From IMG/VR virus record IMGVR_UViG_3300019762_000009, positions 1 to 56,506 of that record: a stretch of 56,506 nucleotides of DNA; one strand, 5' to 3'. Origin of the DNA: a virus (Duplodnaviria; Caudoviricetes). The notes below the pieces were generated by a model, which saw nothing but the letters and a program-made list of their open reading frames with translations, did no database searches and was not told where the DNA came from. Positions 1 to 56,506 of this stretch are shown one piece after another; position 1 is the stretch's first letter; every line of letters begins with the position of its first letter. Position numbers and translations under genes: made by a program.

Positions 1-531
1 CCCATAAATGGTTCCTGCATAGCTCTATCAAACCAATAAAAGCTATAAGATTACTGGATACATGGGAGATATGGAAAGTTATTTACTAACCGTACCAACA
101 TGTATACATGGCGGGATTTTACAAGTGTGCTTTAACGGCTACAACGTATGGTGTTGTTGTTGTGCGGTGTGTTGGTCATACTAACATGCAAGTAGTCACG
201 AACGATGGTTTACCCAAACACTAGTATAATCTGCCATATAGGGAACTCTTATCAGTTACCGGATGCCTAGCCCTGTCTGACCAAACCAGATAGGCTAGAT
301 GCAAAGTGTCCTGCTATGTTATCCCCGATACGTCAATATGAGGTGGGCAACTAAGGGCATGATATCAGTCAAACTGACGGACTCTGATAAGAGGTAGTTT
401 GGTTTCTCCTTTAAGTCGGGGAAGGGTTGTCTAACAATTTCTTCCCCGCCTTATATAAAGACAGGTGGGCACTGTAATCACTCCATACAGCATCTCACCC
501 CCAATGAGGCCCACCTGTTTTTATATAAGGC
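1..531 (+). ncRNA. 3' part of a candidate large structured ncRNA/leader (continues from ~56220)
   Basis: No credible long ORF. Helices 246-255/384-393, 417-448 hairpin and 448-470/509-531 (23 bp), plus four nested cross-junction helices with G-U pairs. Confidence 0.7.
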
Positions 532-552
532 AACTTTAACAGGAGAATTATT

Positions 553-1056
553 ATGCCTATGACTAACGAGGAACTGAAATTGTTTATTGACAATGCAGTG
601 GAAACTACTAACAGGGTACTGTACCGCATGGCTTTTCTTGAGCAGGGTCTTATGAACAACACGATTCCTATGGGTATCGTGTATGACCTTCCTGAAGAAA
701 CCCATACGCTCATTCCTGCCATGAATACAACCCTCTTGGCTGTTATTCGTGAGTGTGACGACATCGAGACTATCCGTAGTCTTGCCAATGGGTATGAGGC
801 GTGTGTTGAACGTGCTAAATCGGTAAATCGTTTGACCACTATACGTATCGAGTTGTACCATTCCGGCGGGAGTTCTGATTACTTTGAAGACTGCCTCTTG
901 CGTGTACTGGTTAACTCTGCGTGGTTCCGTTATAATACTTGTGTTACTGAATCCGTACCGGATATGCACTTGTGGTACTCCTTCGACGATGCACATGCTG
1001 TACGTCAGTATCATGAGTCTTTGTATATTTGCCCTATGTGTGAAGCAAAACAGTAG
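553..1056 (+). CDS. Hypothetical early protein
   Basis: 167-aa ORF with AGGAG RBS at 541-545; C-terminal CPMC. Confidence 0.85.
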   Translation: MPMTNEELKLFIDNAVETTNRVLYRMAFLEQGLMNNTIPMGIVYDLPEETHTLIPAMNTTLLAVIRECDDIETIRSLANGYEACVERAKSVNRLTTIRIELYHSGGSSDYFEDCLLRVLVNSAWFRYNTCVTESVPDMHLWYSFDDAHAVRQYHESLYICPMCEAKQ

Positions 1057-1132
1057 TAACTCCGGTCGAGTTGTTCGACCGTTTACACAAAGTAAACTTT
1101 AAAACTAAAGGTTACTTTCATATCTTCTTAGT

Positions 1133-1170
1133 AAGCCCCTGACTATTGGGTGAAGTCGGGGGCTTTCTTT
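1133..1170 (+). terminator. Rho-independent terminator-like hairpin
   Basis: AAGCCCCTGACT...AGTCGGGGGCTT followed by TCTTT. Confidence 0.6.
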
Positions 1171-1231
1171 GTATCTAACTGTGCGAGAGCCAGACACAGG
1201 AATATTTAGACGAATTGAAGGAGGTTTACAA

Positions 1232-1546
1232 ATGACCTTGACGACTAATCCCTTTACGTGGCGGTTCGCAAGTGAACACGCTAAGGCTTGGGTGATGAGC
1301 AACGCTATCAATTTTCCTCATGATCTTGGCGAATCCAAAGAGTTGTTCTTTCACGGCATGAAGGTCCGCTTTACTGTGATGCAGGTTCCGAATGTCGGCA
1401 ACCCTATCTTCCGCATTGAAGGTATCACTAAGCATATCGTGTACTGTGAAGACAGCTTTGTAGACCTGTCTACTATCTTCTGTCTGTTCCATTCGGCACG
1501 TTGTAAACGTATGCTTGATAGGAGAAGGCGACATGAAACCAAATAA
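1232..1546 (+). CDS. Hypothetical early protein
   Basis: ATG at 1232 after a GGAGG RBS, preferred over the TTG start at 1169. Confidence 0.8.
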   Translation: MTLTTNPFTWRFASEHAKAWVMSNAINFPHDLGESKELFFHGMKVRFTVMQVPNVGNPIFRIEGITKHIVYCEDSFVDLSTIFCLFHSARCKRMLDRRRRHETK

Positions 1547-1919
1547 AAAGACTACGTACATGGACCTCGTGTACTATCTGTACGAAACTATCCGTGTGGA
1601 GATGGATTGGAGTCAGCAAGTTACCTATCAACAACAGCTTAATGGGATGGTCAACCAGCCTAATACTATTGCCCTCCCTATACTGTTAGTGGTCAAGCTT
1701 GTAGACTACCCTGAATATGATGTTGAGTCCTTCTATAACGACGTTAGAGAATGCTCGTTGGACCTGTACACCCTCCGTAAATGGTGCGAGTTGACTAGTT
1801 CAAAGAATACCCCCATCGAACTGCATAATATATGCAGAGTTAAGCAAGGTATAGCTATCTTTCTTCTGTGCGGTCTGGCAGGAACAGTAACAAACTTTCT
1901 CATTAAACACCTTCTTTGA
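1533..1919 (+). CDS. Hypothetical protein with hydrophobic C-terminus
   Basis: ATG at 1533 after GGAG; overlaps the upstream gene. Confidence 0.8.
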   Translation: MKPNKKTTYMDLVYYLYETIRVEMDWSQQVTYQQQLNGMVNQPNTIALPILLVVKLVDYPEYDVESFYNDVRECSLDLYTLRKWCELTSSKNTPIELHNICRVKQGIAIFLLCGLAGTVTNFLIKHLL

Positions 1920-1993
1920 TCCGTTGTAGGTACAACATGGGACCAACCGCCTATGTTGTACCGCTCAACCGATTAACTCTAAGGAGAAACCTT

Positions 1994-2587
1994 ATGGCTA
2001 GTAAAAGAAAAAGTCGGGTGACTAAGGCTCTTATCGATCACTTCTGTAAAAACTACACACTTCGTGTAGCTAGGCATCTGGCAACGAGACACCGCAACCC
2101 GCATCGTTTGTTGCTTGAGTTGGACCCTCAGTGGTATCTATTCTATGGCGTTGCCGTGCGTACCGTAAACCCCTATGGGTTTTTCACTTACTCATACACT
2201 AAGGACAACGGAACAGACTGTTATGAGTGTGCTGTTTGCGGAAGGAACGTCCCCAAACATATGCGTGAGAAGCATATCACAGGCTCTTGCTCTGGTTTGA
2301 AAGGTTTGTGGGCTAACTGCGACACCTTTGAACTGTTCGTTGATCTTGTACGGGGTAGTTACGGCCTTGCTATTGACACAGATCATGTGAAATACGAGTT
2401 AGAAAAAGCTAAAGTAAGAGCCTATTATAACAATAAAAGGCCAAAAGATTTCAGAACAAAGCTCGACAGGTATGCTGATAATATTGGTCGGGCTATCGTT
2501 TATGGTTGGTACTCTGCTGTACAGTCGGGGTACGTGGATGAACACTATGAAGTGGGCCACATTCCGTGGCTGACTAATACAAGGTAA
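1994..2587 (+). CDS. Hypothetical basic protein with putative Zn finger (CAVC...H...C)
   Basis: AAGGAG RBS before ATG 1994; preceded by a 13-bp hairpin. Confidence 0.8.
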   Translation: MASKRKSRVTKALIDHFCKNYTLRVARHLATRHRNPHRLLLELDPQWYLFYGVAVRTVNPYGFFTYSYTKDNGTDCYECAVCGRNVPKHMREKHITGSCSGLKGLWANCDTFELFVDLVRGSYGLAIDTDHVKYELEKAKVRAYYNNKRPKDFRTKLDRYADNIGRAIVYGWYSAVQSGYVDEHYEVGHIPWLTNTR

Positions 2588-2598
2588 GGAGTAACGTC

Positions 2599-3033
2599 AT
2601 GGCTGCAAGACCTGCAACATCTACTGAGTTGCTCGCATACCACAGACAGTGCAACGGTACTGTTCACGGGTTCGTGAATGGTGTTGTAGTCGTGGTACTC
2701 GACAACGAAACTGGCAAAGTTATTAAAGAGACTGCACTTGCCTCCACTGCTATCGACAATGGTAGTACTGAGGGTGCAGCAGTTCGTAGGGTAAAGGGTC
2801 GCATCTTCTTGTATGTCCCTGAATCCGCAGTAGATAAACTGTGTAAAGTGGACAAAGAGTTTCTTGCAAAGCAGGTGGATGCTTCTAAGAGACTTATCGA
2901 TAAGTGTTTGGGCAAGGAAGACGAAAGCCCTCGCTTGTCCGGCGCACCTCGCAATCGTATGGACCTTCTCCGCACTGCAAAACAGAAGCAGAAGGCCGGT
3001 ATTTGCAGGGGCAACGTATCTTTTAAACTCTAA
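2599..3033 (+). CDS. Hypothetical protein
   Basis: AAGGAG RBS; 144 aa. Confidence 0.85.
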   Translation: MAARPATSTELLAYHRQCNGTVHGFVNGVVVVVLDNETGKVIKETALASTAIDNGSTEGAAVRRVKGRIFLYVPESAVDKLCKVDKEFLAKQVDASKRLIDKCLGKEDESPRLSGAPRNRMDLLRTAKQKQKAGICRGNVSFKL

Positions 3034-3047
3034 CATGGAGAAATGTT

Positions 3048-3467
3048 ATGGCAACGGCAATCGTAATGATCAACCATACCGAAAAGGAACTGGTTGATCT
3101 CCCGAATCTTAGTGCAGAGGCGTATGCAAAGATCATTAAAGATCGTGAAGCAGGTAAGTGTAATGCATTCTATTACGCAATGCAGAACATGATCGCTGAC
3201 GGCGACCTGTCTCCCGCCTTTCTTATCAAGCAGGAAGAAGCCCCATTCAACATGGATTGGGATAAACTTGCGGCTGATCCCTCTCAGTTGTATATCTGTG
3301 AGAACAGATACTACAAAAAGTTCGAAGGCAACATGAACTTTATGGCTGTGATTCTCCCACCTGAGAAGGACGGGGATGATTACACCTATGGCTTTGCAAT
3401 CCTCATGCCGGATGATCACAAATCTGTGAAAGATATTCTGGAATCCGGTATCGAATACGTCGGCTAG
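3048..3467 (+). CDS. Hypothetical acidic protein
   Basis: GGAG RBS; 139 aa. Confidence 0.85.
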   Translation: MATAIVMINHTEKELVDLPNLSAEAYAKIIKDREAGKCNAFYYAMQNMIADGDLSPAFLIKQEEAPFNMDWDKLAADPSQLYICENRYYKKFEGNMNFMAVILPPEKDGDDYTYGFAILMPDDHKSVKDILESGIEYVG

Positions 3468-3526
3468 ACCTGTCTATCAACGTCTAATCTAAACAAACAC
3501 ACTCAAATTCTTAAGGAGAATTAACA

Positions 3527-4849
3527 ATGGCAAAATACATCAACGCAGCAATGGCTATGACTAAAGCAAACATCACCTCTGCAAAAGCAGCAGCAGTTGT
3601 GAAGACTGTGGAACAGGGTGATGCACTGCTCAGCCTGTGGGTGCAGGAAAATATCCCTGCTGAATACGAACGCTTCGTGAACTCTGCACAGTTCCGACTG
3701 TCTGTAGCTGAAACTCTGCTTGTTATTGCACAGACCGCTGGCCTGAAACAGGGCAATAAACTGGTAGACATTCTGGAAACTTACATCACTGTACAGTTCG
3801 CAGAAATCGGAACCTCTGCTGTCGATACGCTCTTCCCTAAACTGGAAGAGATGAAGGACGCTGCCCTCATCAAGTTCAATGACATGTTTGACATGGACCT
3901 CCCTTCCTACCTGCTGTCCGATGCAGCACAGAAAGAACAGGCCATGAAAAAGCCTATTGTCAACGACCAGAAAGGTAAGAAGTCTGACAAAAAGAAAGAC
4001 AACAAGCCTGTGCTGTCCGGTGTTAAAGCAGCAGAGGATGCTGTTAAGGCCGCAAAGGATGCAGCTCCTGCCGAACAGGAACCCCTCAACACCTCCGGTA
4101 CTCTCCGTGAAGGCTTCGAAAAGCAGGGCTTCGTGTTCGATGACGAACACCTGTCTCCTCAGAAAGCGCAGGGTGGCAAACTGAAACGTATCCCTGAGCA
4201 GGACCTGAAATGCACTCATTGCGGTGACACCCCTGAACGTAAGGACAAACAGCAGCCTAAAGCTTGCAACCAGCTTAAGAAAAAACGTACCATCGTGGAC
4301 GAAAAGTCCAAGCTTCTGCACCCTGAACTCGGTGTGCCTATGATGGCATTCAACGGCTACGGTCTTTGTGATACATGCTACAAGCAGTTGCTGTCCATCG
4401 TTGCGGATGCGGACCAGTGGTCCAAGAAAACCAAAAGCCTCCTGAAGAAATTCCCTGAAGGCTATGGTAAAGAACAGGAAGATGCTCTGAAACAGGTCGG
4501 TAAAGACCTCAAGGAATTGCGTGGCAGCGTTAAAAATATGAAGGGTGCTGCTAAGAACGTGATCGAAAGCCAGATCGCTACACTGGCAGACGACCAGAAA
4601 CGTATTAAAGAGGCTCTTACAGAGTTCAACGAAGAGTTCGAAAAGCTTAATGTTGATCATCCTGTATACGCTTCCGATGCTGAATGGGAAGAAGCTCAGA
4701 ACAAACTCTTGGCAATGATCCTCGAAGAGGACGTTACTGAAGTTGAACAGGAAGCTCCTGCTGAAACACCGGAAGAGGAAGATAAACAGCCTCAGCGTGA
4801 GGAAGTCAAACTGTCCGGCGCACCTAAGAAGAACGTCTTCCGCCGCTAG
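3527..4849 (+). CDS. Hypothetical 440-aa protein with Zn-ribbon-like CTHC/CDTC and coiled-coil/acidic C-terminus
   Basis: AAGGAG RBS, strongly biased codon usage, terminator downstream. Confidence 0.9.
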   Translation: MAKYINAAMAMTKANITSAKAAAVVKTVEQGDALLSLWVQENIPAEYERFVNSAQFRLSVAETLLVIAQTAGLKQGNKLVDILETYITVQFAEIGTSAVDTLFPKLEEMKDAALIKFNDMFDMDLPSYLLSDAAQKEQAMKKPIVNDQKGKKSDKKKDNKPVLSGVKAAEDAVKAAKDAAPAEQEPLNTSGTLREGFEKQGFVFDDEHLSPQKAQGGKLKRIPEQDLKCTHCGDTPERKDKQQPKACNQLKKKRTIVDEKSKLLHPELGVPMMAFNGYGLCDTCYKQLLSIVADADQWSKKTKSLLKKFPEGYGKEQEDALKQVGKDLKELRGSVKNMKGAAKNVIESQIATLADDQKRIKEALTEFNEEFEKLNVDHPVYASDAEWEEAQNKLLAMILEEDVTEVEQEAPAETPEEEDKQPQREEVKLSGAPKKNVFRR

Positions 4850-4879
4850 TCTTAGTACAGATAACCTAACCTATTAACG

Positions 4880-4913
4880 AGGGTCGTCATAAACATGGCG
4901 ACCCTTTTCTTTT
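4880..4913 (+). terminator. Rho-independent terminator
   Basis: AGGGTCGTCAT-AAAC-ATGGCGACCCT followed by a T tract. Confidence 0.75.
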
Positions 4914-4926
4914 AAGGAGAATCAAC

Positions 4927-5571
4927 ATGGCAAAAGCTTTGAATGAAGAAACCAAGTTCGACGTGGAAGTTGAAAACATCGAAGGTGAAACTGAACAGAG
5001 TATGAAAGATAAAGCTCTGGCTGCTCTCGGTGATTACCTCACTGACGAACAGATGGAACAGGTGCAGGCTATCACAAATAGTACTGTTGTTCAGGTCAAC
5101 ACTTCTGCAATTGCAAAGGCTTCTAAGCAGGTAACTGCTGACAAGATGCTCCGCAATATGAAGACAGTGATGTCTCTGCTTGCTGCTCGTGGCTCTTACA
5201 CAGCACCTCTCGCCCCGTTCCTCGCAGAAAGTAACATGCTCCCTATCGCTGTCTTCTCCGGTGCAGCAGCCTACTACGGTGCTGACGGTGGTGAGGTTCC
5301 AACATGGGTAAATGAAATGCTCGAAGCTGGGTATCGGGGCGCAGTAAATGATCCGATTACCTACATGTTCTGCAAACCCGTGGAGTTTCTCGAAACTTCC
5401 TTCGGTGGGAAGAAAGGTCTGGCTAAATTGTCCGAACTCTTCTCCGATAAGGAGCTGACTCAGGAAGAAGTAGAAGAGAAACTCAAAGAGATTCTCCCTA
5501 CAGCAGAGAACTTTACCTTTGACGAGGGAGAAGTTCATGTAGACGGGGATGAAAAGCCTACTGTTATGTAG
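4927..5571 (+). CDS. Hypothetical acidic protein
   Basis: AAGGAG RBS; 214 aa. Confidence 0.88.
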   Translation: MAKALNEETKFDVEVENIEGETEQSMKDKALAALGDYLTDEQMEQVQAITNSTVVQVNTSAIAKASKQVTADKMLRNMKTVMSLLAARGSYTAPLAPFLAESNMLPIAVFSGAAAYYGADGGEVPTWVNEMLEAGYRGAVNDPITYMFCKPVEFLETSFGGKKGLAKLSELFSDKELTQEEVEEKLKEILPTAENFTFDEGEVHVDGDEKPTVM

Positions 5572-5574
5572 CTA

Positions 5575-6050
5575 GAAGCTCCTAGAGGGGTGGGAACTTC
5601 GGTTCCCCCTCTCGATGGAACGTCTAGGCCAGTGGCTGACGTACCTAGAACCACGGCTCAACTGAGCGAACTACTAATAACTTCTGAATAAAAGCCCTTG
5701 AGCGTAGGGATTGAGAACATGCTGTGTATTTACTACACACGACTAGACCTGCCCCTTGTTTATCAAGGAAGCCCGCTAGTGATGTCAACTTGGGACATGC
5801 CCGTCAGATACGCCAAGGCGAAAGGCCCGACCAAAGGAACGGTAACATTCAGAATAGTTGGTAACTTCAATTGGTTGCACAATGCTACTTTATTGTTTAT
5901 CTCAGGTAGCACGGTCGGTTGGTTTCTAATGAGGGTGGTTGCAGTGCATAAGTTGTTGTTAGTCTTCTTACTGTTTGTCTATCATTTCTTGCGAGGACGT
6001 GCTTGCTATAATGAAATGTCTCAACCACTCCTGTTAAAAACTAACCGATT
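5575..6050 (+). ncRNA. Candidate structured ncRNA/leader (~480 nt)
   Basis: Dense hairpins including a cUUCGg tetraloop; long-range helices 5682-5689/5847-5854, 5914-5925/6038-6049 and 5933-5941/6022-6030. Confidence 0.6.
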
Positions 6051-6064
6051 AAAAGGAGGAAGTT

Positions 6065-6568
6065 ATGGTTAGTCAAATCGAACATGTGGTCGGGCTTCTC
6101 CGTGACCACGCTTCAGTATTAAACGCCGCCTGTAGAATTGTCAGGCCACAGTGTCCAAGGGTTATCAAGTCTATGTACGCCCCCGTTAAGGAGGCGCATA
6201 ATAGACTGTCGAGTCCTACGAAAACATACAGAAAGAACGCCAGCGTGCAGTACAAACTGGTGAGCTTACCTGTTTACTACACAACAAACATGGATGTTCT
6301 CGAATGCATGGGGAAACTGGTAGCGTTTGTTAAGCATGAGCAAAGCAAACAGGGACGAAGACACTCACTCGTATGTGGACGAAGACCTGTACAGGTTCCT
6401 ACTGCTTTCATGACGAGCCTTGCAAGTATTATCACTGTGAGTTCTTCCTTGTCTAACAGTAAGAATCATAAAGAAATCCTGCTTGCCTACGCAGATCATC
6501 CGAGCTTACAGGCGAAGATGCACATGACTCTTGTGCGAATGTCTGCAATTAGAACACTCACCTTTTAG
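6065..6568 (+). CDS. Hypothetical basic protein
   Basis: AGGAGG RBS; 167 aa. Confidence 0.82.
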   Translation: MVSQIEHVVGLLRDHASVLNAACRIVRPQCPRVIKSMYAPVKEAHNRLSSPTKTYRKNASVQYKLVSLPVYYTTNMDVLECMGKLVAFVKHEQSKQGRRHSLVCGRRPVQVPTAFMTSLASIITVSSSLSNSKNHKEILLAYADHPSLQAKMHMTLVRMSAIRTLTF

Positions 6569-6577
6569 GAGAACAAC

Positions 6578-7066
6578 ATGGGTACTAAAATTCTGGACCG
6601 TCGAATCAATATGCTCAAGCGATATGTTGATTCGTTGATTGATCTTGGCGAATCTCTGGACATGACTATGATCCACCATGATATCAATAAGGCAGGGGAG
6701 TTAGATTTTCTTAGTGGCGTTCTGTTCAACTGGCAGATGCAGAAAGTTAGAGTTAAAAAGGATACATTCTTTCTCGCTCTCACATGCCTTCCGCACCCCG
6801 TCAAGGTATTATCATTGACCAGTACTATTAGTGCTGAGTTCAAGGCAGGTAATATGTACTCCTTGACTATCAGTGAACTGGACAACGTATGGTCTGCAAG
6901 GAATGACCTTCACACCTTCGCTAAATCTTTGGTAGAAATCGAGCATGATCTTGTTGCCCTTGCAGAAGAACGTCGGCAGCGTGGCAACGAAACCTCAATG
7001 ATTCTAGCAGGTTACACAGCCTCCCTTATACAGGATAAGGAGGCTAGTGATAGAGATAACAGCTAG
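6578..7066 (+). CDS. Hypothetical protein
   Basis: AGGAG RBS; 162 aa. Confidence 0.85.
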   Translation: MGTKILDRRINMLKRYVDSLIDLGESLDMTMIHHDINKAGELDFLSGVLFNWQMQKVRVKKDTFFLALTCLPHPVKVLSLTSTISAEFKAGNMYSLTISELDNVWSARNDLHTFAKSLVEIEHDLVALAEERRQRGNETSMILAGYTASLIQDKEASDRDNS

Positions 7067-7092
7067 TAGTTAGCTAAACGATGGAGGTTGCT

Positions 7093-7284
7093 ATGTTGAA
7101 AGCAATCAGTGGCGTATGTATGGGTGCAACAGTTATCTGCTTGTCTGGTTTGCTTGCAGTAGGTGGTGTCGTACTCGTCAAAGACAGTAAAGAAGACTAC
7201 ACTAAACGAAAGGCAGCGAAAGCCCTTGCAGTAGCAGATGCAGGGGAAGGAGGTGGGCCAGATGCCGAAAAGTCTGAAGCCTAA
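7093..7284 (+). CDS. Small membrane protein
   Basis: GGAGG RBS before ATG 7093; N-terminal hydrophobic segment. Confidence 0.7.
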   Translation: MLKAISGVCMGATVICLSGLLAVGGVVLVKDSKEDYTKRKAAKALAVADAGEGGGPDAEKSEA

Positions 7285-7426
7285 CCGCAAGCCTCGTAAG
7301 GCAATAATTGTTGCTGACTGTATCGGCGTAGTCATGATGGGGATCGTAGCAGTCGGAAGCGTCTGCTGTGGTATCCTCGATGCCCGTGCTGCCGTCGAAG
7401 GAATTAAAGCCAGACGCAACGGTTAG
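7262..7426 (+). CDS. Small membrane protein
   Basis: GGAGG RBS before ATG 7262; basic N-terminus then a hydrophobic helix. Confidence 0.65.
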   Translation: MPKSLKPNRKPRKAIIVADCIGVVMMGIVAVGSVCCGILDARAAVEGIKARRNG

Positions 7427-7454
7427 CCAATCAACTATGGAACTTCTCAATGTA

Positions 7455-7482
7455 AGGGGGTCTGATTGTCAGACTCCCTTTT
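7455..7482 (+). terminator. Terminator-like hairpin
   Basis: AAGGGGGTCTGA-TTG-TCAGACTCCCTT followed by TT. Confidence 0.6.
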
Positions 7483-7540
7483 CTATTACAGACAAGAGAA
7501 TTAAATGACTTTGTATGATCGCATACAGGAGGAACTTACT

Positions 7541-8056
7541 ATGGCAAAGAACAAAGACAACAACCAGAACAATCAGCAGCAGCAGGGTAAACAGAAGAAC
7601 AAAGGCGGCAACCAGCAGCAGGAAGGCTTGAGCCTGAACGTCGGTGGGCTGTCCCCTGATAAGGCTTCTGCAAAGAAAGCTGGTGGCTTCGCAATCATCC
7701 TCGGCTGTGTAGCAGCAGGCTGTGCGGTTGCCGCAACAATCTTTGGTGCGCTTGAAGGCAAAGCCAAAAAGAAACAGGGTGAACTCAAAAAGCCCGTTAC
7801 TACTGACGCTGAGTTCAAACGTAAGCAACATAACCCTGACGCAGTACGTACCTCTGACAACACTGGTACAGTAAAAGTCACAAATGATTTCGTTGAAGGT
7901 AAAGGTGAAGGTCGTGATCCTAAAGAGCCTGAAAGCAGCAATACCAAAGCTGATGACAAATCTGGACAGGACGATGCAGCAGAAAATGCGGGAAGCAAAT
8001 CCGATGACGACAACAAAGAAAGCGGTGCGGACAAGCTCCACCCGCAGACCAAGTAA
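7541..8056 (+). CDS. Single-pass membrane protein with Q/N-rich N-terminus and low-complexity charged C-terminus
   Basis: GGAGG RBS; hydrophobic segment GFAIILGCVAAGCAVAATIFGAL. Confidence 0.85.
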   Translation: MAKNKDNNQNNQQQQGKQKNKGGNQQQEGLSLNVGGLSPDKASAKKAGGFAIILGCVAAGCAVAATIFGALEGKAKKKQGELKKPVTTDAEFKRKQHNPDAVRTSDNTGTVKVTNDFVEGKGEGRDPKEPESSNTKADDKSGQDDAAENAGSKSDDDNKESGADKLHPQTK

Positions 8057-8168
8057 TCGTTAATCGTTAACAGATAGAAGGTCGGAATAATCCGGCCTTC
8101 AATTGTGTCAACGAGACACGAAGGAAATGATTGTATAAACTTAACCCTACAGGATAAGGGTATTGACT

Positions 8169-9497
8169 ATGGCTACATTGAATACTAACAACAAACTGAG
8201 AATGAATCGGGCAGAACTCCTTAAAACTCTTCGTGACAACGACGAGTGGGAGACTTACGAACATGAAGGCAACGTGCTTGCCATTCCAAAATCTGAACTC
8301 ATTACGCCACGTCTTGTAATTGTACGAGTACGTGGACGACATGGTAACAACTGGCGTATGAAGGATGCCGTCATGGACGGTGGTGCTTTTGAGTACGCAG
8401 AAAAGGTATCTTACCTTGGTGACGGGGCAATGGATACCACAGGGGTTGTGGGGTCAGATATGGCAGAAGCCTTGATGGACATGGAAGCTCCGCCTCCCAT
8501 CTTGTTCGCTGTTGGTACAAAGAAGGAAGAGGATTTGATGCTGTCTAACCTGCTTGGGTGGGATAGATTGGCTGAAGTCTTGGACTTCTGTATCGAAATG
8601 GTAGAACTTGGATTCAATACACCGGACACTCGCATGGCTGTTTATCAGGAAGATGCCGAAATGTCCGCTACTCAGTACGGCAAACTTTGTGGTGCTGATC
8701 CAATCCGAATCGGCAATGAAACTATCTTTAGTCCTCTGGCACAGGGCTATCGTATTACTCACACAGCACTCCCTCTCGGTATCTTCCGTGATGGGCAGTG
8801 GGTTTACTACTCAGAGGAACGGGCATTGGAATGCTTCGATCTTCTCATGTATTACCTTAGCATTGAGGCAGAGTATGGTCCGGTAAATGAACCGTTCCAC
8901 TTCTTTCCCAAAGGCGGGCCGAACACACGAGCAGGGAGTCACATCCAGCTTGTTAAACTCCCTGATAACACAGGCATGGTCCCGTGCGCCAACTGCGGAT
9001 GTCTTGTGGGGGGTGAAGGCTACCTTGTAAATAATGGGAACTCGATTGTGTGTGGATCGTGTGCGGTATACAAAGCAAATGACCCAAAGGTCATCTTCGA
9101 AAACAGGATGCCTGTAGACCCCCATTCTGTGGGAATGGAGACGCCTCTGTGCCCTACTTGTAAGAGCAGAAAGGACGTAGTTCTCTACGAAACGGGTATG
9201 GCTGAGGTCTTCCACTGCAACCATTGTGAGAATGACTTCATCCACCAAGGGTCCGAAGAGTTTTGGATTCCAAGGAGAGGGGTCATTGGCAAGCGCATGT
9301 CTAGCACGATGCTTGCCTCTAAGGAACGGTACTGCCATGAATGCGGACAGGATTTGTTACCTTGGGACGTGACGTATTCTACATATCTCACGAAAGACCC
9401 AATGGAAAGTCCGACGGTCCTTTGTCCTACATGTTATCACTTGAATGAGTTGGACTATGATCCAATGCGAACATTGGTTCATGGTCTTGATACATAA
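8169..9497 (+). CDS. Hypothetical protein with three C-terminal Zn-ribbon-like motif pairs
   Basis: CANC/CGSC, CPTC/CNHC and CHEC/CPTC in a ~442-aa ORF. Confidence 0.85.
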   Translation: MATLNTNNKLRMNRAELLKTLRDNDEWETYEHEGNVLAIPKSELITPRLVIVRVRGRHGNNWRMKDAVMDGGAFEYAEKVSYLGDGAMDTTGVVGSDMAEALMDMEAPPPILFAVGTKKEEDLMLSNLLGWDRLAEVLDFCIEMVELGFNTPDTRMAVYQEDAEMSATQYGKLCGADPIRIGNETIFSPLAQGYRITHTALPLGIFRDGQWVYYSEERALECFDLLMYYLSIEAEYGPVNEPFHFFPKGGPNTRAGSHIQLVKLPDNTGMVPCANCGCLVGGEGYLVNNGNSIVCGSCAVYKANDPKVIFENRMPVDPHSVGMETPLCPTCKSRKDVVLYETGMAEVFHCNHCENDFIHQGSEEFWIPRRGVIGKRMSSTMLASKERYCHECGQDLLPWDVTYSTYLTKDPMESPTVLCPTCYHLNELDYDPMRTLVHGLDT

Positions 9498-9648
9498 AAG
9501 TATAGTAACTTAAACTTGAAAGGTTATAGGTAGAAGCCTATGAAGAAAATCCACAGACCTAAGACAAAAGGCTATAGACGTATGCAGAAAAGTCGTGCTT
9601 CTAAGAAGGAAGGCGGTCCGTAATGCATGAAGTTTCTGCAAAAAGTTC

Positions 9649-9676
9649 TTGACAATTGCGGAAACTATGTTATAAT
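9649..9676 (+). promoter_or_regulatory. Consensus sigma70 promoter with extended -10, upstream of the replication module
   Basis: TTGACA-16 bp-TATAAT with TGn. Confidence 0.8.
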
Positions 9677-9817
9677 GTACTTATGTACAGGGTGTCAAGG
9701 ATACTGATTATGGTTATTTAGTAATTGATAATTAGTATTTAAATTAAATAGTATTATGTATACAAGTACTCATTCTGACTGAGTTATCATACATGTACTT
9801 TATGTACTGGAGGTCGT

Positions 9818-10102
9818 ATGACCAAGAAGGAATTAGAACTTGAACTTAAAAAGTCTCAAGCTCAGGTGCGACACCTCCTTCGCACAATAAACAGACATTG
9901 CTACGCCTGTTCAGGCAATGTTAAACGTGAGGTAGAAAGATGCCCTCTGCACTTAGAGCAAAAGAATGGCTCATTAGTACAAGGCTGTTGGTTGTATCCT
10001 TACAGGATGGGGATGTGGCCCACAACAGTGAAGGCTACCGTGAGCGGGAGTGGTGTGCCAACATACACGCCCCCTAAACGTAAACGGAAAACTTCTCGCT
10101 GA
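9818..10102 (+). CDS. Small basic Cys-containing (putative Zn-binding) protein
   Basis: GGAGG RBS; CYAC...C...C. Confidence 0.8.
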   Translation: MTKKELELELKKSQAQVRHLLRTINRHCYACSGNVKREVERCPLHLEQKNGSLVQGCWLYPYRMGMWPTTVKATVSGSGVPTYTPPKRKRKTSR

Positions 10103-10152
10103 TTAACTAAGTATTGAATCAACGTATACACGACGGAATAAGGTATCCAGAT

Positions 10153-10419
10153 ATGAAGAAACTCTGGAATCTCATTATCAAAGTGGCAAAGGCTGTGAAG
10201 AGTATCGCTAACCAGATCAGGGAAGAGGTTGAGAAGCAAATCAAAAGGCTTCCACTCTTAAAGAAACTGAAGTTGGGGTGGCGTTGGCTCACACAGGGTA
10301 AGACTGTACAAGAAATTGTAAAGGATACCCTAGTCAGCCTGATCAAGGATAAAGCTTGTGATGTTCTGTATGAACAGTCACAAAAGCACCTTGGTTTTGC
10401 CCTTAATGTAAGTCTCTAA
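10153..10419 (+). CDS. Hypothetical basic helical protein
   Basis: ATG 10153 in frame with the TTG-start ORF at 10114. Confidence 0.75.
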   Translation: MKKLWNLIIKVAKAVKSIANQIREEVEKQIKRLPLLKKLKLGWRWLTQGKTVQEIVKDTLVSLIKDKACDVLYEQSQKHLGFALNVSL

Positions 10420-10429
10420 GGAGCATATA

Positions 10430-10861
10430 ATGCTGCACTGTTTAGCATGTGACGGCAGGGTGAGTGATCCGCTCCATGAACTATGTTCTGCATGTGAGTT
10501 CCTCTCTAAGAGAGTCTTCCCAAGTATGGGTGACTACAGAATTACATGTCAGCACGCAGTGCGGGAGCTTTGGCGAACACCACTAGTAACAAAACATCTG
10601 GACATAGAGCGTGATGCTGTCCCCGAAGAGTTACTAGTTGAGGACTACACGGAACTACAAGATGAGGATTTACAATGGCTCTCGTCACTTTTGACAGCAT
10701 CTTCCCTCCGAGCCTCGGCATCGGGGAGTCTGTCCGATGGAAAGGTTGCCCCTTCTGTGACCCCGATCACTACCGAGAATGTAGTAAGACGACTCGAACA
10801 GAACGAGGATGGAAGTTTTACTGTCATCGGTGTGGAAAAGGTAAGGCCAAGTATTCAGTAG
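10430..10861 (+). CDS. Hypothetical protein with N-terminal Zn finger (CLAC...CSAC), overlapping the primase 5' end
   Basis: AAGGAG RBS; 187-nt out-of-frame overlap with the primase. Confidence 0.7.
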   Translation: MLHCLACDGRVSDPLHELCSACEFLSKRVFPSMGDYRITCQHAVRELWRTPLVTKHLDIERDAVPEELLVEDYTELQDEDLQWLSSLLTASSLRASASGSLSDGKVAPSVTPITTENVVRRLEQNEDGSFTVIGVEKVRPSIQ

Positions 10862-11583
10862 GGTTTACACCTGCCGCAGCGAAAGCCCACCTATCTACAT
10901 GGCAGAAGCGTGGTGAACTGAGAACTAAGTCTATCTTCCTTCCCAAAGACTTCAACCAAAACATTCCACCACAAGGGTACAAGTGGTTGATCCAGTACGG
11001 AATTACCCCAGCCCTTATAGCCAAGTATGGTATAGGTTTTTCTGAGTACTACAATCGTGTGGTGCTACCCGTCTATCGGGGTAACGACCTAGCATACTGG
11101 CAAGGACGTAACGTAGGCAAGGCAACACAAGATAATCCGAAGTACTTGAATGTTTCCTGTGACAGGGAAGATACCTACTTCGAATTGTGGCAGAATGCTG
11201 ATGATCCAGAAGGGCCAATAGTCCTAGTAGAGGATATCCTTTCTGCAATCCGAGTACACGAAGCGGGATTTAATGCTATCAGTTTGCTCGGCACAAACCT
11301 TACAGAACATCTGCTTGCTAAGCTTATGTCCAAAACTTCCAATGGTAAATGCTACGTTGTGATCTGGCTTGATCCAGACATGCGGAAGAAGATGATAGGG
11401 TTTATCCCACGCTTCACTTCTCTTGGCATACCTACTCGTGTAGAAGTCTCTGCACAGGAAGACCCCAAAGATTACAAAGCCCATGAAATACAAGAGCGTC
11501 TTAAGAAATTTGAGAAAGCTCTTGACAAATCCACGGATATTGGTTATAATAATAGTACAAAGGGTGGGAGTGAAACAACATGA
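10675..11583 (+). CDS. DNA primase (Zn-binding domain + TOPRIM)
   Basis: CPFC...CHRC; YWQGR, KYLN, VLVED and WLDPD motifs. Confidence 0.9.
   Translation: MALVTFDSIFPPSLGIGESVRWKGCPFCDPDHYRECSKTTRTERGWKFYCHRCGKGKAKYSVGFTPAAAKAHLSTWQKRGELRTKSIFLPKDFNQNIPPQGYKWLIQYGITPALIAKYGIGFSEYYNRVVLPVYRGNDLAYWQGRNVGKATQDNPKYLNVSCDREDTYFELWQNADDPEGPIVLVEDILSAIRVHEAGFNAISLLGTNLTEHLLAKLMSKTSNGKCYVVIWLDPDMRKKMIGFIPRFTSLGIPTRVEVSAQEDPKDYKAHEIQERLKKFEKALDKSTDIGYNNSTKGGSETT
11522..11550 (+). promoter_or_regulatory. Consensus sigma70 promoter inside the primase 3' end, upstream of the helicase
   Basis: TTGACA-17 bp-TATAAT. Confidence 0.75.
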
Positions 11584-12818
11584 TTGAGATTACGGTTCTT
11601 AAAACCTTTCTTACAAAGTCCGAGTATTTGATGTACCATAAGTACCTCTCAAAGCTTGAGTTAGAACATGAAATCAAGACACTCCTCTCAATATTAGGTG
11701 ATTATTACGATGAGTTTCCACAAGTTGACGGTTTAACTGTAGACGAGTTCGAAGTTTACTTCGCTTTGAAGAATCCTGCTGACCGCAGTAAGGCTACATA
11801 TAACGAACTCTTTGTTAAACTTCGTGACCTCAGCGTAACGGAAGATACTCAACAGTCCTGTATCAAAAGGATGGTTGAGAAGTACTATGCAGCAGAGATT
11901 GTCGGTGAACTAACCGATGTTCTATATGGTGCATCTTATGATAAGCTCGAAGAAGTAGGCGAGACAGTCGAAGACTTCCTCGCACTTATGCAATCTGTAG
12001 AAGAAGACGAAGAAGAGTCAGACTTCGTTGAAGCATCTGCGGAAGCTATCCGTCAAGTGGTAGCAAACCCAAATGGTCTACACTGGAGACTCAGTAAACT
12101 CGAAGAATACTTCGGGCCTATTGCGGGAGGTATCCTTGGGCATGTGTTCGCATGTACTGGTGTAGGCAAGACCTCATTCCTTGCATCTGAATTGACCCAC
12201 ATGGCTACTCAGATTGAGGACGATGAGATTATTCTCTGGATGAACAATGAGGAACAGGGTGAAAAGGTTCAAGGCCGTTTGTACAACGCCGTCTTGCAGA
12301 CCTCGACCAAGGAATACTTACGCCACCCACAGAAAGCGGACGAAGAGTTCATTAATCGTGGGGGTCTTAAAGTCAGGGTGGTTGATAAACCATCTATCCA
12401 TGTCTCCGACATACGAAGATTCCTTAAGAAGTACAAGGTACGGTTACTTGTAATTGACGTTGCTGACAAGGTACATTTTAAAGGTGAAGAACGGGTTAAG
12501 TCTGAACATCTGCGACTTGGAAAACTCTATGAGATTCTGAGAACAATCGCCAAAGAGTTCCGCATCCCGATCATCACAACAGGTCAGGCAGCGGTAACAG
12601 ACAGAGAACGTCTTACTATTGAAGACATGTCTGAGTCAAAAGTAGGTAAGCCCAAAGAGCTTGACTTCGCTCTCGGTATCGGTGAACCCAAAGATGAAAA
12701 CCTTCGAGAAGTTCTACGCTACTTATCCATCGCAAAAACTAAGATGGCTGAGGGTAGACGGGGTAGCTTTGGTGTACGCTTTGACCAAGAGAAAGCTTTA
12801 TTTTCCGATGTAGCTTAA
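11580..12818 (+). CDS. DnaB-like (SF4) replicative helicase
   Basis: Walker A TGVGKT, NNEE motif, LLVID Walker B, IPIITTGQ, IAKTK; follows the primase. Confidence 0.9.
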   Translation: MIEITVLKTFLTKSEYLMYHKYLSKLELEHEIKTLLSILGDYYDEFPQVDGLTVDEFEVYFALKNPADRSKATYNELFVKLRDLSVTEDTQQSCIKRMVEKYYAAEIVGELTDVLYGASYDKLEEVGETVEDFLALMQSVEEDEEESDFVEASAEAIRQVVANPNGLHWRLSKLEEYFGPIAGGILGHVFACTGVGKTSFLASELTHMATQIEDDEIILWMNNEEQGEKVQGRLYNAVLQTSTKEYLRHPQKADEEFINRGGLKVRVVDKPSIHVSDIRRFLKKYKVRLLVIDVADKVHFKGEERVKSEHLRLGKLYEILRTIAKEFRIPIITTGQAAVTDRERLTIEDMSESKVGKPKELDFALGIGEPKDENLREVLRYLSIAKTKMAEGRRGSFGVRFDQEKALFSDVA

Positions 12819-12834
12819 CAAAGGAGACATAGCT

Positions 12835-13149
12835 ATGGCAAAGACTAAGACAGAGACAATGAAACTATATGCGTCTGATCCTATATTCAGACGTAAATGC
12901 AAGCAGGTGAAGGATTGCCGTGCTGCTTACGATGAAGCTAACGAAGAGATTCGAAAACTAAAAGAACGGGCTGAAAGGTTGTCCTCGCAACGGACACAGG
13001 CACGTTATGCGTATACGAAGGCTCTCAGTATCCGGAACTCTCATGAAAAGGGAGACGGAATGGTTCGTGTCAAGCTCGGTAAATCTAAGGTCACAGAGTT
13101 CTGCGCTCAGGTTGCAAAGGGTCTCATTGATGCCGTGTCGAAGTGGTAA
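12835..13149 (+). CDS. Hypothetical coiled-coil protein
   Basis: AAGGAG RBS; 104 aa. Confidence 0.8.
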   Translation: MAKTKTETMKLYASDPIFRRKCKQVKDCRAAYDEANEEIRKLKERAERLSSQRTQARYAYTKALSIRNSHEKGDGMVRVKLGKSKVTEFCAQVAKGLIDAVSKW

Positions 13150-13203
13150 GTAATCTCCCCGCACCGTCGGGGAGTTACGCCTAGTTATGTTTATAGGAAT
13201 CTT

Positions 13204-15123
13204 ATGTATATAGTAGCTGTTGATATTGAAGGCACACGTAAACCACTCATTAATCCGTGGCAAATCGGTGCATACATCTGTTCTATTGGAATCAAAACAT
13301 CAACTGGTGAAGAGAGACAGTGGATACTTGAACACAAGAACGAACAAGTACGTCCACGAGAGGAAGTTCTCAAGGAAGTACAGGAGTATTTAGATAAAGC
13401 TGACTTGCTTGTAGCACACAACGCCAAGTTCGACCGCAACCACTTGAAGTGGATTGGGTTAGACGTAGGGAAGACACCTTGGTGGTGTACTATGGTTGGT
13501 GACTACATTATTCATAAGCAAAAACATCCGAAAGGGTGGAGCCTCAATGCCTGTTTGAAACGTCATAACATGCCTCTCAAAGAGGATATGATGAAGGTTT
13601 ATTGGGAAGAGTACGGGTATGAGACTGACGAGATTCCACTCGACATACATATCCCTTACTTACGGAGAGACGTAGAGTCTACCTTGAATTTGTATTGGGC
13701 GCAAGCCCCAACTGTTCGCAAGATGGGTTTGGATAAACTCATGCGACTCCAGTGTACAATGGTGACTGTTCTCTCTGATATGGAAGTGCATGGTGTAGGC
13801 TTTGATAAAGTCAAGGCTATGCAGTTCTACAAAGAAGCACAAGAAGAAGTCAAGCAACTCGAAGCTGAGATGCAGCAGTATACGAACATCCCGAACTTCA
13901 ATGCTGGTTCCGCAATCCAGAAGAGTGCTGCCTTGTTTGGTGGCAGAGTCAAGGTCAAGTTCCGTGAGAAGACTTATCGGAAGTTGAAGTCTGGCAAGAT
14001 CAAGGAAGGTGAGCGTTGGGCTGAGGAGTACAGAGAGTTCGTAGGCTTAGGCTTTGTACCGGAAGGTGAACGTGGTGCTAATGGGGCGTACCCAGTAGGT
14101 AAGAAAATTCTGAAACGACTTCGTGCAAAGACAAAAGAGCAGAAGGCTTTCAGGAAACTTCTTCTGGACCATGCAAAGGTCAACAAGGTAGTTACCTCAT
14201 TAATCACGAAGGATAAAAAATCGGGACTCATCATGCAGATAGGGTCCGACGGACGCATCCATCCATCTTTTAATATGTGCGTGACTAAGACAGGGCGTCT
14301 ATCGTCATCAAACCCTAACGGGCAGAACTTACCACGTAAAGGTACGAACCCTATCAAGAAGTGTTTCGTCCCCACCAAAGACGACTACGTTATGGTTAAC
14401 CTTGACCTAGCACAGGTCGAGTTCCGAGTAGCCGCAGAGTTATCCCGTGATCCTAAGATGCAATACGACTTGAATCATGGGGTAGACACACACGCAGAGA
14501 ATGCTTCTGAGCTTTTCATCAATGGTCCCTTCGATCCCAAGAACGAGGAGCATGATGGGTTTAGAACCACTGCAAAGATCGTAACATTCCGACTCCTTTA
14601 CGGTGGCTCCGCTGTGGGCTTTCATAAGGACGGTGACATGCCGGACCTTGGTAAGCGTAAGTGGGAGCAAGTTGTTACACAGTACAAGGCCAAGTTCAAG
14701 GGTCTATCTGCGTGGCAGGAAGAGAATGTTAAGACCGTATATCGAACTGGAACTTTGGTGTCCCCCACCGGACGACAGTTTAAATACGACTTCGATGGTC
14801 AGAAGTATGAGTACTCTCAGATATGTAACTATATCGTACAGTCTGCTTCTTCTGACGTGATGTACCTTGTTATGGCAACAGCAATTAGAAAATTGTGGGA
14901 GCTTGGTATTGATGCCACTCTGGTGTTGCAGGTACATGATTCAATGGTATTCGAATGTCACAAAGACCAAGTGAACAAGCTTTGTCGCACAGTTGTGGAC
15001 CTCTTCGACGATATACCGAACTTAATGAAATCATACTTTGGTTGGGATTACGTCACACCTATGGGTGGAGACGCAGAAGTTGGCCCTTCCTATGGTGAAC
15101 AAACGAAATATGAGGATTTTTAA
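13204..15123 (+). CDS. Family A DNA polymerase with 3'-5' exonuclease domain
   Basis: ExoI DIE, ExoII HNAKFD, ExoIII YLRRD; TGRLSSSNPNGQN; motif A DLAQVEFR, motif B RTTAKIVTFRLLYG, motif C QVHDS. Confidence 0.95.
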   Translation: MYIVAVDIEGTRKPLINPWQIGAYICSIGIKTSTGEERQWILEHKNEQVRPREEVLKEVQEYLDKADLLVAHNAKFDRNHLKWIGLDVGKTPWWCTMVGDYIIHKQKHPKGWSLNACLKRHNMPLKEDMMKVYWEEYGYETDEIPLDIHIPYLRRDVESTLNLYWAQAPTVRKMGLDKLMRLQCTMVTVLSDMEVHGVGFDKVKAMQFYKEAQEEVKQLEAEMQQYTNIPNFNAGSAIQKSAALFGGRVKVKFREKTYRKLKSGKIKEGERWAEEYREFVGLGFVPEGERGANGAYPVGKKILKRLRAKTKEQKAFRKLLLDHAKVNKVVTSLITKDKKSGLIMQIGSDGRIHPSFNMCVTKTGRLSSSNPNGQNLPRKGTNPIKKCFVPTKDDYVMVNLDLAQVEFRVAAELSRDPKMQYDLNHGVDTHAENASELFINGPFDPKNEEHDGFRTTAKIVTFRLLYGGSAVGFHKDGDMPDLGKRKWEQVVTQYKAKFKGLSAWQEENVKTVYRTGTLVSPTGRQFKYDFDGQKYEYSQICNYIVQSASSDVMYLVMATAIRKLWELGIDATLVLQVHDSMVFECHKDQVNKLCRTVVDLFDDIPNLMKSYFGWDYVTPMGGDAEVGPSYGEQTKYEDF

Positions 15124-15125
15124 AT

Positions 15126-15728
15126 ATGTGGATTAAACGAGACAGTTTTGTTTTCCGAGATGATCTGGTATCTAAACGCACAGGTAACACATACTCTGCG
15201 TGGGTATTGACAGGTACTAAGATCGGCGGCAACGACCGCCCTGACGAAGAAGGGTATCGCAAAATTTTCTTTGACAATCAGACTGCGGATGTTATTGAGA
15301 AAGGTGTGACTCGTCCAGACATTAACATCGTGAGCTTTATTGCTAACGGTACTAAGGACGGTGACACTATTGAAATCAAAGTAGTTCAGCAGGGACAGAA
15401 CTGGAAGATTGTCCATCTGAAAAATCTGAGTGAGGCTCCAGTAGAGTACAAACCACTGTCCGCAGATCAGCTTGCACAGATGGCTAACACTCAGATGCAG
15501 AACCAGCTTCAGCAGCAGGACTATCAGAACACACCTCAGCAAATGAACCCACAGGGTAACTTTGCACAGCAACAGGCAGCCCCTGCCCCACAGCAGAATG
15601 CCCAGCAGTATTACAATCAGGTACAGCAGAACGCTCAGCAGCAGATGCCTCCACAGCAGCAGGCTCAGCCGTACCACCAACAAGCTTTTCCCTCCGAGTC
15701 AGGGAACATGGGTGATGTACCGTTTTAG
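15126..15728 (+). CDS. Putative single-stranded DNA-binding protein
   Basis: Beta-rich N-domain, Q-rich linker and acidic-aromatic tail GDVPF (SSB-Ct-like); follows the polymerase. Confidence 0.6.
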   Translation: MWIKRDSFVFRDDLVSKRTGNTYSAWVLTGTKIGGNDRPDEEGYRKIFFDNQTADVIEKGVTRPDINIVSFIANGTKDGDTIEIKVVQQGQNWKIVHLKNLSEAPVEYKPLSADQLAQMANTQMQNQLQQQDYQNTPQQMNPQGNFAQQQAAPAPQQNAQQYYNQVQQNAQQQMPPQQQAQPYHQQAFPSESGNMGDVPF

Positions 15729-15770
15729 GCGACGGTAATGTCACGTAAGCTCCCCATGTAGAAGACTCAA

Positions 15771-15950
15771 GTGGAACTCTCGTTTGCATTCTCCTGCTTT
15801 GAGTTGCGGGAGTTCCACAATATTTATATTTCTGTACTGCCACCCGTCAGTGGTTTGTTGTAGTCTATCCGGTTAATTCCCTACGGCAGTACAGAACCTA
15901 TCACTCCCTGAATAGAGGGGTGGCACGGAGTCCAGACTGTGTTGCCCCTC
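15771..15950 (+). ncRNA. Three consecutive stem-loops (candidate sRNA or processing element)
   Basis: Stems 15771-83/15806-18, 15830-41/15885-96 and 15915-28/15937-50; two contain G-U pairs. Confidence 0.5.
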
Positions 15951-15971
15951 GCCTTTCTATAAGGATTTTCA

Positions 15972-16895
15972 ATGACCAACAATCACGATATGCCTAGCAT
16001 AACGATCGACTGGTTTTCTGATCCGAAGCATGTCTTCACAGGACGTGCTGACTACTCCGCAACCACCCTCATACAATCCCCAAGACAAGTACGTTTGCAT
16101 AAACGACACCGACACGAGGTTGAGACAGACATTCGTGATTCTTACTTAGCCAAGCTAGGAAATATCCTACACGAGGATATGGAACGTAAACTGAAACATC
16201 ATGGTTACGCTACAGAGGCCAAACTCACTGAGGTGATCATGGGTCGTAAGCTCGTAGCTATTGTGGATGCTTACAAAGATGGTGTAGTTTATGACCACAA
16301 GACCACCAAATGTGGCAACATGGGTACAACAAAGATGAAACCTGAGTGGGAGCAGCAGCTTAATATCAATAGTTATATGCTGCGAAAGCAGGGTGTTCCT
16401 GCTGATCTTCTGGCTATTCATCTGGTGTATCTTGATTGGAAACCTACTATGGCTAAACTCAACAAGGATTACCCCCAATCTCCGACAGCCCTCTTGACTT
16501 GTACTGCGTGGTCTTTTGAAGAACAAGATAAATTTATCCGTGAGAGGCTTACTCTCCACAAGGCAAATGAAGATGCAGAAGACGCTGAACTTCCTCACTG
16601 CACAATGGAAGAACGCTGGGAGAATCCCCCGCAGATAGCCGTGACACGACAGACTGGAAGCTGTGCTAAGCTTTGCTCCACGGAGGAAGAAGCAGAGGCT
16701 TACATCAAGATGCGTGGGTTGAATAATGTCAAGCTTGTGCATCGCCCATCCCAACGAACAAAGTGTAAACTCTTTTGTGATTATGCACATCTGTGTAATC
16801 AGTATAAGGAGTATCTCGATGAAGAAAAAGCAGACAAGCAAAGAAAACAAGAAGCAGAAAAAGCTTCGACTGGAAAGAAGAAAGATGAAGAATAA
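15972..16895 (+). CDS. PD-(D/E)xK (Cas4/RecB-like) exonuclease
   Basis: YSAT, GNILH, VD...YDHKT, QLNIN and C-terminal Cys cluster. Confidence 0.8.
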   Translation: MTNNHDMPSITIDWFSDPKHVFTGRADYSATTLIQSPRQVRLHKRHRHEVETDIRDSYLAKLGNILHEDMERKLKHHGYATEAKLTEVIMGRKLVAIVDAYKDGVVYDHKTTKCGNMGTTKMKPEWEQQLNINSYMLRKQGVPADLLAIHLVYLDWKPTMAKLNKDYPQSPTALLTCTAWSFEEQDKFIRERLTLHKANEDAEDAELPHCTMEERWENPPQIAVTRQTGSCAKLCSTEEEAEAYIKMRGLNNVKLVHRPSQRTKCKLFCDYAHLCNQYKEYLDEEKADKQRKQEAEKASTGKKKDEE

Positions 16896-17367
16896 AGCCA
16901 GACGAGAGGCCAACAATGGTAAGCCTTGGGTGCTCAAGAAGTTCGTCTGGACTCCAAAGGAAGAGCGTTACACAGACATGCCTGACAAACTCAAGTCTCC
17001 CTTGGAACATGAGATAGCTTGCGAACTGGAAAGCGACCCAACCGTAGACTATTTCGAGTACGAGCCTACAACTTTCTCTGTGATTCTTAAGACTCCACAC
17101 AAGGTTGACTTCAAGGTCTATCCTAAAGATGGTGAGCCTTACTATGTGGAAGCTAAGGGGTATCTCAGACCTGCTAACCGTGATCTCATTGCAAGATTCC
17201 GTGAGCAGCATCCTGACGTAGACTATCGAATGATCTTTGAAAACCCACACAAGAAGTTGAGTAAAGGACCACGGGCTTGGACATATGCAAAGTGGTGTAA
17301 GAGACTTGACATTCCTTGGGGTTGGACCAATCGATATAACACTGAACCAGACGTAGAGGGGTTTTAA
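16885..17367 (+). CDS. T7 endonuclease I-like Holliday junction resolvase
   Basis: KSPLE, FEYE, VDF, YVEAKG and TYAKWC motifs; start position uncertain. Confidence 0.8.
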   Translation: MKNKARREANNGKPWVLKKFVWTPKEERYTDMPDKLKSPLEHEIACELESDPTVDYFEYEPTTFSVILKTPHKVDFKVYPKDGEPYYVEAKGYLRPANRDLIARFREQHPDVDYRMIFENPHKKLSKGPRAWTYAKWCKRLDIPWGWTNRYNTEPDVEGF

Positions 17368-18596
17368 TGGAACCACAATTCTTATACAAGAAAGATCGTA
17401 AGGGTAACTACCGTGTGTGGCGCACCTTTGCAGAGGGTGATCAGGTTGTCGTTGAGTACGGCTCCGAAGGTGGGAACCTTACTAGACGTAGCCGTACAGC
17501 TATTGCCAAGAATGTAGGCAAGAGCAACGCAACTACCCCAGAAGAACAGGCCCAAAAGGAAGCTGATGCATCTACTGCAATCCAGTTGACTAAGGGTTAC
17601 TTCTCTACAAAAGAACTGGCAGACAAAGGGCCAGACGTTCTCCTCCCAATGCGTGCTGTATTGTTCGATGATCAGGAGCATCTGGTCGATGAGCGGGGAT
17701 ATCATGGAGCATGGGCACAACCTAAGCTGAACGGTATCCGAGGTACACTTCAGTGGGTTGCAGAGGAAGAGAAGTATGGGTTCTTTACCAAGAGTGGTAA
17801 GCGTGTACCTTTCACGCATCTTGAAGACTCTTGGAATAACTCTGAAAAGGTTAAGCAATTTTTAAAAGAGCAGGGTGAAGATCGCAAGACACGATTCATG
17901 TGGGACGGTGAGTTCTATGTGCATGAGATGTCCTTGCAAGACCTTAGCTCTGTTGTCAATTCTGTACGTGAAGGTTCTAAGCATGAGCGTGAGGAACATG
18001 TAGACTTCATGATCTACGATGTTGTCTGTAAAGACGCTATGAAGATGACCTACACTACCAGACGTGGGGCGTTTATCCGACCTCTCGTCACCTACACAGA
18101 AGAGTCCAACAACCTGTTGTCCCTCAAGGATATTCAGCAACGTGGTGATGCACTGATTGAGCTTCGTGAGAAGGGTCAGTGTATGTTCGTCAAGGACAGA
18201 GCAATAAGTCTCTGGTCTGATATGGACCGTTTCTACGAGCGTTGTCTCTCCTACCACTTCGAAGGTACAATGTACCGTTATGACACAGAAGGTTACATCA
18301 CGAACCTTGCTCAGTCTAAGGCTTTGCAGAAACGCAAACCTTGGTATGACAATGAATTTGTCTGTGTTGGCAGCACAGTAGACGTAGAAGGCGGCATCGT
18401 ACTGGTGTTCCGTAATGATGTGAATGACCACACCTTCGAGCTTCGACCTAAAGGTACGTTGGAAGAACGTAAACAGATGGTAGCAGAAGCTGACAAGTAT
18501 TTAGGAACTATCCACACAGTCTCTTACCGAGAGAGGACGAAGGACAATGATCTTCCCTTCCACTGTTCGCTCGAAATTGAGAGAAATTATGAATAA
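17367..18596 (+). CDS. ATP-dependent DNA ligase with N-terminal WGR-like domain
   Basis: QPKLNGIR (motif I), DGEFY, FMIYD, EGTMYR, LQKRK. Confidence 0.88.
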   Translation: MEPQFLYKKDRKGNYRVWRTFAEGDQVVVEYGSEGGNLTRRSRTAIAKNVGKSNATTPEEQAQKEADASTAIQLTKGYFSTKELADKGPDVLLPMRAVLFDDQEHLVDERGYHGAWAQPKLNGIRGTLQWVAEEEKYGFFTKSGKRVPFTHLEDSWNNSEKVKQFLKEQGEDRKTRFMWDGEFYVHEMSLQDLSSVVNSVREGSKHEREEHVDFMIYDVVCKDAMKMTYTTRRGAFIRPLVTYTEESNNLLSLKDIQQRGDALIELREKGQCMFVKDRAISLWSDMDRFYERCLSYHFEGTMYRYDTEGYITNLAQSKALQKRKPWYDNEFVCVGSTVDVEGGIVLVFRNDVNDHTFELRPKGTLEERKQMVAEADKYLGTIHTVSYRERTKDNDLPFHCSLEIERNYE

Positions 18597-18873
18597 GGAC
18601 TCGTGGATTTTAGCGAATCCTGTAGAAGACGACTCCTTGCAGCTACGCATCGATAAGACTGCTTCCCTTCTAAAGGAAGTCCTGCCTATTAAGGATCAGG
18701 CTAAGCAGTTTGCAGAAGTTCTCAGCTTACTTGTTGAGTTGCAGATGTTTCGTAGTAAGTACCCCGAAAGAATAACAGCCTTGGCTGAACCCTCTGATTC
18801 TCAGATACCTCTACGGTTATCCGATGGTGGAGAAGAGTTGTCTTGGCTTATACCTTATACAAGGACTACATAA
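18589..18873 (+). CDS. Hypothetical protein
   Basis: ATG overlaps the ligase end. Confidence 0.7.
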   Translation: MNKDSWILANPVEDDSLQLRIDKTASLLKEVLPIKDQAKQFAEVLSLLVELQMFRSKYPERITALAEPSDSQIPLRLSDGGEELSWLIPYTRTT

Positions 18874-19418
18874 TGAATGAAGACTTTGATCCTCGTGAAG
18901 AACTGGCAGTAGCTGAACGTGAACTTAGCAAGCTTGACAAGGAACTTGAACAGCTTAATGCGTGGCGTAAGCAAGACGCAGAAGCGTGGGAAGCCTCTGT
19001 CATGAAGCCTCGATACCAGAAGTCTCGTGACCTTGCTCACAAAGTAGCTACTCTTGAGAAAGCAGTAGAAGAGCAGGAGATTGCGGACTTTGGGCCTTTG
19101 GAATTTAGCCACTCTTTCAACCGAGTAATTAAGAACCTTCGAGTTCTCGCAGAAAAACTGCCCGACTCTTGGAATCTGGAAATTCAAAATCCAGAAAGTC
19201 CTGTAGTCGAAGCCTTCAAAACTATCCTTGCCCTCACTGGCATTATTCTGGACAATGATATCCATGAATTTGTGCTTGAAGATTACAAACTTAAAGAGCG
19301 TGTACTGCGTGATGACCCTGACTACGATGCAGGTACTCAGTGTTACAACTGTGCCTGTTCTGAGTTTGATCATGGCCGTTGTGACAGAGAAGACCAGTAT
19401 ATCTGGAGGGTAGTATAG
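18873..19418 (+). CDS. Hypothetical coiled-coil protein with Cys-rich C-terminus
   Basis: TAATG translational coupling. Confidence 0.8.
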   Translation: MNEDFDPREELAVAERELSKLDKELEQLNAWRKQDAEAWEASVMKPRYQKSRDLAHKVATLEKAVEEQEIADFGPLEFSHSFNRVIKNLRVLAEKLPDSWNLEIQNPESPVVEAFKTILALTGIILDNDIHEFVLEDYKLKERVLRDDPDYDAGTQCYNCACSEFDHGRCDREDQYIWRVV

Positions 19419-19951
19419 TGATAGGCAATACTCTTACTGAACTGACTGGTGAAAAGAATCCAGTAGAATTTACTGTAGCCAATCCTTTTAAAGGGTTGAC
19501 AATGAACTTCCATGATCCTTTGAATCAGTATGCTGAAGTGGTACAGCCTCAGCTTGAAACTGATGAAGGCTTCCGTGGTAAACCATATAAGGATACCGAA
19601 GGTCTGTGGACTGTGGGGTATGGATGGTGTCTTGAACGCCGTGACCTGCCTAAACCATTGGCTCAACTTATCCTTGCATGGCAAATTGCAGAGACCGTAG
19701 AAGAAATGCTTCATGAAGATCGACTTCGTGAGCTTCTGGAAGAGGGGTCCAAAGAACTCCGTGCAGTCTTGATCAATATGGCCTTCAATCTTGGCATTGC
19801 CGGACTGATGGGTTTCAACAATTTCCTCACAGCCCTCGAAGAAGAAGACTATACAAAGGCTTCCGAAGAGATGTTGGACAGTAAGTGGGCAAGACAGGTT
19901 AAATCCCGTGCTACCCGACTGTCTGATATCATTCGAGCTATGGCTGATTAA
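19418..19951 (+). CDS. Endolysin, T4-type lysozyme (GH24)
   Basis: E-x8-D-x5-T triad in DEGFRGKPYKDTEGLWT; NMAFNLG; SKWARQV. Confidence 0.9.
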   Translation: MIGNTLTELTGEKNPVEFTVANPFKGLTMNFHDPLNQYAEVVQPQLETDEGFRGKPYKDTEGLWTVGYGWCLERRDLPKPLAQLILAWQIAETVEEMLHEDRLRELLEEGSKELRAVLINMAFNLGIAGLMGFNNFLTALEEEDYTKASEEMLDSKWARQVKSRATRLSDIIRAMAD

Positions 19952-19970
19952 CAGAAACTAGGAGGTGGCT

Positions 19971-20291
19971 ATGAGAGCTATCAACCAGAGAACTAAGAAG
20001 ACTCTCCTCGTATGCGATGGTTGTCTTCACGAAACACGGGACGGTTACATGCTGTCCAATGATCTGTGGGATTCTCTTGGTATGAAATCCCATAGCCATT
20101 TGTGTTTCGATTGCTTGCAGAAACGAGCAAAAGAAAAGGGTCACAACAAGTTCACTCGACAGGACTTCGTTATGTTCCCTATCAACTTCGAGATTCTCGG
20201 TATGATTAACCGAAGTCCCGAAGGCTACATTACTGAACTGCCTAAGGCTACTCGTCAGGTTATCCTTGATGAGTATGAGACAGTTCACTAG
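19971..20291 (+). CDS. Hypothetical Zn-finger protein
   Basis: GGAGG RBS; CDGC...LCFDC. Confidence 0.8.
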   Translation: MRAINQRTKKTLLVCDGCLHETRDGYMLSNDLWDSLGMKSHSHLCFDCLQKRAKEKGHNKFTRQDFVMFPINFEILGMINRSPEGYITELPKATRQVILDEYETVH

Positions 20292-20380
20292 TCAATGCGC
20301 CGTGAAGTTATACAATCAATTCCATTGTTGTGTTGGCCCCTCGTTTATCGATGTGGGCCTTCACTCCTTAAGAGGACACC

Positions 20381-21574
20381 ATGATAGAAGTACAGACACA
20401 AGATATTCCACAAACAGTGGATGCTATTATTTTTTATGATGACGATGCAGACGGACATTGTGCTGCATACACTGTCGCCCACTTCCTGAATAACAAACGT
20501 ACTACAGAAGAGAAGGCCGAGAATCCACTCAACGTATGCTTTCAGGTACGTGATCGCACTAAGGCTGAAATGGACCATGTGTCTATTATTAAAGCTGTAG
20601 ATGCCAATCAGATTTTCTTTGTAGATTACACACCAGAAGACCTCAATGGTATTTCTGAACTGCTTGAGAAAGGTACTCTCCACGCAGATCGTGTACAGAT
20701 TTTTGATCATCACCCCTCTGCAACAGCCATTTATAAGAAGCTGACGCATCGTGGTAAAGTAAACCTGATGCTGGGCGCAGAAGTCTCCGCATCAGAGCTT
20801 GCGTGGTTTGCTATGCAGATGGAAGAACTCTTTGAGAACCCTGCGGGTATGTTCGATGAGTTCAACAAAGATGATCTTGCTATTTATACAGACCTGACTA
20901 CCGGAATGGATAAAGAGACCTTCGTAGAGAAGTACTCCGCAGAAGAGTATGGACGTTGTTGTGTGGATATCCTTTATGATGAGTGTCAAGATGTAAAACC
21001 TTTGCCAATTGCCGTGTCTCTCATCGGACGTTATGACGTATGGGATCACGGATTCTCCGAACATGTTGTACCATTCCAGTATGGTCTCAACATTGTAGAT
21101 CACGACCCGTCTAACGTAGCTCTGTGGTCTACTCTTTTCAATGCCAAGTACGCTGAGAAGGACGCTGAACCTAGGGTGATCGAGAACATCGTAGGTATGG
21201 GCATGACTGTTGCCGCCTATAAAGAATCTACAGATGCTTGGTTAATGACACAGGCTACTGAACGGACATTCAGAGCCAGAGACGGAAAGACATATAATGT
21301 CCTCTTCGTCAACGCACCAGTAGGAAGTTCCTATGTATATGAGCATCATGAAGCGTGGGCCACAGCAGACTTCTCTATGTCTGCTTATTACAACGCTGAC
21401 GGAGATTTGAAAGTCTCCATGAGAAAGCCTACCGAGAACTCCTCTGGTGTTGACCTCTCTGCTCTCGCACAGGTATATGGTGGCGGAGGCCACAAAAACG
21501 CAGCAGGGTTTGTGGTTAAGAAAAGCCATAATGTAACACCTTCTGTATTCCTGCATGAGCAGTTAGGTTTGTAG
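20381..21574 (+). CDS. DHH/DHHA1 family phosphoesterase
   Basis: DADG, FVD, FDHH and GGGHKNAAG motifs. Confidence 0.9.
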   Translation: MIEVQTQDIPQTVDAIIFYDDDADGHCAAYTVAHFLNNKRTTEEKAENPLNVCFQVRDRTKAEMDHVSIIKAVDANQIFFVDYTPEDLNGISELLEKGTLHADRVQIFDHHPSATAIYKKLTHRGKVNLMLGAEVSASELAWFAMQMEELFENPAGMFDEFNKDDLAIYTDLTTGMDKETFVEKYSAEEYGRCCVDILYDECQDVKPLPIAVSLIGRYDVWDHGFSEHVVPFQYGLNIVDHDPSNVALWSTLFNAKYAEKDAEPRVIENIVGMGMTVAAYKESTDAWLMTQATERTFRARDGKTYNVLFVNAPVGSSYVYEHHEAWATADFSMSAYYNADGDLKVSMRKPTENSSGVDLSALAQVYGGGGHKNAAGFVVKKSHNVTPSVFLHEQLGL

Positions 21575-21583
21575 TACACCCAT

Positions 21584-21696
21584 GACCGCCCTTTGAGATA
21601 CCCATTAGACCTGAGTTGATAGACGTATTAACAGGCAACCTGACAGCACCTGTCACTATGATGGGTAGGTGCATCTCATTGGGCGGTTTTTTTTTT
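21584..21696 (+). ncRNA. Structured element (three-way junction with possible pseudoknot) ending in a U tract
   Basis: Outer stem ACCGCCC/GGGCGGT plus TGAGAT/ATCTCA, inner stems, then about 10 T. Confidence 0.55.
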
Positions 21697-21712
21697 CTAA
21701 GGAGGAATGTGA

Positions 21713-22000
21713 ATGAGTCATACATTTAGCCCGAAGCTAACACACATGATCCAAGACCGGATGCTTCGCCGACTTGATGTACCTGTGGCAGAACCTTGGG
21801 GGCAACTGCCCGAAGGCTTCACCCCACCAGAGTGGAAGCCAGACACCCACGAGGACTTCCAAAGAGATGTCGATCTTGAACGCATCGAACATTTAATCGT
21901 AGCATACACACAGAAGTACGGCGACGTCCCTATCAGAGAAGACTGGGATGAGGAGTTAATTTTAGAATACTACGAATTACCACGAGGTGTACATGATTAA
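21713..22000 (+). CDS. Hypothetical protein
   Basis: AAGGAGG RBS; 95 aa. Confidence 0.8.
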   Translation: MSHTFSPKLTHMIQDRMLRRLDVPVAEPWGQLPEGFTPPEWKPDTHEDFQRDVDLERIEHLIVAYTQKYGDVPIREDWDEELILEYYELPRGVHD

Positions 22001-22799
22001 AGCACCTACGGTAAACGTAATGACTAAAGATCACCCATTCTACCAGCCCTATTCTGACGCTATGCGTATTGGGACAGAGGGTTGGGCGAAGGCCGCACAA
22101 CTAGCTAAACGTCTTTCCAAGTATGAAGACTCAAAGGATTTTAATATGAAGACAACTGTTGAATATATTGAATCTTCACATGAAGTGACAAAAGAATTTC
22201 CTGATGATTTACTCAACCAGATTGCAGAGACTGCTCGTATCTGCTACCGCAAAGAAGACAGCCAATATCCAGATGAGACTAACGAGAAGTTCGTTAAGCG
22301 CATCATCAAGTTAGGCCACGAATCCGTACTAGAACATTTCAACCTCTCTGCTGTATTTATGACAAGTCGGGGAGTTACCCATGAGTTTGTGCGTCACCGT
22401 CATACAGCCTATACACAGGAGTCTACACGCTACGTAGGATACGGCAACAAGATTGTTGTTATCATCCCCGCTTGGTTCAAGGAACTTACTGGTGAGGCTC
22501 ATGAAGAATTTCAGAAGCGTGCCCTTTGGCAGACAGCTATTGAATCTGCCGCAGAACACTATTCTCAGATGCTTGGCCTTGGACATACAAAGCAAGAAGC
22601 TCGTGGCGTACTGCCACATGATGTAGCTGCGAAGCTCAAGGTTACAACAAACCTTCGAGAGTGGAGACACATCTTCCGTTTGCGTTGTGCAAAGGATGCT
22701 CATCCAGACATTCGAGAACTACTGATGCCTCTTCTTGAAGACTTGGTAGCAGAGTTCCCTGAACTTTTTCAAGATGTATACGACGCTGTAACAAAGTAG
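21993..22799 (+). CDS. thyX: Flavin-dependent thymidylate synthase
   Basis: GHESVLEH and the ThyX signature RHRHTAYTQESTRY; EARGVLP; NLREWRH. Confidence 0.95.
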   Translation: MIKAPTVNVMTKDHPFYQPYSDAMRIGTEGWAKAAQLAKRLSKYEDSKDFNMKTTVEYIESSHEVTKEFPDDLLNQIAETARICYRKEDSQYPDETNEKFVKRIIKLGHESVLEHFNLSAVFMTSRGVTHEFVRHRHTAYTQESTRYVGYGNKIVVIIPAWFKELTGEAHEEFQKRALWQTAIESAAEHYSQMLGLGHTKQEARGVLPHDVAAKLKVTTNLREWRHIFRLRCAKDAHPDIRELLMPLLEDLVAEFPELFQDVYDAVTK

Positions 22800-22807
22800 A
22801 GGTTACT

Positions 22808-23119
22808 ATGGACGCACCAACCCTTCCGTTTACGCACTGTCCTTTATGCAAAAGCTCTGATATAATCTTAAATTCTGATGGTGAATATCATGAATGCTAC
22901 TCTTGTGCCTTGCAGTGGACCAATCCTAAATATACTGAGCAATCCTTAGTGGGGCAAATACAGAGTCTTCTGGAGAAGTGTGCTAGTACTGACGAGAAAG
23001 ACCAGACCTATGTGAACCCTTACTTTGTGGCTGATCTGATAAAAGGTCTAAGCAGCTATTATGCATATGTGCCATCAGACGAAGTATCTGAGTGGGCTAC
23101 TGGTCTATACGAGATGTGA
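22808..23119 (+). CDS. Hypothetical Zn-ribbon protein
   Basis: CPLC...CYSC; GAGG RBS. Confidence 0.78.
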   Translation: MDAPTLPFTHCPLCKSSDIILNSDGEYHECYSCALQWTNPKYTEQSLVGQIQSLLEKCASTDEKDQTYVNPYFVADLIKGLSSYYAYVPSDEVSEWATGLYEM

Positions 23120-23448
23120 TGAATAAATTTAACCCAACTTATTTTTTAGGAGACGTGGAACATATGCCATATGCCGTAAGAGTACATTGTATTAGTCGTT
23201 GTCCTAATTGTGCAGGTAAATTTAGCATGATGCCTACAGCAGTATACTATTCTGACAAGAAAGCTTACTGTTCTAAACGTCAAACAACGGAATGCCCAAC
23301 CTGTAAAAAAACCCTTACAATATCCTTCGAGATATCTATGGAAGAGTTTCCTAAGTATGATGCTTGTAAAACTCCGTACCTTGATGCCACGCCTAGCGTG
23401 GTGGTCTCCAGTGAAAGACAGAGTTGGGCTTTTAACGATCCAGAATAA
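23119..23448 (+). CDS. Hypothetical Zn-ribbon protein
   Basis: TGATG coupling; CPNC...CPTC. Confidence 0.75.
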   Translation: MNKFNPTYFLGDVEHMPYAVRVHCISRCPNCAGKFSMMPTAVYYSDKKAYCSKRQTTECPTCKKTLTISFEISMEEFPKYDACKTPYLDATPSVVVSSERQSWAFNDPE

Positions 23449-23458
23449 GGAGTATGAT

Positions 23459-23809
23459 ATGACAGAATCTTGGAATCATATCCCCGACAGTTTCCACGTC
23501 GGGCAGAATAAAATACCAATGCTCGTTTACCGAGATGTACTTCCCTTACAAAGAAAAGTAGATGACGGAACTTTAGCATTGGGTGGATATGATCCAGTGA
23601 CTGACCGTATCGAACTTCTTGCACAGGAAGAAGCACCACATAGAATCTATGAGACTCTGGTGCATGAGATGATTGAGGCTATTAACTTCAAATATGAATT
23701 GAACCTCGAACATCCACAGATTAAAACTCTCGGAGTCGCTTTGCATCAGGGTCTTTGCTCTGGTAAGTTTGGCTTCGGGGAAGACGGAACTGTATTTCGT
23801 GTACAGTAG
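23459..23809 (+). CDS. Small zincin-like phage protein (HExxE variant)
   Basis: AAGGAG RBS; ETLVHEMIEA. Confidence 0.7.
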   Translation: MTESWNHIPDSFHVGQNKIPMLVYRDVLPLQRKVDDGTLALGGYDPVTDRIELLAQEEAPHRIYETLVHEMIEAINFKYELNLEHPQIKTLGVALHQGLCSGKFGFGEDGTVFRVQ

Positions 23810-23820
23810 GAGCATATAGA

Positions 23821-24315
23821 ATGGTTAATAAAAACCTCATCGATACTTTGGTAGCAGCCTTGAGAGAATACAGCATCCGCTTCTCTGACCTCTACCCTAC
23901 GAAAGAGCAGACAGTAAACTCTATGAACCGCAAGCGTGCCTGTCAGGACGTGGCTACGGCTTTTGCAGAAGATTCTCGCACACGTATGAAAAAGCGTTTA
24001 TGGGCATTGCAGGAACCTCAGGCTACTAAGTACGACTCCTGTGCTGAGTACGTCGCTGCCCATATGGTTTGGGCTAATAATGAGCCACGTATCTCATACT
24101 ACAGTGTAGACCAGACCTTGCAGAAGCTCAGCACAATCGAAGCTGTGGCTAATGTGTATCCAGATGACATGACTAAAGAGGACTTCAAAGCTCTTCTCGT
24201 AGCCCTTCAGGATCGCACGAACACGTCTCTGCGTACCGTTGCAGACAGAGTGAACCACATTTACTCAAACAAGTTAACCCGTAGTTCTACTGGAGTTGCT
24301 CATGCCCGTATCTAA
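23821..24315 (+). CDS. Hypothetical protein
   Basis: AGGAG RBS; 164 aa. Confidence 0.8.
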   Translation: MVNKNLIDTLVAALREYSIRFSDLYPTKEQTVNSMNRKRACQDVATAFAEDSRTRMKKRLWALQEPQATKYDSCAEYVAAHMVWANNEPRISYYSVDQTLQKLSTIEAVANVYPDDMTKEDFKALLVALQDRTNTSLRTVADRVNHIYSNKLTRSSTGVAHARI

Positions 24316-24748
24316 TATTGTATCAAAGATGGTTAATCACCCACAGTGGAACTTCAAGGAGTTCGTTGATCCAGATAAACTTTGGACTCGTATCAATATG
24401 AAGTTGGGTTACGTAAAAGCTTGCAGACAGTATATTAAGGATGCCAATTTCAGATACATCCTGAACCTTTCTGACTATGCTCACGCTCTTTGGGAGCCTA
24501 CTGAGAACTTGTCTGAGGAAGCCCTCACAGAACTCTACCTTGAATGGGGTACACGTAATGATGAGATTTGTCAGAGTAAGAAGTACCTTGATCAGCAGAT
24601 CAAAGAGTATAAGAATGCCATTGAAGAGTTCTATAGTATGACTGATTTGGCGCAAGTCTACTCCTCCGTTACGCACGAAGAAGAACTGGAAATTCTGGAC
24701 TTCTTCAACAAAGAAGTCTCTGTAAAAACATCCACAAAGGTGAATTAA
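24302..24748 (+). CDS. Hypothetical protein
   Basis: GGAG RBS before ATG 24302. Confidence 0.8.
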   Translation: MPVSNIVSKMVNHPQWNFKEFVDPDKLWTRINMKLGYVKACRQYIKDANFRYILNLSDYAHALWEPTENLSEEALTELYLEWGTRNDEICQSKKYLDQQIKEYKNAIEEFYSMTDLAQVYSSVTHEEELEILDFFNKEVSVKTSTKVN

Positions 24749-24749
24749 C

Positions 24750-25196
24750 ATGAACTTGCATGATCGCATTAAGACCCTTATGAATCTCGTGGAAGATGAA
24801 TGGCAGCTTCGTCAGCCTATCCACACAGCTATGGCAGCGATGTCCTCTGAGAACATTTCAGACAACCTGTTTACTGCAGACCTTTCCGCAGAAGAGTCCG
24901 ACAAAAGAGATGTACGTATAAGTGAGCAGCGTTATCTCAGAGACTATGCAACACATGAACTTAACCTGTTGTCTAACGGGCCTGATCATTACACATCTGT
25001 CCTCAGTGAGACAGCAAAGGATTCTTCTTATCGCTCTCTTGTAAGCCACCGTGACGATCTTGCCCTGACTCTCTTGTTGAACCATTCAGTGATCCCGCTG
25101 ATCAAGGAGATCGTTAAGAAAGCTATCGAGCAAAATTCTGTACATGAGGTCCGTCGTATTCTGGACCTTGCTCTTGAAACCTCTAGCTGCTTCTAG
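24750..25196 (+). CDS. Hypothetical protein
   Basis: Tightly packed 148-aa ORF. Confidence 0.8.
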   Translation: MNLHDRIKTLMNLVEDEWQLRQPIHTAMAAMSSENISDNLFTADLSAEESDKRDVRISEQRYLRDYATHELNLLSNGPDHYTSVLSETAKDSSYRSLVSHRDDLALTLLLNHSVIPLIKEIVKKAIEQNSVHEVRRILDLALETSSCF

Positions 25197-25204
25197 GAGA
25201 TATC

Positions 25205-25795
25205 ATGTTCGAATATACACTTCGACGTCTTGTTGACAAAGCCTCGGTGGACGCTTTCACATTCTTCATCAAGAATCCAATGGATATGTCTTTGGAATAC
25301 TGGTTGCACCAGACAGATACTGAATCTGACCTCTACCTCCGTAAGAGTCTTATCAATACACTTGAAGAACTTGTTCAGTCCGGTGACAACTTTGATACTT
25401 CTTTGGAAAACTGCGAGAAGGCTCTGAAAGAAACCATCGATCTCTCTCATTCAGATATTCGCCTGTACAATGCACAGATTAAGGACTACGAACATTCTCG
25501 CAACCGCCAGTGTTTTCTGTTGGAAGCAGAAGATATGGATGTCTCATCTAAAGATATTCGCAGTTCTGAGTTACGTAAGCTTAACCGCTCTGCTTCCGCA
25601 AAGGTGTTCGAATACAAGATCGATCAGACAGAAGCTTACCGCAAGACTGTAGAAAAGGAACTGGGTTCTGCTAAACAGGCTCTTGCATTCCTCAATACAA
25701 TGAAGCTTCTGTTTAAGTGTCGTGAAGATATCATTGACTATTTCATCGACTGTGGCCTTGACGTTCGAGACAAGAAAATTTACTGTACTAAATAA
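25205..25795 (+). CDS. Hypothetical helical protein
   Basis: AGGAG RBS; 196 aa. Confidence 0.82.
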   Translation: MFEYTLRRLVDKASVDAFTFFIKNPMDMSLEYWLHQTDTESDLYLRKSLINTLEELVQSGDNFDTSLENCEKALKETIDLSHSDIRLYNAQIKDYEHSRNRQCFLLEAEDMDVSSKDIRSSELRKLNRSASAKVFEYKIDQTEAYRKTVEKELGSAKQALAFLNTMKLLFKCREDIIDYFIDCGLDVRDKKIYCTK

Positions 25796-25929
25796 TGAAA
25801 CAGATCGCAGAGTTTCTGTGGGAGCATGATGATGGGCTGTTCTACACCTTGGTTAACTTCGAGGGGTGGCACAGCCTAGTCACAACTGGTTCCTATAATT
25901 GGGCCACCTTCTCAGAGACAGACCATTAA
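25795..25929 (+). CDS. Small 44-aa protein (MKQIAEFLWEHDDG...) below the ORF-track cutoff
   Basis: TAATG coupling to the upstream gene; open to TAA at 25927-25929. Confidence 0.5.
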   Translation: MKQIAEFLWEHDDGLFYTLVNFEGWHSLVTTGSYNWATFSETDH

Positions 25930-26005
25930 ATTTCCGCACCTATTGAGAGAAGTTCTCGTGTGCTGACTCCACAAGAGGGCTAGTGTCTTCATACAAAATG
26001 GAGAT

Positions 26006-26632
26006 ATGATGAAAACTAAAAAGAAAATGACTTGGGGTGAACGCATCAAAGGTTGGTTCGGTTTCGAACCTATGCCAGAAGAGGCAAAGACCTTTATGCT
26101 GGATGTCGAGTACATCCTTGAATCCTGTAAGGATGTGATCAAGTATGCAGTGGAAGGAACCTACTTGCCAACAGAAGTTCAGAAAGCTTTTGATAAAGCT
26201 GTGAAGGAACGCTCTGTTAAGAAGCAGGAAGAAGTCTTCCGTGAGCACTTGATGTGTACCCTTGGTGGGGCAGCAGAGATGCCTAAGGCTCTCCTTGCTG
26301 CACTAGATGAATGGGAGAAGACGGGTAAGAAACCTGCTCTGCTTAACAACGTAGTAGTAACTAAAGAGACAATCCCTGCAAGACGTGAAGTACTCCTCGC
26401 TCAGGCAACCCTTGCCGAACAGGAAGACCACGATGCACAGGAAGTGTACGAATCTTTTAAATGGTTGCTCAAAGTTGTGCCTGTATTTAAGAAGTATAAC
26501 TACTCTCTTAAAGAACTCATGGAGATTCTGACAGAAGGTTCTAACCTTGTTGACGATTTCTTCGATGACTTCAAACTGGATGCTAAGAAACTTGCTGAGT
26601 TTGTGTTTACTCGCATGAAGCACTCCTTATAA
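26006..26632 (+). CDS. Hypothetical protein
   Basis: GGAG RBS; last gene of the + arm. Confidence 0.85.
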   Translation: MMKTKKKMTWGERIKGWFGFEPMPEEAKTFMLDVEYILESCKDVIKYAVEGTYLPTEVQKAFDKAVKERSVKKQEEVFREHLMCTLGGAAEMPKALLAALDEWEKTGKKPALLNNVVVTKETIPARREVLLAQATLAEQEDHDAQEVYESFKWLLKVVPVFKKYNYSLKELMEILTEGSNLVDDFFDDFKLDAKKLAEFVFTRMKHSL

Positions 26633-26636
26633 AAAG

Positions 26637-26678
26637 AAAGCCCCCACCGTCCGTAATGGATAGTAGGGGCTTTTTTTA
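26637..26678. terminator. Bidirectional terminator between the converging arms
   Basis: AAAGCCCC...GGGGCTTT stem flanked by an A tract and a T tract. Confidence 0.85.
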
Positions 26679-26680
26679 TC

Positions 26681-27205
26681 TTATATACTTGTGGGAGTAC
26701 TGGCGTGGAGCATATTGTCCTTAGCGGCAGAGTTGTTGCTGCTACCGAAGTAGTATGCAAAGACTGTACCGACCAGAGTATCCAAGACACCTTGAGTACG
26801 GATCAGTAGATCATGTCCGTTCTCTGGTATATTTCCTGTAAAAAGTGCTACGTTAAATGCGCCGAAGGTTAGGAAGGTAGTAAGTGCAAGAGCAGGTACT
26901 ACCTTAGTCTTCGTCTGCATAAACATCTTTCTGGCTGAGTCTCTATCATCCGCTGTGATACGCATGATATCAATATCAAGGGACTTCATGTCCTTCTTGA
27001 ATTGCTGCTCAGCCTGTTTCAGTTTTAAGAGTTGCTCAGGGGTAGCTACCTTGACAGCCTCAGCAAGCTGCTTCTCAGCATCCTTTTCTTTCGGGTCGAT
27101 CCCGAAGGCTTCACAAGCAGCTTTCGCTGCGAGTCCACCTAAGGGACCACCCAATGCTGTTCCTATCATGGGGGCTACAGAGCTAACTATAGATTCCCAA
27201 TCCAT
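26681..27205 (-). CDS. Putative holin (3TM GTA-holin-like)
   Basis: APMIGTALGGPLGG N-terminus, DRDSAR motif, transmembrane segments ending in YYFGSS. Confidence 0.7.
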   Translation of the reverse strand: MDWESIVSSVAPMIGTALGGPLGGLAAKAACEAFGIDPKEKDAEKQLAEAVKVATPEQLLKLKQAEQQFKKDMKSLDIDIMRITADDRDSARKMFMQTKTKVVPALALTTFLTFGAFNVALFTGNIPENGHDLLIRTQGVLDTLVGTVFAYYFGSSNNSAAKDNMLHASTPTSI

Positions 27206-27208
27206 AGG

Positions 27209-30200
27209 CTACCTCTTAGAAGGAAGAAGACCTACGGTTTCTGCACGGGATGATGCCCTTTGCATTGCAGAAACTCTTCGCTTGTCTTGTCTATCCAACT
27301 TCTTGTAATATTCTTTTACGGAGATGTCACCATCATGCAACTGTTTATTCAGTCGCTTCCTCAGTTTGTAAAGTCGTTTCATTCTTTTGGCTGCTACCTT
27401 AAAGGCTGGAGCTACTGAGAGTTCCTTGGCATACTGCTTACGAACACGAGCGATTTCAGCAGAGTCTTTCTCATCCTTAGCCATCTGTAAGACAGCCTTA
27501 GCATTGTCAACTTTCTGCTGCAACTTCATGTAGTAGCCTACCTGTTCAGACTGCCCTACCTCGCCAACAAGACGAGACAAGATCGGTACTGATCTCCACT
27601 GTACATCTCGACCAAGATACATGTCTCCGGCAAGATCAAATGCCTGAGTACCTACCTTACCAAGACCACCAGTATAACTACCCCACAAGAACTTCACATG
27701 TTCGGGGCTAACATCAACCCAACCGGACTCTGTACGAGAGCCACCTGTGAGTTCATTCATAGCCTGACAAAAAGAGACCAATACTTTCGAAGTGTTCTTC
27801 CAGTAGCGTTCACTATTAGGAAGCTCACCCTTGCGGTATGGGCTAGGTTCAGGTGCAATTTTCATACCAGTGAAACTCTGGTTCCCGTACATGCGGAAGA
27901 TTGGCTGCAAGAGAGACGGTGCAAGAGCTACTGGACCTTCACCTATATTGCCTGTAGGCATGAAGGTGTTGAACACGTTGCTCACCATAGAAGCTCCTGC
28001 TGCTGTCAAGTCGCCCTTTCCTCGCATGGAATCAAAGGCCAGATTACCGACCATGTTGAAGAGGTTGAATCCGTAGGAAGTGGGAAACTTAACATAGCTC
28101 CCATCTAAACCAGTAGGGATAATGTAGTTCTGAGTTCTGACATATTCAGGAATCTTATCAAAGTATTCCACACCGTCATCATCAGTACCCATCAGCATAC
28201 AGGACAAAGAGTTAGTTAAGAGGGTTAAGGCAATGTTAGCTCCGATCAGTTTAGCTGCTGTCTCTTTACTACTCAAAAGAGTCTTCATCATTCTTACGTT
28301 TGACTGTAAGGAAGCATTCATAAACAAGTACAAAGGTCCAAAGATAGGCGATGCTGTACCCTTCTTAGTGAAGTTCACAGTAAGCTCCAAGGCTACCTTC
28401 ATGGACTCAGCACTAGCCAAGTCATGACAAGTCTGAGGATCATGCCCCTCTTTCTGGTACTTGTAATAGAACTGTTCGTATGCTTCTTTGAAAGCAGCAA
28501 GGCGGGTCATGTTCTCCACCGCAGAAGATACATTCTCGATGTAGTTCAACATAGCCTTAGTACGTTTCTTGCCAATAGCGTACCAGTTCTTCGTAGGAGT
28601 CGTATCATCAAGGGCCGCTTTAAGGTCTTGTGCCTGACTCTCGAAGTCGTTGAGACCAAACATGCTGGTGTACGCACCGGAGTCTCTAAAGCGTTCTGCC
28701 CACATATCCCATTCAGTACCTGTAGTTTCACCATTCAAACTTTTCCAGATAGCCTTTCGAGCTTGGTTCAAGTTCTTAGTGATGTTACGTCTAGTACCCT
28801 TACTGAGATCATTGTCTTTGATAACCTGTTCGAGGTTCATCATAGCAGTAGACCAGTCTCTAGGGGCGTTGACTGCAATGAATGGTGCGGACAGAGATGT
28901 CACAAGCTTACCAAGAAGCCGTGTCCACTTACCAATACCTTTCAGTATGGCTGGAGCCTGTGTCATGTTAGCACCTTTAAGAGCTGCTGCAAGAACAGGG
29001 TCTTCACAAAGAACTCTTACATGATTGCCGTCTTTGTCAATAACGGTGATAACACGCTCAGCTTCATCTTTGCCTTGGAATGCTTTGCTATGTCTCTTGA
29101 TCTTTACCTTGCCTGTAGTCTTATCGAAGGTCTTATAGAAACCAATATGTTCTTTGGCCTCAACCTTGAATACGGAATGTCCTGTGTCCACTTCGTTAGC
29201 GAAGTTCAAGATAGATCGTCCCATCTCCGCAGTTTCAATCATACGGATAGAGTCAATAGTCTGGATGATAGACTGTACTGTTGGACTAGATGGAATATCA
29301 CCACCTTGGTCTAAATCAGTACGGCCTGTAGCCAGTTCAGAACCCTTCCAAGAACCAGAGTGGTAGGTCTTGATACTACTGGACTGATAGTTCGGCACAA
29401 CTTCCTTCATGAGAGTCTCCCAAGAGCCTTCCCCTTTCAGAGGTACATACCAATGAGCAGTATCTCTCCAAGATTTCAGGACTTCTTTCGGCAACAGGTT
29501 GTTCTCTTCGAGGACATCAAGTCTAAACTCGTTGATCTGTCGGAGCTTATCTGCTGCTGCAAACATAGCAGGATTATGTGTTGTGTAGTACTCTATGATC
29601 TCATCAGCCTTCGCATCAGACAAACCAGAACCCGCATCGTTCTTAGGATCGCGCTTACGAATAAGGGCGTTACGCTCTTTAGCATGGAGTGCATGAGCCA
29701 GAGTATCCAGTTTCTGGAATGAAGTCTCAGTATCCCAAGTAGGATCAGAAGCATTCTCAAGAATTGCGATGAGTCCGTCCTTACCTTTTACCATAGTCTC
29801 AATGAACTTATGAATACGCTCAGAGGTACGGTTACTGGAACCAAGTTCTTTATCATAGAAGTTAGCACGATTAGGTACTTCCTTACCAGAAGACTTGAAG
29901 CCCTCAATGATAACGAATGCTCTCTGTAAGTTGTCTGTAAGCATCTCAGACATACGATCGAAACGATCATGCCCTTTGATCAGACCCCCATCAGTGAGCT
30001 TAGTACGATATTCAGACCAAGACTTCTTCAAGTCAGATACATAATCAGAACCTTTGAACAGTTTAGTGTAACCGTCCAGTGTATTGGTTGAATCTTTCAG
30101 CACACGGTTCATCTTTCTAAAAGAATTAAGTCTCTCAGTAGAAGACTTATGCATCTGCTCCCTAGCGATATTAAATGTAGCTGCTGTCAGCACATTCTGC

Positions 30201-33200
30201 ACATCACCTGTGGTAAGCTTCTGGAGTTTGAACTTCTTGAGGATGTTCTTGATAAAGTATCTCAACCTACGCAGAACATTCTGATCTGCTTTAGCCAAGG
30301 TCTCACCAATCTTCATCTTACCTGCGATGAAAGCTATATACTCCTCCGCAACGAGGAGCTTTTCTGCTTTCTTGAGGCCAGAGTTCTTACTCAACCATGT
30401 TTTAAAGGACGCAGTATCCTTGAAAGACTTCCATACAATGTCCAAGAACTCATTGAGTTCCTTCGGAGTCATGATAGTACGGAGACCCAAGTGACAAACA
30501 GCTTCGTGAGTCAGAGTCTTCATAGCCTGTCGTCTATCCTTGCAACGATCTGCAAAGATATAGACTCGTCCGGTACTCTCATCGAAAGCACCCCTAGCTC
30601 CAAAGTCCTCTCTATACGCTTCCTCAATCTTCTTAGGCCAAGAGCCTATGTTGTCCTTAATATCAACTACCTTGATACGTTTCTGTACGCCTCTGAGTTG
30701 TTTGATACCGTCCTTGACCCAACGATGTACTCTCTCCTGCTGGTTCTTTGGCTTAGCTGCTTCACGTTCTGCTGCGGCCTTAGCCTTTGCTCGTGCATCA
30801 GCCTCTGCTCTCTTGATCTTGTGGAGATTCTTAGCGATTCTCTCTACATTATCAGAAAGACTCTTCTCCAAAGTCTCAACAACACGACCTTTCAAGTAAT
30901 CCATGCCTACGGAATCTTTAACAGTATCTACTTCTGCAAGGAGTTCGTTGAAAATTTTCATCTGAGCTTTGTGATAGTCTACTAAAGCTTCATGCTTGTT
31001 AACTCTACGAGTCTTTGTCGCAGCATGTTTAGTAGGCTTATTCATTTGCTGTACAGCCTTGCTCAGTTTTTCTTTCATGTCATCATTGAACTCTTTCTTA
31101 GCTCGTTGGAGAGCATTCTTGTAGTCCTGACGTTCTTTCTGGACAACGGGGTCTGTCTCGAAGGTAGGGCCAGTAGGTTCTACTGAAGCGGGTTCTTCAG
31201 GTACCGCAGCATAGTTAAGCTCGTCAGGAAAATTCTCCTGCACGTACTCTTCTCTTCTACGCAGAGCCTCAGACTGACTAGACTTCTCACCCTGTTGGGC
31301 TTCCATCTTAGCATAGTAGTCTTGAACCATGCGGTCTTGCTCTTTCTGATTACGATCTCTGATCAGCATCTCTTCAAAGATGCGGTCAGCGTTGCGTTCT
31401 TCTATTTCCCGCTCCTGTACAAGACGAACATTCTCACGAAGAGCGTCCCTGTCCTCACGAAGCATACTACGGATTTCTTGTTCTTCCTGTTTACCCTCAA
31501 TGTACTCAGGATTCTTTACATTAGGTGCGGTAGGTTCGACCTTCTTCGCATACGTTGTCTCGATGTCCTTGACGATGGCATCCAAAGAATCGTTCTTCAA
31601 CTCTTCCCACATCTGTCGAACACCCCACATACTGATATCATCAGCTTTAGCGAGGTTCTCAGAGGTCTTAGCAAGGTTCTTATTGATCTTTGCAAGACGT
31701 TCACTGAGGTTTCGTTTCATATACTGGAGCTTCTCAATCTGGTTGGGGTCAGTTTCCTTATCCAACTCAGTATTGATCTGCCCTCTCTGCATAGTTGCAG
31801 CAAGGTTAATCTCACTAGCGAACTCCCCCATCTGCTGAGCCAAATTCTTCTTCTCTTCTTTAAGCATAACGCCTTCAAACTCATTCTGGTTTGGGGCGTT
31901 TCTTATTTCAGAGCGAACCTTCTGCAAGAACTCGTCAAGCACAAGTTTGTTCTGCTTACGGGCTTCTCCTCGTGACCTACGGTACTGTGTATTGAGACGA
32001 TCATAAGTAGACTTATACTTACCGTGAACAATCATATCCTCAATAGCCTGATCTTCTGCTTTCTGAATACGCTCTGTGGCTTTCTTGTCTACTTTCTTAC
32101 CATCTTTCTTCAGAACTTCAAAATTTTCCTTCAGCTTAGCTCTCTTCGCAGCAACAGCAAACTCCTCAGTCTGAATCTGATTCATCATCTGCTGATGTTC
32201 TGTGGAGCCTTGAGCCTGTGTCATCTGTGTGCGTTGGTTTCGTAATTCCGCAGCATAGTTGTCAAGCTCATCCATCTCTTGTTGGACCTGCTCAAGAGAA
32301 GCGTACATATCCATGTCGAGCAAGGTCTTCTTTAATTCAGCCTTTTCAAGCTCACTCGCTGGAGTCTTCTCTTCTGCTTTCACATCTTCGATGATCTCTT
32401 GAACATTCGGTGTAGTGTCCTTGATTTCCTGCACCTGTCTGCGAACATCCATGATAGTATTCGGTACACCAAAAACTGGACCCATGATTGCACCACTTAG
32501 ACCAGAAGAGATAAGATTCTCTAAATCCTGCTGCTCTAAAGGTTTCTTCATGGCATACTTTTTATGAAGCATATCAATACCAGACTGAAGAGATTCTTCA
32601 AGCCCTTCTTGACCACTAGCTTTCATCATGTTCTTAGCACCCTGTGTGAGAATGCCCGCCAGATCATTCTTAAAGGCTCTTGCGGTAGCATCAGAAGCAG
32701 CATCAGTTAACCAACGCTTTGCCAGCATAGCCTCTGGACCGAAGCTCTCGATAATAGCCTTACCAAAACCTGCGGTAATAGCACCGGAAGGACTTGCCTC
32801 ATTAAAACCACGAGTCTTAACATCTGTGGCAAAGGTATGCCCTGTGTGCTGAGGAGTTGCTCCTGCTGCCGCACCAAGAGATGGTACAACTTTCTGACCT
32901 GCACGAGTCAGGAAAGCTTTCATAGCCTGATCTTTAGCGATTTCGGGTGCTACACCCTTGGCGATCTGCCTTTCAATATACTTGTCAGTAAAATGTTTAA
33001 CTGCACCTTTACCTACTTTGTAACCAGCCCCTGCTGTAAGCATCGTGAGAGCCATCTCAGGTAACATAGTACCTGCACTATGGGCTGCCCAATCGATGAA
33101 GTCAGAGAAGTCCTGAATATGGAACAGATCAGGAACACCTTGTGCGTTCTCTTGCTGATACTCTTCAATACGACCAAGGAGTGGCATGAACTTTGCGGCA

Positions 33201-33463
33201 GCTTCTTCATTGTCCATAGCTTTTGCAGCCATCAGACCAAGGCCTACACTAAGTTCTCCTATACCTGCAATACCAGACTTCACACCCTCTACAAACCCTG
33301 CTGGTTCTTCCTCCTGCTTCTGTCCAAGGATTCCCATAGAGTTTAGTGTTGGGTACTCAATCGTCTCAGTTGGCGGGGTATAATAAAAATCTTCTTCTAC
33401 TTCTGGTGGAAGTGAGAGTGGAGACTTGACCACCTGCGGTGCATTTATAAGTCCTCTTTCCAT
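27209..33463 (-). CDS. Large internal virion/ejection protein of polyvalent type (zincin-like HExxxH domain; LPD38-like C-terminus)
   Basis: 2084 aa; GAFD...RVYIFAD...TLTHEAVCHLG...AEEY; C-terminal VNFTKKG, LYLFMNASLQ, KFPTSYG. Confidence 0.75.
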   Translation of the reverse strand: MERGLINAPQVVKSPLSLPPEVEEDFYYTPPTETIEYPTLNSMGILGQKQEEEPAGFVEGVKSGIAGIGELSVGLGLMAAKAMDNEEAAAKFMPLLGRIEEYQQENAQGVPDLFHIQDFSDFIDWAAHSAGTMLPEMALTMLTAGAGYKVGKGAVKHFTDKYIERQIAKGVAPEIAKDQAMKAFLTRAGQKVVPSLGAAAGATPQHTGHTFATDVKTRGFNEASPSGAITAGFGKAIIESFGPEAMLAKRWLTDAASDATARAFKNDLAGILTQGAKNMMKASGQEGLEESLQSGIDMLHKKYAMKKPLEQQDLENLISSGLSGAIMGPVFGVPNTIMDVRRQVQEIKDTTPNVQEIIEDVKAEEKTPASELEKAELKKTLLDMDMYASLEQVQQEMDELDNYAAELRNQRTQMTQAQGSTEHQQMMNQIQTEEFAVAAKRAKLKENFEVLKKDGKKVDKKATERIQKAEDQAIEDMIVHGKYKSTYDRLNTQYRRSRGEARKQNKLVLDEFLQKVRSEIRNAPNQNEFEGVMLKEEKKNLAQQMGEFASEINLAATMQRGQINTELDKETDPNQIEKLQYMKRNLSERLAKINKNLAKTSENLAKADDISMWGVRQMWEELKNDSLDAIVKDIETTYAKKVEPTAPNVKNPEYIEGKQEEQEIRSMLREDRDALRENVRLVQEREIEERNADRIFEEMLIRDRNQKEQDRMVQDYYAKMEAQQGEKSSQSEALRRREEYVQENFPDELNYAAVPEEPASVEPTGPTFETDPVVQKERQDYKNALQRAKKEFNDDMKEKLSKAVQQMNKPTKHAATKTRRVNKHEALVDYHKAQMKIFNELLAEVDTVKDSVGMDYLKGRVVETLEKSLSDNVERIAKNLHKIKRAEADARAKAKAAAEREAAKPKNQQERVHRWVKDGIKQLRGVQKRIKVVDIKDNIGSWPKKIEEAYREDFGARGAFDESTGRVYIFADRCKDRRQAMKTLTHEAVCHLGLRTIMTPKELNEFLDIVWKSFKDTASFKTWLSKNSGLKKAEKLLVAEEYIAFIAGKMKIGETLAKADQNVLRRLRYFIKNILKKFKLQKLTTGDVQNVLTAATFNIAREQMHKSSTERLNSFRKMNRVLKDSTNTLDGYTKLFKGSDYVSDLKKSWSEYRTKLTDGGLIKGHDRFDRMSEMLTDNLQRAFVIIEGFKSSGKEVPNRANFYDKELGSSNRTSERIHKFIETMVKGKDGLIAILENASDPTWDTETSFQKLDTLAHALHAKERNALIRKRDPKNDAGSGLSDAKADEIIEYYTTHNPAMFAAADKLRQINEFRLDVLEENNLLPKEVLKSWRDTAHWYVPLKGEGSWETLMKEVVPNYQSSSIKTYHSGSWKGSELATGRTDLDQGGDIPSSPTVQSIIQTIDSIRMIETAEMGRSILNFANEVDTGHSVFKVEAKEHIGFYKTFDKTTGKVKIKRHSKAFQGKDEAERVITVIDKDGNHVRVLCEDPVLAAALKGANMTQAPAILKGIGKWTRLLGKLVTSLSAPFIAVNAPRDWSTAMMNLEQVIKDNDLSKGTRRNITKNLNQARKAIWKSLNGETTGTEWDMWAERFRDSGAYTSMFGLNDFESQAQDLKAALDDTTPTKNWYAIGKKRTKAMLNYIENVSSAVENMTRLAAFKEAYEQFYYKYQKEGHDPQTCHDLASAESMKVALELTVNFTKKGTASPIFGPLYLFMNASLQSNVRMMKTLLSSKETAAKLIGANIALTLLTNSLSCMLMGTDDDGVEYFDKIPEYVRTQNYIIPTGLDGSYVKFPTSYGFNLFNMVGNLAFDSMRGKGDLTAAGASMVSNVFNTFMPTGNIGEGPVALAPSLLQPIFRMYGNQSFTGMKIAPEPSPYRKGELPNSERYWKNTSKVLVSFCQAMNELTGGSRTESGWVDVSPEHVKFLWGSYTGGLGKVGTQAFDLAGDMYLGRDVQWRSVPILSRLVGEVGQSEQVGYYMKLQQKVDNAKAVLQMAKDEKDSAEIARVRKQYAKELSVAPAFKVAAKRMKRLYKLRKRLNKQLHDGDISVKEYYKKLDRQDKRRVSAMQRASSRAETVGLLPSKR

Positions 33464-33465
33464 TG

Positions 33466-34473
33466 TTACCTCGGAGTATTGACCAGACCAGTATCCTCAC
33501 CGAATGGTGTATACAGATCAGGGTTGTTATTTGAAGAACCTTTGCCAGTTAAATTCCAGAGTCCTCCGGCAAACTGACCAAGAGCATTCGGTTTGTTGGC
33601 TTCCGCATTGGCTTGTTCCTGCTCAGCAACAATATCATTCATCATCTGCTGAATGTATCCTGCTTGTGCGAGGTTTAAGGAACCAGAGAATCTACGAGGG
33701 TCCGACAAGAAGTCATTAGAAGCATTCTGTGCAGCGTCGTAATACTTACGTGCATTTGGGTCTTGACTCAAAGGCATATCACCTTTCATCCATTTCTTCG
33801 TATCAGGGTCTTGTTCGTATCCAGCATATCGTACAACATTCTCAAAAGACTTTTTGAAAACGTCATCTGCTGTTACCTTATTGTAGAAGTCTTGTTCTGC
33901 TCTACTAGCAGCAGCATTAGCATTTGTTCGAGCAACATCCAGACCTTTCCGATAATCCCACTCACCTTTGATAGACTCCTCAATCTGCTTAAGCTGAGAC
34001 TTCTCTCTCTGCTCCGCACGTTTCAACTGAGATTCATATCGCTTTCCTGCCTGTGCCCGTGCTGTAGCACGAAGACCTTCAGGTGAAGTAGCCAACTGAT
34101 CCAACTGATAGATAGCTTCAGAAGGTGTCGCAACAGTCCATGCTGCCCCTTCTGCTTTACCATCAGCACCCTTCTTGCGAAGAGTCAGACCATCAGTCCA
34201 TCCATTTGTGTCATCCACAATCCACTCACCGGAGGAGGGGTGAAGAGCATTCATAGCATCTGCAAATGCTTGAGGGTTGCTTGGAATCTTTCTTAGGTAT
34301 GGAGAGATAAGCTTACTATTCTTGAGAGCCTGTCTCTGCTGATCTTTAGAATACTCCCGCAATGCTACAGCTTCGTCAGAGAAGTATTCACGATCTTTAG
34401 CCGCATCCTTGCGAGCAGCGTTAATAGCGGCCTGATCCTGTGCAGCCTGTTTATAGTAGTTAGTTATAGCCAT
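33466..34473 (-). CDS. Putative internal virion (ejection) protein
   Basis: Helical A/Q-rich ORF next to the giant protein. Confidence 0.6.
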   Translation of the reverse strand: MAITNYYKQAAQDQAAINAARKDAAKDREYFSDEAVALREYSKDQQRQALKNSKLISPYLRKIPSNPQAFADAMNALHPSSGEWIVDDTNGWTDGLTLRKKGADGKAEGAAWTVATPSEAIYQLDQLATSPEGLRATARAQAGKRYESQLKRAEQREKSQLKQIEESIKGEWDYRKGLDVARTNANAAASRAEQDFYNKVTADDVFKKSFENVVRYAGYEQDPDTKKWMKGDMPLSQDPNARKYYDAAQNASNDFLSDPRRFSGSLNLAQAGYIQQMMNDIVAEQEQANAEANKPNALGQFAGGLWNLTGKGSSNNNPDLYTPFGEDTGLVNTPR

Positions 34474-34482
34474 GATACTCTC

Positions 34483-35319
34483 CTAGAGTTTACTACGCAG
34501 TGCTGCGAGATTGTCGAAGTTAGTACCTGCCATACTCAAGTAACCACCTACATTGTTGCTCAAAGCATCCGCAAGACCAAGGTTAGTACCTGTAGTGTTG
34601 TAGATATTCTGTGCGGACTGTGCAGCCATATTACTTGCAGACGGCATAGCTCCTGTTGGGAGGGACATGCCTTTAGCGTAGTTGAGTGCAGCAGACTTGC
34701 GTGCCAGATCAGCATCTTCTGCTGTACGTCTAGCCGCAGTTCTTGCTCCCGCTGTGCCGAGTGCCTGCCCAATAGCCTGCTGATTCATGAAGTTAGCAGA
34801 GGCTCCTGAGTTAGGGTTAATCCCACTACGCATCATATTACGAAGCCCCTGATTTCTCTGTTGCTCAAAGCCCTGAGAGATATCAGTAGTAGCTTGATTC
34901 ATAAGTTCCTGAGAATCAATACCCTCAGCAAGCTTGCTAGTGACTTGTTCTTCAAGAGGTCTAAAAAATTCTTTATGTCTATTCAAATTATAGAGAGCAT
35001 TCTCTACACCCGCTTCTCGCTGTTTCTCAAAGTACGGGGCAAGAGCCTGAATATCCTTCAAGGCGTTGGATGCCTGAATGTCTTCGATAGGGTAGTATAA
35101 CTTCTGATACCGTTCCCTGTCAGCTTTCGCCGCAGCGTCCTGCTCTTTAGCAGAACCATACGCAAGATTGTACATCTGATTCGCTTTCTGCATCTGATCG
35201 TATGCATTATACATATTGTACAGACCTGCGCCTGTATTGAGAACTCCTTGCGTGGTCGGACTACTGACGAAATCAGTAAGCGATCCCAAACTATCGGAGA
35301 TAATGTTTCCAAAATCCAT
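34483..35319 (-). CDS. Putative internal virion (DNA transfer) protein
   Basis: A/Q/N-rich; RSGINPNSG motif of the kind seen in podoviral ejection proteins. Confidence 0.65.
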   Translation of the reverse strand: MDFGNIISDSLGSLTDFVSSPTTQGVLNTGAGLYNMYNAYDQMQKANQMYNLAYGSAKEQDAAAKADRERYQKLYYPIEDIQASNALKDIQALAPYFEKQREAGVENALYNLNRHKEFFRPLEEQVTSKLAEGIDSQELMNQATTDISQGFEQQRNQGLRNMMRSGINPNSGASANFMNQQAIGQALGTAGARTAARRTAEDADLARKSAALNYAKGMSLPTGAMPSASNMAAQSAQNIYNTTGTNLGLADALSNNVGGYLSMAGTNFDNLAALRSKL

Positions 35320-35330
35320 AATTACCTCAA

Positions 35331-36521
35331 TTAAGTAGAATAAATATTATCCCACCAGACATCACCGTTGCTGTCTATAGTAGGATTACCATAATCATCA
35401 AGTCCACCCTTAGAGAGTGGGCTAAAACCATAGGCGTCTCGGTTAGCAGCAGCTTCCATGACACCCCCGTATACGTCCCCCAGTGGCCCTGAGATGGACT
35501 GTAAGGCTCCAAGGGTATCTCCGGTAGCCAAAGACTTCAAAGCACCCAGAGACATGGCGTTAGGAGTCAGAGCAGCCTTACCAATACCTGAGACAAGAGC
35601 TTTGCCAATAGCACCACCGAGACCTCCCACAGGTACAAGACCTCCAAGACCCATCATGCCAAATCCACCAAGAGTACTACCAAAAGCATTGAGTGCTTCC
35701 CCTGTAGTATCTGGTCCCAGTTGCTCGTTCTCTGTACGAATCATCCCAGTGTTGAGATCGTTCAGAGCTTTATCCAGCATACCTTGAGATGCGATAGCAT
35801 TGAAATCCTGCTGTTCTAATGAACGCTCATTAGGAGAGCCGAAGGCTTCTGCAAGGGCATCACGTACAGATGTCCCTAAATCTGTGTCTACAGCCTCATT
35901 AAAAGCTTCTCGTGCATTCCTGAGTCCTGTCATCGAACCCGCCCTAGCGGTCATCATATCCTGCACACGATCCATTGGGCTATCGTATGCATTACGCGAG
36001 AGTCTTGCTTCGGCTTGCAGGGAGTCCATAGGGTTTACGTTTTGATTCAACGCATTCAATGTGGACATACCAGCACGTTGGTTTGATTCAAGGGTGGAGA
36101 CTTGTGGAGTTATGCTCTGATACGAGTTCCAAGCATCTCTCATATCTTGAACACGAGTGTCTCTCTGAAACATCCGTGGGTTTTGTTTTCGTGCAGCAGT
36201 TAGGGCTTTCCCCATCTCATCACCCAGAGGTGATCCACTAAAGACACTTGCTAAATGTGATGCTTGTGCCGGAGTAAACCCATTAATCCTTCCTGAGTTC
36301 CCAGCCTTATTGGATGAGCCTCCCCAACCGTAGCCACCACCTTCACCAAGACCTTTACTAGGTGCGCCTTTACCACCCCAACCTTCACTAGGGCCAGCAC
36401 CTTTCATGCCTCCGCCATCACTACCTTTACTAGAAGAACCTCCAGTACCCTGACCTCCAGTACTTGTTCCTCTCCCGTGACCGTCACCTCCGGCGGGGCC
36501 ACCACCACCCATACTTGGCAT
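35331..36521 (-). CDS. Gly-rich putative internal virion/membrane-channel protein
   Basis: Gly/Ser-rich N-terminus; Gly-rich hydrophobic segment. Confidence 0.6.
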   Translation of the reverse strand: MPSMGGGGPAGGDGHGRGTSTGGQGTGGSSSKGSDGGGMKGAGPSEGWGGKGAPSKGLGEGGGYGWGGSSNKAGNSGRINGFTPAQASHLASVFSGSPLGDEMGKALTAARKQNPRMFQRDTRVQDMRDAWNSYQSITPQVSTLESNQRAGMSTLNALNQNVNPMDSLQAEARLSRNAYDSPMDRVQDMMTARAGSMTGLRNAREAFNEAVDTDLGTSVRDALAEAFGSPNERSLEQQDFNAIASQGMLDKALNDLNTGMIRTENEQLGPDTTGEALNAFGSTLGGFGMMGLGGLVPVGGLGGAIGKALVSGIGKAALTPNAMSLGALKSLATGDTLGALQSISGPLGDVYGGVMEAAANRDAYGFSPLSKGGLDDYGNPTIDSNGDVWWDNIYST

Positions 36522-36522
36522 A

Positions 36523-36708
36523 TTAAACTCCTATTGACTGTTGTTCTTGCAGAGACTCAATAGTTTCCTGTTGCCTCTCTACGATGTATTCGAGTGCAGA
36601 GATAGCGTCTTCGTAGTCTTTGCAACATCTCCACATACAGATAAGAAATTGATACAAGTCCCCTTGTACATTTCTAGGAACTTCTGGTATTGTGCAGAAC
36701 TGATTCAT
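36523..36708 (-). CDS. Small hypothetical protein
   Basis: 61 aa directly downstream of an internal promoter. Confidence 0.65.
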   Translation of the reverse strand: MNQFCTIPEVPRNVQGDLYQFLICMWRCCKDYEDAISALEYIVERQQETIESLQEQQSIGV

Positions 36709-36823
36709 TACTCGTCTCTCCCTATAGGACTCTCTGTACTACAAGTACTATATACTTAGAATTATAATAATAAAATATATAGTACTATATAATACTATTA
36801 GTACTCCCACAACTCTTACAAGT

Positions 36824-36852
36824 ATTATACCATACTTTTAAAGATTTGTCAA
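36824..36852 (-). promoter_or_regulatory. Consensus sigma70 promoter for the ejection-protein genes
   Basis: Minus strand TTGACA-17 bp-TATAAT with TGn. Confidence 0.8.
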
Positions 36853-36859
36853 GAAGTAT

Positions 36860-38788
36860 TTAAACTAAAGCTCTCATCATCGCATAGTTAGAACCAGCAG
36901 CAGTTACCTGACTCAGTTCTCGCATTGAGGGAGCAATGTCCACACCGTATACAGGTTTATTACCTGTAATGATAAATTGAAAATCATCACCTACAATACC
37001 AGAGGGAAGTCTGAACGGTTTATTATCCCTCACATGATATGTGTAGATTTCTGTACCATCCACAATAAGAGTAAAGACTACCGTATACCAGTCTTTAAGC
37101 TTCTCCCTTAATTGGCTAAAAGCGTCCGCATTGATTCCCTGAGCATTGACAAGGTGTTCGTTAAAGCCACCCTGAAGATCGAGGTTCTCGAAGGCTTCTT
37201 TATATGCGGCACGAGCTTCATCGAACTTCTTCAGTTCCTCCTCAGAAGGTGGATAGGAAGAAACCTTTGCAGCACTCATGTTGGTTGGCCCCTGAGTACT
37301 TGTGTATCTCTTGGATTTCCAGACGAATAGTTTCTTACCAAACTCACTACTAGCCCACTTACGTAGAATACAAGTCTCTCCTGCATACTCTTTGATAAAG
37401 TATAAATCACCTTTGCTATGATCTACGTAGAAAGCTTCTGGAATAACATCAACGTAGGTTAGAGCAGAGTACTGTTCTGCAACATTTAAGAGGAAAGCCT
37501 CTTTGGGTCTATCCTTCGGATCGTATGCACAGAAGAGTTTGTCATCAAAGATAGACATTACCACAGTCTCAGGTCTAAGGTCTGCCCACTGAAATCTATC
37601 AAGGATTGCCAGAGACATCACAGAAGCTTCCTGAGAGGTGATAGAAACGATTCCAGTAGGTCCGGAATAGTAAACCCCTTTATCAGTACTTACGATGCTT
37701 CTGGTGGACATACAAGGAGCGTCCAGACCAAGGGGTTGAGTATAAACAGCAGCAGGGTCTTGCACGCCAAGAAGTACTGGACGACCTTTTGTCAGTACAA
37801 CCACAAAGTTACCGAAGGTTCCGAGACCCACAATAGGTTCGTCTACAGTAACTCGATACTTCTCAGGCCATGCATGGGGCTGGTAAGGCTCTGATAGATA
37901 TACATCGTTCCCTACGTATCCTGCCAAGACTCCATTAGAAACACTCACAAGACCTGTTAAGGCTGTCTGAGGGGGTGTCCAGTCACGGGATATAAGCTCC
38001 TCACCGAGGGCATCATCCTTGAGTTTGTCCAAATAATTGAACTTCCCATCTACGAAGGTTACGTTTTCAACAGAACCAGCCTTAGCGTCAGCGATGTTGA
38101 ATATAGTGACAAGTTGAAACTTAGTTAACTTTGTTCCTGTAGCGCTACGATAGATGCCAATTCTATTAACGTCAGGTCGTTCTATAGAAGGATCATCAAT
38201 GCCCGTAATATTAACTTCAGTAGAGAAGTCAACGTCAATGTAAGCCTTGTCTTCTGCTGTCTTTGCAGGGAGACCACTCTGTGATTCATCTAACTTAGTC
38301 TGTTCAGACCACTCACGAGCGTATGTAATAACATAAGCTCTGGAGTCCTTCACCTCAGCGGGGACTTCTACAGGAGCCATAGTGGGGGCGTTGGGTGTAG
38401 GGAGCCCGAGAGGGTATGTGTTAGAGTCGTTAGCAGTCACTGCGTCCGCAGGAAGAATTGTGCTGTCGAAACAACGGGCGTTGCCAGTGGGGAATGTCAA
38501 GAACATTCTATTGAACTTGTCATTATATACTGGACCTTTAACAATATTTACTGGAGTGTCCCAAAACAACCATTGATCTGTACGATCGGGCATCCGCTCA
38601 TACAAGAAAAGGCTCTGATAATTACTACCAGAGCCTTCTAAAGTCTTGATTGTCAGATCGTCATCCCAACAAGTCAAAGTACCACGGTCGGTCTTCGCAT
38701 TGATTGAGTATGCAGATTGAGCATTAGCAAGAAGATGCTCATCTAGTCTTGGAGACATCCCTGAGAAAGAGTGTACAGAGATGTTCAT
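36860..38788 (-). CDS. Tail nozzle/stabilisation protein (tail tubular B-like)
   Basis: 642 aa, beta-rich; FSGMSPR N-terminus, YLSEPYQPHAWP, PFRLPSG C-terminus. Confidence 0.75.
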   Translation of the reverse strand: MNISVHSFSGMSPRLDEHLLANAQSAYSINAKTDRGTLTCWDDDLTIKTLEGSGSNYQSLFLYERMPDRTDQWLFWDTPVNIVKGPVYNDKFNRMFLTFPTGNARCFDSTILPADAVTANDSNTYPLGLPTPNAPTMAPVEVPAEVKDSRAYVITYAREWSEQTKLDESQSGLPAKTAEDKAYIDVDFSTEVNITGIDDPSIERPDVNRIGIYRSATGTKLTKFQLVTIFNIADAKAGSVENVTFVDGKFNYLDKLKDDALGEELISRDWTPPQTALTGLVSVSNGVLAGYVGNDVYLSEPYQPHAWPEKYRVTVDEPIVGLGTFGNFVVVLTKGRPVLLGVQDPAAVYTQPLGLDAPCMSTRSIVSTDKGVYYSGPTGIVSITSQEASVMSLAILDRFQWADLRPETVVMSIFDDKLFCAYDPKDRPKEAFLLNVAEQYSALTYVDVIPEAFYVDHSKGDLYFIKEYAGETCILRKWASSEFGKKLFVWKSKRYTSTQGPTNMSAAKVSSYPPSEEELKKFDEARAAYKEAFENLDLQGGFNEHLVNAQGINADAFSQLREKLKDWYTVVFTLIVDGTEIYTYHVRDNKPFRLPSGIVGDDFQFIITGNKPVYGVDIAPSMRELSQVTAAGSNYAMMRALV

Positions 38789-38797
38789 ATTAAATTC

Positions 38798-39163
38798 CTA
38801 AGAGTTGAGGTCTGGTTCAGTAGGCCAGATTACGTCATCGGGGAAACCTTCTTGGTTCTTGACTTCGAAGACGTCCTGACAATAAGTATCCCAAAGTTCT
38901 ATACGAGCAGCAATTTTACGTTCCTCTGCATGGTTTCCTGCACGAGTAGCAATACGCATTTCTCGTTCAAGCATCATGGCTGTGCCATCAGAATCCGCCA
39001 AGAGTCTGTTCCGTTCGTTGATAACTGCGAGTGCATTATCAACAACCCAGCCGTCTGTTCCACAGATTTCGTTAGCTTTTGGCTTACGAGACACGTATAC
39101 CCACTCGTCAGATGGTGGATCACCAAAAGGCATTACCTGCGTTGTTCCAATTTTAGCAATCAT
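38798..39163 (-). CDS. Tail fibre assembly chaperone-like protein
   Basis: ERNRLLADSD and C-terminal QEGFPDDVIWPTEP; follows the fibre gene. Confidence 0.75.
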   Translation of the reverse strand: MIAKIGTTQVMPFGDPPSDEWVYVSRKPKANEICGTDGWVVDNALAVINERNRLLADSDGTAMMLEREMRIATRAGNHAEERKIAARIELWDTYCQDVFEVKNQEGFPDDVIWPTEPDLNS

Positions 39164-39164
39164 A

Positions 39165-40763
39165 TTAAACCCCTAATATAGATACGGCTCTTACACCAAG
39201 TTTCTTGTCAAGCTTACCATAAATTCTCCACCAGAACTGAGTGCCATCACCAGCAAGAGTGGAAAGATCGGCAGCATAAGCCATCTGCATATCCCCATAA
39301 GCATTCGGATCAGCAGGGGTTTCTCTACCCAAACCTTCCGGATAGTAAATAGGGGACCATGTAGCTCTATTATCCTTGCTGAAGTAAATAGTGAAATCAC
39401 CGTACTCGACATCTGCAATACCAATACCCTGAACGAGTGCCTGAACACTATTATATCCGCTGAAATCATGAGGACCAGACTGGAGTACCATAGTACCTTG
39501 AGAAGCCTGTTCACAAATTGCGGAAATCTTAATGGTCTTGCCCCAGTTGGCGTAGAAGGTAGGTGTAAAAGAAGCACCTACTGCTTGGTGCCCAACGATA
39601 GATGCGATGTCCTGTGCTGGGCTTGCGTCACTCAACAGACCGTTCGTCATGAACAGCCCCACATTATATCTAGCCCCGTCATCAGGAAGAGCGAGGTTAC
39701 CTGTGTCCCATGTCATCTTACCAGTAGTCTGTACACCATTAGTGAAACGAGCAACTACTTCATATGTAGGGGCTGTTCCGATTGCCTGATTAGTCTTCAG
39801 GATGTACAACTCAGGACTAGCGAATGCAGTACCGTGGTATGCGGAGACTTCCTTCAGTGAGGTCCCGTTGGTAAGAGACTGTTCGCAGTTGATCCAAAGG
39901 TAACTACCAGTAGAACCAGCGGAATCCCCAGTACAAACATCGAAGTTGTTCACCTCTGTTGTGATACCAGAAGTATATGCTTTGTTGGCTGCATCATAAG
40001 AACACTGGTAAGTCTCAATACCAGAAGTAAATTCGGACAAGAAGATTTCCTGTAACAAGCCACTGAAGCTGAATCGTTCTTTCATTGCCAAGACATCGAC
40101 TTTATAAGAAGTCATCATGGCCAAGTACTCAAGATCAGAAAGGTCTGTTGCGGGAGCGAACTTCTCAACCATGTACTTAACACCCCAAGGGTTGACGTGG
40201 AAGTCCTGCTGACCAGAGCCAGCGTCCATGTCAGAAGTACTAGCAAGCTTGGTGACACCATACTTGTTGAGGTCACCACGAGTGTTATTAAAGGTGTACG
40301 GAGTGATAGCTACACTGGTTGCTGCACCACCAGAGGCTTCCACAAGAGTTGCCATACGAGTTGTGCCACGATCAGTCAAGGAGGCTTCTGCCTGCTTGAA
40401 CACCTGTGCGGATATAGCTTTGGTATTATCTACCCCTGCGTAGGCTTCTTCTTTCGTTGCGTAAGTTACGTTGAGGATTTCTTTAAGAGACTGCTCAGTG
40501 AGCCGATTCTCTACGATACTACCTACTTGAAAGGCTCTAGCAGTTGTGTCTTCCTGTGCCCGTATAACAGTAAGAGTGTTTCCTGAGAGACCAGTACATT
40601 TCATGATCTCCATATTATCGGCGTCATCAACGACAGTAATCATGAAGTAGTCTCCGGCAGATAAAGCAGGAAAGACTGCTCCGTCAACTACAGTTAGTGT
40701 TGTTGTAGAATCGGAGCAAGAAGCACCCAACTTAGAGGATGCGTTATTCGCAAATTCAATCAT
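39165..40763 (-). CDS. Tail fibre/receptor-binding protein
   Basis: FANNA...EIMKCT...RAQEDT N-terminus and repeated G-x-x-x-(L/M)A(T/S) fibre units. Confidence 0.8.
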   Translation of the reverse strand: MIEFANNASSKLGASCSDSTTTLTVVDGAVFPALSAGDYFMITVVDDADNMEIMKCTGLSGNTLTVIRAQEDTTARAFQVGSIVENRLTEQSLKEILNVTYATKEEAYAGVDNTKAISAQVFKQAEASLTDRGTTRMATLVEASGGAATSVAITPYTFNNTRGDLNKYGVTKLASTSDMDAGSGQQDFHVNPWGVKYMVEKFAPATDLSDLEYLAMMTSYKVDVLAMKERFSFSGLLQEIFLSEFTSGIETYQCSYDAANKAYTSGITTEVNNFDVCTGDSAGSTGSYLWINCEQSLTNGTSLKEVSAYHGTAFASPELYILKTNQAIGTAPTYEVVARFTNGVQTTGKMTWDTGNLALPDDGARYNVGLFMTNGLLSDASPAQDIASIVGHQAVGASFTPTFYANWGKTIKISAICEQASQGTMVLQSGPHDFSGYNSVQALVQGIGIADVEYGDFTIYFSKDNRATWSPIYYPEGLGRETPADPNAYGDMQMAYAADLSTLAGDGTQFWWRIYGKLDKKLGVRAVSILGV

Positions 40764-40774
40764 ATGAAATTCCT

Positions 40775-41461
40775 TTACTCTTCTAAATATTTAAAACTAA
40801 GTTCTCCGGATACTTCAACTTCTTCTGGAACTACTATGATCACTTCAGCCAAACCCTCGGAGGAAGGGACAATGATATCAGCGTCTTGCAAGTCTTTCTT
40901 ATTAATTAATAAGGCTATACCACCTTTAAAAAGGACCACACCTCGTGCTTCTGCAAGAGCAGATACGCTAAGCTGTGCAGAAACGGGCTGAAATCCGAAG
41001 CCTCTTGTGGTACATTTACCAACTGTACTACAAAACACCCAAGGAGTTCCTAAGCAAGTGATCCAAGGATCATTCACTATAACTGTTGGGTACACCATCT
41101 GATTGCCTGAGCATCCCGTTACAGAGTGTGCTGAGAGGGCGGCAATAATTTTCGGAGTGGCTTTTGCTTGGCAAGAAGCGGTGGCTGTGAGTCTAGCTGT
41201 AACCGCTGTAACAACAGAGGCTTTTAGAATAGTCGCTATAGAAGTACCTGTAGTGGTTCCAGTACCGAAGGTTAACATGATTGCTGTACCTTGGACACTA
41301 GCTGTACCAGTGGTAAAACCGGAACCGATAAGAACTGGAACACCATTACCATTAACCTGAGCAACTGCCGTTACTCTTGCTTGTGGTTGGACCAACTGAC
41401 TTCCGTTGATCGTGACCACGTTTAAGGCATGGCAGTTTAGTGTACCTCGTCCTAAGAGCAT
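40775..41461 (-). CDS. Putative structural protein (T/A/V-rich)
   Basis: 228 aa within the tail cluster. Confidence 0.7.
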   Translation of the reverse strand: MLLGRGTLNCHALNVVTINGSQLVQPQARVTAVAQVNGNGVPVLIGSGFTTGTASVQGTAIMLTFGTGTTTGTSIATILKASVVTAVTARLTATASCQAKATPKIIAALSAHSVTGCSGNQMVYPTVIVNDPWITCLGTPWVFCSTVGKCTTRGFGFQPVSAQLSVSALAEARGVVLFKGGIALLINKKDLQDADIIVPSSEGLAEVIIVVPEEVEVSGELSFKYLEE

Positions 41462-41465
41462 AAAC

Positions 41466-41867
41466 TTATTCCAGAGTAATGATCAGGTCATTAGGAAGAA
41501 TACGGAAAGAACCACCTGTGCGGATCACGTATTCTGTAGGAAATACTCCGTAGTAGAGTACGTTACCATTAGTTGCAGCATCCATAATAGCGAATGCTTT
41601 AACTGATCTCCAGTTAGCAGTAGCAGTAGGGAAGATAACTTCCGCATTGTTACGTACTGTCTGTGTGTCTACTCGGTCCAGAATACCTGTAAGTTCTGAA
41701 CGTGTGTAACCACCAGTATTTACCTCAGTCTGAACTCCAGTGGAGTTCTCTTCAAGACCTGCTGTGTCTTCAAACAGAGCCAAATAAACCCGCTCAGGGG
41801 CTGCAAAGGAAATCTGTCGAAGAGTATGGTCAAGAATGTTCTGTTCTGTATAATTACTAAAGCCCAT
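41466..41867 (-). CDS. Small tail-associated structural protein
   Basis: FSNYTE...YLALF...GGYTR...FPTATANW...DAATNGN motif pattern. Confidence 0.75.
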   Translation of the reverse strand: MGFSNYTEQNILDHTLRQISFAAPERVYLALFEDTAGLEENSTGVQTEVNTGGYTRSELTGILDRVDTQTVRNNAEVIFPTATANWRSVKAFAIMDAATNGNVLYYGVFPTEYVIRTGGSFRILPNDLIITLE

Positions 41868-42511
41868 TAAAATGCTCCAAAAGGTCTGTTTTTAACTTTG
41901 AGAGATACATTCTGACGAGACTTAATAGTCTTAGTCTTCGCACGGGAAAGACCTGCACGATACTCATCAGAGTGGTATCCGACCAACTGAGGATTAGCCC
42001 AGTCTTTACCAGACATTGCGAAGAGTCTGGCAAGAGTTCCGTGTGCTATAGTCTCTGCCCAATTCTCATACAGAAAATCAGGAAGTTCTTTAGCATCACG
42101 TTTAGGCTTCATTGAAATCTGTACCTGCAAACCATCCTCAATGAGTTCTGTAGGTTCAGGATACAGTCGAATAGAATGGGAAGTATCCATAAAAAATTTC
42201 GTGGGTACTCGACCTGTCTTACTTCTCCAATCGGGTTCTTCTGTATTAAGTGCATCAAGCGTAGTTTGAATAAGAGGTCTTCCTTCGCAAAGAGCGAGGC
42301 TTGCCTCTACCGCTACCGCTTGCTCTTCCGGCATGAAAGTGTACCGAGGGACATTTGGAATCACTGAGGTCTTCTCGCTGATTCGTGTCCAGAGTTGACT
42401 CCTTTCGCAGAAGTCCAGAAGAGTCGATGCAAGAGCCGAGTTCAAGATTGCAAGAGGGCAACCCTGCACATTCGGCTGAATGTATGGGAGGAACTGAGAT
42501 GTCTGAGCCAT
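41867..42511 (-). CDS. Head-tail adaptor/tail tubular A-like protein
   Basis: VQGCP...DFCERS...IRLYPEP motifs; position after the capsid cluster. Confidence 0.7.
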   Translation of the reverse strand: MAQTSQFLPYIQPNVQGCPLAILNSALASTLLDFCERSQLWTRISEKTSVIPNVPRYTFMPEEQAVAVEASLALCEGRPLIQTTLDALNTEEPDWRSKTGRVPTKFFMDTSHSIRLYPEPTELIEDGLQVQISMKPKRDAKELPDFLYENWAETIAHGTLARLFAMSGKDWANPQLVGYHSDEYRAGLSRAKTKTIKSRQNVSLKVKNRPFGAF

Positions 42512-42513
42512 CT

Positions 42514-43266
42514 TTATACTCCTGTTGCTGTTGCTGTAACTTGTTCAGGTACTCTTCCAACCTTTGGTTCAACGAGAACACTAGCTTGGTATTCAATTCC
42601 GAGAGCCTGATAGAAAGACTTCTCATATCTTTGAGCCATTGTAGGACCAATAGTAGAACCATCGTCAACGCTATAGAGTAGATAGAGCATGTAGTTAACA
42701 ATAGCTCCCATGAAGACCCGATCAAGTGGGATGTCCATGTCCAGAATTTCATTATTCTCTCCAGTATATCGTTCTGCAAAACTTGGAATCCCATAAGAGT
42801 AATCCAGTTCGATGTGAGTGTAAGAGGTGGGATCAGCAGGTACTGGAGTTTTAATCGGTGCAGAAACCCAAAAAGTCTTCGGTGTCTTTAGACTATACGC
42901 AAACTCTCTAACATATGTTACACCTTCACCTTCGTGCCAGTTACTAAAGTAGTCAAGGTCATCTCGATCAACTTGCAAGATAGGTCCGGCTGGTGTATAG
43001 AGTGGATCATTTGTTTCAGGATCATTACCTGCTGGCTCCATATTTCTGGATATGTTTATAAGAGAATATCCGTCTTCGGGCAAGCTCTGTCGAGTGCCAC
43101 CCCGAAGTCCCACAACTTCTGTCTTGACGTGGGAATCAGGGCGGCTCATAATCAACTGATTGATAGAGTCATCAAGGAACTCAAGGTAGCCTGTGAACGG
43201 AACTCGAATGTAGTCTTTATCATTATACCTTGAAGAGGCTCTCTCCAAGATGTCTCTAACTTTCAT
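42514..43266 (-). CDS. Putative adaptor/virion structural protein
   Basis: 250 aa; GTRQSLP...INISRN, AIVNYMLY. Confidence 0.65.
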   Translation of the reverse strand: MKVRDILERASSRYNDKDYIRVPFTGYLEFLDDSINQLIMSRPDSHVKTEVVGLRGGTRQSLPEDGYSLINISRNMEPAGNDPETNDPLYTPAGPILQVDRDDLDYFSNWHEGEGVTYVREFAYSLKTPKTFWVSAPIKTPVPADPTSYTHIELDYSYGIPSFAERYTGENNEILDMDIPLDRVFMGAIVNYMLYLLYSVDDGSTIGPTMAQRYEKSFYQALGIEYQASVLVEPKVGRVPEQVTATATGV

Positions 43267-43275
43267 ATAAAACTC

Positions 43276-43860
43276 CTATGCGGAATGTTCAGTGATAGCT
43301 ACTGGTGCGCCACGGTGTTCCTGTGGGGTCAGTACGTTAGTATCATCTGCTTCGTCTGCGTAGCGAACAAATGTGTAGTTTACAACATTGACATCATGCT
43401 TGTCATAAATCCAACGACCCTGATCGTTAACCTTGCCGGAGAAACGAAGTTGTGTTTCTACTGCGTCTTTAACAGGACCGTCGAGAACATACTTAGGAAG
43501 AGTAACTTCAACATTGTAAGGAATGTAGAAGGAACGACCATTGTGTCCGATCTGCAAGTAAGGTAGACCACGTTCGTCGTTGTATGGAGGTGCATGAAAG
43601 ACGCATACTACATTGCGTGTCTGTGCAGGAGTAAGAACAACTTCTTCATGGAGCTTGTCCCACTTACGCAATTCAGAGATTGCAATGTGTCGAATCAGAC
43701 GACCTTCTACAGAACGTGGCAGCTTGTTAATGTCGATGTCACGATCGTAGAGGAGGCAAGTCAGTTCATCTTCAGTCAATTCGTTGTAAGGTTTGTCCTT
43801 AAAATTTGTATTCATGCGGTCGTCGAGAAGACTCTTCTTCTTATCTGATTTCTTAGACAT
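43276..43860 (-). CDS. Hypothetical protein downstream of the capsid gene
   Basis: 194 aa; GHNGRSFYIPYNVEVTLP. Confidence 0.75.
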   Translation of the reverse strand: MSKKSDKKKSLLDDRMNTNFKDKPYNELTEDELTCLLYDRDIDINKLPRSVEGRLIRHIAISELRKWDKLHEEVVLTPAQTRNVVCVFHAPPYNDERGLPYLQIGHNGRSFYIPYNVEVTLPKYVLDGPVKDAVETQLRFSGKVNDQGRWIYDKHDVNVVNYTFVRYADEADDTNVLTPQEHRGAPVAITEHSA

Positions 43861-43887
43861 ATTAAAATCCTTTAGTTATATAGTAGG

Positions 43888-43915
43888 AAGAGGGGTAGGT
43901 AAGCCCACCCCTCTT
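43888..43915 (-). terminator. Hairpin after the major capsid gene
   Basis: AAGAGGGGT...ACCCCTCTT inverted repeat. Confidence 0.6.
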
Positions 43916-43925
43916 AGAGAATCAA

Positions 43926-44900
43926 TTATGCAGTAGCAGCAACTTCTGCACGTACCAGAGCATTCTGGTTGAGGATCACACAAGTCTGCATGGTCTTCCA
44001 ACCGATAGCGCATTTCTGGTTCAGTGGGTTAGTCATGTCTGGACCGTTCACGATCTGAGGTTTCAGGGAGCCATGACCTCGCAGAGGTACGATACCGAAA
44101 GCATCTTCTGCGATAAAGAGGATTGGGTAAACGTCTGCTTTAACACCATCAGTGGAAAGCATTGTACCTGCATCACCACCAGCATTGGCCCAAGGCTCAA
44201 GGATAGGAGATGTGATGTAGCGAACGCCTTCAACAGAACCGAGTTCGTAAGGGAAAGCCTGACGGGAACCGTAGTCGATTACGTCTTTGAAGCCTTTCAT
44301 ATCACGAATATCGGAGGAGCAATCAACGTGACACAGAGCGATGAAACAAGCGTCAACAGCTTCGGTACCATAGTTGGTGGAGGAAGCGGTGCGTTTTGTT
44401 ACAGGCTTAGCTGCGTTACGACGAAGAGTACGTTCTACTTTACGCTGAAGCTCACGAGTGATCGGAGTGTTAACGTCAGTACGCTGTGTACCGTTTGCAT
44501 AAAATACGTTAGTGCCTGCTTTCAGGATGTTGTAACGCATTGTTTCGAGGAGACGAGCAGCCTGTTCACCGAGAACTTCAGATGCCTGAGTCAGGATCGG
44601 GGAGTCTTCAGTGTCAACAACAACGTCAGAGAAGTACATAAGGTCGCCGAACTGCTGTACAGTACAAGTGATTTCTTCGTACTTGAGCTGTTCACCGGAA
44701 GGTGCTACGCCTTCAGTCAATTCTACAGGAGTAGCATCGAGAGGCAGGTAACGGCGGAACTTCATGTTCTTGGAGTTATGCTGTGGCAGTTCAAAAACCT
44801 GTCCCCACGGTTCGATAACCATATTGGGGATCATGCGCTTCAGCATTTTCTGCTGAGCCATTGCAGGAACCATAGGAGAAATATTAGCAGTGGTATTCAT
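43926..44900 (-). CDS. Major capsid protein (N4-gp56-like family)
   Basis: MKFRRY, LTEGVAPSG, ELGSVEGVRYI, DVYPIL, NPLNQ..IGWK; follows the scaffold gene. Confidence 0.88.
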   Translation of the reverse strand: MNTTANISPMVPAMAQQKMLKRMIPNMVIEPWGQVFELPQHNSKNMKFRRYLPLDATPVELTEGVAPSGEQLKYEEITCTVQQFGDLMYFSDVVVDTEDSPILTQASEVLGEQAARLLETMRYNILKAGTNVFYANGTQRTDVNTPITRELQRKVERTLRRNAAKPVTKRTASSTNYGTEAVDACFIALCHVDCSSDIRDMKGFKDVIDYGSRQAFPYELGSVEGVRYITSPILEPWANAGGDAGTMLSTDGVKADVYPILFIAEDAFGIVPLRGHGSLKPQIVNGPDMTNPLNQKCAIGWKTMQTCVILNQNALVRAEVAATA

Positions 44901-44915
44901 TTGTTGTCCTTCTTA

Positions 44916-45962
44916 CTAAATTGTATTTTGCTTGAGTTTTTTACCGGCAAGCTCAAAAGCCTGTTCGGGAGTCAAATTTTGATAAGTGTCTTTCTGCGGA
45001 TCGGCTTCGGAAGTACCTGAGAACTCAGGACGTGCAGCAGTCTTAACTGCAAGGGCTGCAGCTACACGGCTTGTAATATCGTCAAGGTCCAAAGATTCAG
45101 GCAGATCGGCAGTAGAAGTCTGAGACTTCAATCCTGTCTGTTTCTGTGTGGCAGGGGCTTTACGTGTATGAGTCTTAACAGTAGTCATATTGTTGTCCTG
45201 CTTAAACTGATCGAGCATACTGATGACTTCTTCAGTGTTACCTGCGGAAAGAACGTGAGATACGCTGTTCCGCATGTATGCGGGAAGCTTAGCAGACCAT
45301 GCTTCGATCTTACCAGAATCAAGAAGGTCTTTCCAATCAGGGTGAGCCTGTCCAATTTTCTGGAAGTGGTTGCTCTGAGAACTCTGAGCCATGTAGCTTT
45401 TCAGCGGATCAAGCTCCTGAGCCATACGGTTAACCAAGTTGTCTTCAACAGACTTCAAACGCATCTGAGCTACCTGATCTACAAGATCGGGAAGTTCAGG
45501 GAAGTCTTCAAGGAGGTCGTTATACTTTTCCTTGAGAGCTTCTCGTTCAGCTTTAATAGGATCGACATTCTGATCTTTGATAGCATCACGAGAAGAGTTA
45601 CGAAGAGCTTCTGCCTGTGCTTCCGCAGCAGCCTTTTGCGCTTCATATGCAGCCATCTGAGCAGCGATCAGTTGAGTCTCCTGCTGCTGTGCTATCTTCT
45701 GCCAAGCAGAATCAGCATCTTCAGTGTCGTCAGTATCGGTATCAGTGGTTGCAGATTCTTCAACAACATCAGTAGTATCTTCAGTTGTTTCAGTAGTCTC
45801 TGTGGATTCTTCTTCACCGGATTCAGCATCCGCAGAGTCATTAGAAATTTCAGAGGTCTGTTCTTCAGTATCTGTCCCGTCTTCCATCTTAGCACGAGCA
45901 GCTTCGAAGAGTTCTTCTTCGGTCATCTGTGGAGTTTCTACATTAGTTTCGTTGTCAGACAT
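44916..45962 (-). CDS. Capsid scaffolding protein
   Basis: Very acidic N-terminus, coiled coil and AHPDW motif; lies between portal and capsid. Confidence 0.75.
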   Translation of the reverse strand: MSDNETNVETPQMTEEELFEAARAKMEDGTDTEEQTSEISNDSADAESGEEESTETTETTEDTTDVVEESATTDTDTDDTEDADSAWQKIAQQQETQLIAAQMAAYEAQKAAAEAQAEALRNSSRDAIKDQNVDPIKAEREALKEKYNDLLEDFPELPDLVDQVAQMRLKSVEDNLVNRMAQELDPLKSYMAQSSQSNHFQKIGQAHPDWKDLLDSGKIEAWSAKLPAYMRNSVSHVLSAGNTEEVISMLDQFKQDNNMTTVKTHTRKAPATQKQTGLKSQTSTADLPESLDLDDITSRVAAALAVKTAARPEFSGTSEADPQKDTYQNLTPEQAFELAGKKLKQNTI

Positions 45963-45970
45963 TACGTCTC

Positions 45971-46183
45971 CTAAAGTTTTATAGTTAAGTCTCTTTTATC
46001 GAACTCACTGAGGATAGAGTGAAGACTATGGAGTTCGCCCACGAGGTTATGCATAGTCTGGATATCAGATGCATGTGCAAGCTGTGCTGCTACCTCTAAG
46101 TACTTGTCTTCGAATGTTCTCAGAAAGCCGAGGTACAAAGGTGTACCCCGACAATCTGATAAAAGTTTTTTAAGGTTGTGCAT
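45971..46183 (-). CDS. Small hypothetical protein after the portal
   Basis: 70 aa overlapping the portal end. Confidence 0.7.
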   Translation of the reverse strand: MHNLKKLLSDCRGTPLYLGFLRTFEDKYLEVAAQLAHASDIQTMHNLVGELHSLHSILSEFDKRDLTIKL

Positions 46184-48224
46184 TCTGTCCTGCCTGTTGC
46201 TGTGCCCGATACATTTCCTGCATAGAAGAAATCATCTCTTTCGGAGAGATTCCGTATTCTCTAGCAGTTTCAGTCATACGGGACATGAAATCACGTTCGG
46301 ACTGTTGCTGAGCCATTGCCTGCTGTTGAGCCATAGCGATCTCTTCTGGAGAGTTCAGCAAGTTACGGTCATCAAGATCAAGAGTCTCAGCAAGCTGTCG
46401 GATAACATTGTCTCGCTTCACGACCTGACCATCAGCAGGATTAGCAGTAAGATTGAGAAACTGCATAAGACTGTTGGCGTAAACTTCTCTAGCGATTAGA
46501 GAAGATGTACCCTTAGCCACAACAGCATAGTCACCCTTGATTGCGGTGTCAGAGTTGAACTGCATGTTCCAATGATACATAGCTTCAATAAAAGGTTCGA
46601 TGATACCTGTGTCAAACCAACGGACCTGATCCTTGATTGTGATGTTAGCAGAACCCATCATCATAGACATGCCAGAAGATGTTCTCTGAGACTGTTCTCC
46701 CCAAGCATTCTTAGGAATGGTAGTGACTGTATCGCAGTAGTCTTCGAAGACTTTGCACATAGCCATCAGTTCCTGAGAATGGGAATCAATATTGTAAACA
46801 CGAACTGCTGGGGACTGAGCATCATTGCCTCGCCCTGTTCGTGTCCAAATCTTGAAGGGGTAGATGTCGCTGATGTCTTCACTCTCATCGACCAATTGCA
46901 TATTAACTTCGATCTGCGGTCCTGCACAAATGGCTGCGTTATCAAGAAGCGCACGGAAAGAACTATTAGTTAATTCCTGAACATCTCTCATGATAGACGG
47001 AATACCCTCACCGAAGATACTTGTCTCGTCTTTGTCGTAGTAGTACAGATAGAAGGGCCACTTAACGCCTTCAAGAGGTGCAAGAGATGCTTTGATAACA
47101 CGGCTTCCACAAACCCAAATGCAAGCGGCAAGTTCTACAGAACCTCTGAGACGATCCGGTACTGTTACACCAGCCTGTTCAAGAGTATCAGCAGAGAAGT
47201 AACCCCAGTATTCGAGGACTTCGTACTTATTCTTTTCGGCATCTGTAGTCAAGCCTGTGCCGTCTACATTGGTAAGCTTACCGATAGAGAAGAGATCAGA
47301 TTCAAAGTTCTGGAGTTTGTAGTTACCTGTTGGGTAAGCAACAACCAATTCTCTAAGAGCATTGCTGTCAAAGTCTGGTCTATTCTGAAGAGCGATAAAG
47401 TCAGACTTAGGCATTTTATGTCGCTGCATTGCAAAACGTGCATCGTTCAGATCAGAGACAGACAGATCAGGATAGAAATCCCAAAGCTGCACAAAGTCTA
47501 CATGTGGAACGAAACGATCTTTCTGCACGAGACGCCATTCATATGTGCCATCTTCTTTAGAATGCTTTGCGTACTGTTTCTTCTTAGAAAGGGAAACCAT
47601 TGGCCCTTTCAGAATGCCAGTACCATAGATGTTCCCACTATGGATGACAGAGGTGAGTTTATCGTTGAACTCTACTTCGGACAGTTGGTCTTCAATTGTC
47701 TTCTGCATAGCCTCAGCACGATCATTAGCAGCCTGTTTCAGAAGACCCTTGTACTCTTCGGGAGTGATCATCTGCTGTGTCTGCTGCATGTGCTGCATAA
47801 CCATCTGTTCAAGAAGCTTCTCATCCATCTGAGGTCGTTCAGTAGGAGTAACCTGAAATATTGCGTTGCCTTTACTTGAAAAGATAAAGTCCTTAAGGCG
47901 GGAATCGACAACCTTTACTTTGTTTCGTGTCAGACGAATAAATGCTTTGCTTCGGTGATCTCCGATATGCTGCAAAACTGTGTCACTATACTGTCCACGA
48001 TACTGCCTCAAGTCTCTAAGCCAACGATCTTCTAAAGATTTACGTTGATCAGCTACTTCGGAGAAACGAGAGTTAATGATCTGAGCTAGGGCATCTACTT
48101 GCACATTTGGTGCGGAAGGATTCAGTCCTTCGACTTTCCCTTTGCTGCTTTCATCATCAACTGTAAGCTTCTCGATAGCATCTTTCTCAAATTTATTAAG
48201 CTTTGTCTCAAGCTCTTTCTTCAT
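46170..48224 (-). CDS. Portal protein
   Basis: 684 aa directly after terminase; YGTGILKG, FYPD, FGEGIP, LLDNAA; Q-rich C-terminus. Confidence 0.88.
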   Translation of the reverse strand: MKKELETKLNKFEKDAIEKLTVDDESSKGKVEGLNPSAPNVQVDALAQIINSRFSEVADQRKSLEDRWLRDLRQYRGQYSDTVLQHIGDHRSKAFIRLTRNKVKVVDSRLKDFIFSSKGNAIFQVTPTERPQMDEKLLEQMVMQHMQQTQQMITPEEYKGLLKQAANDRAEAMQKTIEDQLSEVEFNDKLTSVIHSGNIYGTGILKGPMVSLSKKKQYAKHSKEDGTYEWRLVQKDRFVPHVDFVQLWDFYPDLSVSDLNDARFAMQRHKMPKSDFIALQNRPDFDSNALRELVVAYPTGNYKLQNFESDLFSIGKLTNVDGTGLTTDAEKNKYEVLEYWGYFSADTLEQAGVTVPDRLRGSVELAACIWVCGSRVIKASLAPLEGVKWPFYLYYYDKDETSIFGEGIPSIMRDVQELTNSSFRALLDNAAICAGPQIEVNMQLVDESEDISDIYPFKIWTRTGRGNDAQSPAVRVYNIDSHSQELMAMCKVFEDYCDTVTTIPKNAWGEQSQRTSSGMSMMMGSANITIKDQVRWFDTGIIEPFIEAMYHWNMQFNSDTAIKGDYAVVAKGTSSLIAREVYANSLMQFLNLTANPADGQVVKRDNVIRQLAETLDLDDRNLLNSPEEIAMAQQQAMAQQQSERDFMSRMTETAREYGISPKEMISSMQEMYRAQQQAGQNAQP

Positions 48225-49687
48225 TAGTAGCCTCCGATGTGACTAGCTGCTCGGTACTTAGGACGAAGGTTATACCCTCGACTAAACCTGCTAATTTTCT
48301 TTTTATTGAGTGGTGTATAAAACTCCAAGGCAGCGTACTGACAAGCATCATGTACATGTGAGAACTCATTCTTGACTGGTTTGTCCTTGAATTGTTTGCT
48401 CATGGACCCACCACCAACTTTGATCTCAGCATATTTGTAACCAGAAATAAAACCTTTACGAAGCTGTGGGCATTTCTTACCGTTCATGATAAAACCACAG
48501 GTCTTGCGTTTCAATGGTTCAATCACTGCTTGTCTTCGAGCGATTGGGTTATTAGTCTTTGCAGGAATCCAGTGTACTCCGGCAGCGTCTAACACATCAG
48601 TACCTGCCCGTGAATCATTCATAGACCTTTGACAAGTCGCAGGGTCAACGACAACTGTATAGTTGTTGATCCACGGACGGTACTTACTATATAACTTAGG
48701 AAGGAGAAGGTCATTAACGAAGGTCTGTAAATCACAGTCTTCCGTAACGATTTCTTCAAAGACATAAAAAGTACCATCGGGTGCTTGTTGGGTGAACACG
48801 CAGGCAGGGGTTAAACCCTGATCCATGCCGATAATCAATTCCACGCCTTGTAGTGGTGTGAGGTTATCCTCTACACTATGATTAGTATCATCGTACATAG
48901 TATAAACAACACGACCATTTGTGTACTCACCGTAGTTGTTCATCAAGTTAATCTGAATTGCTTCAGGCTCCATAATGTTCAACATGTCTGTGTAGTACGT
49001 AGCAGAGAGGTTATCCAAGTTCTCTGCGTCTGGATTGACCACAAATCTGTTACCTACTTTCAGAACGGCAGGTGGCTGTCTGTAGAAGGAACAACCATCT
49101 GGCTTCCTAACCTCGGTTACATGATATAACCAATGGTCAGTAGATACTGCGTTGTAGTCAAAGAGAAGAAAAGGATCAACTGGTCCTATTTCCTGCGTAT
49201 CTTTCTTAGAAGGAAATCTATTGATACGAGTAGGTAGAACCTTTAACAGGTATGCAGGAAGTTCAGACGCCTCCGCACAATGAATACCTGTGAACTCACG
49301 AGAACGAAAGTGTTCAATAGCTCGTTCATCTTCAGCAGCGATAAACCAAAGTTCCATGTGCATAGACGTACCATCAGGCAAGTCCATTTCGAGAACACCT
49401 TTATAAGGTTTCGACATAGTAAGTTTGAGTTTATCTTTAAACCAATCTTTCCAAGAAGCCAGCATAGAACCTTCCAAGGCTCCATATGTTGCACGAACGA
49501 TCGCATAACGACTTCTTCGTACACCATCTTGCTGAGGAATCTGTTTAGCTGCATTCATCCACAAATGCCAGATACAACCAGAGGTCTTACCTGAACCAAC
49601 CGGACCCATAACAAAGATATATTTGTTTTTGTCTCGGTGAATTTTTGCGAATGTGTTAGACGCTTTATAATTAAGCTTGAACTCCAT
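48224..49687 (-). CDS. terL: Terminase large subunit
   Basis: Walker A GPVGSGKT; RNase H-like GMDQG, VVDPA, SHVHDACQY. Confidence 0.92.
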   Translation of the reverse strand: MEFKLNYKASNTFAKIHRDKNKYIFVMGPVGSGKTSGCIWHLWMNAAKQIPQQDGVRRSRYAIVRATYGALEGSMLASWKDWFKDKLKLTMSKPYKGVLEMDLPDGTSMHMELWFIAAEDERAIEHFRSREFTGIHCAEASELPAYLLKVLPTRINRFPSKKDTQEIGPVDPFLLFDYNAVSTDHWLYHVTEVRKPDGCSFYRQPPAVLKVGNRFVVNPDAENLDNLSATYYTDMLNIMEPEAIQINLMNNYGEYTNGRVVYTMYDDTNHSVEDNLTPLQGVELIIGMDQGLTPACVFTQQAPDGTFYVFEEIVTEDCDLQTFVNDLLLPKLYSKYRPWINNYTVVVDPATCQRSMNDSRAGTDVLDAAGVHWIPAKTNNPIARRQAVIEPLKRKTCGFIMNGKKCPQLRKGFISGYKYAEIKVGGGSMSKQFKDKPVKNEFSHVHDACQYAALEFYTPLNKKKISRFSRGYNLRPKYRAASHIGGY

Positions 49688-49704
49688 CCTGTTCTCCTAA
49701 GTTA

Positions 49705-50106
49705 TTAAAATAGTTCTGAGAATACGTTCTGAGATTCTTCTTTCTTCTCGGCTTCATGCTTAGCTCTGGCCTCGGCTTTCTCTTTTTCGAAGTCGAGTTC
49801 AGTAACAGTTGCATTTGGAAGAAGATTCTCAATACCCTTTGTATTATCCCCGTTACTTACGTCACCCAAATCGAGATTAATACTTACTGTTTGTTTAGTC
49901 TTCTGGTCAATTTCGAGAGCTTTCAGTTTAGGGTAGCGATACTGCATCAAAATTTCGTTAAGTTTGAGAAGTTCTTTAGTAGACATGTCACCACGTCCAG
50001 CCAGTTCGATCAACTGTTCCAGAGGGTCATAATCCATCTTATGAAGTCTTCTCATCAATTCAGCAGCAGCACCCTGTTTGGTAGCTCCCCTTGGCGTTTT
50101 AGCCAT
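49705..50106 (-). CDS. Putative terminase small subunit
   Basis: GGAGG RBS before ATG 50106; DPLEQL...QYRYPKLKALE; directly upstream of terL. Confidence 0.65.
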   Translation of the reverse strand: MAKTPRGATKQGAAAELMRRLHKMDYDPLEQLIELAGRGDMSTKELLKLNEILMQYRYPKLKALEIDQKTKQTVSINLDLGDVSNGDNTKGIENLLPNATVTELDFEKEKAEARAKHEAEKKEESQNVFSELF

Positions 50107-50107
50107 A

Positions 50108-50365
50108 TTAGCCTCCGTGGTAGTGCAAAGTGCCTTCTGCTGCATGGAGGTGCAAGTACGGTTTACACGCATCCCGTGTACCAGAGTTTAATCGGTCTTC
50201 CAATTTCTCTACTCGTTCTTCCATCGCAGCCACTTGGTCTTTCATGTTGTTAAGTTCAACCTGAAACTTATCAAGGGACCGTAAGAGTTTATAAGCTACG
50301 GGTCCTGTGATAATACCAGATGTTGCAAGCGCACTCCCCACAGTGCTTGCATCAGGGATTTCCAT
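50108..50365 (-). CDS. Small membrane/coiled-coil protein
   Basis: Hydrophobic N-terminus then heptad repeats; GGAG RBS. Confidence 0.7.
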   Translation of the reverse strand: MEIPDASTVGSALATSGIITGPVAYKLLRSLDKFQVELNNMKDQVAAMEERVEKLEDRLNSGTRDACKPYLHLHAAEGTLHYHGG

Positions 50366-50417
50366 AATCACTCCAAGGTGTTAAAGTTGTAAGGTATAAC
50401 TATTAACCTTATCTTAT

Positions 50418-50446
50418 ATTATAACATACTTTATAAAGTTTGTCAA
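50418..50446 (-). promoter_or_regulatory. Consensus sigma70 promoter for the packaging/head genes
   Basis: Minus strand TTGACA-17 bp-TATAAT with TGn. Confidence 0.8.
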
Positions 50447-50459
50447 GTATTTTCTTAAA

Positions 50460-51680
50460 TTAATTCACTTTCTTCCACTGAAAGTTAGCGGCGAGGTCCG
50501 TGATATAGGTATCGAATGCTGTGTCTGCATTAGTACCATCAGTAACTGCCTCAAGAAACCATACATAAGGTTCAAATTCTTTATATCTCACGTAGTAGTT
50601 TCCAATAGGGAGACCATTAAGCTCTTCTGTTTGAATAGCATAAAACCAATCACCAGCTTTTCCGAGAGAATGAATGTCATTCAGTAACTGTGTGACGGAC
50701 AATGCTCGACAAGCTTCTCCAAATCTCTTATCTCTGTACTTACCATCAGATGCGAGGTAGATGGCAGGGGACTGATTCTCTGACTTTGCAGGGATGTTGA
50801 TGCCATTAAGTTTGCCACCAAAGCCGTGCGTTGGGCTAACAGAGCCACAAAACTTATCATTACAAGTGAACGCCAAAGTTTCACTATCCGTCATGTGAGT
50901 GATCTCACCATGAGTGTCTTCGTGCCTAAACTTGATACGATTGACATTTTCAATACTGTGATCTTGCATGTCGATACCTGTGGTAGCAAGATTACCCCTT
51001 TCTAAAACAGTAGCAAGGTTCTGTGTATCTTCCGATGGAACATTAGCCCATGCACCATCACCACGAAGGAATTTAGTCTGCTCAGTGTCACTCTTAGACG
51101 GGATGTCAATACCCTGAACCTGACCTTCCCAACCTTTATCAGAGGACATCATGCCTGCCACTTTCTCGTCAACAGGCCTCTCGAATTTAAGAAGCTCTCG
51201 ATCTCCGTCAACGTGTCGTTCAATCTGGAAACTAGTATGATCACGAGGCTGTTCTGTGCCGTGCCCAAAGCTAAGACGATCTGTATAAAATTCAGGAGAT
51301 GTTATCAAGGATCGTGAACCACTATCTCCGGACTCCATCTGAAAAGAAGGTTTGGTATCGCTTGTCATAAAGAAGTCGATACCAGAATCCTTTGGCTGGA
51401 TACGGCAGTTATTAATAAACTGAACATTCTGCAAAGCATTAATGCTATGTGTGTTGGCGTCTAAATCCTGGGCAAGAGTGGCGTCTTCACGAGTCACGTC
51501 CAACAATTCTGGAATGCTGGGGTGAACCCACGCTCCGTCTTTTCTCAGATATTCAGTAGAGTCCTTTGGTGCATCTTCGATTCCGCCAGATACCCCTTCT
51601 CTAAGATCATGCACGGTGCATTTATCAATCTCATTAGTATCAGGGTCTCTATAGTATACTTCGCCTGTCTGTTTAATCAT
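50460..51680 (-). CDS. Fibre protein with fibritin foldon-like motif and internal duplication
   Basis: GIEDAPKDSTEYLRKDGAWV resembles the T4 fibritin foldon. Confidence 0.7.
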   Translation of the reverse strand: MIKQTGEVYYRDPDTNEIDKCTVHDLREGVSGGIEDAPKDSTEYLRKDGAWVHPSIPELLDVTREDATLAQDLDANTHSINALQNVQFINNCRIQPKDSGIDFFMTSDTKPSFQMESGDSGSRSLITSPEFYTDRLSFGHGTEQPRDHTSFQIERHVDGDRELLKFERPVDEKVAGMMSSDKGWEGQVQGIDIPSKSDTEQTKFLRGDGAWANVPSEDTQNLATVLERGNLATTGIDMQDHSIENVNRIKFRHEDTHGEITHMTDSETLAFTCNDKFCGSVSPTHGFGGKLNGINIPAKSENQSPAIYLASDGKYRDKRFGEACRALSVTQLLNDIHSLGKAGDWFYAIQTEELNGLPIGNYYVRYKEFEPYVWFLEAVTDGTNADTAFDTYITDLAANFQWKKVN

Positions 51681-52650
51681 TGTTATTAACCTTCTCGTTT
51701 AACTGCTTAATACAGTCCTGATTCATGGAAACTAGTGTTCTAGTCTGATGCAAGAGATTGGAGTCTACGCCCTGCTCTCTTACCCACTTCTGTGTGGCGA
51801 TCTTAGCTTTCTCAGTCAACCCATAGTAAAGGGAGTTATACGGCTCTGAGCCAAACCCTTTCAATGCGAAAGGTGCTCTTGATTCAAACTTAATAGAGTA
51901 GTCTTTGCCCCTCACACCTGCAAGAGGTGGAACTTGAGCCGTGACGTATTCACCAATCTCTCTACCACACACAAGGTCAGCATCCAATACGTGTCGGTCA
52001 CGAATGCAGAACTTGTCTATCATCTCTGTACCCTCCCAAACACTATAGAACATTTCCATAGCAGGTACAGGATCGCCTATACAAAACTTACGGGCAAAGT
52101 AAAGGAAAGACTGTGGAAGATCAGAAGATACTGAGTCTACCTCGTACATTTGTGTATCTTCATTAAAGGTCGCTACGATATTATCGGAGACACTTGTTTG
52201 AACATCTCGCCATCTAGGATACTCACCATCCAAGAACTTATAACAAAGTGGTGTATTAGAGATAGCACCTCGGTTAGATAGAATAGTTCCCGCAGGAAAA
52301 TGATAGACATCCGGTTCGCAAGTTCTCTTAAAGAGTGGTCCGACCGACCCATCAGACAGAGTTACTTGAGGGCCAACATGCACAGAGTCTGGAGAGGTAA
52401 CTACCCCAACGTGTCTCCATAACTGGGACGTGGAATCGAATCGTTCAAAGTGAGCCTGCTCTTCTGCAAAACGAACTCGGTAGATAGCGTCACCATGTAC
52501 ATAATGACTCTCCCCTTTCTTCTTGTTTCGTGTCAATAGACTGTCGAACATCTCTCTAGTCACACCTTCGGGAAGATCAATAGCGGATGGGTCAAATACT
52601 GGGGAACCCATAGGCGTATTAAACGCCTGATCCATATTATCGAATCTCAT
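51673..52650 (-). CDS. Hypothetical (possibly structural) protein
   Basis: AGGAG RBS before ATG 52650; beta-rich. Confidence 0.8.
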   Translation of the reverse strand: MRFDNMDQAFNTPMGSPVFDPSAIDLPEGVTREMFDSLLTRNKKKGESHYVHGDAIYRVRFAEEQAHFERFDSTSQLWRHVGVVTSPDSVHVGPQVTLSDGSVGPLFKRTCEPDVYHFPAGTILSNRGAISNTPLCYKFLDGEYPRWRDVQTSVSDNIVATFNEDTQMYEVDSVSSDLPQSFLYFARKFCIGDPVPAMEMFYSVWEGTEMIDKFCIRDRHVLDADLVCGREIGEYVTAQVPPLAGVRGKDYSIKFESRAPFALKGFGSEPYNSLYYGLTEKAKIATQKWVREQGVDSNLLHQTRTLVSMNQDCIKQLNEKVNNND

Positions 52651-52658
52651 AATTACTC

Positions 52659-52994
52659 CTAACCAAAAACTGCGATGCTCAACCAAGTCTCCTTCTCAGA
52701 AACGAAGCTCATTTTCGCACAAGACTTTGGTATTTTACGAACATAGGGGTTGGGTACAGAAGCCTGACCTTCCAATATGGATACTGGCTGAGGAAGCTTT
52801 GCAGGAACGTCATCTCTGAAACTAGCCCAAAATACTTCAGGGCATTCGAATATAAAAATATTTCCACTAGTGGGCTTTTCATAAGTGACGGGTGTTTCCG
52901 CAGGAAGATATAAACAATCATAGTGATCTGACACTGTGATTGCACCTTGTATCATATTACCTTTATAATCAGAATCTAAATGGAATGGTTTCAT
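52659..52994 (-). CDS. Hypothetical protein, first gene of the late arm
   Basis: GGAGG RBS; 111 aa. Confidence 0.8.
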   Translation of the reverse strand: MKPFHLDSDYKGNMIQGAITVSDHYDCLYLPAETPVTYEKPTSGNIFIFECPEVFWASFRDDVPAKLPQPVSILEGQASVPNPYVRKIPKSCAKMSFVSEKETWLSIAVFG

Positions 52995-53033
52995 GGAGAA
53001 CCTCCAAGGTTGTACTATTCATATCTTACCTAT

Positions 53034-53101
53034 ATTATAGCATAAAATTATCAGATTGTCAATACTTTTTACTTGACATCTTATAAAAAATATGATATAA
53101 T
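53034..53101. promoter_or_regulatory. Back-to-back divergent consensus sigma70 promoters
   Basis: Minus: TTGACA(53062-57)-17-TATAAT(53039-34). Plus: TTGACA(53073-78)-17-TATAAT(53096-101). Both have TGn. Confidence 0.85.
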
Positions 53102-53236
53102 ATACACAAGTACTCAGGAGGACTATATGTACTATAAGAACTTTAATACATAGTACTTATAGTTCCTATGTATATTTCCGTCAGGAAATATATACATAGA
53201 TTACTATATATAACTATATATTACTTAGGGACACCT

Positions 53237-53749
53237 ATGAGTAAAACGAACATTGCAAAAACCTTAGAAGTAAATCCTCACGATTTCAATGAAGAGATGT
53301 GTAGTAGTAAACCTACTAATACATTTAGAATAAATGAATTTGCATCTTTGATAGAACCCACTACATTACTTACTCACGATGAGTGCAAAAAGCTAATTAA
53401 GTTTATCTTCTTTGTAATCGCTCAGAAAATGCGGGAAGGTTACAGAGTCGATATTCCGTATTTCGGTACATTCTATCCTAGATATCAGAAACCTAGAAAA
53501 GCTTTTAATGTACATACCCAAGAGAAGAGAGAACTCCCTGCAAGGATCATTCCCTGCTTCTCTCGTAAACGTATGCTTACAAGAATTATGGATGAAGAGC
53601 AGTATCATAAATATAAGAAAGCAGAACCTACAAAGATAAAAGGTCTCGATGCTTTAGCCGAAGAGTACGCCCATGTCTGCATCGGTGATGATTATACTAA
53701 GTACCTCTATCCAGAAGAATTTGATGACATAAAAACTACAGTGTGGTAG
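53237..53749 (+). CDS. HU/IHF family DNA-binding protein with terminal extensions
   Basis: GYRVDIPYFGTFYPRYQKPRKAFNVHTQEKRELPARIIPCF matches the HU/IHF arm pattern; start uncertain (53168 possible). Confidence 0.8.
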   Translation: MSKTNIAKTLEVNPHDFNEEMCSSKPTNTFRINEFASLIEPTTLLTHDECKKLIKFIFFVIAQKMREGYRVDIPYFGTFYPRYQKPRKAFNVHTQEKRELPARIIPCFSRKRMLTRIMDEEQYHKYKKAEPTKIKGLDALAEEYAHVCIGDDYTKYLYPEEFDDIKTTVW

Positions 53750-53757
53750 TCCTTCAC

Positions 53758-53797
53758 AGGAAGTTATTAGAGAAATCTAGTAGCTTCCTTTTCTTTT
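53758..53797 (+). terminator. Rho-independent terminator after the HU/IHF gene
   Basis: AGGAAGTTATTAGA-GAAA-TCTAGTAGCTTCCT followed by TTTCTTTT. Confidence 0.8.
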
Positions 53798-54111
53798 GTC
53801 TAACGGGCGGTTTGTATAGAAGTACTATATGGTCCTATCCCTGACTCTATGGGAAACCCATTACTCCTCTTACTCCCTGCATTGTAAGAATCTTCTGAAG
53901 CTTCTATTCCTACCCATGACTCTACCCAAACTAGTAAAAAATATTTTAGGAAATTTCTATATACATGGACGGAATATAATGATTTCAACCCACCTCTGTG
54001 CCCCTCCCCCACCTCCTCGGACCCCCTCGTACAAAATATCCCTCTGTAAACTCTCTTATGGCAAGGGGCGGTACCCTCCCAGACCTTACCTGAACAACCA
54101 GTGCTCCTATC

Positions 54112-54250
54112 ATTGATAATCATTTTCAATTGAGAACAATTCTCACTCTCATTTGATTATGATTCTCAGGCTCAGTTGACAACGATTCTCATTCTCTGTT
54201 GATTCTGATTCTCACTCTCGGTATCAGTTGAACACGATTGTCAATATCAT
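54112..54250. repeat. Tandem array of six Fur-box-like 7-1-7 palindromes (~23-bp period)
   Basis: TGA-N4-N-ATT(C/T/G)TCA at 54114, 54131, 54154, 54177, 54200 and 54229. Confidence 0.8.
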
Positions 54251-54478
54251 TTCGGATAGTCCTACCTTCCCCTTATATAATGTAATAGTTCTTTTTCGAT
54301 TCTAAACCCTTCTTTAACCTTCCGTAGTATGTTCCTATCAAGTACCTCTTTAGAATGCCTTACAGGGCTATTTCTGGACGTTTTACGGTGCGTGGTTCAA
54401 AATAAAGTTTCTTGTACTTTCCTTCTTTATCGGTACAACTCTTTATACTTCCTTTACTGGCGTGCCTTCCTAACCTCT

Positions 54479-54497
54479 ATTGATAAGGGTTCTCAAT
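54479..54497. promoter_or_regulatory. Isolated Fur-box-like site
   Basis: ATTGATAAGGGTTCTCAAT. Confidence 0.6.
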
Positions 54498-54771
54498 GAG
54501 TAGCCTCAGTATGGTACAAGATTTTGTACTGATATGGTCAGTTCTGGCAAGGTTGTACTTTCCTTTTATTATCCGGTCGCAAGGTTATACCTTTTTATTC
54601 TCTTGTCCTGCCTACGTTCTCACACTTTCTTTATTATCCACTTTCAAAGTTTGGCATGGTTGGCACGGTCGATGCTATAACCTTCCCAGATTCAGCAAGG
54701 GCGGTTTCTGGGGCAATTCCCCGCCGCTCTTCAATACGAATTTAGGACCACCAAAAACTTTCAAAAAGTTG

Positions 54772-55009
54772 TTGACAGTCCGAACGAGATAGACTAGCTT
54801 CTATCTCAAGGCGAACGGCTTAACTTGCTTGTTTGTTTATGCGTTATCAAGCGTCAATAAAATAGCTCCCTGACAATGAGTTTTAGGATAACGATATAAG
54901 CTCTTGACAATCCCGTTTAAGTTAACTAGCCTAAAGTTCAAGGCATGAGGGAGCCTTTAAAATTCTCACAAACTTTCGCTTGACAAGGCCTTTGAAGCTT
55001 TGATAGAGT
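54772..55009 (+). promoter_or_regulatory. Cluster of three tandem early sigma70 promoters
   Basis: TTGACA at 54772, 54904 and 54980, with -10 TAGCTT and TAGCCT (17-bp spacers) and TAGAGT (18 bp, TGn). Confidence 0.7.
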
Positions 55010-55176
55010 GAACACAAGCCTAGCATATGGGGTGTACGTATGCCCGACATAGCTCCGATTAGTGGCAATCCCGCTATAGCTATAACGGTGATCTTTTACA
55101 ACTAAATAGTGAAAAATGTGTATCCTACTCAAATACGGGGTTAAGTACAACATACTAACCTATCAGGAGTAACATT

Positions 55177-56148
55177 ATGAGCTTAACTTTCGATTACGGC
55201 AGTTTGGCAAGTTCGGGTACAAACAAGTCCGGTAAACTGATTCGTTGCAAAGACTGCGAAAAAGCCTACCGAAAAGCTTTACACGAACTGGATCAAAACT
55301 TTGCCAAGTATTGCAAAGGCTTGCCGCAACACACACAGATTGACGAACATAAGCCAATGGCTATTTCAGGTCATATCCGTAAGCGGCAAGAAAAGGTCAA
55401 TCATACGCCTTTTGAAACACGTTTCTTGTTCTCAAAAAGCAAGTTTAATAAACGGCCAGTTTCAAAGGACGAAATGAAAATTCGGGCTAATGAGTTCTTG
55501 CAAAGTATCTCATGCCCACGGTGCAGGCACATCTTGCCGGACCGTAGGAACAAAAAGGCGGTGGAGGTTAACCACTACTGCGAAGACTGTTCCAAAATTC
55601 GAGAAGGCATTGAAAGACGCTTTACAAGAGCGTTAAAAAATGCTAGTAATATGTCGAATAAAGAACTGAAACGACTCCGTATGACATACCAGTATGAACT
55701 CGATACTGCACACTGTGAAAATTGTGCAACAAGTCTCAGATTGGTAGCTGTTCCCAAAAGTCCTTTTAAAAGCGTACCTGACCGTATTAAAGTCCGGAAG
55801 CGCAAGAAAAATGGCAAGCTTACAAAGTCCCGATATACTGAAGAATCAGCAAGGGATTACAAAAACGCCTTGACAAAAGCGAAACGTAAGCCTAAAGTGG
55901 AACGTGAAAGGGCCGTTGTTACCAGAACACGGGTAAAAACAAGCAGGGTTTCTGAGGCTAGAAAGGCTGAAGCCAATGCCCGTGAAGTTGCAAAGAACTA
56001 TTTTGCTGACCTCTTAGTTTTTAAGTACTGTACTCCGTACGGAAGTGGTATTGTAAAGGCTTTGAATGAAGTCGAGGCAAAACGTAAGATTTGCCACAAT
56101 CAAGGCTTGACAACCTTTCCACAAGACAGTATATTGGCTCCTGCATAG
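55177..56148 (+). CDS. Highly basic Cys-rich first early protein
   Basis: AGGAG RBS; CKDC, CPRC, CEDC, CENC; very K/R-rich. Confidence 0.85.
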   Translation: MSLTFDYGSLASSGTNKSGKLIRCKDCEKAYRKALHELDQNFAKYCKGLPQHTQIDEHKPMAISGHIRKRQEKVNHTPFETRFLFSKSKFNKRPVSKDEMKIRANEFLQSISCPRCRHILPDRRNKKAVEVNHYCEDCSKIREGIERRFTRALKNASNMSNKELKRLRMTYQYELDTAHCENCATSLRLVAVPKSPFKSVPDRIKVRKRKKNGKLTKSRYTEESARDYKNALTKAKRKPKVERERAVVTRTRVKTSRVSEARKAEANAREVAKNYFADLLVFKYCTPYGSGIVKALNEVEAKRKICHNQGLTTFPQDSILAPA

Positions 56149-56185
56149 CGGGTGCTACTAGCCCCGAAATTTGAGTAGAAAAGTC

Positions 56186-56214
56186 TTGACAAACTTGGAT
56201 ACACATGATTTACT
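56186..56214 (+). promoter_or_regulatory. sigma70 promoter upstream of the large structured RNA
   Basis: TTGACA-17 bp-TTTACT with TGn. Confidence 0.6.
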
Positions 56215-56219
56215 AGAAA

Positions 56220-56506
56220 CATGTAGTGCTTGATAACATGATGCACTGAGTACGCTATCTCGTATCGCTTTAGGCGGGTAGTGTAACAACGCCTCAGCAT
56301 GACACGGGCAAGAATTACATGAGTTGTTTGACATAAGCATTAGTCCCTACGCATGGGGACGGTTTGCAAAGCTTAGTGTGGCAGTCTGTGGTAGACCCAA
56401 AGAGAGAGGCCGTGATGGGACTGGTGGAAGTTCCTGATAGCCTTGGCGCACAACGATAGCGATGCACAAAATGCCGGACAGTACACCTACGAGGGTACTA
56501 CCGTAA
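56220..56506 (+). ncRNA. 5' part of the candidate large structured ncRNA (continues at position 1)
   Basis: Local hairpins plus nested helices pairing with 153-239. Confidence 0.7.

What the first reader, a model, noticed from the sequence alone, without database searches (positions are those of the whole stretch)
54091..54250. Phased array of Fur-box-like operators in the terminal non-coding region: candidate Fur sponge or iron-sensing element
Seen: six 7-1-7 palindromes, TGATAAT-C-ATTTTCA (54114), TGAGAAC-A-ATTCTCA (54131), TGATTAT-G-ATTCTCA (54154), TGACAAC-G-ATTCTCA (54177), TGATTCT-G-ATTCTCA (54200) and TGAACAC-G-ATTGTCA (54229). Spacings are 17, 23, 23, 23 and 29 bp, i.e. 23 +/- 6. Most are followed by an extra half-site 6 bp on (CTCTCA, GGCTCA, TTCTCT, ATATCA). 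A degenerate copy may start at 54091 and a seventh site is at 54481. Copies diverge but keep the TGA...ATT.TCA positions, and no promoter or iron gene is adjacent. Known: Fur binds TGATAAT-N-ATTATCA, adjacent dimers are offset by 6 bp, and multicopy Fur boxes titrate Fur (the FURTA principle). Inference: replicating phage DNA could soak up Fur and derepress host iron uptake. Alternatively, Fur coating could protect the DNA end or gate entry, early transcription or packaging by iron status. I know of no characterised system like this but could not search the literature.
Basis: partly seen in the sequence, partly recalled or inferred. Interest (0 to 1): 0.88.

Follow-up and report, generated by a model that had tools for sequence, protein, structure and literature searches.

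The report
Fur-box array in phage DNA
A row of six sites that look like binding sites of the bacterial iron sensor Fur sits in a gene-free stretch of an uncultured phage. Similar rows occur in gene-free DNA, often near the ends, of many other phages, including T5 and phi92.

Summary
Six 7-1-7 palindromes lie at the stated coordinates with spacings 17/23/23/23/29, and a seventh lies at 54481. The window has 8 matches to TGAKAATNATTMTCA (≤2 mismatches) against 0.98 expected; six fall in 54114-54495. The "copy" at 54091 is not real.

The array lies in a 1.4-kb non-coding stretch between an HU-like gene and promoter-like repeats of a roughly 85%-complete podovirus contig.

It is not unique. Fur-like site pairs are about 20-fold commoner in IMG/VR than shuffled controls, and most extend into arrays of 3-12 sites in long non-coding gaps. 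These arrays lie near contig ends more often than expected.

Cultured phages carry them too:
- phi92 has a five-site array and perfect boxes inside its terminal repeat.
- T5 has an array inside the annotated injection-stop region.

I found no paper calling these Fur boxes.

Host Fur is the likeliest binder (about 0.6). I favour a cis-acting, Fur-dependent element over a Fur sponge, because T5 destroys host DNA early. Two phages reported to induce host iron genes also carry no array.

The closest relatives of this phage lack the array, so it is an accessory. No binding has been shown.

The parts
54112..54250 (+). Array of six Fur-box-like units. Each is a 15-bp 7-1-7 inverted repeat followed by 0-2 extra hexamers and a 2-bp spacer.
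   Evidence: (family D1, 23-bp register)
54114..54128 (.). Site 1, TGATAAT-C-ATTTTCA: 1 mismatch to the Fur 7-1-7 consensus
54131..54145 (.). Site 2, TGAGAAC-A-ATTCTCA, with extra hexamer CTCTCA at 54146-54151
54154..54168 (.). Site 3, TGATTAT-G-ATTCTCA, with extra hexamer GGCTCA at 54169-54174
54177..54191 (.). Site 4, TGACAAC-G-ATTCTCA, with extra hexamer TTCTCT at 54192-54197
54200..54214 (.). Site 5, TGATTCT-G-ATTCTCA, with extra hexamers CTCTCG and GTATCA at 54215-54226
54229..54243 (.). Site 6, TGAACAC-G-ATTGTCA, the weakest (4 mismatches), with extra hexamer ATATCA at 54244-54249
54481..54495 (.). Outlying seventh site, TGATAAG-G-GTTCTCA. It forms a 25-nt inverted repeat with the start of the array.
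   Evidence: (I1, I12)
53790..55176 (.). 1.4-kb stretch with no convincing gene that holds the array. It is pyrimidine-rich on the + strand.
   Evidence: no Rfam family at E ≤ 1 except one chance-level hit
53998..54030 (+). C-rich tract about 85 bp upstream of the array. A GC-rich tract lies beside 16 of 54 such arrays at p ≤ 0.1.
   Evidence: window p = 0.03
53168..53749 (+). HU/IHF-family gene directly upstream of the non-coding stretch. Probably not the specific binder, and absent from relatives.
   Evidence: (PF00216, 5.5e-12)
53034..53101 (.). Back-to-back perfect TTGACA-17-TATAAT promoter-like sites that face the late-gene arm and the HU-like gene
53758..53789 (+). Terminator-like hairpin after the HU-like gene, 325 bp before the array
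54772..55009 (+). Four copies of a TTGACA-containing promoter-like repeat upstream of the first rightward ORF (55177-56148). Only the copy at 54980 passes the sigma-70 scan.
   Evidence: read by eye; D6, D9, D12

Best explanation
The array is a set of operator-type binding sites for the host's Fur protein, the iron-loaded dimeric repressor. There are six primary 7-1-7 sites, and most carry an extra half-site in the 6-bp register that lets a second dimer stack on. One more site lies 250 bp further on.

It belongs to a widespread and, as far as I could find, undescribed kind of element. These are arrays of 3-12 Fur boxes in long gene-free regions of tailed-phage genomes. They often lie close to the physical DNA ends or between the diverging late and early gene arms.

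I think it works in cis. When this stretch is in an iron-replete cell, holo-Fur coats about 140 bp and forms a nucleoprotein block next to the early-promoter region. That would make an early step depend on Fur and so on iron status. The step could be DNA entry, read-through across the end region, or early transcription or replication start.

What is shown: the sites, their non-random clustering, the existence of the class, and its positions in T5 and phi92. What is inferred: that Fur binds, and everything about the effect.
For: 1. Non-random cluster. The window has 8 matches against 0.98 expected, and 6 of them lie within 380 bp.

2. The motif is Fur-type.
- The same seed (ATTCTCA-N8-TGA-N5-ATTCTCA) overlaps TTGACA/-10 promoters in named bacterial genomes.
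- Of 10 flanking ORFs that I picked from 8 of the 120 loci, 4 are iron transporters: a TonB-dependent receptor, FecCD twice, and a periplasmic binding protein.
- Two more resemble Fur-regulon genes by recall: a YncE-like propeller and a TrxB-like reductase.
- The Anabaena FurA consensus AAATAAATTCTCAATAAAT has the same ATTCTCA core with a loose left half.
- Fur sites are known to cluster at 6-bp offsets.

3. The class is real.
- The seed gives 58 IMG/VR loci. Two composition-matched shuffles give 2 and 3.
- 39 of those 58 loci extend to chains of ≥3 sites. The figure is 7 of 120 for bacterial-genome loci and 0 of 5 for control loci.
- 84 non-seed sites give A(A/T)TGA(G/T)AAT-G-ATTCTCATT..CA. 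The unselected flanks match the 19-bp Fur box.
- No phage DNA-binding family is shared among 150 neighbouring ORFs, which argues for a host protein.
- The phage itself encodes no Fur-family protein in six frames.

4. Position.
- 53 of 54 arrays lie in non-coding gaps, with a median gap of 919 bp.
- 15 lie between diverging genes and 16 abut a locus end.
- 14 of 58 lie within 500 bp of a contig end, against 4.8 expected.

5. Cultured phages.
- phi92 has 18 sites against 2 in the control. They include a five-site array and two perfect boxes inside the annotated 343-bp terminal repeat.
- In T5, all 6 sites with ≤1 mismatch lie in the terminal repeats.
- T5 positions 9554-9719 form an array with spacings 35/23/17/29/35. 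It lies inside the annotated injection-stop feature and around the reported shear point of about 9618.

6. In an unbiased sample, spacings of 6k-1 bp make up 45 of 123, against 18.9 expected. The window's 17/23/23/23/29 fits this.
Against: - No binding data exist for this or any of these arrays.
- The host is unknown. The only clue is that runs X1 and X2 are labelled microbial mat metagenome.
- The window's left half-sites are loose and its +6 sites are weak, with 4-5 mismatches. It could equally be a set of direct repeats for another protein.
- The five nearest relatives in IMG/VR have DNA polymerase 37-44% identical, and in the two closest TerL is 53% identical. They have 0-1 scattered sites and no array. 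G001 has the same layout of back-to-back promoters, one gene and a long non-coding gap, but no array. The array is therefore dispensable for this type of phage.
- No promoter clearly overlaps the array, and the nearest promoter-like repeats are more than 500 bp away.
- The 6k-1 spacing rule is a preference, not a law. The 23-bp class is not commoner than other gaps in the variable-gap sample.
- The excess near contig ends could partly reflect assemblies breaking at repeats.
- The T5 link rests on position only.
Confidence: 0.4

Rival explanations
1. Fur sponge, acting in trans. Fur binds as above, but the purpose is titration. As the phage genome is copied, hundreds of arrays soak up holo-Fur and derepress the host Fur regulon (iron uptake, Mn-dependent ribonucleotide reductase and so on) for the phage's benefit.
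For: - Many good sites with no gene to regulate.
- The arrays are accessory and sporadic among relatives, as expected of an add-on.
- The titration principle is established by the Fur titration assay (recalled).
- Host iron-uptake genes rise during infection in iron-replete medium in two published systems, unexplained by the authors (passages of PMC6024767).
Against: - Those two phages carry no array. PAK_P4 has 2 lone sites. NCTC12673 has 17 sites against 13 in the control, and they are scattered.
- T5 carries an array although it degrades host DNA at the pre-early stage (abstract). Derepressing host genes cannot be its use there.
- This phage encodes a T7-type endonuclease I. In T7 that enzyme takes part in host DNA breakdown (recalled).
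- The bias toward DNA ends and terminal repeats is not needed for a sponge.
- No iron-dependent enzyme was seen among the 40 window ORFs scanned against Pfam.
Confidence: 0.2
2. Iterons for a phage-encoded protein, such as a replication initiator, the small terminase or another end-binding protein. On this view the likeness to Fur boxes is a coincidence of an AT-rich palindrome.
For: - The 23-bp phasing of imperfect repeats in the main non-coding region between diverging gene arms is typical of origins.
- The right half is conserved and the left half is loose, like direct repeats.
- Other repeat families lie just downstream, and one 8/9 DnaA-box-like word is at 54634.
- In other contigs the neighbours are often terminase, HNH and endolysin genes, the usual place of cos/pac sites.
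- The HU-like gene and the array are both private to this phage.
Against: - The same motif, unselected flanks included, recurs in arrays of phages with unrelated terminases and in different virus families: myovirus phi92, siphovirus T5 and podovirus contigs. A phage-specific protein would not explain that.
- No initiator or other specific DNA-binding family was found next to the array.
- HU-family proteins are not sequence-specific as a rule (established knowledge).
- TerL is 4.4 kb away, behind four ORFs and a promoter pair.
- DnaA-box-like words with ≤1 mismatch occur 14 times in the genome, so the one at 54634 means little.
Confidence: 0.2
3. Binding sites for another host regulator with a Fur-like operator, such as a Fur paralogue (Zur, PerR, Mur) or an unrelated dimeric protein of the unknown host.
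For: - The host is unknown.
- Fur-family paralogues use 7-1-7 operators that differ by one or two bases per half-site (recalled; Baichoo and Helmann 2002 is cited in the reference list seen).
- The window's sites depart from the canonical box at half-site position 4 and in the left halves.
Against: - The invariant TGA...TCA ends and the ATT core are the Fur-type letters.
- Bacterial loci with the same seed sit at iron-transport genes.
- In E. coli phages the units equal the E. coli Fur consensus.
Confidence: 0.1
4. A recent tandem duplication with no function.
For: No close relative exists in which to test conservation. The HU-like protein has only itself as a hit, and run X2 holds identical sequence.
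Against: - The copies have diverged at the variable positions yet keep TGA...ATT.TCA.
- A seventh site lies 250 bp away.
- The same architecture recurs in unrelated phages.
Confidence: 0.05

Closest known systems
Fur box / Fur operator (19-bp E. coli consensus; 7-1-7 model; clustered sites at 6-bp offsets)
   Same: - 15-bp inverted repeat TGA....N....TCA with an ATT core.
- Extra half-sites in the 6-bp register.
- The same seed occurs over promoters of iron-transport genes in bacteria.
   Different: - Here there are six to seven well-separated units over 140 bp with no regulated gene or clear promoter. Bacterial operators have 1-3 overlapping boxes on a promoter.
- In the scans, only 7 of 120 bacterial loci but 39 of 58 viral loci reach ≥3 sites.
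- The preferred half-site is TGAGAAT rather than TGATAAT.
Injection-stop-signal (iss) region of phage T5 (Repeat Region 3 of the left terminal repeat)
   Same: - T5 positions 9554-9719 hold an array of Fur-like units (AAATGAGAATCATT..) with spacings 35/23/17/29/35, followed by a GC-rich palindrome.
- The region is non-coding and lies in the DNA that enters first.
- The window's array has the same unit type and spacing classes, with a C-rich tract beside it.
   Different: - The T5 region also has paired DnaA boxes, large inverted repeats and GTGCAAATCCGACA repeats, which the window lacks.
- Two-step transfer is not known for this phage.
- The preprint I read attributes the stop to DnaA and does not contain the word Fur.
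Fur boxes in the direct terminal repeat and the 137-kb non-coding region of phage phi92 and its relatives (Stephanstirmvirinae)
   Same: - Five near-perfect units in an 800-bp non-coding gap, and two perfect boxes inside the annotated 343-bp terminal repeat.
- G-rich tracts lie beside them.
- The arrays are present in 136 phage records by BLAST with a metagenomic array.
   Different: These are myoviruses of enterobacteria. Their sites are much closer to consensus than those in the window. They are not annotated, except as 'repeat_region' in two of the listed records.
Host transcription-factor sites used by phages (CtrA boxes in phages of Alphaproteobacteria; IHF in lambda cosB; DnaA boxes in T5)
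   Same: A phage places binding sites for a conserved host DNA-binding protein in its own control regions. For CtrA, only the listing and the start of the abstract of PMC9437464 were seen. IHF is recalled. DnaA boxes come from passages.
   Different: Here the sites form a dense array of one operator type with no adjacent promoter, and the regulator is the iron sensor.
Iterons of lambda ori and of plasmid origins; the datA DnaA-titrating locus (recalled)
   Same: Phased arrays of 15-22-bp sites, each with dyad symmetry, in non-coding DNA. datA is a precedent for a locus whose job is to hold many copies of one protein.
   Different: Iterons are bound by the element's own initiator and are specific to the element. 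Here the motif is shared across unrelated phages, and no initiator gene was found nearby.
Short-repeat arrays next to the T7 terminal repeat (SRL/SRR; recalled, not checked here)
   Same: An array of short repeats between the genome end and the early host-polymerase promoters of a podovirus with T7-type replication genes.
   Different: The T7 repeats are 7-bp direct repeats and are not Fur-like. The true ends of this phage are unknown.

Membership tests
Fur box (Fur operator) | 15-bp 7-1-7 inverted repeat close to TGATAAT-N-ATTATCA | tested here: met
   Mismatches are 1, 3, 2, 3, 3 and 4 for the six sites and 3 for 54481. The window has 8 matches to the degenerate form against 0.98 expected.
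Fur box (Fur operator) | A second overlapping site offset by 6 bp, so that a 19-21-bp box takes two dimers | tested here: inconclusive
   The +6 windows have 4-5 mismatches to the degenerate form. Three of the six first extra hexamers end in TCA (CTCTCA, GGCTCA, ATATCA) and so does the second hexamer after site 5 (GTATCA). In other viral arrays the +6 site is clear.
Fur box (Fur operator) | Overlaps the -35/-10 of an iron-regulated gene | tested here: not met
   Only two weak 9/12 promoter-like matches lie inside the array, and there is no convincing gene on either side.
Fur box (Fur operator) | Metal-dependent binding by Fur of the host | not testable with these tools
   The host is unknown. 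The phage encodes no Fur-family protein.
Phage Fur-box arrays (class described in this report) | Three or more sites no more than 60 bp apart in a long non-coding gap | tested here: met
   Five to six chained sites in a 1.4-kb gene-free stretch. The same holds for 53 of 54 arrays examined.
Phage Fur-box arrays (class described in this report) | Spacings that prefer 6k-1 bp (17, 23, 29, 35...) | tested here: met
   The window has 17/23/23/23/29. The class has 45 of 123 spacings in these classes against 18.9 expected. It is a preference only.
Phage Fur-box arrays (class described in this report) | Close to a physical genome end or inside a terminal repeat | tested here: inconclusive
   The array is 2.3 kb from the end of an 85%-complete contig. 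No end repeat is present, and only contigs, not reads, were available.
Replication-origin iterons | Phased direct repeats plus a cognate initiator gene at or next to them | tested here: inconclusive
   The phasing is met at 23 bp. No initiator family was found in the neighbouring ORFs, but several ORFs have no family at all.
Replication-origin iterons | Equivalent iterons at the same place in related phages | tested here: not met
   G001 has the same layout but no repeat array in its 2.2-kb gap. Records G001-G005 have 0-1 Fur-like sites each.
T5 injection-stop region | Paired DnaA boxes within large inverted repeats, inside the terminal repeat | tested here: not met
   There is one 8/9 DnaA-like word at 54634, and 14 such words occur genome-wide. 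No large inverted repeat of that kind is present.
Terminase recognition site (cosB/pac) | Directly beside the small/large terminase genes | tested here: not met
   TerL is at 48224-49687, which is 4.4 kb away behind four ORFs and a promoter pair.

The most novel reading that the evidence does not exclude
Tailed phages of several families place arrays of host Fur operators in the DNA that enters the cell first or lies at the genome ends. Pre-existing holo-Fur then acts as a checkpoint protein for DNA entry or early development. In T5 this would make Fur, not only DnaA, a host factor of the 50-year-old injection-stop signal. For environmental phages such as this one, it would make infection iron-gated.
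Probability: 0.15. Interest if true: 0.9.

Novelty: new variant of a known kind. Interest (0 to 1): 0.72.

Why it matters
If Fur binds these arrays, phages would be reading the host's iron status directly through the cell's own sensor. They would do so through a dedicated DNA element rather than a gene. That bears on how infection depends on iron in mats, lakes, oceans and the gut.

The comparison also gives a concrete, cheap test of an old question: why T5 DNA transfer stops after 8%. The annotated stop region contains an array of near-consensus E. coli Fur boxes around the shear point.

It also explains unannotated repeat regions in many therapeutic-type coliphages of the phi92 and phAPEC8 groups.

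If instead the arrays are sponges, they would be a gene-free way of reprogramming a host regulon.

Tried and rejected
**Relatives and neighbours of the window**
- Megablast of 53000-56506 against cultured phages found no match.
- Searching viral contigs with the HU-like protein and with the 323-aa ORF found no relatives.
- A homologue search with the HU-like protein found only itself.
- A distant BLAST of the window's own array against cultured phages gave only a weak 32-bp hit in Vibrio phage PG07. That hit led to a real Fur-like cluster there.

**Other features in the window**
- There are no tRNAs.
- Rfam over 53000-56506 gave nothing but one chance-level CRISPR-repeat hit.
- The two ORFs that overlap the left edge of the array (53800-54129 on the - strand, 53829-54116 on the + strand) give implausible products. 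The first has no PHROG family, and I treat them as non-coding.
- I looked for IHF-type consensus words in the array by eye, found none, and dropped the HU-like protein as the specific binder.

**Genome ends**
- Comparing the two ends of the contig showed no terminal repeat.
- Runs X1 and X2 are kept as contigs only, so no molecule ends can be seen. X2 is identical to the window, so it offers no variation with which to test conservation.

**Tests of the sponge idea**
- I tested whether phages reported to induce host iron genes carry arrays.
- PAK_P4 has 2 lone sites, PAK_P3 has none, and NCTC12673 has 17 against 13 in the control, scattered. This does not support the idea.

**Spacing and side leads**
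- A strict 6-bp quantisation of spacings was not borne out. In the variable-gap sample the classes g = 2, 14, 20 and 26 are not enriched as seed pairs, with 18 against 20.8 expected. Only the site-to-site spacings inside arrays show the 6k-1 preference.
- A possible IsaR1-like small RNA lies behind the two-box promoter in Chamaesiphon and Elainella contigs, but no Rfam family reached the gathering score.

**Things not done**
- I did not build an independent Fur weight matrix. Only consensus and degenerate-pattern scans with shuffles and backward-pattern controls were used.
The Fur-site lists of PMC2189734 and PMC8634477 and the repeat tables of the T5 preprint were therefore not seen. They might already contain relevant sites.

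**Literature**
- None returned a paper describing Fur-box arrays in lytic phage genomes.
- The library lacks most subscription journals, so this is no proof of absence.
Full report
**What is there**

They start at 54114, 54131, 54154, 54177, 54200 and 54229, so the spacings are 17, 23, 23, 23 and 29 bp. The repeat finder puts three 46-nt copies in a 23-bp register (family D1).

The right half (ATTCTCA) is almost invariant and the left half is loose. The array's own consensus is TGAGAAT-N-ATTCTCA. Against the Fur 7-1-7 consensus the sites have 1, 3, 2, 3, 3 and 4 mismatches.

Each site after the first is followed by one or two hexamers, and several of these end in TCA. As full second sites offset by 6 bp they are weak, with 4-5 mismatches. 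The outlying site at 54481 is real, with 2-3 mismatches. The proposed copy at 54091 is not a site; it has 9 mismatches.

The clustering is far beyond chance. The whole contig has 8 matches to TGAKAATNATTMTCA with ≤2 mismatches, against 0.98 ± 0.93 in 100 dinucleotide shuffles. The backwards-pattern control gave 0. Six of the eight lie in 54114-54495.

**Setting**

The window is a whole virus record of 56,506 bp. IMG/VR classes it as linear and CheckV rates it 85% complete. It has no terminal repeat.

- Genes run rightward from about 55.2 kb through the start of the record to 27 kb. They include a primase-like protein, a DnaB-like helicase, a family A DNA polymerase, a T7-type endonuclease I, a ligase, a lysozyme and ThyX.
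- Genes run leftward from 53 kb to 27 kb. They include the large terminase, the portal and a 2084-aa protein.
- Between the two arms lies a pair of perfect back-to-back TTGACA-17-TATAAT sites at 53034-53101.
- Next comes a 193-aa HU-family gene at 53168-53749 (PF00216) and a terminator-like hairpin.
- After that there are 1.4 kb with no convincing gene. This stretch holds a C-rich tract (53998-54030), the array, further small repeats at 54400-54660, and four TTGACA-containing promoter-like repeats at 54772-55009.
- The first rightward ORF follows, a 323-aa cysteine-rich protein of no known family.

Nothing in Rfam matches this stretch. The only sequencing runs that hold the DNA, X1 and X2, are labelled microbial mat metagenome. 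The host is unknown.

**Is the motif a Fur box?**

I scanned one genome per bacterial species with the seed ATTCTCA-N8-TGA-N5-ATTCTCA.

In the named genomes I looked at, 19 of the 120 chosen by hand, the two boxes usually straddle a TTGACA...TAnnnT promoter. I scanned 10 flanking ORFs from 8 of these loci:
- Four are iron transporters: a TonB-dependent receptor in Salinicola, FecCD and a periplasmic binding protein on either side of the site in Sutcliffiella, and FecCD in a Bacillus.
- Two more resemble known Fur-regulon members by my recall: a YncE-like propeller in Serratia and a TrxB-like reductase in Thalassobacillus.
- Four have no iron link.

Published passages add three points:
- E. coli Fur sites cluster at 6-bp offsets (PMC2189734).
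- The Anabaena FurA consensus is AAATAAATTCTCAATAAAT. It has an ATTCTCA core and a loose left side, much like the window's units (PMC4005646).
- Cyanobacterial Fur boxes are palindromic around a single central base, and Fur can act as a transcriptional roadblock (PMC8634477).

So the sequence is Fur-type. Nothing here shows binding.

**The array is one of many**

The same seed finds 58 loci in IMG/VR. Two composition-matched shuffles of the 7-mer find 2 and 3. The canonical ATTATCA version finds 67.

Chains of at least three sites (≤3 mismatches to the degenerate form, ≤60 bp apart) occur as follows:

| Set | Loci with a chain of ≥3 sites |
|---|---|
| ATTCTCA seed, viral | 39 of 58 |
| Canonical seed, viral (new loci) | 14 of 61 |
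| Bacterial genome loci | 7 of 120 |
| Shuffled-control loci | 0 of 5 |

Eighty-four sites from these arrays were not part of the seed match. They give A(A/T)TGA(G/T)AAT-G-ATTCTCATT..CA. The flanking A and TT, which nothing selected for, are those of the 19-bp Fur box. The CA at +20/21 marks the 6-bp register.

Position of the arrays:
- 53 of 54 arrays, the window's included, lie outside ORFs, in gaps with a median of 919 bp.
- 15 lie between diverging genes and 16 abut a locus end.
- 14 of 58 lie within 500 bp of a contig end, against 4.8 expected.
- A GC-rich tract lies within 120 bp of 16 of 54 arrays at p ≤ 0.1; the window's p is 0.03.

Among 150 of the 167 nearest ORFs, the commonest PHROG families are endolysin (10), several large-terminase families and HNH endonucleases. 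No DNA-binding family is shared.

In it 42 of 113 loci carry arrays. Of 123 site-to-site spacings, 45 fall in the 6k-1 classes against 18.9 expected. The seed pairs themselves show no such preference. The rule is a tendency, not a law.

**Cultured phages**

A metagenomic array (L034) finds 136 records by BLAST among cultured phages. Most are phi92- and phAPEC8-type coliphages, and some are T5-like phages.

In phi92, 18 sites with ≤2 mismatches stand against 2 for the control pattern. They include:
- five near-perfect units at 136993-137100, in an 800-bp non-coding gap;
- two perfect boxes at 79-93 and 274-288, inside the annotated 343-bp direct terminal repeat and so present at both DNA ends.

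In T5, all six sites with ≤1 mismatch lie in the terminal repeats.
- One perfect box lies 233 bp from each repeat's start.
- Positions 9554-9719 form an array of AAATGAGAATCATT-type units with spacings 35, 23, 17, 29 and 35. A GC-rich palindrome follows.
- Record AY692264 annotates 9140-10144 as the injection stop signal, and coordinates agree between the two T5 records.
- A preprint on T5 two-step injection places the shear point of the first-step-transfer DNA at about 9618, within the direct repeats. It attributes the stop to DnaA boxes. The word Fur does not occur in its main text (10.1101/866236, passages).

The T5-like Vibrio phage PG07 has two Fur-like clusters on either side of three DnaA boxes.

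**Relatives of this phage**

The DNA polymerase has hundreds of relatives on contigs of 57-67 kb. The closest is 62% identical.

The five nearest IMG/VR records have polymerase 37-44% identical. TerL is 53% identical in G001 and G002 and 44% in G004. These records have 0-1 scattered Fur-like sites and no array.

G001 is a complete record with the same local layout: back-to-back promoters, one rightward gene, then about 2.2 kb of non-coding DNA. It has no repeat array of any kind there. The three records searched (G001, G002, G004) have no HU-like gene.

The array, like the HU-like gene, is therefore an accessory of this one lineage. It is not part of the core machinery of the phage type. No close relative exists in which conservation of single sites could be tested.

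**How it most likely works**

The shared motif across unrelated phages, down to unselected flanks, and the lack of any shared phage DNA-binding neighbour point to a conserved host protein. Fur is the obvious candidate. I put Fur binding at about 0.6.

For the function I prefer a cis-acting role over a sponge, for three reasons:
1. The arrays favour DNA ends, terminal repeats and the region beside early promoters. A sponge has no need of that.
2. T5 keeps such an array although it destroys host DNA at the pre-early stage (abstract seen), so derepressing host genes cannot be its use there.
3. PAK_P4 and NCTC12673 are the two phages for which induction of host iron genes in iron-replete medium has been published (PMC6024767). 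Neither has an array.

A coat of holo-Fur over 140 bp could act as a roadblock or anchor. That would make DNA entry, read-through or early transcription depend on Fur and iron.

The arguments against are serious:
- No promoter overlaps the array.
- Relatives do without it.
- The window's sites are only moderately good.
- The position in T5 is suggestive, not causal.

The sponge (0.2), iterons for a phage protein (0.2), another host regulator (0.1) and a functionless duplication (0.05) remain open.

**Limits**

- Everything about binding and effect is inference.
- Counts from the scans depend on my seed, which requires two perfect ATTCTCA half-sites.
- The chain rule and the crude ORF calls are my own scripts.
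- The bacterial loci I annotated were hand-picked.
- My literature searches cover open-access papers and bioRxiv only.

Noticed in passing
T5 records NC_005859 and AY692264, 9554-9719 (loci L256, L342); also 233-247: The annotated injection-stop region of T5 holds an array of near-consensus Fur-box units (spacings 35/23/17/29/35) around the reported first-step-transfer shear point of about 9618. A perfect box lies 233 bp from the start of each terminal repeat, inside the dmp gene. The preprint read here does not mention Fur.
   Followed up: partly
phi92 NC_023693, 79-93, 274-288, 136993-137100, 147409, 147467 (loci L179, L250-L252): Two perfect Fur boxes lie inside the annotated 343-bp direct terminal repeat. 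A five-site array sits next to three roughly 60-bp direct repeats in an unannotated 800-bp gap. G-rich tracts follow the boxes.
   Followed up: partly
Vibrio phage PG07 NC_048041, 109664-110120 (locus L257): Two Fur-like clusters lie on either side of three consensus DnaA boxes (TGTGGATAA) in a 1.4-kb non-coding gap of a T5-like phage.
   Followed up: no
window 53168-53749, with 53034-53101 and 53758-53789: An HU-family gene with an N-terminal extension has its own perfect promoter-like site and terminator-like hairpin. It has no homologue but itself in 5.8 billion proteins by word search, and it is absent from relatives G001, G002 and G004.
   Followed up: partly
window 54772-55009, 56107-56135, about 56185: A family of promoter-like repeats, TTGACAA followed about 16 bp later by ACTAG, stands before and after the 323-aa ORF. 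Most copies fail the standard -10 test, so the host or phage may use a different -10.
   Followed up: no
window 55177-56148: The first rightward ORF is basic, 323 aa long, has four CxxC pairs and matches no Pfam or PHROG family. It is a possible zinc-ribbon nucleic-acid binder.
   Followed up: no
window 54400-54660: Further small repeats occur downstream of the array: GTACTTTCCTT(C/T)TTAT twice, TTTATTATCC.. twice and GGTACAA.. twice. One 8/9 DnaA-box-like word lies at 54634; there are 14 such words genome-wide, so it is not significant.
   Followed up: partly
window 27209-33463 (- strand): A 2084-aa ORF lies at the inner end of the late-gene arm. It was not examined.
   Followed up: no
L098, L108, L111, L158 (Chamaesiphon contigs) and L113 (Elainella): A conserved promoter carries two ATTCTCA boxes around TTGACA...TATAGT. 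A conserved stretch without an ORF follows. It may be a Fur-controlled small RNA such as IsaR1, but no Rfam family reached the gathering score.
   Followed up: partly
L079, 2047-2203 (Bacteroidales genome bin): Nine Fur-like sites stand at 17-bp spacing, the densest array seen in a bacterial genome bin. It may be a phage or prophage.
   Followed up: no
L037 (IMG/VR) and L139 (Rhodobiaceae genome bin): The same 20,518-bp contig, with a six-site array, appears both as a viral contig and inside a bacterial genome bin.
   Followed up: no
INPHARED records MG065645 and MG065689: Two 146-kb records named Campylobacter phage A145 and A110a match the phi92-type array like coliphages of that size. The host label may be worth checking.
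   Followed up: no
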